DNA from: Vezdaea acicularis | Taxonomy: Eukaryota | DNA: 64,000 bases | Reading direction: 5' to 3' | NCBI GenBank assembly: GCA_026025075.1 | Contig: JAPEUI010000028.1 | Location: 62,001-126,000, forward strand | Shown: positions 1-64,000 of the stretch, one piece after another | Layout: each line of letters starts with the position of its first letter | Position numbering within the stretch: position 1 is the first letter of the stretch | Program-made: the position numbers and the translations under genes | Notes under the pieces: generated by a model | Databases searched by the model: none | What the model saw: the letters and a program-made list of their open reading frames with translations, nothing else | Told to the model about the DNA's origin: nothing

Positions 1-1134
1 CCTTCAAGATTTCAGGAGCAAAGCTTGTGATAAAGGTCTTAGAAAATTCAGCGTAGTTGTTCCCAGTGGTCGTAGAGAGTGTACTAGGGTTTCCGTATCT
101 GTGAAAATTTCATATTAAGAACACAATTTGACTAGAATGTCTTGCTTTGGCGTACCTGACGAATAACCTATTAAGGTTTGCATAGGCCCATTTCTTTGAT
201 TTCCACCAATGATTAAGCTCTCGATCCTCCAAATCTTCAGGCATAGCCTCAAGGGGGGCGTCCTTGTTTACCACCTGGATAAATAGCGTGCACCAACCGA
301 CCATGGTACTTTGGTCCTTGAGATGGGGAGGAAGCTCGAACTGGTCGAAGAGAATCAGTACTCTATTGAGCTAAGAGAGGGTGTCTGACGAACTTGGATA
401 GCGTGCTTGTATGATTTCATTACAAGCCTCAACATCTCCCCCGCTTCGTTACTCGTGGCTTCAAGCAGGCCATTACCTATTGTAAGTATCTGTGGAAATG
501 TTGCCTGGACCACCTTGTCGAATTCCGCCCGATTGCCACCGGCCTTGTATCGATAGACCCTACATATTGCTAACAAACATTGTAAACCCGCAAAGACTTG
601 GTCCGCGTCGTTCATTCCAAGTAATTGAATAGTAATATCTATGAAATTTGGCCATCTCTCTGGGAAGTCGTAGTGAAGAACTTTTTGTAGAATTGGTATT
701 AGCTGGGCTCTTATTTGCGGCGTTGAACTTGAAAGTATGGGAAGTATTCGAGAGCGTATTGTAATCTTTTCGTCTTCAGCAATGGGATGGCCTGGTATCA
801 GGTCTTCATCGGACCAGCCACGGTTCACGCGATTTTTGAGATACACGACAGCTGGAAAGCGTTATTAGCTTGGTATACTCCGACTGATAGCGAGACAAAC
901 TTGACATTCGGGTAGCAGCATCATTTTCCGTCTCCAAAATGTCGAGGAGCGCGCTGCAGAACCATGGCTGCGCTTCAGCCTGTAACAGAGAGGCAAGAAG
1001 TCAGTACTAACGGTAGTGTAAGCAGACGACCTCATAGAACTCACAAACTTTAGATCAAGCTCTGCCTGCCTGCGGATATCAGAGCTCACATCGAGCGTTG
1101 ATTGTATGCGGCTACGAAGGCCAGTGACATCCAT
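1..1134 (-). CDS. NMD5: Importin-beta family karyopherin (importin-7/8, Nmd5/Sxm1-like); multi-exon, runs off window start
   Basis: ATG at 1134 (MDVTGLRSRIQSTLD...RRQAELDLK). IBN_N motif YLKNRVNRGW, then DFPERWP and WWKSKKWAYANLNRLFVRY, on spliced ORFs 865-1134, 355-846 and 110-304. Confidence 0.88.
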
Positions 1135-1692
1135 GTTGAATTATATTGCAACCAGTGTGCCACGCGCCTGGAATTTGAATTTAGGCCCTGGCCAAGCAGA
1201 GGACCTGGAGAGACTCTACACACCGCCCAAGACCGCCCAAGAGTCAGTAGCAAGGATAGGTGTAGATATATTGTAGGATGAACAATGATTGCTATTTTGT
1301 AAGGACAAGTTTAGATTTCTTCTAGAAGTTGCTTTTATTTTTCCTCCTGCAAGGAGCGACTGGGGTGTGGCATGAATGCACGGACGAGATGCAGTTTTAT
1401 GAGAGCTCGGTCTAGCTCGCAAATGTGTTGACACTAAATTTGTGGCAACGGCATGTTCGACAACCAAAGATATTACAGCTTATCACTATGCACCATTTTC
1501 AATACAAATTTTATTGGAGGTAATGGTCATTTCGAGGTCTTGCGACGGACAAGAAGACATCCATTGAATCTCATGATTTCAAGATATACTACCATAATCT
1601 CAATGCTCTTTTGCATCGCGAGTCCATGCAAGCGATTCAAAGATGCTCTACTACTTACAGGCTTACCACAGTTCTGGTCATTGCAGACGCCT

Positions 1693-4600
1693 CTACATGT
1701 ACCTGCATCACAACATGAGTCAGCACAAGCGACACGACAACATAAAATTCGGGGATTAAGTATGGGCTTCTCTTACAAGGAAGCTACAGCAGTAACATCT
1801 CGCTTGATCATTTCCTGACACTCTTGCATTTTGGTGAAGAGCGTCGGGTCACCAACGATTCGCGCTGCGTTCTTGACTTCACGGCACGTCTCATCTAATC
1901 GGGTAATGACGCGAACGATAGTACCTTCTAGGACGTCTGTCAAGTCCGTAATGCGATTGAAGGACATGCCCCTTGCCCACTCATATACGACTTCAACAAG
2001 CCCAAAGCGGGGTCTGCTGACAAAGTCGTTAGAATCCTCACTGGAAAGGATGACTTGATATTGTGTCTGAAATGCATTGACTTTTTCGGAAATTTCGATA
2101 ATAATATCTCTCCCCCGTTCCAAGCTTGGAGTAAGCGTTGGTATGTTATCGGTCTTTTCCTGAAAGACGAAAGCAGAAAGTAAGGCCACTATCTCTTCCG
2201 GGTCGAATTCAGCGAAAATATTCTCCAGAATGAGTTCTGTCAAAATTAGTTCATCCGCAGAATGGATCTTCAATGGGAGTTCGTAAGCAGGGTCTCAAAG
2301 CATTTCCTATCAAGATGCAGCCTACCTCACATGCGACCTTGCCCTTCAACTCGATTCTCGAATTCTCATCGATAAAGTGTAGCTCTTTCAAAACAGCTAT
2401 TCGCTGCTCATAGTCAGGTAGAAGCAGCAGGTTTTGGTCTGACATAAGCTGTTTAAGCTGCGAAATGTTTTCCTGAATGAGCCACTCGTTGTGACGTGTC
2501 GCAAACTAACCCTATTAGCTGTGGCAATAAAACCTAGAGGTCAAACCTCATACATGTTTAGGAAATTCCGGACATGATAAACATGTTGCATCCTGGGCAA
2601 CGGCAACAGCCTTCTGTCGCTTTTCCAAGGTTTCTCGTAGCTGTAGTTCTTTGACACGATTCCAATCTAATTCGTCCCATTCGGGAGCTTCCCAGCGACG
2701 TATGAACTTCGAAGCCTCCTCTTGTAGTTCCCTTACTGCATCTACATCATTTCTTAGCATAGATAGCATGTTAATGGTGGAAGTTTCAATACCTTTATCC
2801 TTACGGAATTGGGAAAGGGACATCTGAACCTTTGAGATAGTGTTTGTGAAACATTCAACCTCACTTAAAGGCACTTCGACAACTCTTAGTCTCGCTTCAA
2901 GAGTCTCGGATAATTCGGTAAAGTATGATCTGAATGCAGGAAGATAAGGAAGCATATCCCCTTTCGATCCATTAGTACAATGTCTAATGGAGAGTTGTAG
3001 AATTACCTGTCTGGCGCTTTTCTACAGTAGTGGCCAGCTCTAAGATATGAGCAGAGCTATTAGCGCCTTTCGATGTTGGCTCTCGAACCAGCAAGCCTGC
3101 CGCGCGGGTACCGTTCTACCTCTGTCAGTTATTGTTCTAGATAAGAATATCCTAAGTCCGCCTACATCAACGAACACTACTAGACGTTTTGGGCAGCACA
3201 TCCTTCTTCCAACTGGAGACGCCATTAGTCCAATGTGTAGTTCTGTTGTCAGTCTAGAGTAATCAATTGAAGCCTGGTGAACAGAATCTAGGTCCGCATC
3301 GCATATATTACAGGTAGCCCGTTTGATCCTTGCGAGGTCTGCTTCCGATGACTTAATTTGCTTCTCCTGCTCCGGGAGCAGAGCTTGTGTTGCATTCTCG
3401 CTGAAGCTCCGCTTAATCATTTCCTCAATCTTCAAGGCCTCGACTCTGAGAAGATTAAGGATCATGTTGTAGGAAAGACGGAACTGCGAGCGAAGCTTCG
3501 TTGGCTCTCCCAGAATCATTTGTTTTAACGTAGAAACGGAAGGAGCTTCATCTCGATTTGAATGAATAATCACCGATCCCACTGGGTCAAGGCCTCGCCG
3601 TCCAGCTCTACCTGCCATTTGAGTGTATTCACCAGGGAGTAGGTCTCTAAACTCATGTCCATCATGCTTGCGATATCCTGAGAATACGACCGTTCGCGTA
3701 GGTAAATTCAACCCCATTGCAAATGTTTCAGTTGCAAAGAGAACCTTGACCAACGTTTTTGCGAAGAGGATCTCGACGCATTCCTTCACAATTGGTAATA
3801 GGCCCCCATGGTGAACTGCGATTCCACGGCTTAGGAGTTCCCTCAAACGTCGAATCTGTGGCAGCTGCCTGTCTTCTTGCTTCAGTCGAGCGAGCGATTT
3901 TTCAAGGATCATATGAATTGCACTCTTCTCCGCCGCTGTACAGTAGTCCAAGTTTGAAAGTGAGTCTGCATTTAATTCGCAACGCTTCTTGGAGAAAACG
4001 AATATACACGCAGGAAGTAAATCTTCCTTTCTGAGGTGCTGAACAAGATGAACCCAAGTGTTACGATCTTGGGCAGCAGATGTGTACATACCTCCACGTC
4101 CTGCTCGGGCTATATTTCCTCCACCTGGCCCGCGATTGGAGTGGCCTCGTGTCCCACGGGTAGAATCGCCACGTCGGGTCTGGCCACGGCTACCAGTTCG
4201 TTGGTTATTTCCACGATTTCCGCCTCTCTGATTTGCCCCCTTAGATTGATTAGCAGCTTGCTCATGAGCTAGTGGCGTTTTTATCTTGTCGCGGCCAGAG
4301 ATGATGTCACTAGCCTCTTTCCAGCCGTTATCAAGGAATTTCTTATCCGCATCTACAATCTTATACATCCCCTTTCCAGCCCATAAATAATGCTCCAGAG
4401 GGACTGGCCTCTTTGGAGTTGAAATGACATATATATCCTTCTTTTTTGTTCGGCCAACCCAAGAAGCGAACTCATAAGTATTAGGGACGGTAGCTGAAAG
4501 TAAAATTAACGTAACATGCTCAGGTAGCATGATGATAACCTCTTCCCAGACTACACCACGTTCAAGGTCATTGACGTAATGGACTTCATCGAAAATGACA

Positions 4601-5937
4601 AATTCAACATCCCGAATCAAGTCTGCGCCTCGATAGAGCATACTTCTCAGTATTTCTGTAGTCATGATCAAACAACTTGCTTCCGGCCGGATCTGAACAT
4701 CGCCTGTGAGAATGCCGACATCTTCAAATATTTGCCTGAAGTCTCGGAACTTCTGGTTGCTTAAAGCTTTGATTGGAGACGTGTAGATGGCCTTCGTCAT
4801 ATGTTTAGCAGCAAGAGCAATAGCATATTCAGCTACAACTGTTTTCCCCGCAGACGTATGAGCCGCAACAAAGACAGAGTCTCCGTTCTCCAAATGGTAT
4901 ACTGCTTCCTTCTGAAATGTGTCTAGCTCAAAAGGCCATTCCTTAGCCATATCTGGTACTATTTCCCGGAAATTTGTGATATCTCGGTTGATGTCCACCA
5001 TATGAGCCCACTGCCGGTCGAATCTTCTTGCTGCGGGTTGTGTAAGCTTACCACGTGGTTCAAGGGCCGGAAACTCTATCGGTAGTAGGGAGTCAATGTC
5101 ATCCTCATCCGCCGACTCTTGCCCATTCAAATCCTTTAGTATCTCACCACTATTACTTTTGGAAGATGGAACAACGTTGATATTCTGTTCTTCGTTACTC
5201 CCAAGTGTTCTCTCGATGTCTTCGGCGTCCTCTTGAGCTCTCTTTGAAGGAGCCTTTGAGAACTTTAGCCCCCGAGAGAAGCCTGGCGGGGTCTCGAGGA
5301 GGCCACCTTCACTCCCAAAATCAATCACCCTATCCAAGGCATTCTTGGGAGGTACAGCTTGATCTGAAGCTTGCGCTGGAATAGGTTGATCTTCAATGGC
5401 CGCAGCAGCTTCTATAGCATCGAGGCCGCCAGGAGCAAAGGGAAGGAATCCTGCCGCACCTCTCACAAAATCTGCCCGGTTTGCGGGCTTTCGTAGTATG
5501 GACGTCGAATTCTTCGCCGTCGCGCTACTTGCTGGTACCGTGACCTCAACGTACCCTGTGACTCTTCCTTCGAGACCTTCTCTATTGAATCGAGTTATTG
5601 TACGCGTCTGGGTCGGTGCAATCTCCAACAGGTTTGTATAGTCCGGGGGGGCATCCCATCGCCTGTGTTATACGAGTAAACTTTAGCATGTATATTCAAT
5701 AAGGGACTTAGAAAATATAGGGCTATACTGCTGCAGCTGATTGAGCCATTCAGAAGAGAAGACTTTTGATGGAGTGAGAAACTCTGCCTCCAGCTCTTTT
5801 CGGATCTCATCTTGAGACGGTCTTAACTTCTGTCGTAGCTTCTGCTCATGAAGTTTGCTGTCAACAATGTCATCATTTGAGGTCGATTCAGTGGCGAAGC
5901 GGATTTCCTCCAACGCGCGTCGAAGGTCCTCACCCAT
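1693..5937 (-). CDS. SKI2: Ski2 DExH-box RNA helicase (cytoplasmic exosome cofactor), multi-exon
   Basis: Motifs [22 protein letters not shown] and [10 protein letters not shown], plus a DSHCT C-terminus. A 10-nt last exon (1702-1693) after a GTAAGA...GCTGAC...CAG intron restores the conserved ...ASLYM* end. Confidence 0.96.
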
Positions 5938-6456
5938 GCTTAACCAAATATTGCGTTACTATCCTCAATTATAGCCAAACATATCATTTTGAGGTTTTGA
6001 TGAACACAGAAACCTACGTCACAATTGACACCCAAACTCTCTTCTATGTAAGTTCAATATGAGTTTGGCGGAAGCAATTCAAGAATCTTGTTGTGTATTC
6101 GAGATACTATCATGTCAACCACATGTAATTCAGACGTTGACAGAGATAACAGCCCACACGCGTGTTTTTTTTTTCTTTCATTTTTTGTGTACAAAACGGG
6201 CATACTGATTCTAAGACAAGAACCTCAAAGGCAACGCCCCAAGGGAGCGAATCGTAACGCCTCCAGCTAAATGTTTCCGTACCCCTCTAAGTCAATCGAA
6301 AACCACTTTTGGTGACAAATGAGAATTAATTTAGACAACAATAGGCTTTGTTTCCAAGCTCAAACTTAGCCGCCAGACTTTTGAAGCTTCACAGAATGTG
6401 AATGCGCTATAACAGACATCGTAAAGTGGCGCGCGCAATGCTATACATTGACGCCC

Positions 6457-7199
6457 TTAAGAAGATGCCACATCAGATTCTACAACAATAATGGAGATAC
6501 CGACCCAATCTTGTGTTATGATGACACTTCCGTCATACCAACGTATATCCCACGAGCCGTTACCTCTGGGGATGGCAATCCAAGCGCTTTGTGTCACGCC
6601 ATCAAGAGGCTCATAGCTCAGGTATCGTAGGGTTCCATTGGTAAGTTCGGTCGAGAAGCCAGGAGAAACGATCCAGCCCCCGGTCTGCAATGCTGTGGGA
6701 TATGAAGGTAATGGCTGCGCTGGATATGTAAAATAATCTTGAATTTGTAGGAATCCAGATGGGCCGACCAACGCCAACTGATCAGACACGTTCAGGAAAG
6801 GATATGCGTGGAAGGAAGAGGTAGTGGAAGTGATGCCAGCTGCATCCACAAACTGAAAGGCAGTCGCGCCCGAAGTGTTTTCTTGAATTCTATGATTACT
6901 TTGTGAGCACGGACACTCATGAACGCGGAGATAATAATACCCAATGACTGAATTATTGTCGATACTCAGATATGCATCATTGAAAGACAAGGAAAGGCTG
7001 CTCAACATTAGTAAAACCACCTCGCCGTGGCAAACATTCACCCACGGAGATGGTACCTGTGTGCGATAAGTTTATAAGATCGTAAGTTACTCTTAGATCC
7101 AACAACCTTTGTCGGGGACGATGTAGCAGGTGTAGACCGAATCGTGGTTAGCGCAAGACAAACATTGAAAGTGAATATGATCGCGAGTAAACGTCTCAT
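6457..7199 (-). CDS. Hypothetical secreted protein, probably 3 exons
   Basis: ATG at 7199 gives a signal-peptide-like start (MRRLLAIIFTFNVCLALTT). It splices via GT..TACTAAT..CAG into ORF 6457-7041 (…AWIAIPRGNGSWDIRWYDG…). No family recognised. Confidence 0.6.
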
Positions 7200-8136
7200 C
7201 TTGAGCGGTCTGGCGGACCGTATGGACTTGTAGGATGAGGTTCTTTTGAAGGCTTGGATACTGTAAAACAGATCTTATGAAGATCAAGAGGAGAATAGGA
7301 AGCTTACTGAAAGATGCAAATGTAGGGAATGAAGGACTGACGCGATTGAAAGGCAAAGCTTGTGACGTGTTTCTCACAAGGAATTAAAGAATCATTCCAC
7401 GGACCTAAAACAGAAAGCCAAGATCTGGGTGCGAAGTTTGTTCACGATTAACCAAGCTACGTGAATGACACAGACAGTGCGGGAAATAGTGACACCGATC
7501 CACTTATGCCTTTTCCGCGTTAAGGTGGAGGCCGCCAAACAAAACTTAGCTTCCTCGCCCTTGGAGTATCTGATTCTGGCCATGAGGAGAAAGCTATGGG
7601 ACGTGATTGGGTTACTAGATAAGCCTTGCAATCCTTTGTGAAGGCTACTGTGCAAGACCCGAGGCGCTATTAGATTTGCGCTGGGCCTCGTCAAGGGGCG
7701 TGCTCCCCAGCCTTGCTCCCTATTACCGACGAAGGATCCACACTCAGAGTCAGCTGCATCCTGAGGGAAAGCATTTAGTCAGAGACGATCCATTTAACTT
7801 ATCATGGAGTCTCAAAAACGGACCGATAATGTCGAGAATGCTATATGAAACCTGCCCGGGATCAAAATATAGTCGAGCTAGAACCATGTCGTTGGAAAAC
7901 TATTTGCCCACCCGTTTTCGCACAAGCTCGGCTTCTTTCATGGGACAAGTCCAGATGTGTTCGGCAATATACCCGTCACGATAGAGTAGCAGAAGAATTA
8001 AAAAAGTGTTGCAGCACGACAAGCTCATGACTCGAGATCTCTGCCCATATTAAATGAGCGCGTGCCGACGTTCATTGGAACCCAACGATGCACCTAGGTA
8101 AACAAGCGCTGGCGTTCGTGGTTTGCATTCCTTACA

Positions 8137-9490
8137 ATGGAGGCATCGACTTCTATGCGTAGAAGTCAGTCCGAAGCTACGTATAAGGAAAAAGAGGATT
8201 TTAATTTCAAGCCGAGGATTGCGGAGATTCTTCGAACAGATTATTGCATACCGTCGATAGTTCTTCTTGTCACGAAGATTCAGGTACTGAAAGTGCTCAA
8301 AAGTGAGGAAGACCTTGAGGCTTATCGCCTCTGGTTGAACGATGGAGAGAAAGTTATTCAGGGTAAGCGGGGTAAGATCTGGAATGGCAGTTTTGGCTGA
8401 TTTAGATTTGCGAAAGGGCTCCTCAGAACAGAAATGCATCGCTTTGTGGCTACTGGTGAGATCATAGAGGGGTCTTATGTGCAGCTAGATCATTATTATA
8501 TTGGCATTTCACCCAGGACTAACGGTGATGGTCATGTTGCGTAAGTCATGTCAAGGTTCAAGCATCGTCCACTGTCTGATCCTAGGTAGCTATCTTGCCA
8601 TACACGACATCCATACTGTTGGCCATGATCGGCGTTTTCCGCGGCAGCCTGTGTCTTTCGAGATTAAAGGCGAGACGAAGCTCAAAGAGGAGCCCACTAA
8701 GAAGAAGCCGTTACGTCTGATAGAAGGATTTTCCAATGCGGTTACGAACGATCAGGCGCCTCGCGAGGAAGTCAATTTCGACTATAAAGAGCTTGATTCA
8801 CCCGTACTTAGGGCTAGGAACCCTGTCCCTCGCATTTTATCTGCAGAAGACGATCCTGCGGCTGTTCAGAACCTCCAGCTCTTCCTGTCAACACGACCTC
8901 GAACCTTCTCATTCTACCATGAGGCCATCCCAGCACATTTCATGAAGTGTTTCACATCCCTTCTCCCCTTTTATCGGCGGCCCAAATATCCTCCATCGCT
9001 AGAAGCTGCTTGTAAAACCTTATCAACCTATGCTCTCACGTCCTTGGAGAATTTTCGTCCGCTGACTCCCCTTCCCGCTCCACCCCCTCGAAAGGTTCAC
9101 AACCTTGCGGACTTCCTTGCGCTGAAACCCACGCAAAATCGGATATGTAACGTTTTTGCTTGCGTTCTTTCTATGACGGAGCAGCTATCTTATCCATCAT
9201 CCTTTAATCACCCCAAGCGAGACGTCCAGCTCATTGATTGGACAAGAGAGCTGCCAATTACTCTGAGCGTATGGGTTGAAGCCGAGAATTTTGCGGTGGC
9301 TAAAGGTACACCAGTACTGTTCTTGAATCTAAAGAACCATCGCTTCGGTGGTGGAAGCTTAAACGCATACCGGAAGGACTGTGAAGGTCGCGACTGGTAT
9401 ATACCTAACCCTGAAGGCGTGGAAGGTTGCGACGTAAGCAGAATGCGACAATTTTGGACAGATTGGTATAATAAGGAGCGTTCCAATTAA
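8137..9490 (+). CDS. RPA1-like OB-fold protein (RPA70N-like domain plus one DBD-B-like domain), 3 exons
   Basis: Spliced N-domain YRLWLNDGEKVIQGLLRTEMHRFVATGEIIEGSYVQLDHY resembles RPA70N. C-domain KRDVQLIDWTRELPITLSVWVEAENF…PVLFLNLKNHRFGGGSLN resembles RPA70 DBD-B. Confidence 0.7.
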
Positions 9491-9541
9491 GGATGTGATA
9501 GAAGACGGAGAAGAGCTTTTGGTATGGCCCTTAAAACATGC

Positions 9542-10621
9542 TCAGACAGCTTTGTCCTCAAGTGTTTTCTCCCATTTGCCACTCCAATCCGTGAACTTAT
9601 CTTCTTTCGCGTTCCAGTCCATTCTCACAGCGCTTACAACACTTCGAGCCAGCTCGACAATCTTGCCCATCTCATCGGTCGCACTTTGCCCATCCAAATC
9701 ATAGTAGAAGCTTACAAGCTCATCTACGTGCTCTGGAATTGCCTTGAGGCGAGAAAGTAAAGTGTCCAGTTCTGATATTGGCGGTGTTGTAGGAATTTCA
9801 TTCTCTAAATGGGATTTAAACCAAGGTAGAGTCGGTATTCGTCGCTTGGTTAAGGCAGGGTATAACATAGCTACCAGCTTTAATTGCTTCAGTGTCTTCG
9901 CAACCATTTCCTGCAGCGTAGTGTCTGTCTTTGGCAACCGCTTCGTTGCGAAAATGCTGGAGGGGGCCTCGCTTGAGCTTGTTGCAATGTCTTCATCACC
10001 GCTATCTTCCCTATCAGATGCTACATCGAGAGACCAATCGCGTAACTCGCTGATAGCGTCTTGGAAAGTGTCATGCCACTGGTTGATCTTATGGGAGAGG
10101 AGTCCCGGCATTCCCAATGCTTTCAAGACTATTACCGAGTCACATGCTTCCCAGACAATGCCCGTGCTTGCTAGACTAGCCACATGTTCGTTCTTATCTA
10201 TAGCCCTTGCGTTACCTTTGACAGGTATTTCTTCTATGAAATTTCCCAACTCTTGGAGCACTCTTTGTACTCTCAAAGTCACTTCTCTGTGCATCAATTT
10301 GCCCCAGGACTGTGGCCCGCACTGCTGAGCTGCGGCTACCATAGCTGGCAACGCACCCGTCGATAGCTCGCGAAGGATTCTGCATATTTCAGAGGGTGTG
10401 AATGGCTCATTGATTATGAGTAAGGATATTTTGGTAGATTGTGCTCGGATTAACGAAGAACTCTGCTCGAGAAGGTCCAAAGGTGAAGTTTGTATGATCA
10501 AAGGTTCACTCGTTGCATCGGTCGGGGTTTTTGACAAAGCTCCGTCTAACGCAGCGAGAATTGTGGATGATGATTCAACCGTTAAACGTAGAGCTGTGAG
10601 GTCTGACTGGCTAGGCACCAT
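9542..10621 (-). CDS. GCIP (Grap2 and cyclin-D-interacting / CCNDBP1-like) domain protein, single exon
   Basis: 359-aa ORF with STKISLL…, LASTGIVWEACD and DAISELRDW followed by an acidic stretch, typical of the GCIP family. Confidence 0.8.
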   Translation of the reverse strand: MVPSQSDLTALRLTVESSSTILAALDGALSKTPTDATSEPLIIQTSPLDLLEQSSSLIRAQSTKISLLIINEPFTPSEICRILRELSTGALPAMVAAAQQCGPQSWGKLMHREVTLRVQRVLQELGNFIEEIPVKGNARAIDKNEHVASLASTGIVWEACDSVIVLKALGMPGLLSHKINQWHDTFQDAISELRDWSLDVASDREDSGDEDIATSSSEAPSSIFATKRLPKTDTTLQEMVAKTLKQLKLVAMLYPALTKRRIPTLPWFKSHLENEIPTTPPISELDTLLSRLKAIPEHVDELVSFYYDLDGQSATDEMGKIVELARSVVSAVRMDWNAKEDKFTDWSGKWEKTLEDKAV

Positions 10622-10823
10622 CTTGGACCAGCTTTGAAGGCGTTGTGTATGAAGTAGATCTCTACCATGGAAAAAAAGCCCTAATAGATGACCCTTGTCT
10701 TTTATGCCATAGTAATACGACGCTAGTGTGACTTGCGCTAACTGGGGTTTGATCTGCGAAAAGCTTATTTAATGACATGCAGGCTGCTCCGCCACTACGC
10801 TTAGATCCCTGGACATGCGCACG

Positions 10824-10958
10824 CGGTTGCCAGAAAAACCCGCATACCAGAGGTTTAGCAAGGTACCTGACCACCAAATTTGTGTAGAGGAGTACTTCGC
10901 TTTACCAGCGAAACTTGCCTCTTTGGCCCTTACGATGTGCGGGTATTTCTGGCAACCG
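10824..10958. repeat. 21-bp inverted repeat pair (MITE-like or hairpin)
   Basis: cggttgccagaaaaacccgca (10824-10844) and tgcgggtatttctggcaaccg (10938-10958) are reverse complements with one mismatch. Confidence 0.8.
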
Positions 10959-10985
10959 GGTGATGCGGTGTCAAGACTTAAGAGC

Positions 10986-11008
10986 CAAGCGGGTAACTTA
11001 CCCGCTTG
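10986..11008. repeat. Perfect 11+1+11 palindrome containing two inverted CGGGTAA motifs
   Basis: caagcgggtaa-c-ttacccgcttg. Confidence 0.85.
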
Positions 11009-11476
11009 ATTGCTTAGCAATACAATTTAGATCCGTTGACATGTTCGAGGGTTTTGTGTGAGAAGTAAGAATGTCTACAAACCCAAGGTTCTTCACTTTA
11101 GCAGGGCACAGACAGCGATAGTAGGTGCTTCATCTCATATCTACTGTTATTCTTGCGAGCCCCTGTTCTAGTGAGGCTTTCACATACTATCACTACCCTG
11201 GAAAATACAGTTCACACGCACTTCGTGAGTTTTTAGTAGAACGCCTTCTTTGGTGCCTCGAAAGATCTTACGACGGCTCATACCAGCGAGCTCTAGTCCT
11301 ATTACCAATCCTGCTAATCGAGATATGGGATGATCATACTTTCGGGCGTAGGCAGCTACTACTACGAGGCGAATTGGTAATAATCTGTTTACCAAGCTAT
11401 GTATCGCCAAAGCATTGCATAGTGACTCTAATTCGGGGTTTTACGTATCTGATTTGTTGTTCTGATATGTTTTTAG

Positions 11477-13469
11477 TCTCGAAAACTTAGTCCTAGACCT
11501 ATCGCCTTATGAGAAGCGAGCTCTCCGCGACATACTTATCCAAGTCTCGTATCAAAAAGATATAGTATCGGCTCTTCCGCTTGAAATTGCGCAGAGAATT
11601 CTGCAATTTATCGAACCTCCACAGGCTTTTAGTCTTCGACGCGTCTCAAGCAGCTGGCGGGATATCCTTTGTTCAAAGGGCCTCTATAGCCTCATGATAA
11701 GACTCCACGATGGACAAGAAAACACAGTCCTATCTTCAGAAGCCCTGGAAGTGAAATTAAAGACTATTGCTGAGCGCTGGCTTGCGTTCGCAACGGGGAG
11801 ACCATACTCAGCAGTCGTCGTAGACATTCCTGATAACAGGTACAATGGCCTTCACCCTCCAGTCGCCTTTGCAAACGGCGTCCTTGCCTATCTTCATGAC
11901 AGGCCTGGCCTGGATTCACGAGTTGTAGTCAAAAGCTTGGCTGATAATAGTACCTTGGAATACTCCCTGGGAAATAGAGAAACATTGGTTGATCTATATT
12001 TCTCTGGTGGCGTCATTGTCACTCGTTCTCATGGCGGGTAAGTGCTTCTCTTAAGATATTTCTGTTTTGCCATTTTGGATGACCTCTCAACCTCTCTTTT
12101 ACTCGCCTTGACCTGCTCTGAGGACCGTTGCTATATGAAGCCTTCCATAGTTCCATTTCTAGTGAGTTGCTTGGTTGTTCAGGCAAGTTCCGGCTAGGTC
12201 TGGTATTTTCACGTAAATGAAACACCTTCATGGCAAGCGCTCAAGCTGCCTCTGACTAACCCTTTGTTGCATCCAGCCTCTGGAGCTAAAACGCCCCAGG
12301 CTTGCTCAACACTCCTTAGATATATGTAGTGCCTTACACTCACCTGTCAGTCAGAGAGAGGTGCAATGTGCTAATGGCCTCATTCTAGGGTATTCCTTGT
12401 CATTGAAACTACCGAACTACACATCAACCATTTTCGAATGCCTCCAATGTGGCAGACTGTCGCTGTTGGTGTTAGCTGTCATTATGTTATAGTTGCCGCC
12501 TATGAGGACCACGATAAACCACGCTTTAACATATACGATTGTCACTTGAACAAGAGTAGGATCGTACCCGCTTCAGTGAAGGGCAGAATGGCAAGCATCT
12601 TAATTCATCCAGACGAGAAGCATTTTACCACCTTCTCCCATCAGTCAATCACGCATGATCTAGCCGAAGGCTCTGTTCCCACCCCGAAGAGGTTCTATGC
12701 CATGCATGATGTAATCGAAGGCTCTGTTCCTACCACGAAGAGGTTCTATGCCGATACTTTCACTATAGATGATTGTCTTGCATCATCTCACGACTCGGTT
12801 TACTTTGAGTCCCAAAGAAGAAGCCAAGAAACTTTTGCTCCCTACCGTATCTCTCAACACAACGACTACGCAGTCGCAATTACTCTTCATGAAGGGTGCA
12901 TAGAATGCGCATTTGGACCTAGATCTCCCAAGCACGTATGCCAGAAGCAATGCGAAAGCTGTATCATATCATTCAACACTACTACTTTGAGAATTTCCAA
13001 GGTTATTCGGAGCATACCTCTCGAATACGATCATGATCACGAACCGTCTATGATCACTTGGGAAAATATCACATATATAATGGAAGACTCCTCCAAAGAG
13101 CCATTTGTCTTAATTGGCGAGACGGTCAATAATAATGACGTCCAGGCCCATAGCTCTGCGGTTAGGTCAGAGCTCTCTTCTATCTTTGAGCGAGGAGAGT
13201 ACTTACTTTGCCCCTCTCCTCCGTTGAATGAAAGGGGAGCTCTCGCATTACCTACTTCAAGATTCTTACCAACCAACGATAATCGCTTCATTGTGATCAT
13301 AAGGGAATCATCAGGGTTTAGCGGAGAGGCAGTTCGTCATGTAGCTGAAGTATACTGCTTTGATAAGAATGAAAAGATTGCAGAACAAGTCGAGTACTAT
13401 ACAGGAGAGCGACGGCCAAAAGAGGTAGAGCGTAGATTAGCGTGCAAAGCCGAGACCGCAAAGCATTAG
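11477..13469 (+). CDS. F-box protein; 5' exon(s) not resolved
   Basis: In-frame F-box LRDILIQVSYQKDIVSALPLEIAQRILQFIEPPQAFSLRRVSSSWRDIL at about 11520-11670. It continues through ORF 11694-12041, an intron at about 12040-12388, and ORF 12438-13469. Confidence 0.75.
12653..12752 (+). repeat. In-frame 51-bp tandem duplication within the F-box gene
   Basis: HDLAEGSVPTPKRFYAM / HDVIEGSVPTTKRFYAD; units start at 12653 and 12704. Confidence 0.9.
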
Positions 13470-14196
13470 ATCAATGAAATGGCTACGATGTTCCCATTTG
13501 GCCTCGCGAGCTATCAATGTCAGCATCCGTACGATCTATTGAACTAGCCCCACAGCTTGGTGACGCTGAGTCTGGAGTGCAACGGCCCTTCGGGAGGGTA
13601 GAAGATTCAAAAGGGCGCAGCCGACCATACAGTCAACTGCCACACCTAGGTTTAAGGGAAACTAAGTTGAGATGAACTCATCCAAGAATTTGTACGACCT
13701 GCACAAGTGACTGCTGACCAACGGTCCGGGATTGCCACAAAGGATGACAGGCCCAGATAGCAGGGAGTATTGAATAATACCGGAAAATGTCTAAAAGCCT
13801 ATTGCGATGGCTTGGAGAAACTAGAAGGCAGGAAGTCTTAGTGAAGTGCTTCCAAGTTTCGTTCTGAGCTTTGTCAGATGTGCGATATGCGACATGGACA
13901 ATAGCAGGATGGTGATCGCAACAATTCCAATGAGAAGACATGACGTTCTCAGCCATCCCGAAAAACCATCTAAGACAGCAGCGCTGTGTCATCTCGCCCT
14001 TGACCTGAAGGGGCCCGCATTTCAAGGTCAAGCTGGTTTTCACGCCTGGAGACTAACGTACGTAATGCGTCACGTAGCAGAGAGAGCTGATGACGACTAG
14101 CATAGTCGGAACAAGGTCATAATTCATCTTTAGCCCTACTAGGTTGGAGCTATAACGCCAGAACCGGAAACATGCATTTTTATATTCGCCCATAGG

Positions 14197-15400
14197 CTAT
14201 ATAACCAAATCCCATGCAACTAGGAACAAGCTGAGTCCACAAGAAGCGTAAAATACGTATTTGGCAGTACTCTTTCTCTCGGTGGCTTTCTTAAGCTCTT
14301 TATTGCCTCCTCCGATATTTTCTGTTGTCTGAAATGAGTCAGCAACGAGTTGATCAATGTGTGCTGATTGGACTGCCAGATTATTTGCTAATGTGGTTTG
14401 CATCTCTGAGATTTCGATAAGAGATTGCTCGGCGGTTCTAGGGCTCTTGTCAGCTAGATATCATTCTCAATTAACCTAATAGTCGCATACCTCACTTGGT
14501 CTAGGGCGCCTTCATAGTGTTTGAGCATGTCTTGGTTCTCCTGGGCGAAGAGCTGTAGCTGCTCTGGACTTAGTTGCTGCTCTATATGTTTCCTCTCTTG
14601 CTCATCTAATTGTGCTCCCTTCAAGGCTGTGTTTGCTGACCGCCCGTTGACTGAACTACTCTTATTTGAAGATTCGGCTTCAAGTAAAGATGCAGATATT
14701 CTCGAGCCTTGTGTCTTATAGAGCACGCTCTTGCTTTTTTCGACTTCCCTGATCAATCGTGTCTCCATCATCGACCGCTGGACCTCCCCACATTCCTCTA
14801 GCCGCCGTTTTAGATACCATAGAATACCATCTCGGTGCAATCTAATTCCATTTGCTTTTGCATCATCTGCCTCCTCCTCGGCGCTCTTCCCTTGCACTAA
14901 TCCTCCTGCAGCCCACTTCCCGAGAGCACCTAGGCCACCACGACCATGTTTCTGCCTTGATATTGTTGTCTCTGTATTCTGTCTCAACTGCTCTGCGTCG
15001 GACAGATTTCGAATTGCCGCATTAAGTTCTCGGAGTACTTGCTTCGACTCAGCGTCGATTTGGTCTCGTTGAGAGTCATTTAGATACCGCCGCTCTTTCT
15101 CGGCCTGGAAAGCTGTCAAGCCGGGTATGCGCCCAGTTGTTTGCGATCGCCTTGAAGGGATTGCTGTAGACAGATATGCTTGCCGTATAGAATATAGATA
15201 AGATCTCAATGAGATGATGTGAGAATTCTGTAACAATTATGTTATTTAACAAGTAGTTAAGCCACAATTCGAAAACCTACTATGCGGTATGCCTCTTTCA
15301 GAAACTCGTTTGTAGAAGGGAAGCTTGACCTTGAGGGTATTGCTGCGGATGCATCTTGTCGCTTTATTGCTTCGCTGAGCAATGGTGTAACATCAGTCAT
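14197..15400 (-). CDS. UFE1: ER t-SNARE syntaxin-18/Ufe1, 3 exons
   Basis: N-terminus MTDVTPLL…NEFLKEAYRI, SNARE motif (LFAQENQDML…QSAHIDQL…GGGNKELKKA) and a C-terminal transmembrane helix. Confidence 0.9.
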
Positions 15401-15836
15401 CTTTTGGACATCCTTTAGAGACTCGGAGGGCGAGAGAAGAGCCGTCAAACATCCATCAATACGAGTTCAAATATGAAGGAAGTTTAAGGGCAGGAAATTG
15501 ACAGCGCGGCAAATTCCGTCACGTATGGGCAGCGAAGATGTGGCTTCGGTCAACTACGAATTCCTCCCACGAACATGCCACTGGGTGGCTGTGAACCTTG
15601 TCAAATTATCTCAGTAGCACGAAGAACTTCCATCATTGCAATTTTAACTCAGTTGTTTGCGGAACAAGCATGCAAAGGTCACGATTCAGCCGACTTCAAC
15701 GTTGTCCCCCATCAACTGATCGGCACGCCTTCTTTCAGCCACAAGAGCTCCCAGTGCGGCGTCGGGTGGACGCCTTTAATTTCATTCTATTTGCGGAGAC
15801 AGCACTTCAGCTGGAAGTCTGTCCTGAACTATCATA

Positions 15837-18433
15837 ATGAGTGGTTCCGGGGGGGGAGGGGACGCAAAGCTCTTTGCGAGGGTACGTTTTGTGCTTTCTT
15901 GAGTTACTCAAAGCTGTATACATATGATTCCTTCTTTCACAAGCTCAACGGCATAAAGATGAGCTTTATATCCCATCCACATTTGTGCGCCTAGCAGCGT
16001 ATACTGCGATTGCCCTTTAGAGGCCTCATTGAACAATGATTTATATCTACCTAAGCCACAAATCTTCCCTTTACCATTATCGTTTCCCTTCTGTTATCCA
16101 AAAAGCACGGCTTACCCTATCATCAAAATTTGCAGGGTAAAGTAGCGGAGCTACGTGCGGACCTCCAACAATATACACGAAAAGATCAAAAGAACCACAG
16201 CGGCAAGAAGAACACCTTGAAAAAGATAGTGGCAAACATGACAATGAGCAATAGTGACATGATTGGGCTATTTCCAGACATCATCCAGTTAATGGAAATA
16301 CCAAATTTAGAGATCAAGAAGATGTACACATCTTATATCCAGGTGCTGCTTGTCAAGGTATTGATCTTATATAGGTGTTTTCTCTTTCTTGTACATTACG
16401 GCCGTGCTAAGCAAGATGCCGCCATCAAAACTCTTCCGATTCTCATTGCGGTATGATCTCACCGTAGATTACAAGACGATTGGATATCTAACCTTGCCAC
16501 AGGACATGAAAGATACGAATCCTTTGGTTCGAGCTTTAGCTTTGCGAACGATTTCTTACATCAGTGTCCCACAATTTGTGGATGCCACATTACCGCCATT
16601 GAGGGGATTGCTGAAGGATCCCGATCCATATGTTAGGAAGACTGCCGCTTTTTGTGTCGCGAAGCTATACGACCATGATAGAGTGCTCGTAGAGCAGTCA
16701 GACCTGATCGCGGGACTAAACGCCATGCTGCGGGATGATAATCCAACGGTTGTCGCTAGCTCCTTAGCGGCGTTGATGGATATCTGGGAGAGGAGCGAAA
16801 CCATCAAGCTCACGATTGACTATGCGAATGCCTCAAAGATCGTCCAGATTCTGCCTGATTGCTCTGAGTAGGTTGCTGTGAGAGGTCAACTTTGCAATCA
16901 GCGATTGACGTTTCATAGGTGGGGTCAAACTTATATCTTGGAAGCTTTGATCACATATGTTCCCCAAGATACCGCTGATGCTGCTCTTCTTGCTGAGCGC
17001 ATCTCGCCGCGACTCTCGCATTCTAATTCTGCCGTGGTTCTTACCTGCGTTCGCGTTATCCTCTACCTCATGAATTACATTGCCGATCAAAAAACTATTT
17101 CCTCCTTGTGTCGAAAACTTTCCCCTCCTTTGGTCACGCTCCTTGCTAAGGGCCCGGAAGTACAGTATCTAGCATTGAGAAACGCCTTACTAATTCTGCA
17201 ACGGAGGCCAGAAGTGTTGCGAAATGATATTAGGGTTTTTTTTTGCAAATACAACGATCCTATCTATGTAAAGGTAACCAAACTTGAGCTTATCTTTATG
17301 CTGGCAACGGAAAGCAACATTGAGGAGGTTTTGACAGAACTACGAGAGTAAGTGAGGATAGTCATGGCGTGAATGCTGTAGCTAATATGCGCAGGTACGC
17401 TACCGAGATTGACATACATTTTGTTCGGAAGTCAGTACGAGCTATTGGAAAGCTTGCTATCAAGATAGAACCTGCAGCGCGCCGCTGCATCAATACGCTA
17501 CTCGAGCTAGTTGCTACCAAAGTATCCTATATTGTGCAAGAAGCAACAGTCGTCATCCGCAACATATTTCGAAAATATCCAAACCAATATGAGTCTATAA
17601 TATCTACGCTCTGCGAGAACCTTGATTCGCTAGAAGATGCTGAAGCGAAGGCAGCTATGATCTGGGTGATCGGGCAGTATGCAGACCGCATTGACAATTG
17701 CGACGTTATTCTAGAAGACTTTCTCTATTCTTTCGCGGACGAGCCTGTGGAGGTCCAATTGGCACTCCTTACTGCGACGGTCAAACTCTTCATTCAAAGG
17801 CCCACCAAGGGTCAAGAGCTGGTTCCTAAAGTGCTCAAATGGGCAACAGAAGAAACAGATAATCCAGATCTTCGAGATCGAGGATATATGTACTGGCGAC
17901 TCCTTTCGTCTGATCCGGCGACTGCCAAAAAAATCATCATGGGTGAGAAGCCTCCTATTACGGCAGAATCAGAGAAATTAGACCCAACTACGCTTGAAGA
18001 GATGTGTCTCAACGTTGGCACACTGGCGACAGTGTACCTGAAGCCAGTCCAACAGGTCTTCCGCACGGCGCGTCCAAGGCGGCTGACTGATAGCCCCGCA
18101 CTCCAAAAGCATCTTTTACCGACAGCTCAAGCATATGATGCTCAGAAGACTCTGCCAGGCTTGGGATTTGAAGGTCAATTACCCGTGCAAGGGCGGCCGT
18201 ACCCAAATGGACAAGGTGACATGTCCGCGGCTACCGATGCTGCAGACTCGTATTTCGCTGGTTTAGGAAGCCAGCAGATGGCCGCGATGGAACTACGAGA
18301 TCCTGGTTTTCTTGGGAGCCCACCTGCAGGAAGCGTCGGTGACAGGCAGTTTGTCGTCAATCAGAGTCAACCACAGCAAGCTTGGGAGCCCCAGGCGGGT
18401 GGTGGAACCAACGGTGACCTACTATTACTCTGA
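15837..18433 (+). CDS. APL1: AP-2 adaptor complex beta subunit (beta-adaptin)
   Basis: Exon 1 MSGSGGGGDAKLFAR (15837-15881), a 254-nt intron, then GKVAELR…KKIVANMTM, NPLVRALALRT and DPYVRKTAA. The N-terminus is of the fungal AP-2 beta type rather than AP-1 beta. Confidence 0.88.
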
Positions 18434-18695
18434 TAGACCAAAAAATTGTAACATGGATATGGTATGGCGTACAGCATTACTGAACTAGGCTGGGAAAAGC
18501 GTGCGTAACTTGTAACTGCAGGGTGGGATGTGACTACCCTGATTTATGAGCCTTAACGGTAGTTTTAGTCCCCTCCCTGATAACTCTGGTGTACAGTCTA
18601 CATCAATGAAGCAACGACAAGAAGATTTTGGCGACCCTAAACGATTTCAAGTAAGAAGCGCCAATAAACTTCAAGATACGGACTTTGGTTATAGT

Positions 18696-19779
18696 TCAAT
18701 AGTCGTAGAAACCCTTTCCACTTTTCTTTCCTAACCAGCCGGCGTCAACCATCTTCTTCAAAAGGACTGCTGGCCTGTATTTACTATCCCCCATATCTTT
18801 GTACAAGACCTCCATAATCGCGAGGCAGGTGTCAATACCGATGAAGTCGGCCAGTTGTAACGGACCCATGGGTACATTAGTCCCGTTCTTCATAATAGTG
18901 TCAATGCCTTCTTTCGTTCCCACCCCTGTCTCCAAGCAAATGATGGCCTCGTTTATATACGGCATTAATATCCGGTTCGCCAAAAATCCTGGCGAATCTG
19001 CTGACATGCTAGGAATCTTGCCCATGCGCTTGCATAATTCTATGGCGGTATCAATTGTGGATTGTGATGTTTGTAGGCCGGCAATTATTTCCACTCCTTT
19101 TTGCACTGGGACCGGATTCATGAAATGTGTACTTATCACCCTTGAGGCTATAGCAAGATCAGTTGGGTTGTCTTTATTTGTTGCAGCTGCTATTTGGGTC
19201 ACGCTAATTGACGAGGTATTGGTGGCTAGTATGGCATGTGGAGGGCAGATTTTGGCTAGAGAGGAAAAGATTTCCTTTTTAAGTGATGGTATTTCTGGTA
19301 CTGCTTCTATTACGAAGTCCACATCTGAAAGCCTGTCGATTTCTGTGGTAGTCTCCAATCGACGGCGTGCGGAATCTGCATCGGACGCTGATACCCGACC
19401 CTTTGATACATCTTTAGCTAGTAAAGTATCTATAAAAGTAGTCAGAAGAAGTTAATATGTGTTGCGTCAGCCCAAAACGTGCCTGCAAATTTCAAGCCTT
19501 TATCAATTGAGGCCTGAGAGCTGTCCATCAACACAACGGGGATTTGCACCTGTCGAGCAGCTACCAGAGCTATTCCTAAGCCCTAGGTTTTCCATTGACT
19601 TTAGATAAATGGTCTAAGTATTCTGAAAAGGTGCGTTCTACCATTTGACCAGCGCCGACTACCCCTAGCTTCTTGACCTCCGCCGCGACCATTGTGCTAG
19701 AACTGAAAGGTCGAGCTGCGAGTGTTCTGACGATGGCCCTTCTTGAGAGGAATCGCTGACAGACTTGACTCATATTCAT
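18696..19779 (-). CDS. Mitochondrial 3-hydroxybutyryl-CoA / 3-hydroxyacyl-CoA dehydrogenase
   Basis: Arg/Ser-rich presequence, Rossmann motif GVVGAGQMG, and [35 protein letters not shown]. Confidence 0.92.
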
Positions 19780-19921
19780 AGTGTGCAATCATCTCTGGCC
19801 ATGTATCTGACGTTGAAGTAACTGTGGACAGTGTTTAGCACAGTCTAGCTACGTTACTGTCGCATGTGCTCGGCATTCGGAGTTCTTGCTCACTGCCCCG
19901 CCACACGTGATCGTTCTTCCG

Positions 19922-19954
19922 ACGCGTCGAATCGCGTCCACCAGAAAGTCGCGA
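19922..19954. promoter_or_regulatory. MCB-like (ACGCGT/CGCG) cluster upstream of TOF1
   Basis: ACGCGT at 19922, TCGCGT at 19932 and TCGCGA at 19949, within about 85 bp of the TOF1 ATG. Confidence 0.55.
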
Positions 19955-20005
19955 GCTAGAAGAGCTATAGCAATTGCAGACCACACGTTTGCCAATTAAC
20001 AAGAA

Positions 20006-23000
20006 ATGGATAATGAACAAGACGTCCATGAACGGGGAGCTTTTGGGAACCAAGACACTCAAGTTGTAGACCCTGAGGTTAGAGCATACGTCTACAGCCT
20101 GGTTTCCGCAGTAAGCCCCTATGTTTCGTTTGATATTTTAAAAATCGAGTCCCTAATCATGTCTTTAGCTCGGGGGCACTGGCGCAAACGAAGACGGGCG
20201 TTACGTGCTGGGGGATGATGCGCTTGCTTGCTTAAAGGACTTGAAGAGATGGTTGAAGCTCTACGACGAGCGGGCAAACCGCCTCGATGTTGCAAGATGT
20301 CTGGCGGAGGCAAATCTAGTCAATGGCGATTTGCTACAGATTCTAGGGGCGTGGCCGGAAGATGCAATAGACGATAGAGCTAAATTGAAAATAGCTCTGT
20401 CTTGCTGTGAGCTCTAGATACCTTACTTAAGAATCACGTCTAACGGCATGGCAGTGGAGCTGTTAGTCCCTCTGACTTGGCCGATCGAGAAGACAGACCT
20501 TCAGATGACAGTTAATCATCACCGTCATACGCCTTATCTTCAGCTAGCTCAAGTGAACTATAAGCGTGGTATCCTGGACAGCGATCTATACGATACCCTA
20601 CGCACTGTCGTGCGTATTGCATTACCCTCCATGGCAGAAACGATTGAAGATAGAAGCACTCGGGATGAAGGTATCATCAGATTGGTTCTTTATTTCTTAC
20701 GGAATATTACTATGATTAATCCACCTCCAAACCTTCATTACGACGGGAATGAGGACGAAGTCTCAAGATCGGCGACAATCGAGGCATTTAAGAGGCAAGA
20801 AATCTTTCATCTATTCCTTACTCTTGCATCGGGCATGGGCGAGGACTTCAATACGCAAGATGTAGTCCTCATGGAGGTGCTATTCCATTTGATCAAAGGC
20901 ATTGACGTCCAAAAACTTTTCAAAACCGAAGTGGAGGTCCTGGAATCGCAGTCTGACGAGCTAAGGGAGCTTATGAAAAAAGAAGCAGCAATGAATCGAG
21001 ATTATCTTCGCCACGCTCCCTCAAGACACAACCGGTTCGGTACAATGATATGGATCAAGAGGGATAACGCTAAAATGTCCACAGTATCAGGCCAGGATGC
21101 TCTGATGAGCAATCAGCGTGGCCTCGCAAAGATTGACGAGACGAAAAAATGGAAAAAACCCCGCCGACACGTCAAGCAACCAGATCTCAAGCAAAATGAA
21201 TTCGACAGCATCGTGGATCTGACGCCTTCGGCGGTTAAGGGGTTGCGTGCCTTTGTGGAAGAGTTCCTTGACTCGGGCTTTAACCCCTTATTTAGCCACA
21301 TCCGTAGAGCCATCGAGCGAGAGGCAGAAAGAGTCCTCGGCATGCATAGAAGGCAATACTTCTTTCTCGTAGCTTGGTTTCTGGGGGCTGAACGGGCCCG
21401 GCGTAAGGCCCACAAGGCCTACCTGAAGAAAGTTGGAAAGTCAGAGGTTGAAGCTGATAGCTTTGCCCTTGTCGCTAGCGTTCTCAACCAAGAAACCTTC
21501 ATTGCGCTCCAGCGTTTCATGGTTGAGAGCTACGATTCAAAAGAATGGCAAGACCTAAACGCTGCGATGCGCTGTTTCACTCAAATCCTGCTCATGGTGC
21601 GGGAGATGTCCGAGTCGCCCCTAGAAGATGACCAGGAGATCGCCGAGAATATTCAGAACCGCATATTCTATGAAGAAGCAACACATGATCAAATCGTCTT
21701 GATAGTGAGGTATTATAAAATCCAAGGCTTTGGCTATCTGGACGCTTGTACCGAACTCGCCCATGTACACCTAAGCATGCTCGAACGCTATTCAAAACAG
21801 AATGTTGACCTCCAGATCCGATCACGGCGTCGCACACGACGCAAAAAGAAAGCCACGCAGCAGCAGGACAACGTCGATGACAGCGACCAAGATTCAGGCT
21901 CGGAAGCTGAGGACATTGCACAGGCACACCGCATGTCCTCCGAACGGAAGTTCGACTTCACGCGCTTTGTCGCAAAGTTCATGACACAGAACTGCGTCGA
22001 CACATTCGTGGCCTTTACAAAGTACTACGCTGAGCTCAATCCGGAACAGTTGAAGCGAGCCCACCGTTTCTTCTACCGCGTGGCATTCAAGATGGACCTC
22101 AACGTGATGTTATATCGCATTGATATCATTGCACTCTTCCACAAGATGGTTAAGGGGCCTGGAGGACTCGACCCCTTAAATCCTATCTATAAGGAATGGG
22201 ACGACCTCACACGGCATCTTTTCAAACACATGACACGCAAGCTCGAGAAACGGCCAGAGCTGTTCATTGAGATGCTGTTCAGCAAGATGGGCCCGACGGT
22301 GCACTACCTTCAGCACGGCTTCGAGAAGTTGGTCTACACAGCGGCGCCTCGCGCAGCCGCCGATCTGGAGGTCAAGCCAGGCATGGACCTTAAAGAGCAG
22401 ATCGGCGTGGTCACCTCCATACTAATCGACCAGAACAAGACCGACGAAATAGAGTGGCTGAAGAAGGTCCTCGAATCCGCCATCGACGAGCGCCAGAGTT
22501 GGGAATCCATGCACGAAGCCACTCAAGCGGCTCCGCCTTCCCCCAAAGCTCTACCAAGCAATCCAGAAACCTCTTCAGTGGCCCCCCTCCAACCCCCAGC
22601 AACCAACGCCGAAATCCCCAAACCACCAATCATAACCATCCGCCCACCGAGCGACGCCCTCCGCATCGCAACCTTCAAAGACGCCCGCCTCCGCCTCCTA
22701 ATGAAACTCCTATCCCTCCACCCCCCCGAACCACGGGATAACCCGCACCTCCCCTGGACCATACCCTCCGCCCTCTCCCCCACCGACCTGACCACCTCCC
22801 TCACCCACCTGAACTCCGCCCAATTCGCCCCCCCGGTCTTCGACGCCGATCAATCCGCCACCGACTTCCTCCGCAGCGTCCCCGCAAAGCGCAACCCCCA
22901 CGCCGCCTTCGACGACGACGACGACGATGACGAGGGATCCGCATCCGACTCCGCAGCCAACAATGAACTCGACCCCCTCTTTCCCCCCGGCGGCCCCACA

Positions 23001-23675
23001 CCCCGCCCCCGCTCCGCCGCCCTCACCGCCCTCAAAGCGTCCCGCGGGAAAAAAGTCCGGCAGGAACTCACCGACGAAGCCGCCGCCGCGCGCGCCCGCA
23101 AGCGCAGAGAGAACGAACGAGAACGCAACCGCAAGATAAAATCCGCGGTGCTTGTCGGTGATAGCGAGAGCGATAGCGAGGCGGATCGGGAGTTTTTCCG
23201 GCTCGAGGAGGAGCGGAGGAGGAGCTATGCGAGGAAGGTGGGGACGATGATTGGGGCGGGGAGGAAGAGGAAGGGTGCGGAGGGGGAGGGGAGGGGGAAG
23301 AAGCGCAGGGTTGGGAAGGTGCCGGATGGGGATGCGAGTATGGATGAGCAGGCAGAATTTGGTGCGGAGAAGGACAGTTCGTCCTCGCTCGAGGAGCGGA
23401 GTGCGAGTGAAGGAGAGGCCGAGGACGAGGATACGGAGACGCCGCTCTCATCTCCGCATGCGGGTCTCGCGCAGGGAGCGGAGCGGAGTGGGGAGGAGAG
23501 CAGGGGAGGAAGAAAGGGTGGGGTGGCGCATGAGGGCGCGGCGCTGGGTAAGGACGTGGTGATACCTGATGCAGATGCGGATGCGGATGCGGACGAGGAC
23601 GAGGACGAGCTGGTGCGGACGATTCGCCGGCCGAGGACGAAGGCTGGATTCCTGGTGGACAGCGATGATGAGTAG
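20006..23675 (+). CDS. TOF1: Replication fork protection subunit Tof1/Swi1/Timeless, 3 exons
   Basis: YVLGDDALACLKDLKRWL, ELLVPLTWP, SRHNRFGT and AENIQNRIFYE, with a long acidic/basic C-terminal tail. Confidence 0.95.
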
Positions 23676-26153
23676 CTGTGGAGTACTGGCGGTGTTTATG
23701 GTGATGGCGTGTTCAGGGGGTGGGAGGTGAGGGGGAGTCCACGGCGTTCGAAATCGCGGCATATGGACAACAAGTTAGGAGAGTGCAGGCAACTTTAACT
23801 GCATTCATCTGTCATTGAAATTTTCTACATAATGATGATCAAGTATTTGAGACCAAAGCACGTGCGACCAGACTTCGTCGTCTGCTCCCTCATCGCTCGG
23901 TCAGGTTTTGCTTAGGGCAAACCCGAATAATTGCGGCGCAAGGTAGGGCCGGAAACAGTAACCTTAGCGAGACAGCAACCGAAGTGCGCAAGCAGGAAAA
24001 CATGTAGACAGCGAGGCCTTTGTGCGAAGTTCGAGACCCCGCGTCGGAAGGCTGAGATGACGGGCATGTCACGAGAGCACGCCTCCATCGAGGATTTGGA
24101 CAAGAACATCGAAGCTTTATAAGTCGCCTCATCAACTTGCCCCTCGTGCCGTGGTATGTGCACCGGAGAGGCGGCCGATCGACGCAGCCCTTTGGGGAAA
24201 CATAAGCAGCGAAAGGGAAGCACCATCGTCATTGGCGAGGGACGGAGCGATAGCCGAGCTGGTGGGTTGCCGGGAAAGAGGCATCCCTCCAGACCACCTT
24301 CTCGTGCCAGAAGGGGCTAGACGCGAGCGGAGCAGGGCCCGCGTGTGAAACCTTGCTCCTGGCCGTTGCGCGTCGTCGGGGGAGGGGAGGGGGAAGGACA
24401 GAGAAAAGGGAAGATTTTCATATCAGATCAGGACCCTTGCATCGCGATGGCCCTAGCCCTGAGATACTGCCGGAGGACTCGCCGTCAAGGGCTCGCACGT
24501 ACGCGCACGCGCACGCACATATTGCATTCACTCATGCGCATCACTTACAGCGTTTACGCCCCTCAACCGTCTGGGTCCTCGCCAAGCCACGCGGGGGACG
24601 GGAGTTGGGGCGCGTCGATGCCACCACGACCCTTTTGCTTGTGATCGGCCGCGCATCGACCTTAATCCATCGTGTTCGATGTACGCACCCCGGGTGTTCA
24701 TGAAGAATAGAGCAGTCTTCAATAGAGCAACGACAGGGTCAAGTGCGTCCGTGTCGTTCCGGCTGGTTTCTTGGAGGCGCAACGGGCGCATGGTTTTGCA
24801 GATACTTCGGACACGGGGCTGCTGATGCAATGTTGTCTGCTCTTACGAGCACAACCTAGCGCTTTCTCTTTCTCTCGGAAGGGCCAGTATTGGAGAGAAA
24901 GAAGAGAAAGAAGGTGCAACAGATCTGCAAGTGCGTATAGTCTGATGAATCGAGGAGATCATCTGATCTCCAGTCACGTAAAACCGTGATAACAGGTGTC
25001 GTTTTCCAGGCTTGCTGTATGGTAACGTGAGTGGCTGATTGGCTGAGGAGGATTTGCCCGAGCACCTGCCAGTAACTTGACAGCGACGATCAAAATTCGA
25101 GGACCGTCGTAGAAGGCCTACGAGTTGTTTGCGCCGCAATGTAGAGAACGACCTGCAGCCCTATGGTGAAGTAGGATCATGGCCGAGGCAGGTGGAAAAG
25201 CCTTAGCGGGTCAATTTCGGTAAAAAGGGCGGCGCCACGAACCCGTCGGAAGTTTGAATACTTCCTCAAGAGGAGCACCACAAGTTGCCTCCTCATATGG
25301 GGCAAGAAACGGATGAAGGTTGTAAGTGGACGTGGTCAAGTCCGTGTCGATCTCCTGTCAATTTCTCTTTTAGATCTCTCCAGATTGTTCCAGCCCATCA
25401 TCGAAGCCTATTCGTTTAGGGTTATGGAACCCCCCCATGGTTTACAGGGTGAGTACGATCGAAGGCGCGATGGAGGTAGCCATTTCGCCGGAGAATCAGA
25501 CCGGGGGAGCTGCGGACATCCTTCCACTCGTAAACCAGGAGGACTCTGGACCACCATGGAGCCAGGAGCAAGCGTTGATGACTAATGCTGCTAGACCGAG
25601 ATATCAAAAGTGTGCTGTGCGTCGATCTCGATCTCGATCTCCACGCGTGGTGAGGATACACAATTGGAATCCTTTATTTGAGAAGCCCTGTGCGGCGGTC
25701 GTTCCGTGAACTGTTGCATAAGAGATTGCTCGAGAAAGACCCTCTGACAGCGGACTCGACTGACCAAATTAGTACTCTGAATCGGACACCGAGCGACGGG
25801 GCGCAAGAACGGAGCTATATCTTGGCCAGACGTAGAAGGCTTTCGTCTAAGATTTAAAACCCGAAATCGCAGGTCCGATGTCGACGGCGCCTAAGTGGCG
25901 AGTATCAGATTCTGTCGTCACCGTCTCCGCATTTTTTTTTAAAAAAACCGCCCGTCCGATGAGACGCCACGCACTAGCGTCAAGTTTGTAGGGACAACGC
26001 ATATTAAAAATTCGGTGTAAGGAAATGGGTCTGGAACGATGGGAATCTGGACGCTTGGCCCACATACCGATGTTATGCGACCCCCCACACACATCTTGTA
26101 AAGTGATCGCTTTCGTCGGGCTAGAACCATCACATCCTGGCCTCCGTCCTGTC

Positions 26154-28425
26154 ATGTCATCGACTGGATTTCGACCTATTGCTCCCTCGCAAGATGCGTC
26201 CTCCGAGCGTCGTCAACAAACTCAGACACCATCCTCAATGCCTGGTGCCGTGGAAACTTCGCAGTCGCCAACGGAGTTGGGGCGTTCCACGACTCAAGGA
26301 GGCCGCCGTCGAACACAGCCGTCTCAAGTGACATTGAATGCCTGCACTTCTTGCAAAAAGGCCAAAGCTAAAGTAATTCTCCTTCCTTTCCCTTTCTTCC
26401 GCGGTACATGTTTGACGAGCCTCTGACGTCAAACATGGCCACCGCCACCGTCGTAATCTTGCTGATGTTACCGTTCCGTTCTTCGTGATAGTGCGATGGC
26501 GACAACCCCTGTGAGAGATGTTTCAAACGAGGCATCACCTGCCTGTACGAAACTCACACGAAGACGGCGAAGGAGAAGATGGTGAGAGAAATCAAAGAAC
26601 TTCAAGAACAGCTTCATCAACAGAAGCAAGATAATAAGGACCTCGAGCGGGAGCTCTACTGGGCTCAGCAAGTGCTCGGAGCAATAGTAGCCGCAGATCG
26701 GGTCGACGTTATTGTCGCCAAATTGCAGAAAGGACATACGCCCGAGTCAATTGCTAGAGAGCTAGGCTTGACGTCGGAAGAGGCACTTGGAATGCCACGC
26801 CGACGAGGTTCGGTTAGGGGCTCATCCGTGATTGAAGAGTCCGGGTTGGACGAGCGAAGTAACGACTTTAGCTCCGAACGAAGAACATCTTGGACCCGTG
26901 TCTCCCTGGATCCGTACTTGCTCAACCAGCTGATGCAACTTTACTTTCAGTGGATCCATCCTGTATATATGCTCTTCAGCAAGACGTTGTTCCTGGAAGG
27001 TTTCAACACTAGAAAGGGTCCACATTGCTCTTCGGCCTTAGTCAATGCGATATACGCTGTGGCCGCCGATCTCCTCGATCCCTCCACACTGAAAGCTCTG
27101 GATACGAGGCGACTGATTGACGGGATTCGAGAGGATTTCGCAAATGAGGCACGATCGCATCTCGTGTCGGAGAAAAAGACCACCGCCACCACGGTCCAGA
27201 CGCTCGCCGTCCTCTTCTTAGTAGACTCCGGGGCGGGCGAGACGTCGCAGGCCTCCGCGTACCTAGAAACTGCACTGGTGGGTCAATTGAACCTTCAAAG
27301 TCGCTCGCAAGTGGGTCGTAGATCTCTGAGGATAACGTCGAATGGGCTTTATATATTAGCTGTGTACATCTCCCTAGAAACCAGACTAGACGACTTCCGT
27401 CGGATACTAATAGTGATAGTGCCTGGTCCGCGTCCATCTACCATGTTCCGGATGCTCGTAGACTCCCCGCCATCGACCCGTATTCCGAGGAGGAGCCGGA
27501 GGACGATGACGATAACGATCCCTGGCCACCCGAATACAGTCAAGGAAATGCTCTCCACACCATCGGACTATATAGCTCTACAGCTACAACTCGGCTTAAG
27601 CTCTCCGCGTTGGTCAACGAGACCAACATCCTCTACTACAGCCGGGCGAACAAAGAAATAACAAGCCAAAAAGTCTTGCTCCACTATAGGCGATACTTGA
27701 CATGGAGAGAAGAGCTAGAGAATCAGCTTCTGCCCGATTCCAATGAAAATACTGGAAACCTACCCCACGTTCTATTGTTGCAGTGAGTTCGCCCTTTCAG
27801 AAATCCCTCGAGAACACGTAGAAGATTGGAGGCTAAGGAGCGCAGTATACATTTTCACACCGCCATCGTCCATCTCTTCCAACCTCTGACGGGCCTTCGT
27901 TACCTGCACACGAATGACGAGTTGGACCCCCGCACGATCTGTCTCTCGAACGCCAGAATCGGCTTGGAGGTCATACAGGGGTACCGCCGGCTTTACACGT
28001 GTCGTCGGCAACCACGAGAGCAAACGTTCTACCTGGTCCAGCTCTGCGATGCGCTCGTCAACCTGTCCACGGATAGCGAAGAACGATCCGACGTGATGAG
28101 ATTCTGTTTTGAAGCGCTGGATGAAACACACTCTTGTTCAATCGTGGCGGAACTGCTACAAGACATGTTCCGCCGGATGTTGCTGGATTCGGGGAAGTCC
28201 ATTCCGCCGGTCACAGCGGATCTCATGAGCATGAAGGCGCCCAAGCAGAGTATCAACGAGCTCCGGGACAACCATCCGACGTATCGGCAGCCCCTCGCGA
28301 TGATCCGGTCACGGCTCGCTCAGGGTTTTGAGGAAGGCTGGCCCCACGCTTGGCAAGAGATCATGTCGGAGGAGCGAGGAAGGTCGAAGATGCCGATTGA
28401 AGCCGTCTTGAATCGTGATGGATAA
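26154..28425 (+). CDS. Zn(II)2Cys6 transcription factor with fungal TF middle-homology domain (NirA-like family)
   Basis: ACTSCKKAKAK|CDGDNPCERCFKRGITCLY across intron 26373-26491, then a coiled coil and LYFQWIHP…CSSALVNAIYAVA, TTVQTLAVL. Confidence 0.88.
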
Positions 28426-29832
28426 AAATTTTCTCTCTCTCACACACATGACATGCCATGCAACGCCATTGGCCCATGGGCATCTGTCGTCATGATCTCA
28501 TGGTCTCGAAACATGCCATATCAAAGACCCCTGTTGTATCTCCCCTCGGTCTCGAGCTGCTTCCCCATTCGAGAGAAGAGCAGGCGTTTGAAAATTTTCT
28601 AACAGCAATGACGGGTCCAGCAGTGATACTATCATCTCGGCTCGCTTCTTCGGTCCAGTGCAGGTGGCGAAACAGGAGCTCGAGATCGAGATCGGGAAGG
28701 CGTGAAGCTGGCCCTTCCGGCCGACTGTGGAAGGAGCCTTCGAGCAACCGGCGTCGCGCTTTCTGCGTTCGTCCGCTGACCTCACCCTTCGTGTCTGCGA
28801 GCGTCTGAAGAGCAAGATTTCTTGATTTGTTGATTCCTTAATTCCCTTTTCCTTTGTCCTGTGGATGGCATTCCCTGCCGGAGCGGCGCAGGATGGAAAC
28901 ACAGGCGCAGAGTAACAGCGGCGTCTTTGATAAAGCACGTTTTTTTTGACCCCGCAGGAGAAGCCGAACGCAAGGGCGCTAGCATCCGAGGTCGTAGGAC
29001 ATGCTCGTACGATAGCTCGAGGCGGCGTACTGGGGGCCTATCAGCAATGTATAGTGCAATGAATAGTTATTGGAGATGGTCGCAGCAACGATACTGTTGC
29101 TGCCGCCGTCCCCGTCCCACAAGTCGAACGGTCGAGACCATGTCACGAGTGTCCACCGATGGAGGAGGAGGAGGGGGTCCGCGGGTGAAAGGGGTGGGAT
29201 GGAAGGGAAGCCATGCGCCCGCTGCTCGACGAATCAGTGTGGGGCAGGCGGCGTTGAGGGTCGATGCGGGTGGCGAGCAGGGTTGCCGACCGCGAGAAAA
29301 CATAGGGCCGCGGAAGGAGACGACCGCTCGATGGGAATCTGGCGATGCCCATCCGGCCAGCCACCGGATTGTAGAAAGGAAATATTGACATTGGCATGCG
29401 ATCATGATGAGATAAGCCCCCCCCCCCGCGAGCAGCGACCGGCATGCCCCAGGAATGTTGTCGATCCACGCCACCGTCGTGGAAGCAGCGTCCGGAGGTC
29501 CTCCGACCCGTGCAAAACAAAGGCACGAGCCCCAGCGTTAAGTACTGCTACGGCCTCCGTCTCCATGAGCTAATAGGGCGCGTTCCCCCTCGCTGGTCCC
29601 TGGCCTTAGCGGGTCTGCGTCACGCCGCCGCTCTCCTGCGCTCCAGCGCGAACCGAAAACACCGCTCGTCCACCAGCAATCGACCGCCCGATGTTGAAGC
29701 CTCCAATCCACCGCCAGCGAGCATCTGCAGACCACGGAGGCAAGTCCGCTCGCCCTAAATAAAGTTTCGCCACGCCAAAGGGCTGGGACCCGGTCCCGTC
29801 GCGTTCTCTGCATCGTCGTATGACGTCGCACC

Positions 29833-30393
29833 ATGCCTGATTCGTCCGAGTCCGCCGCCGTGCTCCCGTCGCCTGCGCAACCGCCGGTCTACACCTACCA
29901 CCACTTGTGCAGCCAGCTGCTGCTAGCCAGCACCCATCAGCTCGAGCATCTACGACGCCGCGCCCCTCCGGCTGTCGACAAAGCAATTATCCTCCCGCTG
30001 CCGCCGCCGCCTCGTTCGCCCGACGAGTCGGACGAGGAGGAGGAGGAGGAGCTCGAGTCCGAAGCCGAGGCAGACGCGTCAAGAAGACGAGAGAAAAAGC
30101 TCAACGCGCGAGCCAATGAGCAGCGACAGGGCTACTCCGTCCTCCTATCCGTCACCTACGACAAAAAGCCTATGATCATAAGACGTGATGATGGCTTCGA
30201 GAAGAGGCACATCTTCAGGTGCGGTCGGTGTCGAGGCATCGTCGGGTACGGGATAGACTCTGCGGCGACGGGACATGGACAAGAGCAGGACCTCAAGATT
30301 GCGTACCTGCTCCCCGGCGGCTTGATGACCACGGAAGAGATGCGGGCCGGCAAGGTTTTTACAGAAGAGGAGCTCAGCATGAAGTCGACCTAG
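29833..30393 (+). CDS. STEEP1/CXorf56 (UPF0428)-like zinc-binding protein, single exon
   Basis: YTYHHLCSQLLL and IRRDDGFEKRHIFRCGRCRGIVGY match, as recalled, the CXorf56 motifs YYCLCGQ and [24 protein letters not shown]. Confidence 0.75.
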   Translation: MPDSSESAAVLPSPAQPPVYTYHHLCSQLLLASTHQLEHLRRRAPPAVDKAIILPLPPPPRSPDESDEEEEEELESEAEADASRRREKKLNARANEQRQGYSVLLSVTYDKKPMIIRRDDGFEKRHIFRCGRCRGIVGYGIDSAATGHGQEQDLKIAYLLPGGLMTTEEMRAGKVFTEEELSMKST

Positions 30394-30855
30394 AATGTCT
30401 GTCGTGGCTACTGCATCGTCACGTCGATGTCGCCAAAAGCCTCACGCACATATCCCAAAATTAATTTTTTGAAACTCCCCGCCAAGAGCCTCCCAAGCCA
30501 ACACCATCAAAAAATTACTAGCCAAGAGAGTGGAGATACAAGGAAAATACGCAGGGTCGTCTCAAGGTCCCGCACAGACACTTGGCGCCTGATACGCGCC
30601 CCGGGTTGACCAAATTCGCGCACACTCCACACTTACCCCGCAATGGTCGCGTTATGGGGAGATTGGACCTGTTCTCTTCTTATATTGATGTTGTACTCCC
30701 AGGGTAGACCCTTCGTCAAGCACCTAATCTAGTTTTCAATAGGTCCCATGACCTTCCCGCCCACTCGGTTCCTTGGTCTTTCTCGCCTATTAGGTCTTTG
30801 ACCTAACCCCTCCACCTAACTTCCCCACCTCCTATATCAATCCATCTCCCCCACA

Positions 30856-32010
30856 ATGTGGCCACCCCATTGCCCCGCTCCGCCCTTCCTCTCCGCCCTC
30901 CTCACCCTCCTCCTCCTTTCCACCCCCTCCCTCTCCACCAACGACGCCAGCACCAGCACCGGCCGCACCCCCCGCCAACGCGGCGCCGGCGCCTCCAGCT
31001 CCACCGACCCAGACGACACCCCCCTCCTCCAAGGCGAGCGCCTCCGACACCACATCCAATCCGGCCCCTTCAGCACCTCCTTCATCAACGCCGCCACCCG
31101 CCTCGCCCTCCCCCTCTACACCCTCGAATGCACGCCCCTCGGCACCGAGCCACTAACCTACTACCTCTCCAGCCCCTCCAACCGACGCTACATCTTCCAC
31201 TCCGGGCCCTCCCCGGACCCCGCCCACGAGCTGATCTACTCCTTCCCCTCTGTGCGCTCCCTCTGCGCCACCCGCTCCCTCGGCGGCAGCGCCATCTGGA
31301 ACGCCGGCTTCTACTGCGACGCCTCGCGGCGGCCCCCGAAACTCAAAATCGACACCTCCTCCTCCACCGCCCTAACCCCCAGCGCCGCCCCCATCGCCCA
31401 CTACCTCACCGACCCCGAAATCCTGGACCTCTGCCGCGCCCAATGTTTCTGCATCGGCGGCCTCGACGACCCCGCCCTCCCCTCCACCGAAGCCGCGCGC
31501 CTCCGCCTCAAGCAGATCCGGCGCGGGGCGGGCCGCTCGCTAGGCAAACTCAAAGATGGGATCGGGGGCTTGTTTAGCAAGCCGGGCCAGAGAGTCACGT
31601 ATGAGACTGCGGGGACTGCGCAGGGCGGTCAGGAAGCTCCACCCGTCCTCCCCCTCACCACCACCGCCTCCCGGCGCACTTGTGGCTGGGACGGCCTTCC
31701 AAAGAGCCAATGCACCAGTTTCTCGCATAGCGGCTGTCCCGACGGCTGCGCCTGTTACGCCGAATACGGCGTTGCTGACGTGGCTCTGCCCATCGGTATC
31801 TGTGGACAGTCTGAGTCTGCTGGGTATGGCCGAAAGAGAGATTTGGACTACGTGCGCGGAGAAAGGGGGGATGGGGAGTACGGTGAGGTGGGGTGGCAGG
31901 GAAGGATGTGTCCTTGTAATGCCACCTATATCAGCGAAGCCTGTTGCGGGGCAGTAGATGGCTTAATTTGGGAGGTGGGAAGGGGGATGGGGGGATTGTT
32001 TTTAGGCTGA
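30856..32010 (+). CDS. Secreted cysteine-rich protein, single exon
   Basis: 384-aa ORF with a hydrophobic signal peptide (LSALLTLLLLSTPSLS), clustered Cys (CRAQCFC; CPDGCAC; CPCNATYISEACC) and a Kex2-like RKR site. Confidence 0.72.
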   Translation: MWPPHCPAPPFLSALLTLLLLSTPSLSTNDASTSTGRTPRQRGAGASSSTDPDDTPLLQGERLRHHIQSGPFSTSFINAATRLALPLYTLECTPLGTEPLTYYLSSPSNRRYIFHSGPSPDPAHELIYSFPSVRSLCATRSLGGSAIWNAGFYCDASRRPPKLKIDTSSSTALTPSAAPIAHYLTDPEILDLCRAQCFCIGGLDDPALPSTEAARLRLKQIRRGAGRSLGKLKDGIGGLFSKPGQRVTYETAGTAQGGQEAPPVLPLTTTASRRTCGWDGLPKSQCTSFSHSGCPDGCACYAEYGVADVALPIGICGQSESAGYGRKRDLDYVRGERGDGEYGEVGWQGRMCPCNATYISEACCGAVDGLIWEVGRGMGGLFLG

Positions 32011-32916
32011 GCTTGCCCCTGAGCCGAGCTTATCCTCTCAGCTAAGCTTTGCTTTTTGGGCTGACATTGCTTTAAAGCAAGGACGGAGAGGGAGATGGGG
32101 TTGTGGGCTGCATAGGACAGATGAAAGTGGGATTAGGATTTTTGGGAAGCGAGCGAGCGTTGATGATGATATGAAATATTTCAAACCACTGCTTTCCCCC
32201 CATTAATCGTCGAATACATCCATATGCCACGTGAATGATCCTTGTCCGGCCCCGCAATCCGCAGGTCCATGAAGCATGCAAGGACAGCATACACCCAGAA
32301 CAAGAATACCATTTTTTTTTTGGTTTCAAATCTAGCCAACCAATCCACCAACCAAACAAAAAAAACAGAACTTTGTGACCCGATAAAAAAAACCTGGAGC
32401 GAGGGCGCCTCCCAGGCTGAAGGCTGTGAAATGTTGTGGGAGAAAGACCTTAGACTGGTCTGCATGTCTCGAGGGGGAAAGGAGAGGAAAAAGAAGCAAG
32501 AAGCAAGAAGAAAGAAAAGGGTAGAAGAAAGAGAGGAGGAGGAGAAGGACGAGGAGGGAGAAGGGGCGCGAGGGAAAATGGAGAGGTATTTGCTTGCGGC
32601 AAAGCTCTGATGATGGAAAAATCAAGAAGAGAGACAACAAGCCCTTCCTTGGATCCTCCGCTGAACAGACGATAGAAAGAGGATGAGAGGGTTGGTTGTC
32701 CTTTTCTGCATGAGCTGGTGAAGCAATATTGTGCGCAGGCGGACAATCAGGAGTAGTAGCTCAGGTTTGCTCGAAAGGTTGGAATTGAGGATATCTACGC
32801 TAGCCGCTCGTCGATCTTGGGGTAGGCAGGTCAAAGAACGTCGGAGTCAGACGCTTGATGAAGACGACAACAACAATTGAGCGCGAAGGATCTTCGAGAT
32901 GGAGGCAACGGCTTGT

Positions 32917-34384
32917 TTACGGGGCGGGGGAGGATTTCGGGTTGATGCCCTTTAGCTCGACATCACTAGGTGCCTGATGTCAGTCGGTGGTACTTTTTAC
33001 ATTGTTGCTGCGGATGATTCTCCCACACAGTGGGTGGGCAGGGCTAAAGAGTACGTACAAAACGAGGGTTGAGTTTGGAGGGATCAGGCCGGGGAATCCG
33101 CTGTCAGTCGCTTGGGTTAGCTTTTGATATAGAGGTAGACATTCCGAAGGTCTTCTTGAGACAGAGAAAGTTTTGGTGTGATCTGCGAGCTTCGAAAAGG
33201 AAAGGCAGGACCCCAAGAAAGCGTGAAGCCGCCGGACGTAAGGACAGGGAAGCAGCCTCGCGGTGCAAATGACCATGCCATGTCGTTGAAGAAACGAAGA
33301 TTTCGCTTGGAGAGCTTACCCTTCACCGTAGGCAAAATCACTATGGGAGGCCATTCATGGTCAGTATGAAGCTTCGACCGAAAAGGGAAAGAGACATGGG
33401 GTCTATCTCGGCGACCATGCATAGCCCGCTGGCCGCGTGTGGATCGACAAGGGATCTTTCTGAGACGGGGGCAGAAGCAAAGAAAAGTGAAGTATTGGAT
33501 GCATGGGGGGCGTGAGTGGGGGTAATGACTGAATAAATGTGCAAATGAGGCTCGTGGCATTCGACAAGTTACCAAAGAGCGTGGGGACGGAGAGTGGGGG
33601 GAGACAAGCCACACAGAGCCTGGCGCTTCGAGAATGACGGCCCTTACCTCGATATGATCAGAGTAGCTTTCTCGCCCAGAGTCATCGTGACGACACCCTC
33701 ATCCCAACCTAGAACAAGTTGTCCGGATTAGCAATTCTCTTCTCAAGTCTTGAACAAAAAGTGAAGGTTCCTCGTCTGCCGCGTTTAGAGCGGGTATTCG
33801 GGCCATCGCGGCAGTTGAAGCGAGGGAGGGGAAAAGTCGTCGGCAGGCGAGGGTCGGTCGGCTAGAACGTTCGTTATCGATAGCAGTGCGCCGTCGATCA
33901 TCGCTTGCAACCCAAATGCTCGTACGCAGCGATTGGTCGCGTCTGTTGCCCGCCGGCAAGAACACCACCGTCTTTCGACCGCATCCGCGAGAGAAAACGC
34001 ATGACGACGTCCAAGCGTAGTCTCATGATATGGTACGACGCCCGCTTGCCGGGGAACGGAGAGGGAAGTACCGTACCTCGAATGACTCGACCCACCCCGA
34101 TCGCAGTATGGAAGTCGCCCCGGCCGACCGAGGAGTCGAATCTTTGGGAGCGGTCAGTTCAGCTTCGCGCACAGACGATGTCAATCGACCTTGGGCATCT
34201 TTGTGGTGCAAGATGGTGAAAGAAACCAAGGATCGATGACAGTGGATGGAACTTACAAGCTCCCCTTCTTCTCAAAGGCCTTGTCGTCGTACAGGAAGCC
34301 AGAGTACTCGATGAAAACCGAGTCGCCCTTCTTGGGCCTGTCGGTGCCATTGCCCTCCTTGATGACCAGTTTGTGCACGCCCAT
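32917..34384 (-). CDS. FPR1: FK506-binding protein FKBP12 (peptidyl-prolyl isomerase), 6 exons, 121 aa; missed by ORF track
   Basis: Exons 34384-34257, 34141-34077, 33708-33648, 33340-33320, 33100-33059 and 32965-32917 join to MGVHKLVIKEGNGTDRPKKGD…FDSSVGRGDF…GVGRVIRGWDEGV…[40 protein letters not shown]. Confidence 0.95.
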
Positions 34385-37300
34385 CTTGGATGTCTTGGGG
34401 TTTGTAGCTTGCTTGAGAGGGTGCCGGTTCTTTCGTGGACGTGAGGTTGGGGGTGGGGCAATGATTATGGCCGTCTCAAGTGACTGTTGGCTCTCTCGAA
34501 GTAGGTTTTTCTTGTTGGGATGCGTTAAGCAGGGTAGTCAGGCACAAGTCCACGTTTGGTGATCGGAGCTGGGAGGAACCTAAGGAAATTGGGAGGGCGC
34601 GTCGCGGGCTTTAAAGTTCTCAAGCTCGGGGCGACGGTCGTAGTCCGCGAGGAGGGGGCATAGCGTAGCCGCAACTAAAACTATACACCATAGCGGGCGG
34701 AGAGGGGAGAGACCACAACAGCGCCGCGAATGGAGTGGAGGCCAGCAATCACATCAGACGGCTGCGCTGTGTGATACGGCTGGTACTTGCTTGTGGGTCT
34801 CCCCCAATGCGACTCGCGGAGGTTGAAGCTGCCATGCCTGCGCTGCTTAGCCCTCCCCTTGATGCCCGTGTAAGACAGACGGGTAAGAGAATCCAGCATA
34901 CGGCGACGGCTGAGGACCTCTCTCTCTATCTACAGGCAGGTGGAATATCGATGACAACCAACAATTCCTCCATCTTTGCCTTCGCCTTCGCCTTCAACTT
35001 CGTCTTGCGTCACGAATGCTCGGGCCAAGCTCCACTTCGCTTGCCCAGACCTGCAGTTCCATCATATTCGAGGTCGAGGTAGACGCACCGGACGGCCAAC
35101 TCAATTGATGGACCTCAGTCGCCAATGGAAGCGCCCCTGCCCCGGGGTCACTCGCGGCCGCCGGGCGCCCACGCCGCAGCTTTTGCAGTTCGGCCCACTT
35201 GATTGGACGCTTTTTCTTTTTTTTTCACCCTCTCCAGATGTGAGCATCTCTAAAACATGTCCGCATCTGTCGTCGAGGTGAGGAAAGGCTGCGGGCCTGG
35301 GTGTGTGTGGCCTGTGAGAAGTGCCGTCGAGCCAGTCGGTGGTCGAGCACGCACGAATCAGCATAGCCCCGCAGACGGAGCGCATGGCGCGCAAGGAAGC
35401 GTCTTCGCGCAATGCTCACACTTCATGTGCCGGGACCCCTCTCACCGGGGTCCGGCGGCCCACGGAGGTCTCCCGACGGCCGGAGCTCGTGGGACCGAGC
35501 GATGGCAGGCACCCCGCTCAGGCCCGGCCAAGTTCGTGGCTCCGGCTCGAACTCGCAGGCAGAGTGGGAGTGAGGGAGAGAGAGGGCGAGAGCGAGACGG
35601 CCAGGCCGCGGCTGATGGTTCTCGGGTGCGGTCCAGCAACAACTCTAAATGACGGCTCTAAACGCGGGCCGGCACCCATCGCGGCCCGTCCGACTCGACA
35701 TACGGGCTCCCCCCCTTCCCCCCCAGATGACGCCGACCCGGCAGACGGTTTCGTGCAACGAGCAGCTGCAGCCCCATCTGCGGCCCCACGGCGCGCGCGT
35801 GGCCGTGGCCCTTCCATCGTTTCCATTGCCAGTGCAGATTCCACCGACGCTGCAGATCCACGATCATCCCACATCTATCGACACGGGAACCGTGTTTGTG
35901 GTCGGCGGGCGGTCGTGACCCATTCGCCCCCGCCTATGGCCGTGCGTCGTGGAACCGGGTAGCTGATGCACCCGCCAGATCCGCCCTCGATGCCGCCCAC
36001 GCGAGGAGCTTCAGATGATATTTCCCATTGGCCGGGCGAGGATCCAGTTCCGGCACTAATTAGCATCGGCCTTGTGCGTGGACTCCTGGGATCGATCCAA
36101 TCTGGAGGGGCGGGCGCCCTGAATGCTGTCTTCTCGCTGGCCGAGTCTCAGGTCGAGAAAAAGCCCGGCCCCACGCCAGGCCGGCGATATCTTCCGGATG
36201 CCCCTCTCCATCACGGCCAACCGCCATTCAAAATCCCCTCTTTCCTTATCTTCCATCAGGCAGCTATCCGCCTGAGCGTGAGAAGCGTGAGGGAGCACGG
36301 AGCACGGTTGCGTAGAGCACGTCAATGCACCTGAAGCATCGTTTGCTCTGCACGAACGAGGTGGTGGCGGCGGCGCTACGAGCGCGGCCAAACTTCAGTG
36401 GAGAGGGAGCTTGCCAATAGCCAGATCCGTGTGGTAGGATGCAGAAGAGAATGCCCAATTGGACCTCGGGGTGGACCTGCTGCCGCATCTGCGTTGGAGA
36501 TGGCGTCTGGGATTCGAGTCGACGGTTGATATACCGCTGGATCGGCGGAGAAGGGAGGTTGAGAAAAAAAAGCCACCGTGATGTTTGCTGGAGGAGGACG
36601 ACGACGTCCCACCTGTCCCCAATTGCGCTCAGGCCCTTCTAGTCTCCTTCTGGGATACTCGCTGCTTGAGGCTTATCAGGGTAAGAGCTTGGCTCATGAG
36701 ATCCTTCTGCATGATGATATTAGCGACGTGCCACGGGCCCTCACCCATTACTCGCATGGTATCTCGAAACAGACCATGCGTGGGCAAGGAGAAAAGACCG
36801 GCCGATCTCTTATGTAATTTGACGTCGACCGATCCAGTACCCAAACCGTCATCCCCCTTGCATGTCGGACGAAAGAGGACAAAAAATGTTGAGACTGGAA
36901 ATGGTTGTGGGGAGCCCTTGATGATTCAAGGCTGTCAACAACTACAGAAGCCCGATATCGGCTTGGGCGAGATGACGTGTGTTTGTGCGGACCTGAAGAC
37001 GGAGAGGGTTGAGGACGGGTCATGGTTGCAACTTCGCATTCACATTCGACGTCGACGGCTATGATTTCAAGTGATGACCCAGATGGCTGATCGACAGCCC
37101 CAAGGACTCGGGGAGACAGGGTATAGCGGTGATTGAGTTAACACCCCCAGATCTACCGTAGATCTAGATGCGTGAGTGTGACGGCCCATCCAACGCTCAT
37201 AGGCGGGCCAAGGCTCGACCTCGGCATTTCACGCTTCGGGAAGGGGTGGAGGGACGACACACTAGAAATGTACCAGGTCAAAACCTTGTGGCTCAGGAAA

Positions 37301-37730
37301 ATCACCGAGTTGCTTTTCGTTTCATGATGTATCGATGAGATTTGTGTGCAAAAAAAAAAAAAGAAAAGAAAAGAAAAGGAAAAGCCGTAGAAGGGATTCT
37401 CCAAACGCAGGAAAACCAGCCAAATCGAAAAAGTCCATAACGCGGAATGATTTTATCCAATAATCTTTCAGGATCAGAAAAGGACCCCCCAACGCCCCAC
37501 GCCTCTTGCAGAAAAGGGAAAAAGAGATGAATCCTAAGTGCAGCTTCCACCTTGCCCGCGTTGGAATTCCCTAGAGCGCTTGCGACCGAGAAAAGACGAT
37601 GTACAAAGAAGTTCAGTTCAGGATGGGAGAAGGAGATCAGGACCATTTCCGCGCAACCGTAATCTCGCGTTCCAACCAACGAAAGGGGAATATGGCTATA
37701 GTGTGCCTGCGCTCCCCAACTCAAGCAAAC

Positions 37731-39811
37731 TCAAATGTTACTGACGAAAAGAGTCAACTTGGAGTTTCTTTCTCTTGCCATGTTCAAGTCGTTGTTTGTC
37801 ATGAGCTCCACGTAAGTATTACTCGGCTCATCCTTATACTGAACCATGATGTCACCTTCGATGTGCAGCCTCTCCAACAGCTTTTCCTTCAACTGCTCAA
37901 ATTTAATGTCAGTCTGCACGCGGATAGCAATTAGATCGTCTTGGTAATAAACTTTGATCTTCATAGCGCCGGACGTATTCGATCCGCCGGCCCCTTGTGA
38001 CCCAGCGGATTCTTGTGTGATCGAGCTCGCTTGCCTGTTCATGCCCGGATGAAAGTCTGAAGGGTTTCGGAAGTGACCGCCTGGTGCACCAGGCATTGCC
38101 TGTTGTGCTCGCTGGTTATTCGGCCTTGCGGGCGGTGCGGAGAGTCCAGGCTGTTGCCCGCTTCCGTTCAAATCCCCTCGGGAGGACTGGCGAGAGACGT
38201 CTTCCGGTGAGTCGTTCGAAGACCTTTGAGATGTGCCAGAAAGTCTGTAGTCGTCCAATGGTGCGTTGGGGTCGATTTCGAAATCTCCGTCTCTTGGGGC
38301 AAACAGCTGTCTGACCAAGTGACATTTCGAAATATAGGGAGGCATAGTTAGCAGCTTCTTGATGTATTCATCTAAATTCTGCCGCCGTCCGTTCGAAATA
38401 GCATCAGTAACATAAGTGACGGGGCCCGGCATGAACGGTAATGTTCTCGGCTTTCCTGCATTGCCAGCTTCCTCAGGGAATTGTGTCAACAGCGCTATCT
38501 GAAAGTCATAGAAGTCTTGGTAGAACCGAGAAAGTTCCCAGTGCCGCCCGTCCTCCATTACCGCCTCAATAATGTACCAATACTTCTCGTTTGCAAAACA
38601 GAACCGAGGTATGTTGGCTGATATGGGAGCCATGAGCTGTGCCGATGAAGGTCGCGAATTTGTCCTCACTGAGGTTCCCCCAGTCCTTTCTGTCCGTTGA
38701 GGAACATTCTGGCCCGCAACCTGCTACATGCGTAAGTGGCCAAATACATCCATTCATAAGAGACTCTAAGCTTACGGTGTTACTATTAGTATTGCCATTT
38801 CGATGATTTGGAGCACCGTTCTGCAAACTTAATCGCTCCATGCCCTCCTGCATGGATGATGTACCCTGTGTTTCGAATCTACCCAACGATATGCTGCTAT
38901 TCTTGTAGTCTGCAGCCATCTTTTTCCATTCCTCTACTTTTGGGACACCAGCCCTCTGCACCGCTTCTTGCGCATCCGGAACAGCTTGTCCGGTTGTCAT
39001 ATCCCTAATCTCAATGAACGACACTGGGATCAGCCCTGGCCCGCCTAGTCTGCCGATAGGCTTTGCTACAAACCACTCAGGGTTTGATTGGGCAATTACG
39101 ATGATTGCTTCCCCAGCCGTTGCTTCAAGTTCGTCCGGTCGTTCTGCCACAAAATCATATTGTACTATTCCGTACACCATTGCTCCAGAGCCTTTCCCGA
39201 TCGATCTTGATAGTCGCATTGGCTGCGGAGCATTATCAGACGGGACAGCTGCAGCACCAGTAGCAGATCGTTCCGAATATCCTGAATCATTGTCTGGTAC
39301 TCGATTGCTTGTGTTAGAAGTGGCAGATCCCGCACTATCCCTTTCTGTTCTTCCTAGCACCTGGAAAAACTTGACGGGTACCAAGCCTCTCGCATTTGGC
39401 ATGGAGGGGTTGCATGCCTCATACCAGTCCTCATCATTCTCTCGGCCTATAACATGGAAGAAGTCCCCGCGAGAAAAGCTTAGTTCGTGTGGGTGCTCGG
39501 GATTAGCTTCATAATCGTACAGAGCTCGGATGACCTATGTGCCAAGAATCGAAAAGTCAGCGATCGCAAATAGAACCAAAAAGGCATAAATGCCCACAGA
39601 TCATAAACAATTCTGATTGGGATAGAATCGCATACCTTTTTTGGTGGGACTATCGCAACGGCGTCTTTCTGGGAGATCGATTTCTGATGGCGGGGCGCAG
39701 ATGTGTCGTTCCCTTTATCTCCTCTAATGGACCTTCTAATAGCCTGTGTAATTGATGAGCCCAAAGCGTTCTCAAGGTTATTCAGGTTTCCTTGGAATGG
39801 CTGACCTTCAT
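37731..39811 (-). CDS. BEM1: Polarity scaffold Bem1/Scd2 (SH3-SH3-PX-PB1)
   Basis: 6-nt first coding exon (ATGAAG at 39811), then AIRRSIRG. Two SH3 domains (YDFVAERPDEL…WFVAKPIGRLGGPGLIP), a PX domain (RFYQDFYDFQIALL) and a PB1 domain (KIKVYYQDDLIAIR). Confidence 0.94.
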
Positions 39812-41936
39812 CTCTGCGCTTAGACAACGTTGCTTGCGTTGTTATTGGGAATCAGGAGAGACGAAGATAGTTCGGTCGAGACAACTCTGCAACCAGGTCG
39901 ATATTATGGACTAAGTGCATTCGTGGTGATAAAGACGGAAGGCTGAGCTGAAATTTAAGGGTGTTGGCTTTGTCAAAGTCTGCGGACTCGGTGAAAGCCC
40001 TGCGATCTGTGACGTGTGCAGCCTTGAGCGGCAGAGCCTATCTCATTAATGTCGGTGTACTTGTGCGAATACCCGAGCCTTCGGTCTATAAGTCCAGTGT
40101 TGTTTTATTCTCGAAAGAGAGTGAAGAAGTTGGGTTCGTGACTGATGTTACCATGAGGGGTTTCTTCAGTCGTCTGGTACACTGTAGGGCGCAGGCGACT
40201 GACGGGCGACGTTTCCCAGAAAACAAGCTACGAGGTCCGGGATTTTTAGCGCTACAGCACTTTGCTCTAGCCGGCAAGCTATCGGAGAAAAAGCACAGCG
40301 GCGCAACAAAGCAAGAAAGGTCTCATGTAAAAATTATTTCAGGGGAGATTCTCAGTGACAAGTTTATTCAAGTACCGACAGGCATAAGCAGTGGAAGTCC
40401 GCAAAGAACAGGAGACGGACCCGTACATTGGCATGCCACCTCTGCCTTCATGAAACCCCCTGCGTGTCCCCGACTGCCAATATATCACATGCGGAGTCGA
40501 CTCACTAATTCTTCCTGAATCCTTTCATTCCTGCAGTTTGTGTGCATTGAATATTTGATGACTCCGAGTTCTCGCGCACATTATTCTTGTCGTTACAGGG
40601 CTAGAACATTGAGTGAAATCTACGTTTTGGATACGGCGCGTAGAGGAGCAAAAATAGCTGTTGAGAGACGGCGATCACACTCATCGTCACGCTCCCTGAT
40701 TGGACTCGCTTTGAAACCAATGATCGAACTGTTATTGTCTACCTCATTCTCTACTGCCTGCGAACACTGGACGATGCCCAACGCACATAGGTAATGTTGA
40801 TTTTGTCGGAGGCCCATGAAAACTCTTCGTACAAAGCATCATGGGCCTATTTTCCGCCCAGGACAAACACCCAAGACCTTGGCATCATATATATGGGTTC
40901 ACCTTTAGAGCATACTAAGACAGGGGGCTTACAATAAACCTTTGCCCTTGATAAGAACTTGGTAGGACTGATGCTAGTAATATAAGCAGTCTTAGGCGAT
41001 GGAAGACTAACGGATGCGCTCTGGCCTTCTGTATAGGTCTTGCTTAAGATGTACACCATGATGAGAGAGGAAGATTGCCGTAATGATTAAGACATGTGCT
41101 TTGCATCCTGTGTCTCATTATATTATTGCTGGCCCAGCGGGCGAAGTCTTGAGATGTCACTACGGATATCTCGATCATTCAATGTTTGAGGGAAAAGTCA
41201 CTGCTTGCGGGTTCGATCAATGCAATGCTTTTTATATAGCAATAGCGCTGCCGTGCCTGAACCAGATCAATGAGACCCGCTAGATGTTGGGAGTACATTG
41301 ATAAAAAAATCAAATTATACTTAGGATTCAGCCCCAAGCATGTCGTGGCTTATCCTAATTTCATGACGAAGGAAAGAAAACAAATGATGCAAAATCGCTT
41401 GAGGTGCAGGCCAAATAATCCAAGAAAACCATGGCGAAGGTGTTCACAGAACCCTTTAGGAGACCGAGTCGTGATGTCCATGCTCCTTGACGCGGTCGCG
41501 AGCTATATGAGATGAGCTTGATATTGGGGCCAAGGTGTGTACTTGTCCTGCTCGTCTAATGTTGCATGCAACGTCTAAGGATAGTGATTGACCACTACTG
41601 TTTCTTCTTATTGAAATATGAAGTAGCTAAGCAGTGTGGGTTTCAAGTGGGCATGAAAGCCGGAAAGTGTAAGATTGTTAGTATGTATTGTGGCCAGGGC
41701 TTAGAGTCGCGAGAAGGTGGAATGAAAGCTGGAAGCAGAAGAGGATATCTTCGAAGGAGATGTAATCCGTAGCCTGAGGATTATGCTAGAAACGTGAATC
41801 ACCATTCCCCTAATGCAGGTATGATATCGTCAGAAGGATATGGAGTGTAGACAAAGGTCTTCATAATGGTGCCCGTCCGAGAGAAATGTGTTAGTAGTGG
41901 CATGGAGGGGTTGGCTTTCAATCTCGATATATGTCC

Positions 41937-43647
41937 CTATATTTGGCCTTTGACGTCGACTTTCTTAAAGGCTACAGCCTTTGCACGTTCGAAAATCTGA
42001 CCAGCTCTGCCTGTCAAGAAGTAGACGGTTTCTTCACGTTGCTCAACAAAGTCTTGTGCCTCATTTGCACAAAGGAACTCCACGGTCTCGCGGTCCGATT
42101 CAAAAGAGAGCTCCTCAGTGATGAAACGAATATTGACGTCTGGTTTGTATCTAAGCAGAATGTTAGAGGTATTAGACCAGAAGGCGTAATGTTAGGGCAT
42201 CTTACGCTCGGCATATATTGGCAAGTGCTGCTAGTCTTTCACGCTGGACGAACATGTCCATTAGGTAGGCACCCATGTTGTGGTTTTCCAGGTACAATCG
42301 AAAGAATCTGTGATAGTTTCCTAACGCTAGAGCGGACCGGACGTCCAGAGCATGTTTTACTGCCGGATCCTTCCGCTCTGCTGGAGTTAAGTCTGCTAAA
42401 CAATCGTTCATGCCGGTGCGATTGGAAGTATAAATGAAATAAAGAATACGATACGCCTTGAATTCTGTGGGATGGCCACCTTTGATCTGCGAATATAGAC
42501 CACGTAACTGCGTTTGACATTGATTATACTCACCAAGATCCCCCTTCTCCAGAGCTATCCGAGCGTGAATCTCATAGACAGATATCGTAAACTCATTCTT
42601 GATATGTTGTACGGTTAAATCTTGCCGCATTGACTTGAATTGATCGCAAATATAGGCATAGTTGTTTGCTTCCCTCCATTTGCGCTTCAGTAGGTCCAGA
42701 GTCTTTTTCAAGATGGGTGCCGGTCGGACGTTCTTCGGATCCGGAGGTGCAGTGAGTCGGTAATAGTTTTTCTCTAATTCTTTCGAAAGTCCGACAACAG
42801 GACCAGGGTTCTCAGGCGATGGTGAGTCTTCTGTATCGTTCCTCCATGGTGCTCTGTGCGTGCCAGCTCCGTTGTTTTCAAATCGTCGCTTCCGGGTCTC
42901 CAAATCGGCATTGAATGACTTACTTGATATGTCTCTTGCGTTGTTAGCCGCTTTGACCTTTCGCTGTCGCTTGCTATCACTCCGCACTCCACCTGAACCA
43001 TTTGGGTAGGTTACACGCTCCTCGAACAGATTACGATCAGTAGACATATTCCACAATGGGTGCTCTAGGCGGGATTCAGATTGAGTGTTCATCTCGTCAG
43101 TTGATTTCCGCTTTTTCGATAGGGTTTCAGAGTTCAATGCCCTCAACTTTCTCGGCTCGGGGGTTATGGTACTGGAGTATGAACCATGGGCCGAAACAGG
43201 GACCAGAGCTTGTCTCTCACTTGCAATCATATCTTGGGGAAGGGCTATACTATTCCAATCTTTCGAGTGTAGCTGGCTCGTTTGAGCAGCTTGAGTGATG
43301 ACTTCTTTCAGCTTTGCCTCAAGCTCCTGCTTCTCGATACCTGGTATTTTATGTTCGGGGGCAAACGCTCGTTGAACGTAGTCACGTACGGGTTGTGGCC
43401 AGTCAACCTTCTCTGGCTTTGGTGGAGGTATAACAGGTTGAGTCCGTATGAGTGTAGATTGTGGGAAGATTTCCTGTAATGCGTAAGCTAAGGTACGTCG
43501 AGCGTTCAGGAGGAAACTAAAGACGTATTGACATACTTGTTGTGGCGAACCAAATCCTCGCCGCACTTCGACTGGTGTAAAAGCTGTGTTATCTATTACA
43601 AATTAGTTGAAACTCGGTCAGGGTTCTTTTGAAGACATACGAGGCAT
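41937..43647 (-). CDS. THP3: SAC3/GANP/THP3 family protein (Thp3/LENG8-like)
   Basis: LEKNYYRLTAPPDP, ICDQFKSMRQDLTVQ and YEIHARIALEKGDLGEYNQCQ; last exon ends …VDVKGQI*. Start at 43647 inferred from short 5' exons. Confidence 0.88.
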
Positions 43648-44003
43648 CTCGTGATGATTAAAGGGAGGAAGTGGATAATCAGGCCTCCATGGCAATGACA
43701 TGTTTTTGGGTTCAGTTCAATCTATTATATTTGTTATATAAGTCTTTCGTAAGGGTGTCGGATGCCTCAAGGGAGTCAACACATGGGGTCGTGGGGCTCG
43801 TATGGATGAGAAAAGAGTTGCTTCGTTTGTGAAGCCGACCGAGCATGGAAAAGGTGAGGCGAAGCGGAAAGCCCCAAGTTCGACCATGCTGTTATGTACG
43901 CGGGGAACACCATAATGAATCACTAGCGAAGCCACATTCTTTGCTATAAAGATAGGCAACCACCACATTATGCTATCAAGGGGAGCTTTATCTACACTTC
44001 TGG

Positions 44004-45962
44004 ATGTCTTTTCAGCGCATCGATCTCACAACTGCATTACGTCCCTCACTTTTGCACGGCGAGACCCTTCTATTCGTCCAAGATTGTGTAGGGCTCTACC
44101 AAGGGTACCATAAAGATCTTACCGTTGTTTAGAATTAGAGTAGGCTCCGAGGCTGATTCGATCTAAAACAAATAGGAAATACAAGATATCCAAATGTCAG
44201 AACGGTCATGCCTACCTCACATCTCATCGCGCCTGTTACGTAGATAACGAACAACCTAGAGAGTATTCGGTAGCAATTGAATTGAAGGATGTTGAGCGCT
44301 ATGAGTTCTACGTGCGCATAGACCTTTTCGTGCTAGATGGCAAGCAGCTAATACTGTGTCTAGGCAGGTTTCCTAAAGTCTTCTCCTAAAGTCACATTCT
44401 ATCCCAAACCGCCAAAACGTCTTAACGCTCCTATTCGGCCAAGCTCTTTGATCTCACCCTCACGTAGTTCTAATGCATCGCCATTTCAGCAAACCCCAAG
44501 TCCTGTACCTTCTCTCGCGAGTAATGCTACTTGGATATGCCCCATATGTTCACTATCAAATCCGGTTCCATCGAATTTCGACCCAGGGACAGCAACTGCC
44601 GATACACCAATGCCCTCCTGCCTTACATGCGGGATGCAACCTCCCTTCTCACATATGGTCAAGGCTGCAATAAGGAATGCAAGACATACGCAGCCGGTGG
44701 CTCTGACCCAAGTTCCCAGTCAATCTTCAATAGAGGGAGACGCTCAGGCTGGAACAGTCATCCCAATTGTTCGTGCTCCAGACTCGTCATACCCTTGCCC
44801 TCGCTGTACCTTTCTCAACCACGCCTCTTTGCTAGCTTGTGAGATGTGTGGTGCACCCTTGACGGCTGTGGGTGCGGCTCGTGAGCTACTGGGTACAGCC
44901 AATGGGTTCCGTTCGGATTCCCCTGGACCTTCACTCGATGAGGTAAATCTCGGGGCAGGGACTGGCGAGAGCGTAAAGATCTCTTTTCGTGGCGGCGGCG
45001 AGAAGACTTTTCATGAGCGCCTCGGAGGGGCTATGATCCAACGGAAGTGGTTGTTATATGGGGCACCTCCCATACCTAAGCCTCATCAATCTTTAACTTC
45101 TGAGAATGCTGATGATCTAGAGGGCTTTTTAGGATCAAGCAAAGGGTTCTCACGGACTCCGTCAGGTCGGGCGAAGAACTTCGGTGTTGCTGGACTGGAG
45201 AATCGAGGCTTGGAACTGCAGAAAAGTACCGAGGTTGTAATTGGCAACGCCTTTGAAGATCTTGAAGCATTGAAAACTTCAGCAAAGGAGATCATTCAGT
45301 TGGCAGAACGCTTTGCGGGTCACATCGGCAACACTTCCTTGGGAAACTCGGCCGAAATTGGGCTTCTTCTTTCTCAATCAGCTAACGCCGTCGGCCTTGT
45401 TACAACCAAAGATATGCTTGGCTCCGGAAGCAACTCAGAATCTCTATACCTCTCCGAACTATCTCGTAATCTAGCCGAATTCCTTACGGATGATGTGCGA
45501 GATCTACTTCGTACCGAAGGTGGGATGATGAGCCTCGTAGACTTGTGGGCTGTATTCAATCGAGCCCGAGGTGGTGTGGAATTGGTCAATCCCTTGGATA
45601 TAGAAAAGGCTGTGATGCTGTGGGAGAAGCTCAAATTGCCCGTGCGCTTTAGAAAGTTCAAAAGCGGACTACGCGCAGTGCAGAGTAATACGTGGAGTGA
45701 TGACAAGATTGTTGCTACACTGCTCTCTTGGTTGCAAGACAGGCACGTTGAACACCCATCTGCGGAAGTAAGATGGGACTGGCGTCAATTTGGTCGAGGC
45801 GTAACCGCGCAGGAAGCAGCCGATCGATTCCATTGGAGTGTGGCAGTCGCAACAGAGGAGCTTGAAACGGCTGAGGAGAGAGGCTTGCTTTGCCGGGATG
45901 AGGGCATGGAAGGCGTACGATTTTGGGAGAACATGTTTCTTGAGTTCTCCAAGCGTGCATAG
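44004..45962 (+). CDS. VPS36: ESCRT-II subunit Vps36 (split GLUE domain, two NZF fingers, EAP30 winged helix)
   Basis: MSFQRIDLTTALRP…, WICPICS…C, CPRCTFLNH…CEMC, AFEDLEAL and NRARGGVELVNP. Confidence 0.93.
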
Positions 45963-46571
45963 GCAGATAATCCTTTATCTTGGATTGTCGTCATGGCGCA
46001 GGTGTGTTGTCGTGCATATTAGGTTAAGGTCGTCCATCGGCGCATTATCACTCTTATGATATCATGAGACAGCACGAGCAAAAGATGGCGTCTCCAAGGG
46101 GTTTCATGGGATAAGACGTATCAGGGGCATATCCATAGAATGAGGAGGCAGCCTCTAGATGTCATTAAAGTCAGGCTCAAGTTATGCTGCAATAATGATA
46201 AGACGGCAAAAGAAGAGCTAAATATCAAAGGAATCAGCCAGTCATGCTCTTCATTGCAAGACGGATAGTCTTTGGTCTGGGTAAGAAAGGCTCTTTAGAA
46301 GCACTTTGTGAACCATGCATCATTGTGACGGTCAGACTATCAGTCGCTTGTTCCCTGATACGTGTGGCGTAGATAGTCCTGTAACCCATACAGAGCGGAA
46401 ATATTACACCAGATGAAGAAAGGGGGGTTTTCATTTCTAAAAAAGACCGAAACTCTGCGACGCTATGGGACGAAATTGCGAGGACTTGTTTTAGCTCAAA
46501 GGAAAGGTCTTCGCTTAGATTGAAGTCACGAAAAATAGTTCAATCGAGAGAGGCACTCACCAATAATGAAT

Positions 46572-46591
46572 AAAAACTGGAAAATGAAAAA
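46572..46591 (-). terminator. Pol III oligo-T terminator downstream of the tRNA
   Basis: T5 (46591-46587), T4 and T5 runs starting 10 nt after the discriminator base. Confidence 0.7.
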
Positions 46592-46600
46592 TCAACCACA

Positions 46601-46725
46601 CACCCTACTCGGGACTGATGCGAGAACTGTCAGCGCAAATTTAAGATTGTCGAGAATTATTTCATACCTCGAACCCGAAACCTTCAGATTAGGAGTCTGA
46701 CGCGCTACCATTGCGCCAGCAGAGC
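46601..46725 (-). tRNA. tRNA-Arg(CCU) split by an intron in the T-loop (exons 46725-46668 and 46614-46601)
   Basis: Spliced 72 nt: GCTCTGC TG GCGC AATGGTA GCGC G TCAGA CTCCTAA TCTGA AGGTT TCGGG TTCGAG|T CCCGA GTAGGGT G. All four stems pair; anticodon CCT. Confidence 0.93.
46615..46667 (-). other. 53-nt U2-type spliceosomal intron inside the tRNA, between positions 59 and 60
   Basis: GTATGAAATAATTCTCGACAATCTTAAATTTGCGCTGACAGTTCTCGCATCAG: 5'SS GTATGA, branch GCTGAC (46634-46629), 3'SS CAG. Confidence 0.85.
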
Positions 46726-47010
46726 AGAATTTTCTGTAATTTCTGTTATTAATTTTTATCAACGTATCATGCTAAATATACTACAATCAGTCGAGCTAAA
46801 GTCTCAAAGTGAAACGTTTCGTGAGGTTATTGCGCTGCAGGAACAAGAAATGCAAATACATTTGCGTGTTACTATTTGCTTCGCAAGTGTGGAAAGCTCT
46901 CTATGCAGGGATCGAGTGCTTTTTCTCTGGTGCTGGTGTTATACTTGGCCTCAGCAAGGCGGTCAAGGCCTGATAGTGACCTGATATAGGAAGGCCTCAA
47001 AGCCTGGACG

Positions 47011-49133
47011 ATGGAAGACTTTTCTCTGTCTATTCGGGTGTGGCCAGATGTCAGGCCTAGCGGTGATGAGCTGCCACTTCTAATCTCAAGAATCAATGAG
47101 CAACGCGGACCGTTCAAGAACGTAACAGAGGGAAGCCTTAAGGCAGAGATTCGCTCTTTCGAGCCAGGCGATACTCCAATCACAAAACACGGAAGCGAGA
47201 AAGAAGATAGTAAGACGGGGCAAGATGATATAGCGGCTAAAAAGGAAGAGCTGCTGAAAGCTCGAGCTGAAATAGGCAAGCATGTTGCGTGAGTCGACAG
47301 GGTAACCTGTCTCTGAAGATACATTTGCTAACAAAATTTAGACAAGCTTTTCAGGATGTACACCTGGCTCTCGACTTTATCTCTCTCCTCCTCACCAAAG
47401 TCTCTCCTGTACAAGCAAACATCTCATTGAGTGACCATGTAAAACAGCACGTTCCAAGCGGTGTACTTGGTGCCGATAAGATCTCGGCACCCTATTTCTC
47501 GCCTTCTGATACAGCGAGCAATCTCAATCAGATCACGAGCGGATGGAAGCTCCAAGGGCTAAATTCTGCAGCAGATGCGCTACTCCAGTCTGCTAGCAGG
47601 CTCGAGAATGAGATCAAAAAGGAAGCCAGATACTGGGACCAGATACTACAAGTCAGCGAAGAAAAGCTAACAATCTCAAAACTGCCTAGAGAGCGACATT
47701 CTCTATGTGTTAGGTATGGGTTTTCTGAATCAACACAGGAATTCAAAGACCGTGGCACCGCCGCCCTAAGACTCGAAGAGGATGGTAACGTGCTCTTTGA
47801 CCAAGGCATAACTGCGTCGAGCCCACGTGCAGTTCGAATACGGATTGAAGAGAATGGGCAAGAGATTGGTGCTTCAGAGATACCTCTGGTTTTGAGAGAT
47901 AATACCTTAACGTCATCTCTGATATATCAAGCAAGCAACTCACTGTTCGAAGAAGAGCTGTTTTACGAGCTCGTTCGGGAGGCTCGTGGCTTGACTAGCC
48001 AGGGGATACGCATCAGAGATGGAGCTGTAGTCCTCTCGATTCCTCCAAAATTGGTTGTGATCGATCTCGTCGACCTTCCGCTTAAGCCCTCTACCTCTCG
48101 ATCTGGCTGCTCTGAATTGCCGCTGTCATCACTTGCAGAGGCCATTATAATCGCGTTACGGATCCTTCTCGCTCATGCACATACTCTAAACCTTCAAGCC
48201 CGCTCGGTTCCGCCGCCGCCTCTGAGCGAACGTAAAATCACGCGGCCGTCCTATGCACTTTTACGTCCAGTCCTCACCTACTTGAACTACTTCAGAGCCA
48301 GACTTAGCCTGAAAAGGTTCCTATCGGCGCTACTATCGCCATTTGCAGCCGCAGGCCTCGAGACTTCTCTTGACGCGTCCATTGCTTCTACGGATTTATC
48401 TTCTCATAACACGAAGGATAGATTTCTAGCGTATGCTGAAGATGATTGCATAGCACCTACTGACGTCGTTCAATCTTTCCTTGAGCCGTTGACACTCGAA
48501 GTCCTGGTATCCCTTCCCCCAAACCTTAAGGTCCGTATCAAAGCGCAGACGCAGTATTACCCACATGCGCTCGGAACATCGTATTCAGTCTCCATTTCAT
48601 CATTTCATTCCTCACGTAATTCGTCACCGTCGGCCCCTGGAACGCTTGCTCAACTCTCACAAGAGACACCTAGCTTCTCAACACTAGAAGATCTTTCTGC
48701 TTTTATGTGCCACCTTGCTGGACTCGCTCTCACAGAGGTCATCCTAAATTACTCGGCTTCTCGCCAAGCCGTGAATGGGTTGCAGGGTTCTTGGGATACG
48801 GACGAAAGTGCTCCCGGAGTCGAGGGATGGCGGGCTCTAGTAGGAGGTGGACCGATAGGCGAGCTAGAAAAGAGGTATAAGAGAAAGGGAAAGTGGAAGA
48901 AGTTGGGTGTGAAGGTGGATGTGAACAAAGCTGGAAAGGGTGCGATACGAGTATCTTGGGGTTGGCTTGCAAGTGAAAATACGGATGGAAAATCTAGACA
49001 GGTCGGGGAAGTTGAGTGGATTGGCAATGCTGGAGGAGCAGATTCAGAGAAAAGAACCTTTAAGGAAGTCATTCAGGAAGCAGGAAGATTTGAGCTTGGG
49101 TCAATAGCAGAACGAGCAGCAACAAGTATTTGA
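47011..49133 (+). CDS. SRB4: Mediator subunit 17 (Srb4), 2 exons
   Basis: LISRINEQRGPFKNVTEGSL, ALDFISLLL, GWKLQGLNSAADALL…EARYW, VRYGFSES and NSLFEEELFYELVREAR. Confidence 0.9.
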
Positions 49134-49281
49134 TGATAAGCTCGTTGGATCGCCAAGCCACTACGCCACTCGAGTTGTTGTAGTTCGACGCAAGCCATAT
49201 GAAAAAATTCGAATGCTCAGTTCCACAGTATGATAGCAGAGGTCAGACTTTCAATAAGGTCTTCCTGAGCACGGCCGGTTC

Positions 49282-51055
49282 TCAAGTCGGTTTGAATTGT
49301 TGCCAGGCTGCATCATGCTCGACTAACTCGTCAAGTAATGCTACAGTCTCAGCCGGATTTGCGATCCAAGCCGTCGTGCTAGCAAGTCTTGCTTTAAAGT
49401 CATTCGAACCAGCAGAGAGAAACTGGTCGCCAATATGTAGGGATTGGCTACCCTCAATGCCGCCAAAGAAGCGTTGACAAGAAAGAACACCCCAAGACTT
49501 ATCGCCAATGTCCACAAAAACGTCGTTCCCACCATTGAAGGCGCAGAAAGGCAAGCGTTGGCCCACAGCACTCATTTCTAGTATTTTCTGGGTTACTAAG
49601 ACTGTTTCTTCGAGCTGTTCCCTAGCAAACCTATTGCCCTCGACAGGAATGATGCCTACAGCTCTCTCTTTTCTTAGAATTTGAGCTGGTAGCCGCATAT
49701 TCTTTATGCATTCCCGAAGCGCTTCCTCTGCAAGGTTCAATAACTTCTCAATATCGCTCTCAAGCCAACCCTGCATTTCCGGTAAAAGCCAATGTTCACG
49801 AGGTATCAAATGCAGTAGTGCTGGGAATCCAGGGTGAAATTGGAAGAGATAGTTACTCTCCCCACCCAGAACAACTAGATTTCGTTTCTGGGGATATGTT
49901 AGAGCAGGTGATTTGCTCACTGCATCTAAAAGCCCATGCAATCGCTCGTAGTAGCGCTGTGCTTCGGTGTAGCCCGCGGCTGTGACGATACCAACACAGA
50001 CCCCTTTTTGTAGGAGCAAAAGTATTCTTGGAATGACAGGATTGTCATCTGTGAGAGATTCACCGTCATCATAAAGAGTCAAGTCGCCATCAAATGTTAC
50101 CAATCGAAGTGACCCTCTACGGATAAGACTGATAGCTTGCGCTGTATTGAGTGTGAGACGGATGTCATTGAAGGATGGAGCTACGAATCGGCGAGAAGTT
50201 ATAAAACGTCGTTTGTCTTGGAAGATGAAGGCGTCCTCAAGTGGGAGACGTGTGAAGAAGACACCAATGGTTGGCACAAGGAGCTTGAGTTTTGACCGAG
50301 ACTGGGTGCCGACCTTTTGGTGAGCAACTACCGAGCAAGCACAAGTAAGCTTAACATAACAATGAGAGTGTTGCTAGTAATATTAAACCTCGGGCCTTAA
50401 ACGAATGATTAAGTTGCTTAGACTAGAAAAAATGCATTTCTCGATGACCGTTTGAGGTCATATTAGAGATCCATCTATTTAGAAGCGCAGACCTTTATTG
50501 GCCGAAACACGATAGACTTACTGTGATCATCAATAAGACGTTCTACATCTCGCATAATCTCGTTATAACGTTTATGAGACACATTTGCCATCTGGGTGAT
50601 GCCTCCTCGGCGATCTTCGTAAATAGCTGTCGGCTCAGAATGAAGTACGAATGGCACCGCCAATAGACCCTACGAGAAACGTGATTAGCTTCGGCCTTGA
50701 GCTCTTCCTCACTTCAATATCTTCAGTAATATCGAAAAAGTCACCATATGATAGGAAAATAGCATCAACGGTGCAATGATGTGAGATGAAGTAAATGTTC
50801 TTTCGAAAACGCTGAAGCCATACTTTGATCCATTCTATCTACCATTTTGTTAACGTTTGCCACTACATCGGAAGGAAAAAGTCATAATATACAAGCTGAT
50901 CCCTTCGATGCGACTTATCGTTGGCGTGTCAGTAGATGCATCAACCAGGAATGACCGGAGATACGCACTTTCAGCGCATCTAAAATTTGAATTAGCGAAA
51001 CAGACCAGCAAGGGCCGTTCAGCTACCTACACTCAACACGGTAGCGAGTAGTCAT
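49282..51055 (-). CDS. ISN1: IMP-specific 5'-nucleotidase Isn1 (HAD family), 6 exons including microexons
   Basis: MTTRYRVE|YALK|SHRRDQL|IEWIK|GLLAVPFVLH…, then TFDGDLTLYDDG, VTAAGY, FNGGNDVFVDIGDKSWG and HIGDQF. Confidence 0.94.
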
Positions 51056-51550
51056 CACTGTCAGACTGGATATTAGATAGCGTAACGTGCGTAGGTTGGG
51101 TCGTACTATGATTTGCAATTTTTGAAAACTCGCGAAGTTGGACCCCTTAAGGCCCCTGGATCTGCTCAACCCCTGCCTCTCGGGAGTCTGTTCCGATACG
51201 AGATCTGGACATTTCTTGCCTACAAGTCAAGTCCAGATTTTCGTGTTTCCAGATGTTCTTGCTTGAACAAAATGTCTTGATGGTTGCGGAAGGCTTTCGG
51301 GTTTCACTGCAGAACGGGGTCGAGTGGAAGTGCGGGGTTCGCCAGTGATCCTCAAGGGCTCCTGAGCGTGAAAAGTGGGGCAAGTGTTCTAGGCACTCCT
51401 AAGTTTGGGGGCTCTTTGCCATACGGTTTAGGAGACCGCAGATGCCTTAATATTTGTCAAGTACAGCTGTAGTCAGAGCAGGCTAGTGTTATTTGCCGCT
51501 TTGAATAATCTCATATAATATCCCTGCTAATACATTGCAATGATGAAATT

Positions 51551-54500
51551 TTACAAGAATGCACACCACCCAACATACATGGCAGCAAGGTTCTTAAGGG
51601 AAGTGGCCTGCTGAATAAGCTCCTGAACATGACCCTCAATAGACAAAGGGACAGCTTCGCCACGTAGTAATCCGCTCACTTTTCCCCTGACTACATCGAG
51701 CACCTCTTGCGGAGTATTTGCATCTGACGAGGTGACCTTTCTTTTCCTCCCGATGAAATCTGTCGTTGGATCGTACACGAAAGTCTCCAAGATAGTCATA
51801 AGTGTGTCTTCGTTTTGTCGTAATATGCCAAGCGTAAGCTCGCATGACTTGCGGAATGGACCTGCACACACGTCAGAAATCGAGCGCAGTAGCTTTGATC
51901 GGATGAGTTCAGGCGTACCCTCTGTACCATACACTCCGAACGCATCAACCATATTATGAGTGAGCCGAAATGGGACCTTTTCTGGTTTATCGAAGGTCAA
52001 GCCCTGATTGTCCTTAGTGACGTCGTGAGAAGAATACTTTCTCTACTTACCTTATCAAAGAGGCAATTGAAGTCCACATGGAAGGTGCCACCGTTACCTT
52101 CCTCGAAGAGAATATTCTCTCCGTGTCGATCTCCAAGCCTGTGTACTGTTAGCTTGACATAGCATAGCTATGGTCAGTTGAAGTTTACCCAAGGACCATC
52201 CCCACCATCGACATAACAGCGCAGGAACGGGTATATCTTAGACGAGCGTTGAACCAGGCGCTCGGATCTGGAAACATCTCCACGAACCATTCGTGGAAAA
52301 CTGGAGGAAAGCTGTCGTCCTTCAGCATACATATATCTAGTAACTTTAGTCACGACCTACTTATTCAAGACTTTTGTTTCGTATTGCGGGAGCTTTGACT
52401 CGTCGTGGAAAATCTCATCAAGTGTCACTCGAATATCAGAGAACTATCTGAGTCAGCTCAAACTTGATCGGTGGAATTCTAGCTGCCCTACATTTGGATA
52501 GACCCCTTTAGAACGGTACAACTTCAAGAGGATCTCTCGTAAGGCCTTGAGATTATCCACCCACTCGATGACACCGCATAGTTCATTTAGCGGGGTGACA
52601 GCATATGTCTTTATATCTGCTCTAAGGTTAGCGCTTGTTGCTCAAGCTCGTAGTCATAAGCTCAATATATATATGAGAACCGACATAAACGACGCTGGCT
52701 TGTTTCTATATCTCGCTTCAGCGATCTGTTGATCATTGCATTAAATTCCATAAGCCTTTGATCTTTTCGCAAGTCATCTTTAGGTTTGCATAATAAGCCA
52801 TAGACCTTGCCGTCAGAACCTCTCACAGATATCTTTTTGGGTCGTATAAGCGAGTTCAGGACGAGAACATCGTCAAGGAAACCTACATCTATGAGCAAGG
52901 GCAACAACAATCACAAGAATGCTCACTAGACACGGTTATAGTATCCCTTGAAAAAGCTTTGTGGCTCTTCATAGCATCTGTCACAGTGGGTAGACTCGCC
53001 GTTAGGCTCTGTTCTAAAGGCACAACCAAGGGGCATGGGGCAACTTTGTGATTGAAACCCAGATCTCGACCTAAGCTCACAGCATTAATTCTTGGAGGAA
53101 CTTCGCCATCGCAAACCTGTATCAGTTGCTCCGATAGCTTCTGACCATGAAGAATCAGCGTTTTCAGATCGAGAGCACTATCAGCCTTAGTGCGCTTCTT
53201 CGTTCCCTAGTCTTCCAATCAGCTTGACCGTATGTAGCGGGGCTAAGGGAGAGTGACTCTCAGCTGACTTAAACAGGTCCCCCCCCTCGCAGACCTTTCC
53301 GAGGTAGATGACTTAGCGACAGCTAATAGCGTCCACATCGCTTGCTGGGGATGTGTTGCTACGACCTTGACAATCATTTGCTGTAAGTAACCTAGAACCT
53401 CAGCATGAGGATGGCAGATCCGCGCTACAATCTGCGAGAACGCAGTGTAAAACTTAAAATCCTATCAGCTAGTTCTAGGAGAAGCATATATTTCATGACA
53501 AACCACAAATGCTGGTAGCCTTTCAATGTATTTTCTCAGTTGCGTATGTACATGCTCAAGGGTCTGCTGCCTGTAAATTGAAACTCGTTTCCTAAACTCT
53601 CTGGCCTAGTGTGTTAGTAAGATTAAAGCTATTCGAGAGTACTCGATATGTACTCACGGTCCTAATCCGCATTTTTGGTCGATTGGTTTGTCCACGTCAG
53701 AAGCCAGGTCAAGCCACAGGGTTAGAAGCTTTGGGAGGGTTTGAAATATGTATTTGGTACCATAGCCAAGCGACCTGAGATAATTTTGCACGACTAATTT
53801 AGCTGTTTCTCCGACGAGGCTGCCTGAAGTCAGTTTTGCGCTGTAGAAAGATGAGGTTGTACCATACAAGGATTGCGACTGTTTTTGAGGAGGCTGAGCT
53901 TTCTCCGATTCTAGGAGCTTATTGTAATGTTTCCCCAAGTAGTAGTGTCCTTTTTCCCACCTAACATGGGCATTTGCTGCTTTTTGATACCTGTTGATTA
54001 TGCTATGAGACTGGGAATGCCCTGCAGTATCAAGCCATTTTGCAAGCAGCAAATGAGCCTGCGGAATGACTATTAGTATTCACATAGCATTACTTGCGCG
54101 GATACCTTACCCTTGCAGTGAGTAGATTCTGTCGCTCAGACATCGCAATTGCTTCATTTCCCGCTAAGCTTCCCACGGGTTCAGCATCGTGAAGCCTAAA
54201 GGCGTTCGCAGCGATAGCGCCCTCCAAGCTTTGGATTGCTTTGCGATGATGGCCCTCTTGCCAAAGCAGTCGAGAATGCTCGATGGTAGCCGATTCCGCT
54301 CCAAGTCGGGACGCATGAAGAACTGCATTGAAGGACTGATGGGTGTATTTGGCCTTTCTTGCAAGCTTGGCGCTTGTCAACCAAACGGAACCAACGTCTA
54401 CGTTGGTGAATTCAAGCCTGGCGACATTAACATTGGCATAGGTAACGAGCTTATTGGAGGCCTAACCTTGAAAGTTGCATAGTAGCTTTTCTAAGTCCTA

Positions 54501-57500
54501 AGAGGTATTGCTTATCAGATAAGAAGGCCCCTAGGACATCCAACCGTCGATCCAGTATCTGTAGGAGGGTAGCTTTTCCCAATTGGTTTTGTTGGGTTAC
54601 CCCACTGAGGGCCTCGATCTCAGTCAAAGCATGTAGCTTTAGCATGGAATCATGGCAGGCTCGAAGAGAAGTAGTCGAAGCGGTCGATAAGGTCGCCGCT
54701 ACGTTCCCTCTGACCTCCTGAAGCACCGCCTCAAAGTCAGACCACCGCTTTAGATGCAATGCAAGTAGTGCTCGACCAATGTCAACATTGAAGCTGCCAT
54801 TGAGTTTACCCGAAGAACGACTCAGATACCTTTCTAGCGTGTCCCACTTGCCAGTGACCCAAGATGCTTCAATTGCGAAGGGAAGCGCATGAGGGGCCGT
54901 ATCCTGCACTTGGAACATGCTCTCGACATGACTTAGAAGTACGTCTTGTGTTATCGTTAGCATGAGAGCACAGTCAGGCTGTAATGGAATCCCTCACCAT
55001 GCTGGCCTGACTCTTTAAGGCAGGTGAGGAGGTTTACTTGAACTTCTACGTCATTGGGTCGTTCCGCCAGTAGCAGTTCATACCAGCTCTGAGCTGCTGT
55101 CCATCGGCCGGTCTTCCTATGCTCGAGAATTTGCTGGTCAATGTTCAGGATATGCAAATGAGAGGATATACCCTCGATGCCATCCGGCTCATCAATCTGG
55201 GTATAAATATCTTGAAGTCTTTCGTAGAGGGGTTCTAATTGAGCCTCTCGCTCAAATCCAGCGTGTTTCTCTCGTACTTCTCGGATATATTGCTCCCAAT
55301 GGAACAGTGCTCTCTCATAAGACCTGCACTCTACTGCACGCTGGGCAATTATCCTGGCCGGTATGGCAGACAGAACTTGTTGGACTTGGCTAACTTGGAG
55401 CATCGCTGGCGCATCTTCAGCTACTGACTCCTCTCGCTTTCTCGCTTCTTGCTTTTTCTTTTCGAGAATCCATCGTGATAAGTAATCGAGCACTTGAAAT
55501 ACAGTCTATAGCTTGTTAGTCGCTCGGAAACTGGCCAGATAGAGCCGTAAGACCTCACCTCACTGCAGAGTCTGAGTGTCTTGCTCTCAGTATGAGATGC
55601 TTGATTTGTCTGACAGCTCACAACTGTTAAAATTTCACTAATTATTTCGTTCCTGTGCGGTTCATGACCGCCCAGTATGACGTTCAGAATTACGAAAGGG
55701 AGTAAGAAATTCGCAATCGTCGTTTCCTGGGGACGGGCAACTCGCGAAATGACAGGAAATAGCCTCTCTGCGTTCACTCCAACGCCTTTCTCAAATAAGT
55801 CAATGATGAATGCCTGCAACCATGTGGCGTGACTGATGGCAGACGAAAAAATAGGATACTTGCACCTTGGTGGGGGAGCTCTCCTGGTTACCGTATATCT
55901 AGAACTGAGGAATGGTGTCAATGTGCTCCTGATTGTCTCCGGCAGCGCTATCCACCGCCGGTAAGTTTTATTGGATTGTGTGTCGCAGCCGCTTAGAGTA
56001 CTCGCGTTATTCATGTCACAGAATTTGAGAAGTTCCTGCATGCCGAAGGCATAGAATCCCTGGGCTCTAACACTCGTCGCTGCGAGGAATGCCTTCACCA
56101 GGTAATCTTCAAGGAATATTAGAATGAACCCAACAGTCTCTTCGGCAGCCTCGAAGTTATTAAGCACAATGATGTCACGTCGCTCGTGCACTGCTTCAAT
56201 TCGGTTTGGGTCTAGGCAACCAATCAATCCAAGACAGCGAGCGCTCAGCTCTAGAATCTCTGATCGAGAAGAACTCAGCCTAACGCAAGCGTCAAGGATT
56301 GCACGGGTCAAGTCTGCCACTACCTGGTCTGGTTGCTCGCTCATTGCACAATCGTGCAAGAATGACTGGTGCTGGACCAGATAGAGGACAAGCTCGCTCA
56401 ATGCCTGACTGACTACCGTTGCGTTCTCATGCTGACATCGATCCTTGTATGCTAGGAATCGTTGTCTTGCATCTGCTTGCGCTCTGATCTTCATTAATTG
56501 GGCTTCAAATTTAGAGAGGAGCTGTATGCCAGAAAGTGATGGTAGGGACAGCACAGATTTCTCAATAGCTGCGCCATACTGCTTGAAAAGGTAGCTTGTC
56601 ATGTCGTGGGCCTTCTCTTGACTGTCTGGTTCAAGGACAGACCAGTATTGCACGATGATAGAGAATGTGCTATCAATCAAAGTTTCAACATCGTCTTCTG
56701 CTAGAGAAGTCATCATTGTCGCCCATGCAGCAAAAGCGGTATTGCGCAAGGCATCGACGTCTAACGCGGCTTGAAGACACGCGCAAACCTAATCTTATCA
56801 GTGATGTAGGCGTTCACTGACAAAGGTTTCATACCTGTGGTAAAGCATTGGCGATGTGTCTCTTCGCAACCTTCACCATTTCGCCGATTCCCCTAAGACA
56901 CCTAATCTTTTCAGAATTTGGTTGAGGAGGCTCTTGATCGCTGAATATCGCGTGGAAGTATGCAGTAATGCCAAGAACATGCACATCGAAGAATTGACCG
57001 AGTGAGTTATTCTTTTTTCCTTTTGGCTTTGCTTGTCCATGGTTTTGGGCGATGTTGGCCAGTAACTGCAAACTTTGATGTATCTATGCGCGATGTTAGC
57101 GGCGTTGATTCCCCAAACCGAGTAAGCGTAAGGTTCATACTTTGGCTTTTCTCCGATCGTCTGCTTCTCCAGCCATCTTGAGAAGCTCGAATGCGATTAA
57201 ACCTGGCGGGCCCTTCACAAAGTCTTCCAGGCTTGATAGATCCCTGAATCCAGGAGCAGTGTCGTGCAGGAGCTTCACAGTCGCGTCTTCAATGTCTGCA
57301 TGTTGCTGTGTCAATAACAATGCAAGAATAGCCGCAAAATTTTCTGGCTCGTAGCAGATACTCCAGACCGTACTTCCACATGCTTGTGCGATTTTCTGAA
57401 GCACATCTTGTCTCCTAGTCAGCACCAGATAAGGCAGAGTATAGGCTTGCGTCATGACTAGGAGCTCCGAGATCTCAATACCCATGAGATCACAGATTGT

Positions 57501-60134
57501 CTGAGCGGTTTGTGGACGGTTATGGAGATCTTTCACCACGGCGACTGCGATGGTCCGCCAGTAAGGCTCCAGGAGTTCTTTTGTGCTAACATTGAACGCC
57601 TTTGCGAGCTTCAACAGCTAACAACTGTCAATGGTCGCTCGCAATTTTCGATCTAACATACTCACTTCGTCATATGCAACACTTTTGATGAAAGGGTTCT
57701 CGTGACCAAGGTATTCGACCATTCGTAGGAGTGCGATATTGAGTTCGGCCCCTGTATTGACCCTGACATGCTTAGTACATATTGAGCTTCGGGGAGTGGA
57801 TAAAGGTACCGAGATAGCTGCCCCCAAGCCATTATACATGTCTCTTGAAAGCCTATTTTTTTCTGATCCGATGCGTGGCGAAGAAAATCAAGGGCAAAGA
57901 CTTTGTTGCGATGAAGCAATGTCCCTTCAAGGGCAGTTCGGAGGAAAGATGGAATAGTACGTCTATGTGTCATTAGACTGGGCACCTTTAGACTGGATCA
58001 CAACTTACCCCGCCGCAATGCGAAGCTCCCTTACCGTACTGCAAAGTGACTGCAAGCACCACTGAGCGATAGGAGAGTGTTCGAGTTCCAAATAAGTTGC
58101 GCGGTCCGTGTGATTTATGAGCCTGCGGGATGCTTCCATAGCCCAGACCCTAGGCCTTGTCGATGACTGAAATTCGAGGTCTCCTATGAGGTTTGAAAGT
58201 GTCGCAAACAGCTCTTCAGAATCGTCATCCAGCCATAAGGCAACTTGCTCTTGGCAAGGAGTTTCAGCATCGCATATGGAGCATTGAATATTCATAATGT
58301 TGCCATCATTGTCCCGATAGACCTGCAAAGATCTTGCACCTGTACATGTCACGTAACCGAACCACCTCAGGGCAAGGCACCGATCATCCTCAGAAAGCCT
58401 TGCGAAGCAGCCCCTAAGGAGATTCAGTAATCTAACATTTGCTTCACAAGTGGGAACTAACGTCGCTACGTCACGTAGACCTCCAAGATCCGTTGCAACT
58501 TGATCACCTAGCAATTTGAAAACCTTCGATGTTATCTCCTTGTATGGACTAGACACCTGTATATGAGGTTTCCCGGCTGATATCCGCCGTCTCTTGGTTG
58601 CTCGCTCGCCATTCGAACTATGATCCATACCGCTCACCAGCTGAAGATTGCGAAATCTGCTAGGTAAGACACTCTCGTTTGGCTGAGGGTCAAAGGCTAA
58701 TTGAGTTAATAACATCTTGGAGTGTGGTGCGAAAGCTTGTATAAAGGTAGTGCAGCAAGCCTGTTTTTGCTTAGCCAGTTTTACCATGCATTTTGGATTG
58801 TAATTTACCCGTAATCGTTGTTGTACGAATGCATCAAGATTAACAGCCTCGAAGGCTATCAGCAGTGCGGGAAGAAGAATATCTGAAGCGTTGTGCGCGG
58901 CTACTTCTGAAGCACTTGCAGCGTCCATAATAGTTAAAAGTGCTTCGGATATCTCTTCCTGCCAAGCTTGGTCGGTATCAGACAGAGATCGAACTTTATT
59001 GGCGACCTGTTTCATCAATAGCATCGACGCCCTGGAAGTTGAGACTGCGCGGACGTGGTTATTGAGTAGGTAAGAGGTTAAAATTCGAGTAATGCGAAGT
59101 AAGAGGAAGCTTAGATCGCCATTATCTAGAGGATTTACGCTAATAGTTTCCTCGTTCCGCAGAAAAAGCCATGCCTCTGAAATGTAATCAAGCGGCCACA
59201 TGATGTCATGTTGAGAAGGATGAGGAGAAAATCCGGCACTTTGCCCTGATACAAATGTAACAACAGAAAAGAGTAGATTTGTTGCCAGTAGCAAAGCCTC
59301 TAAGCTGGTTCTTACCAGTACTTGATTTCCCTCAGCTTGAAAACTGGTAGCATGGTTGTTGGGTAAAGTCTCAGTCAAGAGACCCTCAGATGGAACAAGC
59401 CGTATTGGCAGCTTTTCTGCCTGCAGCTCTGCTTCTCTTGAGCACTTTAGATGGAATAACAACTCTATCCGCCAGGATCAGTAAGTGAGAAAGACTCGGG
59501 TTCAAAAGGAAGCATGCGTACCCTGTACGCATGCTTTCATGTACTTGAGGACCGTTGAGGAATGTTCCCAAAGAACCTCTGAGGATCGTGACACTCGAAG
59601 AAATGTAGCAAACAGCATTGTCAACGAGCTTCTTAGGAAAGAGGCATTTTGATGGCTCACAAGCTTTAATATTCTTGGTAGTAGCCATATATAAAGCGGC
59701 GGTGGAGAACGACCCATACTATCTGGAGCACTTTTGGGCTGATAGAATAGAACGGCGGGAGTCTTTTCTACAATGAGACGTATCACGGAAACGCTATTTC
59801 CGGCTTGATGGAGCATGGGATCCAAGTCCGTGAAGGGATCGTCGCGTAACAAGACGTCTAGGCCGGCCATGGTCACGACGCGAACCAGCTTGTAATTCAC
59901 CTCAATGTCCTTTTCAATTGATCCATAATCGGTTGAATCTCCATCGTTGTTGTCGAGGATTTCGGTAAGCAGTTCCTCAAAACTTTTGCGGTCTTCTAAA
60001 TTTGGAGGACCATTTGTAATAGAGATATTGTTGACGAGCTGGGCTGCCGCAGAAGACGAAGGTGGATCTTCGTTAGATTTTGGTAGCGTTTTAAAGGTAT
60101 GCAGATGCTTGTGGATCCCCCGATCTGGCGCCAT
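51551..60134 (-). CDS. MEC1: ATR checkpoint kinase (Mec1/Rad3/UvsB), many exons
   Basis: UME/FAT region ([20 protein letters not shown]), PI3K-like kinase domain ([28 protein letters not shown]) and FATC end [12 protein letters not shown]. Confidence 0.95.
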
Positions 60135-60201
60135 CTTGTGAATCCAGAGATGATATCAGTGTTGCGCTTGAGAATTCCATCCGAGGGATTCTTATTAAGA
60201 C

Positions 60202-60218
60202 ACGCGACGAACACGCGA
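60202..60218. promoter_or_regulatory. MCB-like ACGCGA pair in the ATR/TAD2 divergent promoter
   Basis: ACGCGA at 60202 and 60213, about 70-85 bp upstream of the ATR ATG. Confidence 0.45.
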
Positions 60219-60332
60219 TCACGTGCGTTGAACGCTTTCACATATGCCTTTGTACGCTATGAGGTCAACTATCTACCGGCTTTTGACTCAAGTGCTATAG
60301 AAAGAATCTTCAGAATTAAAGAAGTATGCCTG

Positions 60333-61080
60333 ATGGCAGCTGAAGAGAGTACCGAGTTGCATCATGCTTTTATGCGGGAAGCTCTAGCTATGGTTGCTAC
60401 CTGTTGTTTCTCGAACGTTGATCCGAACGCTAACAAGATTTCAGGCACAGCTAGCCTTGAAGAGTAGCGAAACGCCTGTAGGATGTGTTTTTGTCCGTGA
60501 GGAGAAGATAATAGCTCGTGGGATGAATGAAACAAATAGATCTCTTAACGTTCGCTCCATGGCCCCTGACACGAGACCGATCCATACTAACTGCGTGGGG
60601 GTTCTAGGGCACAAGACACGCTGAATTTGTGGCGCTCGAGAAAATATTGAAGTCATATCCTACATCAGTGCTCTCGGAGACTAATGTCTACGTAACAGTT
60701 GAGCCATGCGTGATGTGTGCATCTGCTCTCCGACAATATCAAGTTCGAAAGGTCTTCTATGGATGTATTAATAAGCGATTTGGGGGTAACGGGGGTGTCT
60801 TCTCAATTCACTCTGAGTGTGTTACATACTCTTGATTGCAAGAAAACAGACTGACTGCCCTCATTTAGCCCAGGATCTGACCTTCCTTATCCTGTCCATG
60901 GTGGGATCTACCGAGATGAAGCCATCTTGCTACTAAGAGAGTTCTATTTACAAGAGAATGGGAACGGTTAGTTGTGAAATGGTGTCCTGCTGCGCTCTTG
61001 CTAACGACTTAGCTCCCGAGCCGCGCTCCAAGAAGAATCGGGAACTTAACATCGAGATGCCCCCATTGATAGGACATTGA
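60333..61080 (+). CDS. TAD2: tRNA adenosine-34 deaminase catalytic subunit Tad2, 5 exons
   Basis: FMREALAMA…ETPVGCVFV…N|GTRHAEF…VTVEPCVMCASAL…RFGGNG (zinc motifs HAE and PCxxC). Confidence 0.92.
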
Positions 61081-61136
61081 ATGAGACTTAACTCTGTACG
61101 ATTTTCTGTTAGAACAGAGGCTTCCAGGATTGCAAG

Positions 61137-62840
61137 TTATGATCTGTTGTTTCGTCCAAGGCCTAACTCTTCGATGACTTTTGCTAGGTCAAACAGGAGC
61201 TGATCATCGCCATACTGGGCAATTAGTTGGATACCCGTTGTCCCAATTGTCGAATTGTCTACTCCATCTTGCTTCAAGGCGACAGGAACAGTCAAAGCTG
61301 GGAGTCCAGCAAGACTAGCAGGCACCGTGAATACGTCGTTCATATACGCTTGTAAGGTTGATTGCGATTTAACTTCTTTCCGACTCGGTGGCTCTGATGG
61401 GGTTGTGGGACATATCAGAACATCCACGCCTTCAAGAGCGCCCTCGTTGTGGGGCCTTCTATCTTGTAGAGGGTTCGCTAAGGCAAAGACTGAATTGAAA
61501 TCGTCTTGAACGCATCTTCGAACGGCTTGCGCCTGAAGGAAGTAGTTATCGATAGCCTCAGCACTTAAGCTATATGTGCCAAGTAATATACGTCTCTTTA
61601 CTTCCTCACCAAAGTTCTTACCACGAGTCCCAGCAAACAAAACGCCTCCAGACGTGTCATCTTCGTCCTCACGAGTTCCGTAACGGACACCGTCATACTT
61701 GGCAAGGTTAGAAGAAGCCTCCGCAGGAGCCAGCACATAGTAGGCGGATAGTGCATTTCTGGTCGTTGACAAGGAGACCTTTCGGATGCAATGCCCCTGT
61801 GTGTCGAGCTGCCTTAAGGTGTTGACCCAGGCATTCCGGATAGAGCTGCTGAGTTCCTGAACATTGTACTCGATTGGCACGCCTATACGTAGCCGGTGTC
61901 CCTTGTTCCTTGCAGCCGAAAGGTCCGTTATCCGTGAACGTGTTTCATTTGAGATACTTGTAGGGTCTCTCTTGTCATACCCATTGATTGCATCTAACTT
62001 TATCAGCGTGTAAGTGTACTATGAAATGAGACCAAATACCGTACCGAATACTGACTTTATGATGTCACATTTTGTGGCCAATATTCCAACGGTGTCCAGC
62101 GAGTTGGCATAAGCAACAATTCCGCATCTTGATACCATACCATAGGAGGGCTTGAAGCCCACAACCCCTGTGTATGCAGCAGGTAGTCTGACAGATCCAC
62201 CCGTGTCCGTGCCAATGGCACTGTAGTGCGTCAGCCCTACAGTCCTGTATACCATGACAGTATGAGCCCTTACGCAATACACTGCTCAGTCGCAACCGCA
62301 ACCGCGCTTCCTCCCGAACTTCCGCCGGCGGATGCCTGTCCATTTCCTCGCGGATTCTTTACATCATCGAAGAAAGAATTCATGGAATGAGAGCTTTTTG
62401 AACCTCTCATATTAGTTTCTGGGAGCGAAATATCAAAGGGGTTATAGCTCACCCCATACCAAACTCATCCATTCCAGTCTTTCCTACTATCAAAGCTCCG
62501 GCCGCTTCGAGTTTCTTGATCACTGTCGCGTCATACGGGCTTGTGTAGTCTTTGAGCATACGCGAGGCACATGTTGTAGGCAATGCCGTTGTGCAAATGT
62601 TATCCTTAATGGCTATGATCTTCCCATCGAGAGGAGACCAAGATTGGCCTATTCAAAAATCAATCAAAGAGCACGAGATGTTGCGTCTGCGTTCTACAAA
62701 CCAGCCTCCGCGCGATTGTGCGCTTCCCTAACCCTTGACAGGAGGCCAACATCGTCCTTCGTCTTAGATATGAACGCATTGAGCGCCTTGTAAGTTTTCT
62801 GATTGCCAATAAATTTCTCCGCTTCTCGTAGCAGCGACAT
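61137..62840 (-). CDS. HER2: Mitochondrial glutamyl-tRNA(Gln) amidotransferase subunit A (GatA, amidase signature)
   Basis: [42 protein letters not shown] and [12 protein letters not shown]. Confidence 0.92.
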
Positions 62841-62971
62841 ACGAGGTGATAGTTCGTGTTGAGACACTGTTAAGATATCGAGATGCGCGTTCTGCTAGCC
62901 GAACGCGAACGTGATCGCAAACCCCCGTCCTTTATCCTCGACGTGCGGAGGTTTCGACGACCTAATCTATC

Positions 62972-64000
62972 ATGGCTTCAATGCTAGTAAAAAGATCCAA
63001 CCCTCGCTCGCAGAAGTGGTACAGCTTGTCCGGAGTCTCGCTCTCTCCTGGTCGACGGCGCAACATATCTGCCTATGGCTATACACAGGCCAAAGCGCTC
63101 GTATATTCGGAACACGGGGAACCTCAAGCCGTCCTTAGGCAAGCTGTTTTGCGCCACAGGCTGGAGATGTTCCTGTTCTGACACTCTTCAATAGTCTCCA
63201 CTCCCACTCACTACCCCCGGCACACTCGAAAAACTTGACCATTCGATTTCTAGCTATGCCTATCAACCCTGCAGACATTAATCAAATTCAAGGCACCTAT
63301 GCGACCCTTCCTCCATTCACATCCTCAATAGGAACTATAAAGCCTAGTGCCGTGGCTGGAAACGAGGGTGTTGCAGAGGTTCTCTCTGTTGGGTCTGGGG
63401 TCAAATCCGTAGCGAAAGGAGACTGGGTGATAATGGCTAAGACAGGCTTTGGAACATGGCGGACGCACGCGCAGTGTAGTGAAGAGCACATCATACGCAT
63501 TGAGAAGGAGGGCCTAAGCCCCAGTCAGGCATGCACTGTAGGTGTTAATCCATGTACGGCTTATCGGATGCTAAAAGACTTCGTAAACCTAAAAGAAGGG
63601 GACTGGTGGATACAGAATGGGGCAAATAGCGGGGTTGGAAGGACTGTGATACAACTGGGGAAGCTATGGGGTCTAAGAAGCATTAATGTGATACGAGGCA
63701 GGCCAAACATACAGCAAGTTCGAGAAGAGCTGAAAGGGCTCGGAGCGGACATCGTAGTCACAGAGGAGGAGATCATGGATAGAGGCTTCTCTGAGAAGAT
63801 CAAAAGTTGGACAGACGGTGGCCGTGAGCCTGTTCGTCTCGGTCTCAATTGCGTCGGAGGCAAGCCTGCCACTGCGCTCGCAAGGTCGTTGTCGCCAGAA
63901 GCGCATCTTGTAACATATGGAGCAATGAGCAAACAGCCTCTTATGTTACCAACTGGACTTTTAATATTTAAAGACTTGCACTTCGACGGATTTTGGGTCA
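62972..64000 (+). CDS. ETR1: Mitochondrial trans-2-enoyl-ACP/CoA reductase (MDR family); runs off window end
   Basis: Presequence, then AKALVYSEHGEP, PINPADINQIQGTY, GNEGVAEV, VNPCTAYRML, QNGANSGVG and VTYGAMS. Confidence 0.9.

Follow-up and report, generated by a model that had tools for sequence, protein, structure and literature searches.

In the textbook division, a protein endonuclease excises tRNA introns, and spliceosomal introns are assigned to Pol II transcripts. Protein-spliced tRNA introns canonically sit at position 37/38 in eukaryotes; introns with a bulge-helix-bulge (BHB) motif at other positions occur in archaea, in red and green algae and in nucleomorphs. The known exceptions to the division are snRNA genes (U6, U1, U2 and U5) and the rDNA of some ascomycetes. 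None is reported for tRNA genes in the literature searched: a search confined largely to papers outside subscription returned no tRNA gene with an intron of the spliceosomal or mRNA type.

In S. pombe, Pol III transcribes the only U6 gene; the intron of this gene, inside which the B block lies, is removed by the spliceosome (excerpts of PMC5855946). A sequence-only reading of the locus described here had named S. pombe U6 as a case of spliceosomal splicing of a Pol III transcript, and the same excerpts bear it out. They further describe U6 introns with canonical signals in many other fungi (Tani and Ohshima 1989 and Canzler et al. 2016, cited in PMC5855946) and spliceosomal introns in U1, U2 and U5 snRNA genes as well as in those for rRNA. 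For the origin of the U6 introns, the hypothesis given there is reverse splicing into the RNA, followed by reverse transcription and recombination.

Spliceosomal introns that are absent from the mature rRNA occur within the rDNA of ascomycetes, mainly lichen-forming species (excerpts of Armaleo and Chiou 2021, PMC8527467, which cites Bhattacharya et al. 2000). S. cerevisiae spliced such an rDNA intron from its Pol I rRNA (PMC8527467). As far as the excerpts go, Pol II is thus not strictly required for the removal of a spliceosomal intron.

The locus reported here lies in a window of 64 kb, which is the whole stretch of DNA that was analysed; all positions refer to it. Here a fungus of the Pezizomycotina has a nuclear gene for tRNA-Arg(CCU) that is interrupted by an intron of the type found in the mRNA genes of the same host.

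A tRNA-Arg(CCU) gene interrupted in the T-loop

The interrupted gene occupies positions 46725..46601 on the minus strand. It is 125 nt long and 72 nt without the insert. Exon 1 (46725..46668, minus strand, 58 nt) covers tRNA positions 1-59 and contains the 5' strand of the acceptor stem, the D arm, the anticodon arm, a variable loop of 5 nt, the 5' strand of the T-stem and T54-G59. The anticodon CCT (46693..46691, minus strand) lies within exon 1, in a loop of 7 nt. An insert of 53 nt follows (46667..46615, minus strand), which splits the T-loop after nucleotide 59 (59/60). Exon 2 (46614..46601, minus strand, 14 nt) comprises T60, the 3' strand of the T-stem, the 3' strand of the acceptor stem and the discriminator G73. 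It completes all five T-stem pairs and all seven acceptor pairs.

The spliced form folds into a full cloverleaf with four arms and no stem mismatch (ARAGORN after the removal of 53 nt). Three of the acceptor pairs are G-U. The spliced 72 nt were compared with the textbook list of invariant and tertiary tRNA bases. The conserved bases U8, A14, G18G19, U33, U36-A37-A38 and C56 are present, as are C13-G22-G46, R15-Y48 and T54-A58; no invariant base is lost. The G53-C61 pair and a closed T-loop of 7 nt exist only once the 53 nt have been taken out. Because the T-loop, G53-C61 and the acceptor stem exist in the spliced RNA alone, the tRNA can be functional only after splicing. A tRNA can be made from this locus only by removing exactly these 53 nt. 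The sequence was re-read on the minus strand, and all statements of the sequence-only reading about the split gene hold.

The gene escapes standard finders. ARAGORN reported no tRNA gene in the intact window, with the intron option on or off, and called tRNA-Arg(cct) when the 53 nt at 46667..46615 were taken out. Rfam at gathering scores gave no match in the window. On the unspliced DNA, the tRNA family RF00005 matched 46718..46662 with 28.1 bits, or 0.9 bits below its threshold of 29 (gathering score). This local match was the only Rfam match in the 64 kb at E-value thresholds; exon 1 was aligned to model positions 8-63 with high posterior probability. There may thus be a class of tRNA genes that is hidden from ARAGORN and from Rfam at the gathering score, and fungal tRNA sets may be under-called. 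As both tools miss this gene, the absence of an isoacceptor in such genomes may be only apparent.

We checked how often such an arrangement is found by chance. Of 127,972 14-mers of the window, three pair with exon 1 so as to complete its T-stem and its acceptor stem; exon 2 is among the three, and it directly adjoins the end of the insert. The same spliced product results from three border registers (57/58, 58/59 and 59/60), one of which gives GT...AG. The set of intron signals tested comprised GTRNG at the start, a CTRAY placed 7-25 nt before the end and a terminal YAG, with all registers allowed. At the borders defined by the tRNA, 18 of 400,000 53-mers of the window carried the full set, as did 11 of 400,000 shuffled versions of the insert (~3-5 per 100,000). 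In the reverse control, intron-like segments of 40-120 nt on both strands of the window (n=141) were removed one by one and the product was searched with ARAGORN. A tRNA was obtained from one of the 141 removals, namely at this locus. A chance origin of the split tRNA together with the intron signals is excluded.

Related DNA was sought in public collections (metagenome, viral and genome contigs), and no fungal relative was found there. The metagenome contigs gave no locus with the intron-specific pattern and none with the general tRNA-Arg(CCT) pattern, and the pattern search of the viral contigs gave no locus either. The general tRNA-Arg(CCT) pattern had one match in the genome contigs (L001, 401..430), in a contig of an Actinomycetota MAG. 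The host's ISN1 protein shares 74-76% identity with its counterparts in a Sarea resinae MAG, Xylona heveae and Coniosporium apollinis. A quick single-gene FastTree tree, with 39 of the 120 listed proteins, places the host protein beside an unnamed protein, with Xylona and Sarea as the next neighbours.

The insert as an intron of the host mRNA type

The insert starts with the 5' splice site GTATGA (46667..46662, minus strand), which fits GTRNGN, and ends with the 3' splice site CAG (46617..46615, minus strand), which fits YAG. The branch motif CTGAC (46633..46629, minus strand) is the only CTRAY motif of the insert. Its branch A at 46630 is 15 nt from the intron end. Past the branch point, the sole earlier AG is 2-3 nt away and too near for use. 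Hence, the first usable AG after the branch point puts the 3' end exactly at the tRNA junction. The insert has a G+C of 0.38, and its longest T-run is 3.

For comparison, introns of the host were inferred from pairs of long ORFs that are joined in frame by GT...AG. This gave 32 candidates; the shortest alternative per junction was retained, which left a set of 15 introns. The lengths of these 15 introns run from 46 to 57 nt, CTRAY is placed 9-14 nt before the 3' end, and the G+C spans 0.37-0.51; the length and G+C of the insert fall within these ranges. The commonest 5' hexamer among them is GTATGA (4 of 15), the one that also opens the insert. The distance from branch to end in the insert, 15 nt, is just beyond the range of 9-14 nt in the 15 comparison introns.

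Two of the inferred host introns are backed by protein profiles. The 46-nt intron with GTATGA at 56834..56789 interrupts a continuous Pfam UME match, with profile positions 1-53 in the upstream exon and 54-102 in the downstream exon. For the 53-nt intron of Med17, the flanking exons match the Pfam profile at 35-112 and 104-450.

The introns of the window are in general very short and uniform; examples are 56834..56789, 16451..16502, 2553..2506 and 57140..57084. Several introns of 46-57 nt occur in a single large gene for an ATR/Mec1-like kinase (53657..60155, minus strand), which has Pfam UME and M-HEAT_ATR matches and served here to validate the way in which introns were inferred.

The insert is an intron of the host mRNA type (GT-AG, U2-type). 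This is established by the splice signals, which match those of the host introns, and it agrees with the sequence-only reading, which had taken the insert for a spliceosomal-type intron and not for a substrate of the tRNA endonuclease. One could instead suppose an endonuclease-type intron at the non-canonical position 59/60, which would be cut by the tRNA splicing endonuclease and ligase, the GT-AG look being a coincidence. The MFE fold of the pre-tRNA, which retains the acceptor, D and anticodon arms, would suit this. In stability, the pre-tRNA does not exceed shuffled sequences (z = -0.17; a fold at least as good was obtained for 79 of 200 shuffles).

A BHB motif was searched for in 48 arrangements (three registers times four by four cut offsets; 3-4-3 motif). 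A 4-bp central helix with flanking helices was found in none of the 48. The best arrangement has three of the four central pairs, two outer pairs and no inner pair. As the insert has no bulge-helix-bulge motif, the endonuclease route is unsupported. Moreover, this route would have to account for a full set of spliceosomal signals, which is expected in so few inserts (~3-5 of 100,000). We consider removal by the endonuclease very improbable.

A SINE or another tRNA-derived repeat was also considered for the locus and rejected, as exon 2 restores both stems and there is no second copy in the window. The insert itself has no further copy in the 64-kb window either; the best other match is 12 nt long, so that within these 64 kb nothing points to a repeated, introner-like mobile intron.

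Promoter, terminator and fate of the gene

The A-box TGGCGCAATGG (46718..46708, minus strand; tRNA positions 8-19) is intact. The B-box is broken by the intron. It reads GGTTCGAGGTA (46675..46665, minus strand) instead of GGTTCGANTCC: positions 52-59 survive, whereas the first bases of the intron stand in place of 60-62. This amounts to three mismatches, at positions 60-62, so that seven of the ten specified positions match. No replacement B-box with two or fewer mismatches was found on the same strand between 46790 and 46450, a range that includes the intron and the downstream region. The sequence-only reading had described the B-box as broken with C61 displaced, the A-box as intact, the 5' flank as AT-rich and the gene as followed by T5, T4 and T5 runs; reading the sequence again confirmed each of these points.

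It had also stated that TFIIIC relies on the B-box. Excerpts of PMC11724288 agree, in that the 3' part of the B-box is read base-specifically. In the yeast TFIIIC-DNA structure described there, residues of tau138 are in contact with the template-strand G that corresponds to position 61, and older protection data cited in PMC11724288 have the template G61 and G62 as crucial to TFIIIC. As the template G opposite C61 and C62 is lost here, binding of TFIIIC should be weakened. Judged from these contacts, TFIIIC should bind the split B-box less well than a normal one.

The flanks are of the Pol III type. A TATA-like element, ATAAAAAT, lies at 46759..46752 (minus strand; -34..-27) in the AT-rich 5' flank and may serve as an upstream promoter element. 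On the other side, terminator-like T5, T4 and T5 runs (46591..46572, minus strand) start at 46591, 46584 and 46576, which is 9, 16 and 24 nt past the tRNA end. Of all window positions, 2.0% are followed by a T5 within 25 nt; for the same-strand positions of the spacer the share is 7.7%, a figure to which the tRNA-flanking runs themselves contribute.

The sequence-only reading had further counted the lack of a T-run longer than 3 in the intron among the kept Pol III signals. The observation is true (the longest run is 3). It is not evidence for Pol III compatibility: 12 of the 15 ordinary short introns of the window have no T4 or longer, and none of the 15 has a T5 or longer. As ordinary introns also lack long T-runs here, short T-runs as an adaptation to Pol III are rejected. 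Overall, the spliceosomal-type intron, the broken B-box and the U6 precedent of that reading stand; the T-run argument turned out to be uninformative, and a pseudogene as an alternative had been omitted.

The explanation that we prefer, at a probability of roughly 45%, is a genuine tRNA-Arg(CCU) gene with an acquired spliceosomal intron at 59/60, which would be transcribed by Pol III and depend on splicing. An ordinary short GT-AG intron would have been gained between T-loop positions 59 and 60. Its origin might have been reverse splicing into an abundant RNA, then reverse transcription and recombination, which for a tRNA is conjecture. Pol III would transcribe the gene from the intact A-box and the TATA-like upstream region despite the weakened B-box, and would terminate at the T-runs right downstream of the gene. 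The spliceosome would remove the 53 nt via intron definition, as in S. pombe U6 and in the rDNA introns of lichen fungi; the usual end processing and modification of the tRNA would follow.

This working-gene explanation is supported by the clean cloverleaf of the spliced form, by the host-like intron signals, by the Pol III-type flanks, by the ordinary use of AGG in the host and by the precedents of the U6 and rDNA introns. The points against it are the loss of B-box positions 60-62, the three G-U pairs of the acceptor stem, the branch distance of 15 nt and the pre-tRNA fold, which is no better than those of shuffles. Taken as a statement about the cell, it would mean a working nuclear tRNA that needs the spliceosome: a Pol III pre-tRNA with a split B-box would be spliced in the manner of an mRNA, and the supply of AGG-reading tRNA would be tied to the spliceosome. 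We put this forward tentatively, at a little short of an even chance.

The main rival is a young pseudogene. The gained spliceosomal intron, which could have arrived by reverse splicing and recombination or by another route of intron gain, would have silenced the gene, either since TFIIIC no longer binds or since the Pol III RNA stays unspliced, and this would be too recent for decay to be visible. The B-box has lost three of its ten specified positions, including those opposite the guanines read by TFIIIC, and the search for a substitute on the same strand (46790..46450) was negative, both of which suit a silenced gene. So do the three G-U pairs of the acceptor stem. Against a pseudogene, the 72 nt show no stem mismatch and no lost invariant base, and all three intron signals are intact. 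Importantly, intact exons and splice signals are expected equally if the insertion is recent and the gene then fell silent, and the Pol III flanks suit a recent inactivation just as well.

Spliceosomal introns of U6 and of rDNA get removed in other fungi, which speaks against silencing as a necessary outcome of an insertion of this kind. A dead gene is possible all the same, although we rate it appreciably below an even chance.

A further point for the pseudogene concerns the need for the tRNA. Another gene copy or, by the wobble rules, tRNA-Arg(UCU) could decode AGG. The genetics of yeast have tRNA-Arg(CCU) as dispensable; therefore, a loss of the gene could be tolerated here. AGG itself is in ordinary use in the host, with 81 of 7,475 codons in 15 long ORFs of the window, or 15% of the arginine codons. 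To call AGG decoding splicing-dependent, as the sequence-only reading had done, assumes that this is the sole tRNA-Arg(CCU) gene and that tRNA-Arg(UCU) is unable to read AGG.

The genomic surroundings raise the possibility of transcription by Pol II. The tRNA gene sits in a spacer of 1,048 bp between two plus-strand genes, Vps36, whose stop is at 45962, and Med17/SRB4, whose ATG is at 47011. It lies head-to-head with Med17, the two being divergent and 285 nt apart. The sequence-only reading had put the ATG of SRB4 about 290 bp away, and the measured distance of 285 nt between the Med17 (SRB4) ATG and the tRNA start is in line with this. An ORF of 150 aa (46872..47324, minus strand) runs antisense to the 5' end of Med17 towards the upstream region of the tRNA; it is probably spurious.

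In the Pol II route, Pol II would start in the promoter region that Med17 also uses and make a non-coding transcript that includes the tRNA; this transcript would be spliced co-transcriptionally, and RNase P and RNase Z would then cut out the tRNA. The head-to-head arrangement would allow this, spliceosomal introns are normally a feature of Pol II transcripts, and damage to the B-box would be irrelevant to Pol II. On the other hand, the kept A-box and the tight cluster of T-runs 9 nt past the tRNA are a Pol III layout, which may also be a relic. Given the terminator cluster, the Pol II route is less economical than transcription by Pol III. Moreover, tRNAs made by Pol II are very rare. We regard the Pol II route as unlikely.

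Comparison with known intron-bearing RNA genes

The weight of the finding hinges on the expression of the gene. If expressed, it would be the first tRNA that needs the spliceosome, within the literature searched. The exceptions to the division between the two intron types would then extend to the most abundant class of Pol III genes, and the locus would be a natural test of how much of the B-box TFIIIC really needs. Intron gain would also reach RNAs that never enter the spliceosomal active site, so that even tRNAs could be colonised. Even a dead gene would offer a rare view of a non-coding gene that has gained an intron.

The U6 genes of fungi resemble the locus in several respects. Both are small genes for a structured RNA with a type-2-like Pol III layout (A block, B block, TATA and T-run terminator), and in both the intron has a canonical 5' splice site, branch site and 3' splice site and interacts with the B block. 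The difference is in the host RNA: here it is a tRNA, and tRNA genes are not among the intron-bearing ncRNA genes named in the excerpts of PMC5855946. The B block is also affected in different ways. In S. pombe U6 the B block is part of the intron; the tRNA intron, by contrast, splits the B block and brings no replacement. Moreover, U6 lies in the spliceosomal active site, which explains reverse splicing into U6; a tRNA does not. Splicing is demonstrated for S. pombe U6, whereas for tRNA-Arg(CCU) it is predicted from the signals in the DNA.

The rDNA introns of ascomycetes are similar in that a short spliceosomal intron lies in a gene for a structural RNA that is not transcribed by Pol II, in Pezizomycotina. 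They differ in the kind of gene: rDNA is a multicopy Pol I gene, whereas the locus here is a single Pol III-type gene whose internal promoter is broken by the intron. The rDNA introns are found mainly in lichen-forming fungi, and the present host is placed near Xylona and Sarea in the single-gene tree.

With the protein-spliced tRNA introns, the locus has in common that a tRNA gene is interrupted and that removal of the insert is needed for function. Unlike them, the insert is not at 37/38 and has no BHB; it has GT-AG ends and a branch motif and is similar to the mRNA introns of its host.

Follow-up and report, generated by a model that had tools for sequence, protein, structure and literature searches.

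A putative spliceosomal intron in the T-loop of a fungal nuclear tRNA-Arg(CCU) gene, and environmental tRNA genes of similar build

A tRNA-Arg(CCU) gene in fungal nuclear DNA is interrupted in its T-loop by 53 nt that begin with GT, end with AG and carry a branch-site motif. The evidence supports reading this insert as a spliceosomal-type intron in an otherwise intact tRNA gene. We consider it probable that the gene is a working one, transcribed by RNA polymerase III (Pol III), from which the spliceosome removes a U2-type intron at T-loop position 59/60; Pol III transcription, spliceosomal removal and function of the product are what we infer from the DNA itself. Recurrence of the arrangement in environmental tRNA genes points to a kind of tRNA intron that has not been described before. 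Throughout, the window is the whole 64-kb stretch of DNA that was analysed.

Architecture and splice signals of the interrupted gene

The gene lies on the minus strand and its two exons join to form a complete 72-nt tRNA (Table 1). Exon 1 contains the acceptor 5′ strand, the D-arm, the anticodon arm with CCT, a five-base variable loop, the T-stem 5′ strand and T-loop positions 54–59, while the remaining elements are in exon 2, whose sequence is unique within the window. The original prediction had described a cloverleaf that stops in the T-loop and resumes 53 nt further on, and coordinates and pairing bore this out to the base. All five T-stem pairs formed across the insert are Watson-Crick, as are all pairs of the D and anticodon stems in the joined form, and no position disrupts the cloverleaf of the joined exons. 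The acceptor stem is also paired across the insert at 7/7 positions; three of these pairs are G-U, G1-U72 included, which is weak for a tRNA and counts against the reading that we prefer. A tRNA-derived SINE or a truncated relic was rejected as an identity for the locus, as the 3′ strands of the T-stem and acceptor stem resume exactly after 53 nt and pair in full.

Table 1 Features of the interrupted tRNA-Arg(CCU) gene, in window coordinates
Feature	Position	Strand	Description
AT-rich TATA-like stretch	46746..46760	(-)	21–35 nt upstream of position 1; role putative
Exon 1	46668..46725	(-)	58 nt; tRNA positions 1–59; supported by Rfam tRNA model (positions 8–63) and ARAGORN cloverleaf of the joined form
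A-box	46706-46718	(-)	In D-arm of exon 1; clean, intact
Insert	46615..46667	(-)	53 nt; GT-AG ends; between T-loop positions 59 and 60
Donor GTATGA	46662..46667	(-)	Same hexamer at four inferred mRNA-intron donor sites in window
Branch-site motif GCTGAC	46629..46634	(-)	Branch A at 46630, 15 nt from insert 3′ end
Acceptor CAG	46615..46617	(-)	Read from sequence
Exon 2	46601..46614	(-)	14 nt; T60, T-stem 3′ strand, acceptor 3′ strand, discriminator G73
T5 run	46587..46591	(-)	10–14 nt past discriminator; Pol III terminator-like signal

The donor, branch-site motif and acceptor named in the original prediction were all present as claimed, with the branch adenosine at the position given for it. 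Exon 1 ends in AG, as does the insert, so that cutting at 57/58, 58/59 or 59/60 yields an identical joined product, an ambiguity of 2 nt, and the insert has GT-AG ends only with 59/60. Its GC content is 0.38 and its longest T run is 3. The precursor folded no better than shuffled sequence (z = −0.17), which fits an unstructured intron; a structured or self-splicing insert was rejected on this result. The idea of an introner-like or MITE insert found no support within the window, where no second copy of the insert was found in the 64 kb and the best other match was 12 nt.

The interruption hides the gene from default tRNA finders, as had been anticipated. ARAGORN reported 0 tRNAs on the intact 64-kb window, and Rfam gave 0 matches there at the gathering score. 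At the locus the Rfam tRNA model scored 28.1 bits against a cut-off of 29 and covered model positions 8–63 only, and this sub-threshold match was the sole tRNA-like match in the 64 kb. Scoring the spliced against the unspliced sequence had been proposed as a check, and the two forms separated cleanly: ARAGORN called the script-joined exons as a 72-nt tRNA-Arg(cct) and called no tRNA on the unspliced precursor, with its intron option on or off. We then asked how often such a call arises by chance, removing every GT..AG stretch of 40–85 nt in the window singly (n = 1,743) and rescanning with ARAGORN. A tRNA spanning the junction resulted from one excision out of 1,743, which was that of the insert itself. 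Similarly, a single site on the two strands of the window, this locus, has CCCGA with seven bases directly after it that can each pair with the acceptor 5′ strand.

In contrast to the intact A-box, the B-box of the gene is intact for the first 8 of its 11 consensus positions and is then split by the insert. Such a split may impair TFIIIC binding. In the reading that we prefer, Pol III would nonetheless transcribe the whole 125-nt unit, given the A-box, the eight B-box positions, T runs of at most 3 in the insert and the T5 run after the gene. The spliceosome would read GTATGA, GCTGAC and CAG, the 53 nt would leave as a lariat, and G59 would be joined to U60. The T-arm and acceptor stem would then fold, and RNase P, RNase Z and the CCA-adding enzyme would complete the tRNA.

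An alternative that we regard as unlikely is that the gene is dead. An intron-like piece would have entered tRNA-Arg(CCU), either by reverse splicing followed by reverse transcription or in the manner of an introner, and AGG codons would be served by another copy or by Arg(UCU) wobble. The three G-U pairs in the acceptor stem, the interrupted B-box and the Rfam score under the gathering cut-off are consistent with such a history, but all stems pair in an unbroken cloverleaf, the T5 run is kept and the insert is without a second copy in the window, all of which tell against it.

A working gene might instead lose its insert to a protein enzyme, in which case the GT-AG ends would be incidental. 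The enzyme could be the tRNA splicing endonuclease, cutting away from its usual site, or some other nuclease paired with a ligase. We consider this very improbable. Points in its favour are that position 59/60 is a known site of archaeal bulge-helix-bulge (BHB) introns and that the cut register is ambiguous by 2 nt. In addition, all eukaryotic nuclear tRNA introns described so far use the endonuclease, according to one source (PMC12530127). We scored a BHB as a 4-bp central helix separating two 3-nt bulges that contain the cut sites. In the window gene the central helix reached 1, 3 and 2 of 4 pairs in the three registers, with weak flanking helices, and no central helix was found in any of 15 register tests at the T-loop inserts of five genes, these being the window gene and the four metagenome genes presented below. 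A BHB thus cannot form, and the insert does not match the established route for tRNA introns away from 37/38. Inserts at 37/38 in these genes also fail the strict BHB test, so it excludes only BHBs of the archaeal or red-algal type and not all endonuclease action. The ruler mechanism of the eukaryotic endonuclease, however, measures to the anticodon loop and not to the T-loop.

Host fungus, genomic setting and a diverged relative

The window is fungal nuclear DNA, with Pfam matches to Ski2, adaptin, Timeless, a fungal transcription factor, a PX-PB1-SH3 protein and SAC3, and further matches to Vps36, Med17, ISN1, ATR and an amidase. The nearest named relatives of ISN1 were Pezizomycotina at 73–76% identity (Xylona heveae, Sarea resinae, Geoglossum simile and Coniosporium apollinis), and with these as the best ISN1 matches the collection compared contained no close sequenced relative of the host lineage. 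The host is thus an as yet unplaced member of the Pezizomycotina. Parts of the stretch were found in seven DNA-type runs from three studies, the runs being labelled moss metagenome. Across the 13 Pfam-supported ORFs of the window, AGG accounted for 67 of 470 Arg codons, and there is therefore use for a tRNA-Arg(CCU).

The tRNA gene sits on the opposite strand in a gap of ~1.3 kb between Vps36, which ends at 45962, and Med17, whose ORF starts from 47271, and no host ORF surrounds it in that gap. This setting bears on a further alternative, in which the spliceosome would remove the insert co-transcriptionally from a longer Pol II transcript and RNase P and RNase Z would then release the tRNA. 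We think this improbable. Spliceosome recruitment is normally coupled to Pol II, which would favour such a transcript, but the opposite strand and the lack of a host ORF in the gap leave the window gene without an evident one.

We inferred host mRNA introns as GT..AG stretches with CTRAY that join long open frames, and required that they keep these frames open. This gave 56 candidates in the window, some of them alternatives at one donor. Short inferred introns were mostly 46–57 nt, five were exactly 53 nt, the four donor sites with GTATGA were distinct, and the branch A of CTRAY lay 9–14 nt from the 3′ end. For ISN1, tblastn gave two exon blocks with a GTAAGT donor between them. The claim that the tRNA insert matches the mRNA introns of the window in signals and size is thus supported, the comparison being with inferred introns. 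At 15 nt, its branch distance is at the upper edge relative to their 9–14 nt. With a host-like donor (GTRNGN), a CTRAY branch motif, a YAG end and a length typical of host introns, the insert has the features of a U2-type intron.

The locus was also present outside the assembly from which the window came. The same study includes a second sample, in which a 232-nt contig spans 46551-46782 and differs from the window in 2 places; a single faulty assembly therefore does not account for the insert. We compared contigs of four runs with positions 45700-47500 at 80% likeness, a comparison into which foreign contigs can intrude in metagenome-type runs. Run X5 yielded a syntenic contig of 10.5 kb that was ~9% diverged (75 differences and 10 gaps in one stretch of 780 nt, 70 and 3 in another of 838 nt). 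Its first aligned block ended at 46479 and its second began at 46663, the latter comprising exon 1 and 5 nt of the insert. Between the aligned blocks lie 183 nt that are diverged and of exactly the same length, a statement about length and not about the letters of the insert and exon 2, and the locus of the relative has thus not lost the 53 nt. Retention of exon 1 and a same-length block at this divergence argues against a dead gene.

Look-alike tRNA contigs with canonical, uninterrupted 3′ halves in runs X5, X6 and X7 would suit a dead gene whose codons are read by another copy, though the contigs of the relative have different depths. In run X2, which comes from a second sample of the same study, look-alike contigs of the uninterrupted kind were absent; this tells weakly against a dead gene, as contigs show presence and not absence. 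As leads only, three look-alike contigs continue after the T-arm with letters starting GT, of which 30 are visible. One GT-continuing look-alike in run X2, a contig of 229 nt, has a depth of 3.78, compared with 3.7–4.8 for the fungus's own contigs.

tRNA genes of the same build in metagenomes

A first scan of metagenome contigs, for an Arg(CCU) anticodon loop plus a T-loop continuing into GT, gave 0 matches, so no orthologue of the window gene was found in that collection. A second, broader pattern specified a T-stem ending in GGG, the T-loop to G59, a GTRWGW donor, 33–63 free bases, AG and TCCC, and it matched 26 loci. ARAGORN called no tRNA on any of the 26 in unspliced form. Excising the GT..AG stretch produced a tRNA in 3/26 (L011, L017 and L021), and L005 and L013 also proved to be tRNA genes once their extra inserts were removed. 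These five loci represent four distinct genes, each with a GT-AG insert of 49–55 nt in the T-loop at the same site as in the window gene.

With all inserts removed by script, ARAGORN without its intron option called all five joined forms, those of the window gene and the four metagenome genes. Besides the window gene (Arg(cct), 72 nt), these were Arg(tcg) in L011 and L017, which are identical sequence on two contigs, Arg(tct) in L021 and Arg(cct) in L013, all of 72 nt, and Leu(aag) in L005, of 82 nt. The anticodon of L013 reads as Arg(cct) only with its anticodon-loop insert placed at 37/38; ARAGORN's own placement read otherwise. No convincing coding ORF was found in the flanks of L005, L011, L013, L017 or L021. 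L005 has a second tRNA-like start downstream, and L021 lies on a 120-kb record.

The other 21 of the 26 loci were mostly GC-rich. In L003 and the GC-rich loci the T-stem does not pair, and these were rejected. L007 and L026 have T-stems that pair but lie inside ORFs of 203 and 198 aa, and were set aside as chance matches. In prokaryote genomes (596 billion bases) the second pattern matched 15 times, and 0/15 of these matches gave a tRNA across the junction; one of them has an unrelated tRNA-Leu 60 nt upstream. Non-tRNA matches from the two collections together (n = 36) served as a control for the features described below.

Since a donor and an AG were written into our pattern, their presence is independent evidence only in the three extra GT-AG inserts, whose limits were set by the cloverleaf and coincide with GT and AG. 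The pattern made no demand on branch motifs, T5 runs, stem pairing or discriminators. Among the T-stem pairs left free by it, 49:65 and 50:64 are T:A and C:G in the window gene, G:T and A:T in L011, and G:C and T:A in L021, L013 and L005. Acceptor stems vary in sequence and are paired at 7/7 positions in four of the five genes, L011 having one G.A mismatch, and acceptor-stem G-U pairs are present in the four metagenome genes as well. The four Arg genes share G as discriminator, and the Leu gene has A. All five metagenome tRNA loci, like the window gene, have a run of T5 or longer within 25 nt of position 73.

Four other genes thus keep pairing across the insert through different bases, discriminators that fit the anticodon, and T5 runs, which would be unexpected for decaying relics and argues further against a dead gene.

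Eight inserts lie outside the anticodon loop, namely the five in T-loops, one in the D-loop of L013 and, in L005, one at 26/27 and one in the variable arm. All are 48–55 nt long, start with GT (GTATGA, GTAAGA, GTGAGT, GTAGGA, GTAAGT or GTATGT) and end with CAG or TAG. CTRAN occurs 11–15 nt from the end in seven of the eight, the exception being the T-loop insert of L013, which has TTGATA. The original prediction had suggested insertion at a proto-splice site from the AG|GT…AG| junction of the window gene; the exon ends preceding the three GT-AG inserts that were not selected by the pattern are T, G and G, not AG. L021, L013 and L005 additionally have inserts at 37/38 (10, 17 and 39 nt, in ascending order) that have neither GT nor AG.

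The branch motifs and the 37/38 inserts weigh against removal by a protein enzyme. A branch-like motif at 8–20 nt was found in 2/36 of the non-tRNA matches, compared with branch motifs at 11–15 nt in 7/8 inserts, and such motifs would have no role in endonuclease cleavage. The 37/38 inserts in the same genes are visibly of a different class.

Several features of these genes are relevant to the proposal of a Pol II transcript. L005 spans ~290 nt with three GT-AG inserts, one of which has a T4 run, and would be an awkward Pol III unit; moreover, inserts divide the A-box in L013 and the B-box in every one of the five genes. On the other side, the T5 run behind position 73 is a Pol III hallmark, and within 25 nt it was seen in 1/36 of the non-tRNA matches versus 5/5 metagenome tRNA loci and the window gene. 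No insert in the five genes contains a T5 run, as would suit passage of Pol III through them. We retain Pol III transcription and spliceosomal removal as the probable course for the window gene.

Known systems and significance

Textbook introns of eukaryotic nuclear tRNA genes lie at 37/38 and are cut by a protein endonuclease, and the only off-site eukaryotic tRNA introns known to us use BHB motifs. Archaeal non-canonical tRNA introns at 59/60 share the T-loop position of the insert in the window gene and differ in being BHB-dependent and without splice signals. To our knowledge, spliceosomal splicing of Pol III transcripts is known only for U6. Tani and Ohshima reportedly described, in 1989 and 1991, mRNA-type introns in the U6 snRNA genes of Schizosaccharomyces pombe and Rhodotorula. 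Those cases resemble ours in that a Pol III gene for a small non-coding RNA carries a short GT-AG intron with a branch site, which the spliceosome there removes. They differ in that U6 is part of the spliceosome and its introns lie near the catalytic region and are read as products of mis-reversed splicing, whereas the insert of the window gene interrupts a tRNA, lies in the T-loop, and has its spliceosomal removal deduced from sequence. Full-text searches of openly accessible articles returned no earlier account of a tRNA gene with a spliceosomal intron.

In ascomycetes, many of which form lichens, spliceosomal introns have been described from the nuclear rDNA (Cubero et al. 2000; Bhattacharya et al. 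2000; PMC11889510), and the origin favoured for them is reverse splicing into abundant RNA (PMC11889510). They are similar to the insert in being small and spliceosomal, in occupying conserved parts of a structural RNA gene not transcribed by Pol II, and in occurring in Pezizomycotina; they differ in that the rDNA genes are Pol I genes for rRNA and the window gene is for a tRNA.

[quoted passage not shown] Several nuclear tRNA introns of this alga lie outside 37/38, and L013 and L005 are similar in layout. The C. merolae introns are BHB introns cut by the tRNA endonuclease, whereas the inserts found here have no BHB but a GT, a branch motif and a YAG, and are the size of fungal mRNA introns.

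The source cited above for the endonuclease distinguishes three unrelated intron types in eukaryotes and assigns the spliceosomal type to Pol II transcripts (PMC12530127). Canonical 37/38 introns occur beside GT-AG inserts in L021, L013 and L005, at 10–39 nt and without GT-AG or a branch motif, and they use another enzyme than the spliceosome proposed for the GT-AG inserts (PMC12530127). The intron itself would thus be of a known kind, the spliceosomal one, and a tRNA or Pol III host of this sort appears not to have been described for it before.

If the reading is true, a spliceosomal tRNA intron would be a third route for eukaryotic tRNA introns, and tRNAs would join U6 among the Pol III transcripts that the spliceosome processes, as the second class of this kind. 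Recruitment of the spliceosome without Pol II would become directly testable on a small, simple substrate. The idea, proposed for ascomycete rDNA introns, that new introns come from reverse splicing into abundant structured RNAs would also gain support. ARAGORN and Rfam miss such genes, and where the tRNA set of a fungal genome or MAG seems incomplete, the gap may be an artefact; excising candidate introns before rescanning finds such genes with very few false calls, one candidate of 1,743 in the window having given a tRNA.

On balance we lean slightly towards a broader proposal, in which the nuclear tRNA genes of some fungi, including a moss-associated lineage of Pezizomycotina, have been colonised by spliceosomal introns at the D-loop, 26/27, the variable arm and the T-loop, with up to three of them beside an intron at 37/38. 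Maturation of these tRNAs would need the tRNA endonuclease as well as the spliceosome, which would act routinely on Pol III transcripts, and current annotation would systematically overlook part of the tRNA set of these fungi.

Interrupted tRNA genes in metagenomes

Three metagenome loci recovered by scanning for the T-loop, donor and acceptor pattern carry tRNA genes with inserts, listed below with their contigs. Removal of all inserts from the tRNA-Arg(CCU) gene of L013 left a clean cloverleaf of 72 nt. The first insert of the tRNA-Leu(AAG) gene (L005) contains a T4 run, and another tRNA-like start lies ~60 nt downstream at this locus.

Interrupted tRNA genes at three metagenome loci and the inserts within them
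Locus	Feature	Coordinates	Length	Contig or sequence features
L013	tRNA-Arg(CCU) gene, three inserts	1-667		Ga0181459_101335
L013	D-loop insert		49 nt	GT-AG ends, contains ACTAAC
L013	37/38 insert		39 nt	without GT-AG
L013	59/60 insert		54 nt	GT-AG ends
L005	tRNA-Leu(AAG) gene, four inserts	1-614		Ga0210392_10102050
L005	26/27 insert		48 nt	GT-AG ends
L005	37/38 insert		17 nt	
L005	insert in long variable arm		49 nt	GT-AG ends
L005	59/60 insert		52 nt	GT-AG ends
L021	tRNA-Arg(UCU) gene	1-662		Ga0255336_100209 (120 kb)
L021	37/38 insert		10 nt	canonical
L021	T-loop insert		49 nt	GT-AG; GTGAGT, TCTAAC, CAG

The acceptor stem begins with a G1-U72 wobble in both the tRNA-Arg gene of the window (46601-46725) and that of L021, and the same wobble was present in a canonical look-alike tRNA contig from sequencing run X7. 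The wobble may be characteristic of this tRNA family.

Divergence and base composition around the window gene

A 10.5-kb syntenic contig from run X5 (record 8), belonging to a relative ~9% diverged from the window, has a block of equal length (183 nt) in place of window positions 46480-46662, and this block was too diverged for alignment at 80%. It takes in exon 2 and the 3' flank along with most of the insert; on either side of it, intergenic sequence aligns at ~90%. Base composition also varied along the window, with a GC content of 0.51-0.60 across 20001-40000 vs 0.45-0.48 elsewhere; genes within the higher-GC stretch encode Timeless, a fungal transcription factor, and a PX-PB1/SH3 protein.

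tRNA-like contigs resembling exon 1

Three tRNA-like contigs, one each from runs X2, X5, and X6, matched exon 1 (46668-46725) at 80-90% and then continued, in the 30 letters visible per contig, into unrelated sequence starting with GT. The point of departure was different in each: in X2 record 6, whose contig depth resembles that of the fungus, the unrelated sequence follows T60; in X5 record 11 it directly follows the T-stem, and the X6 contig departs within the variable region. These contigs may represent further tRNA genes interrupted at other positions.
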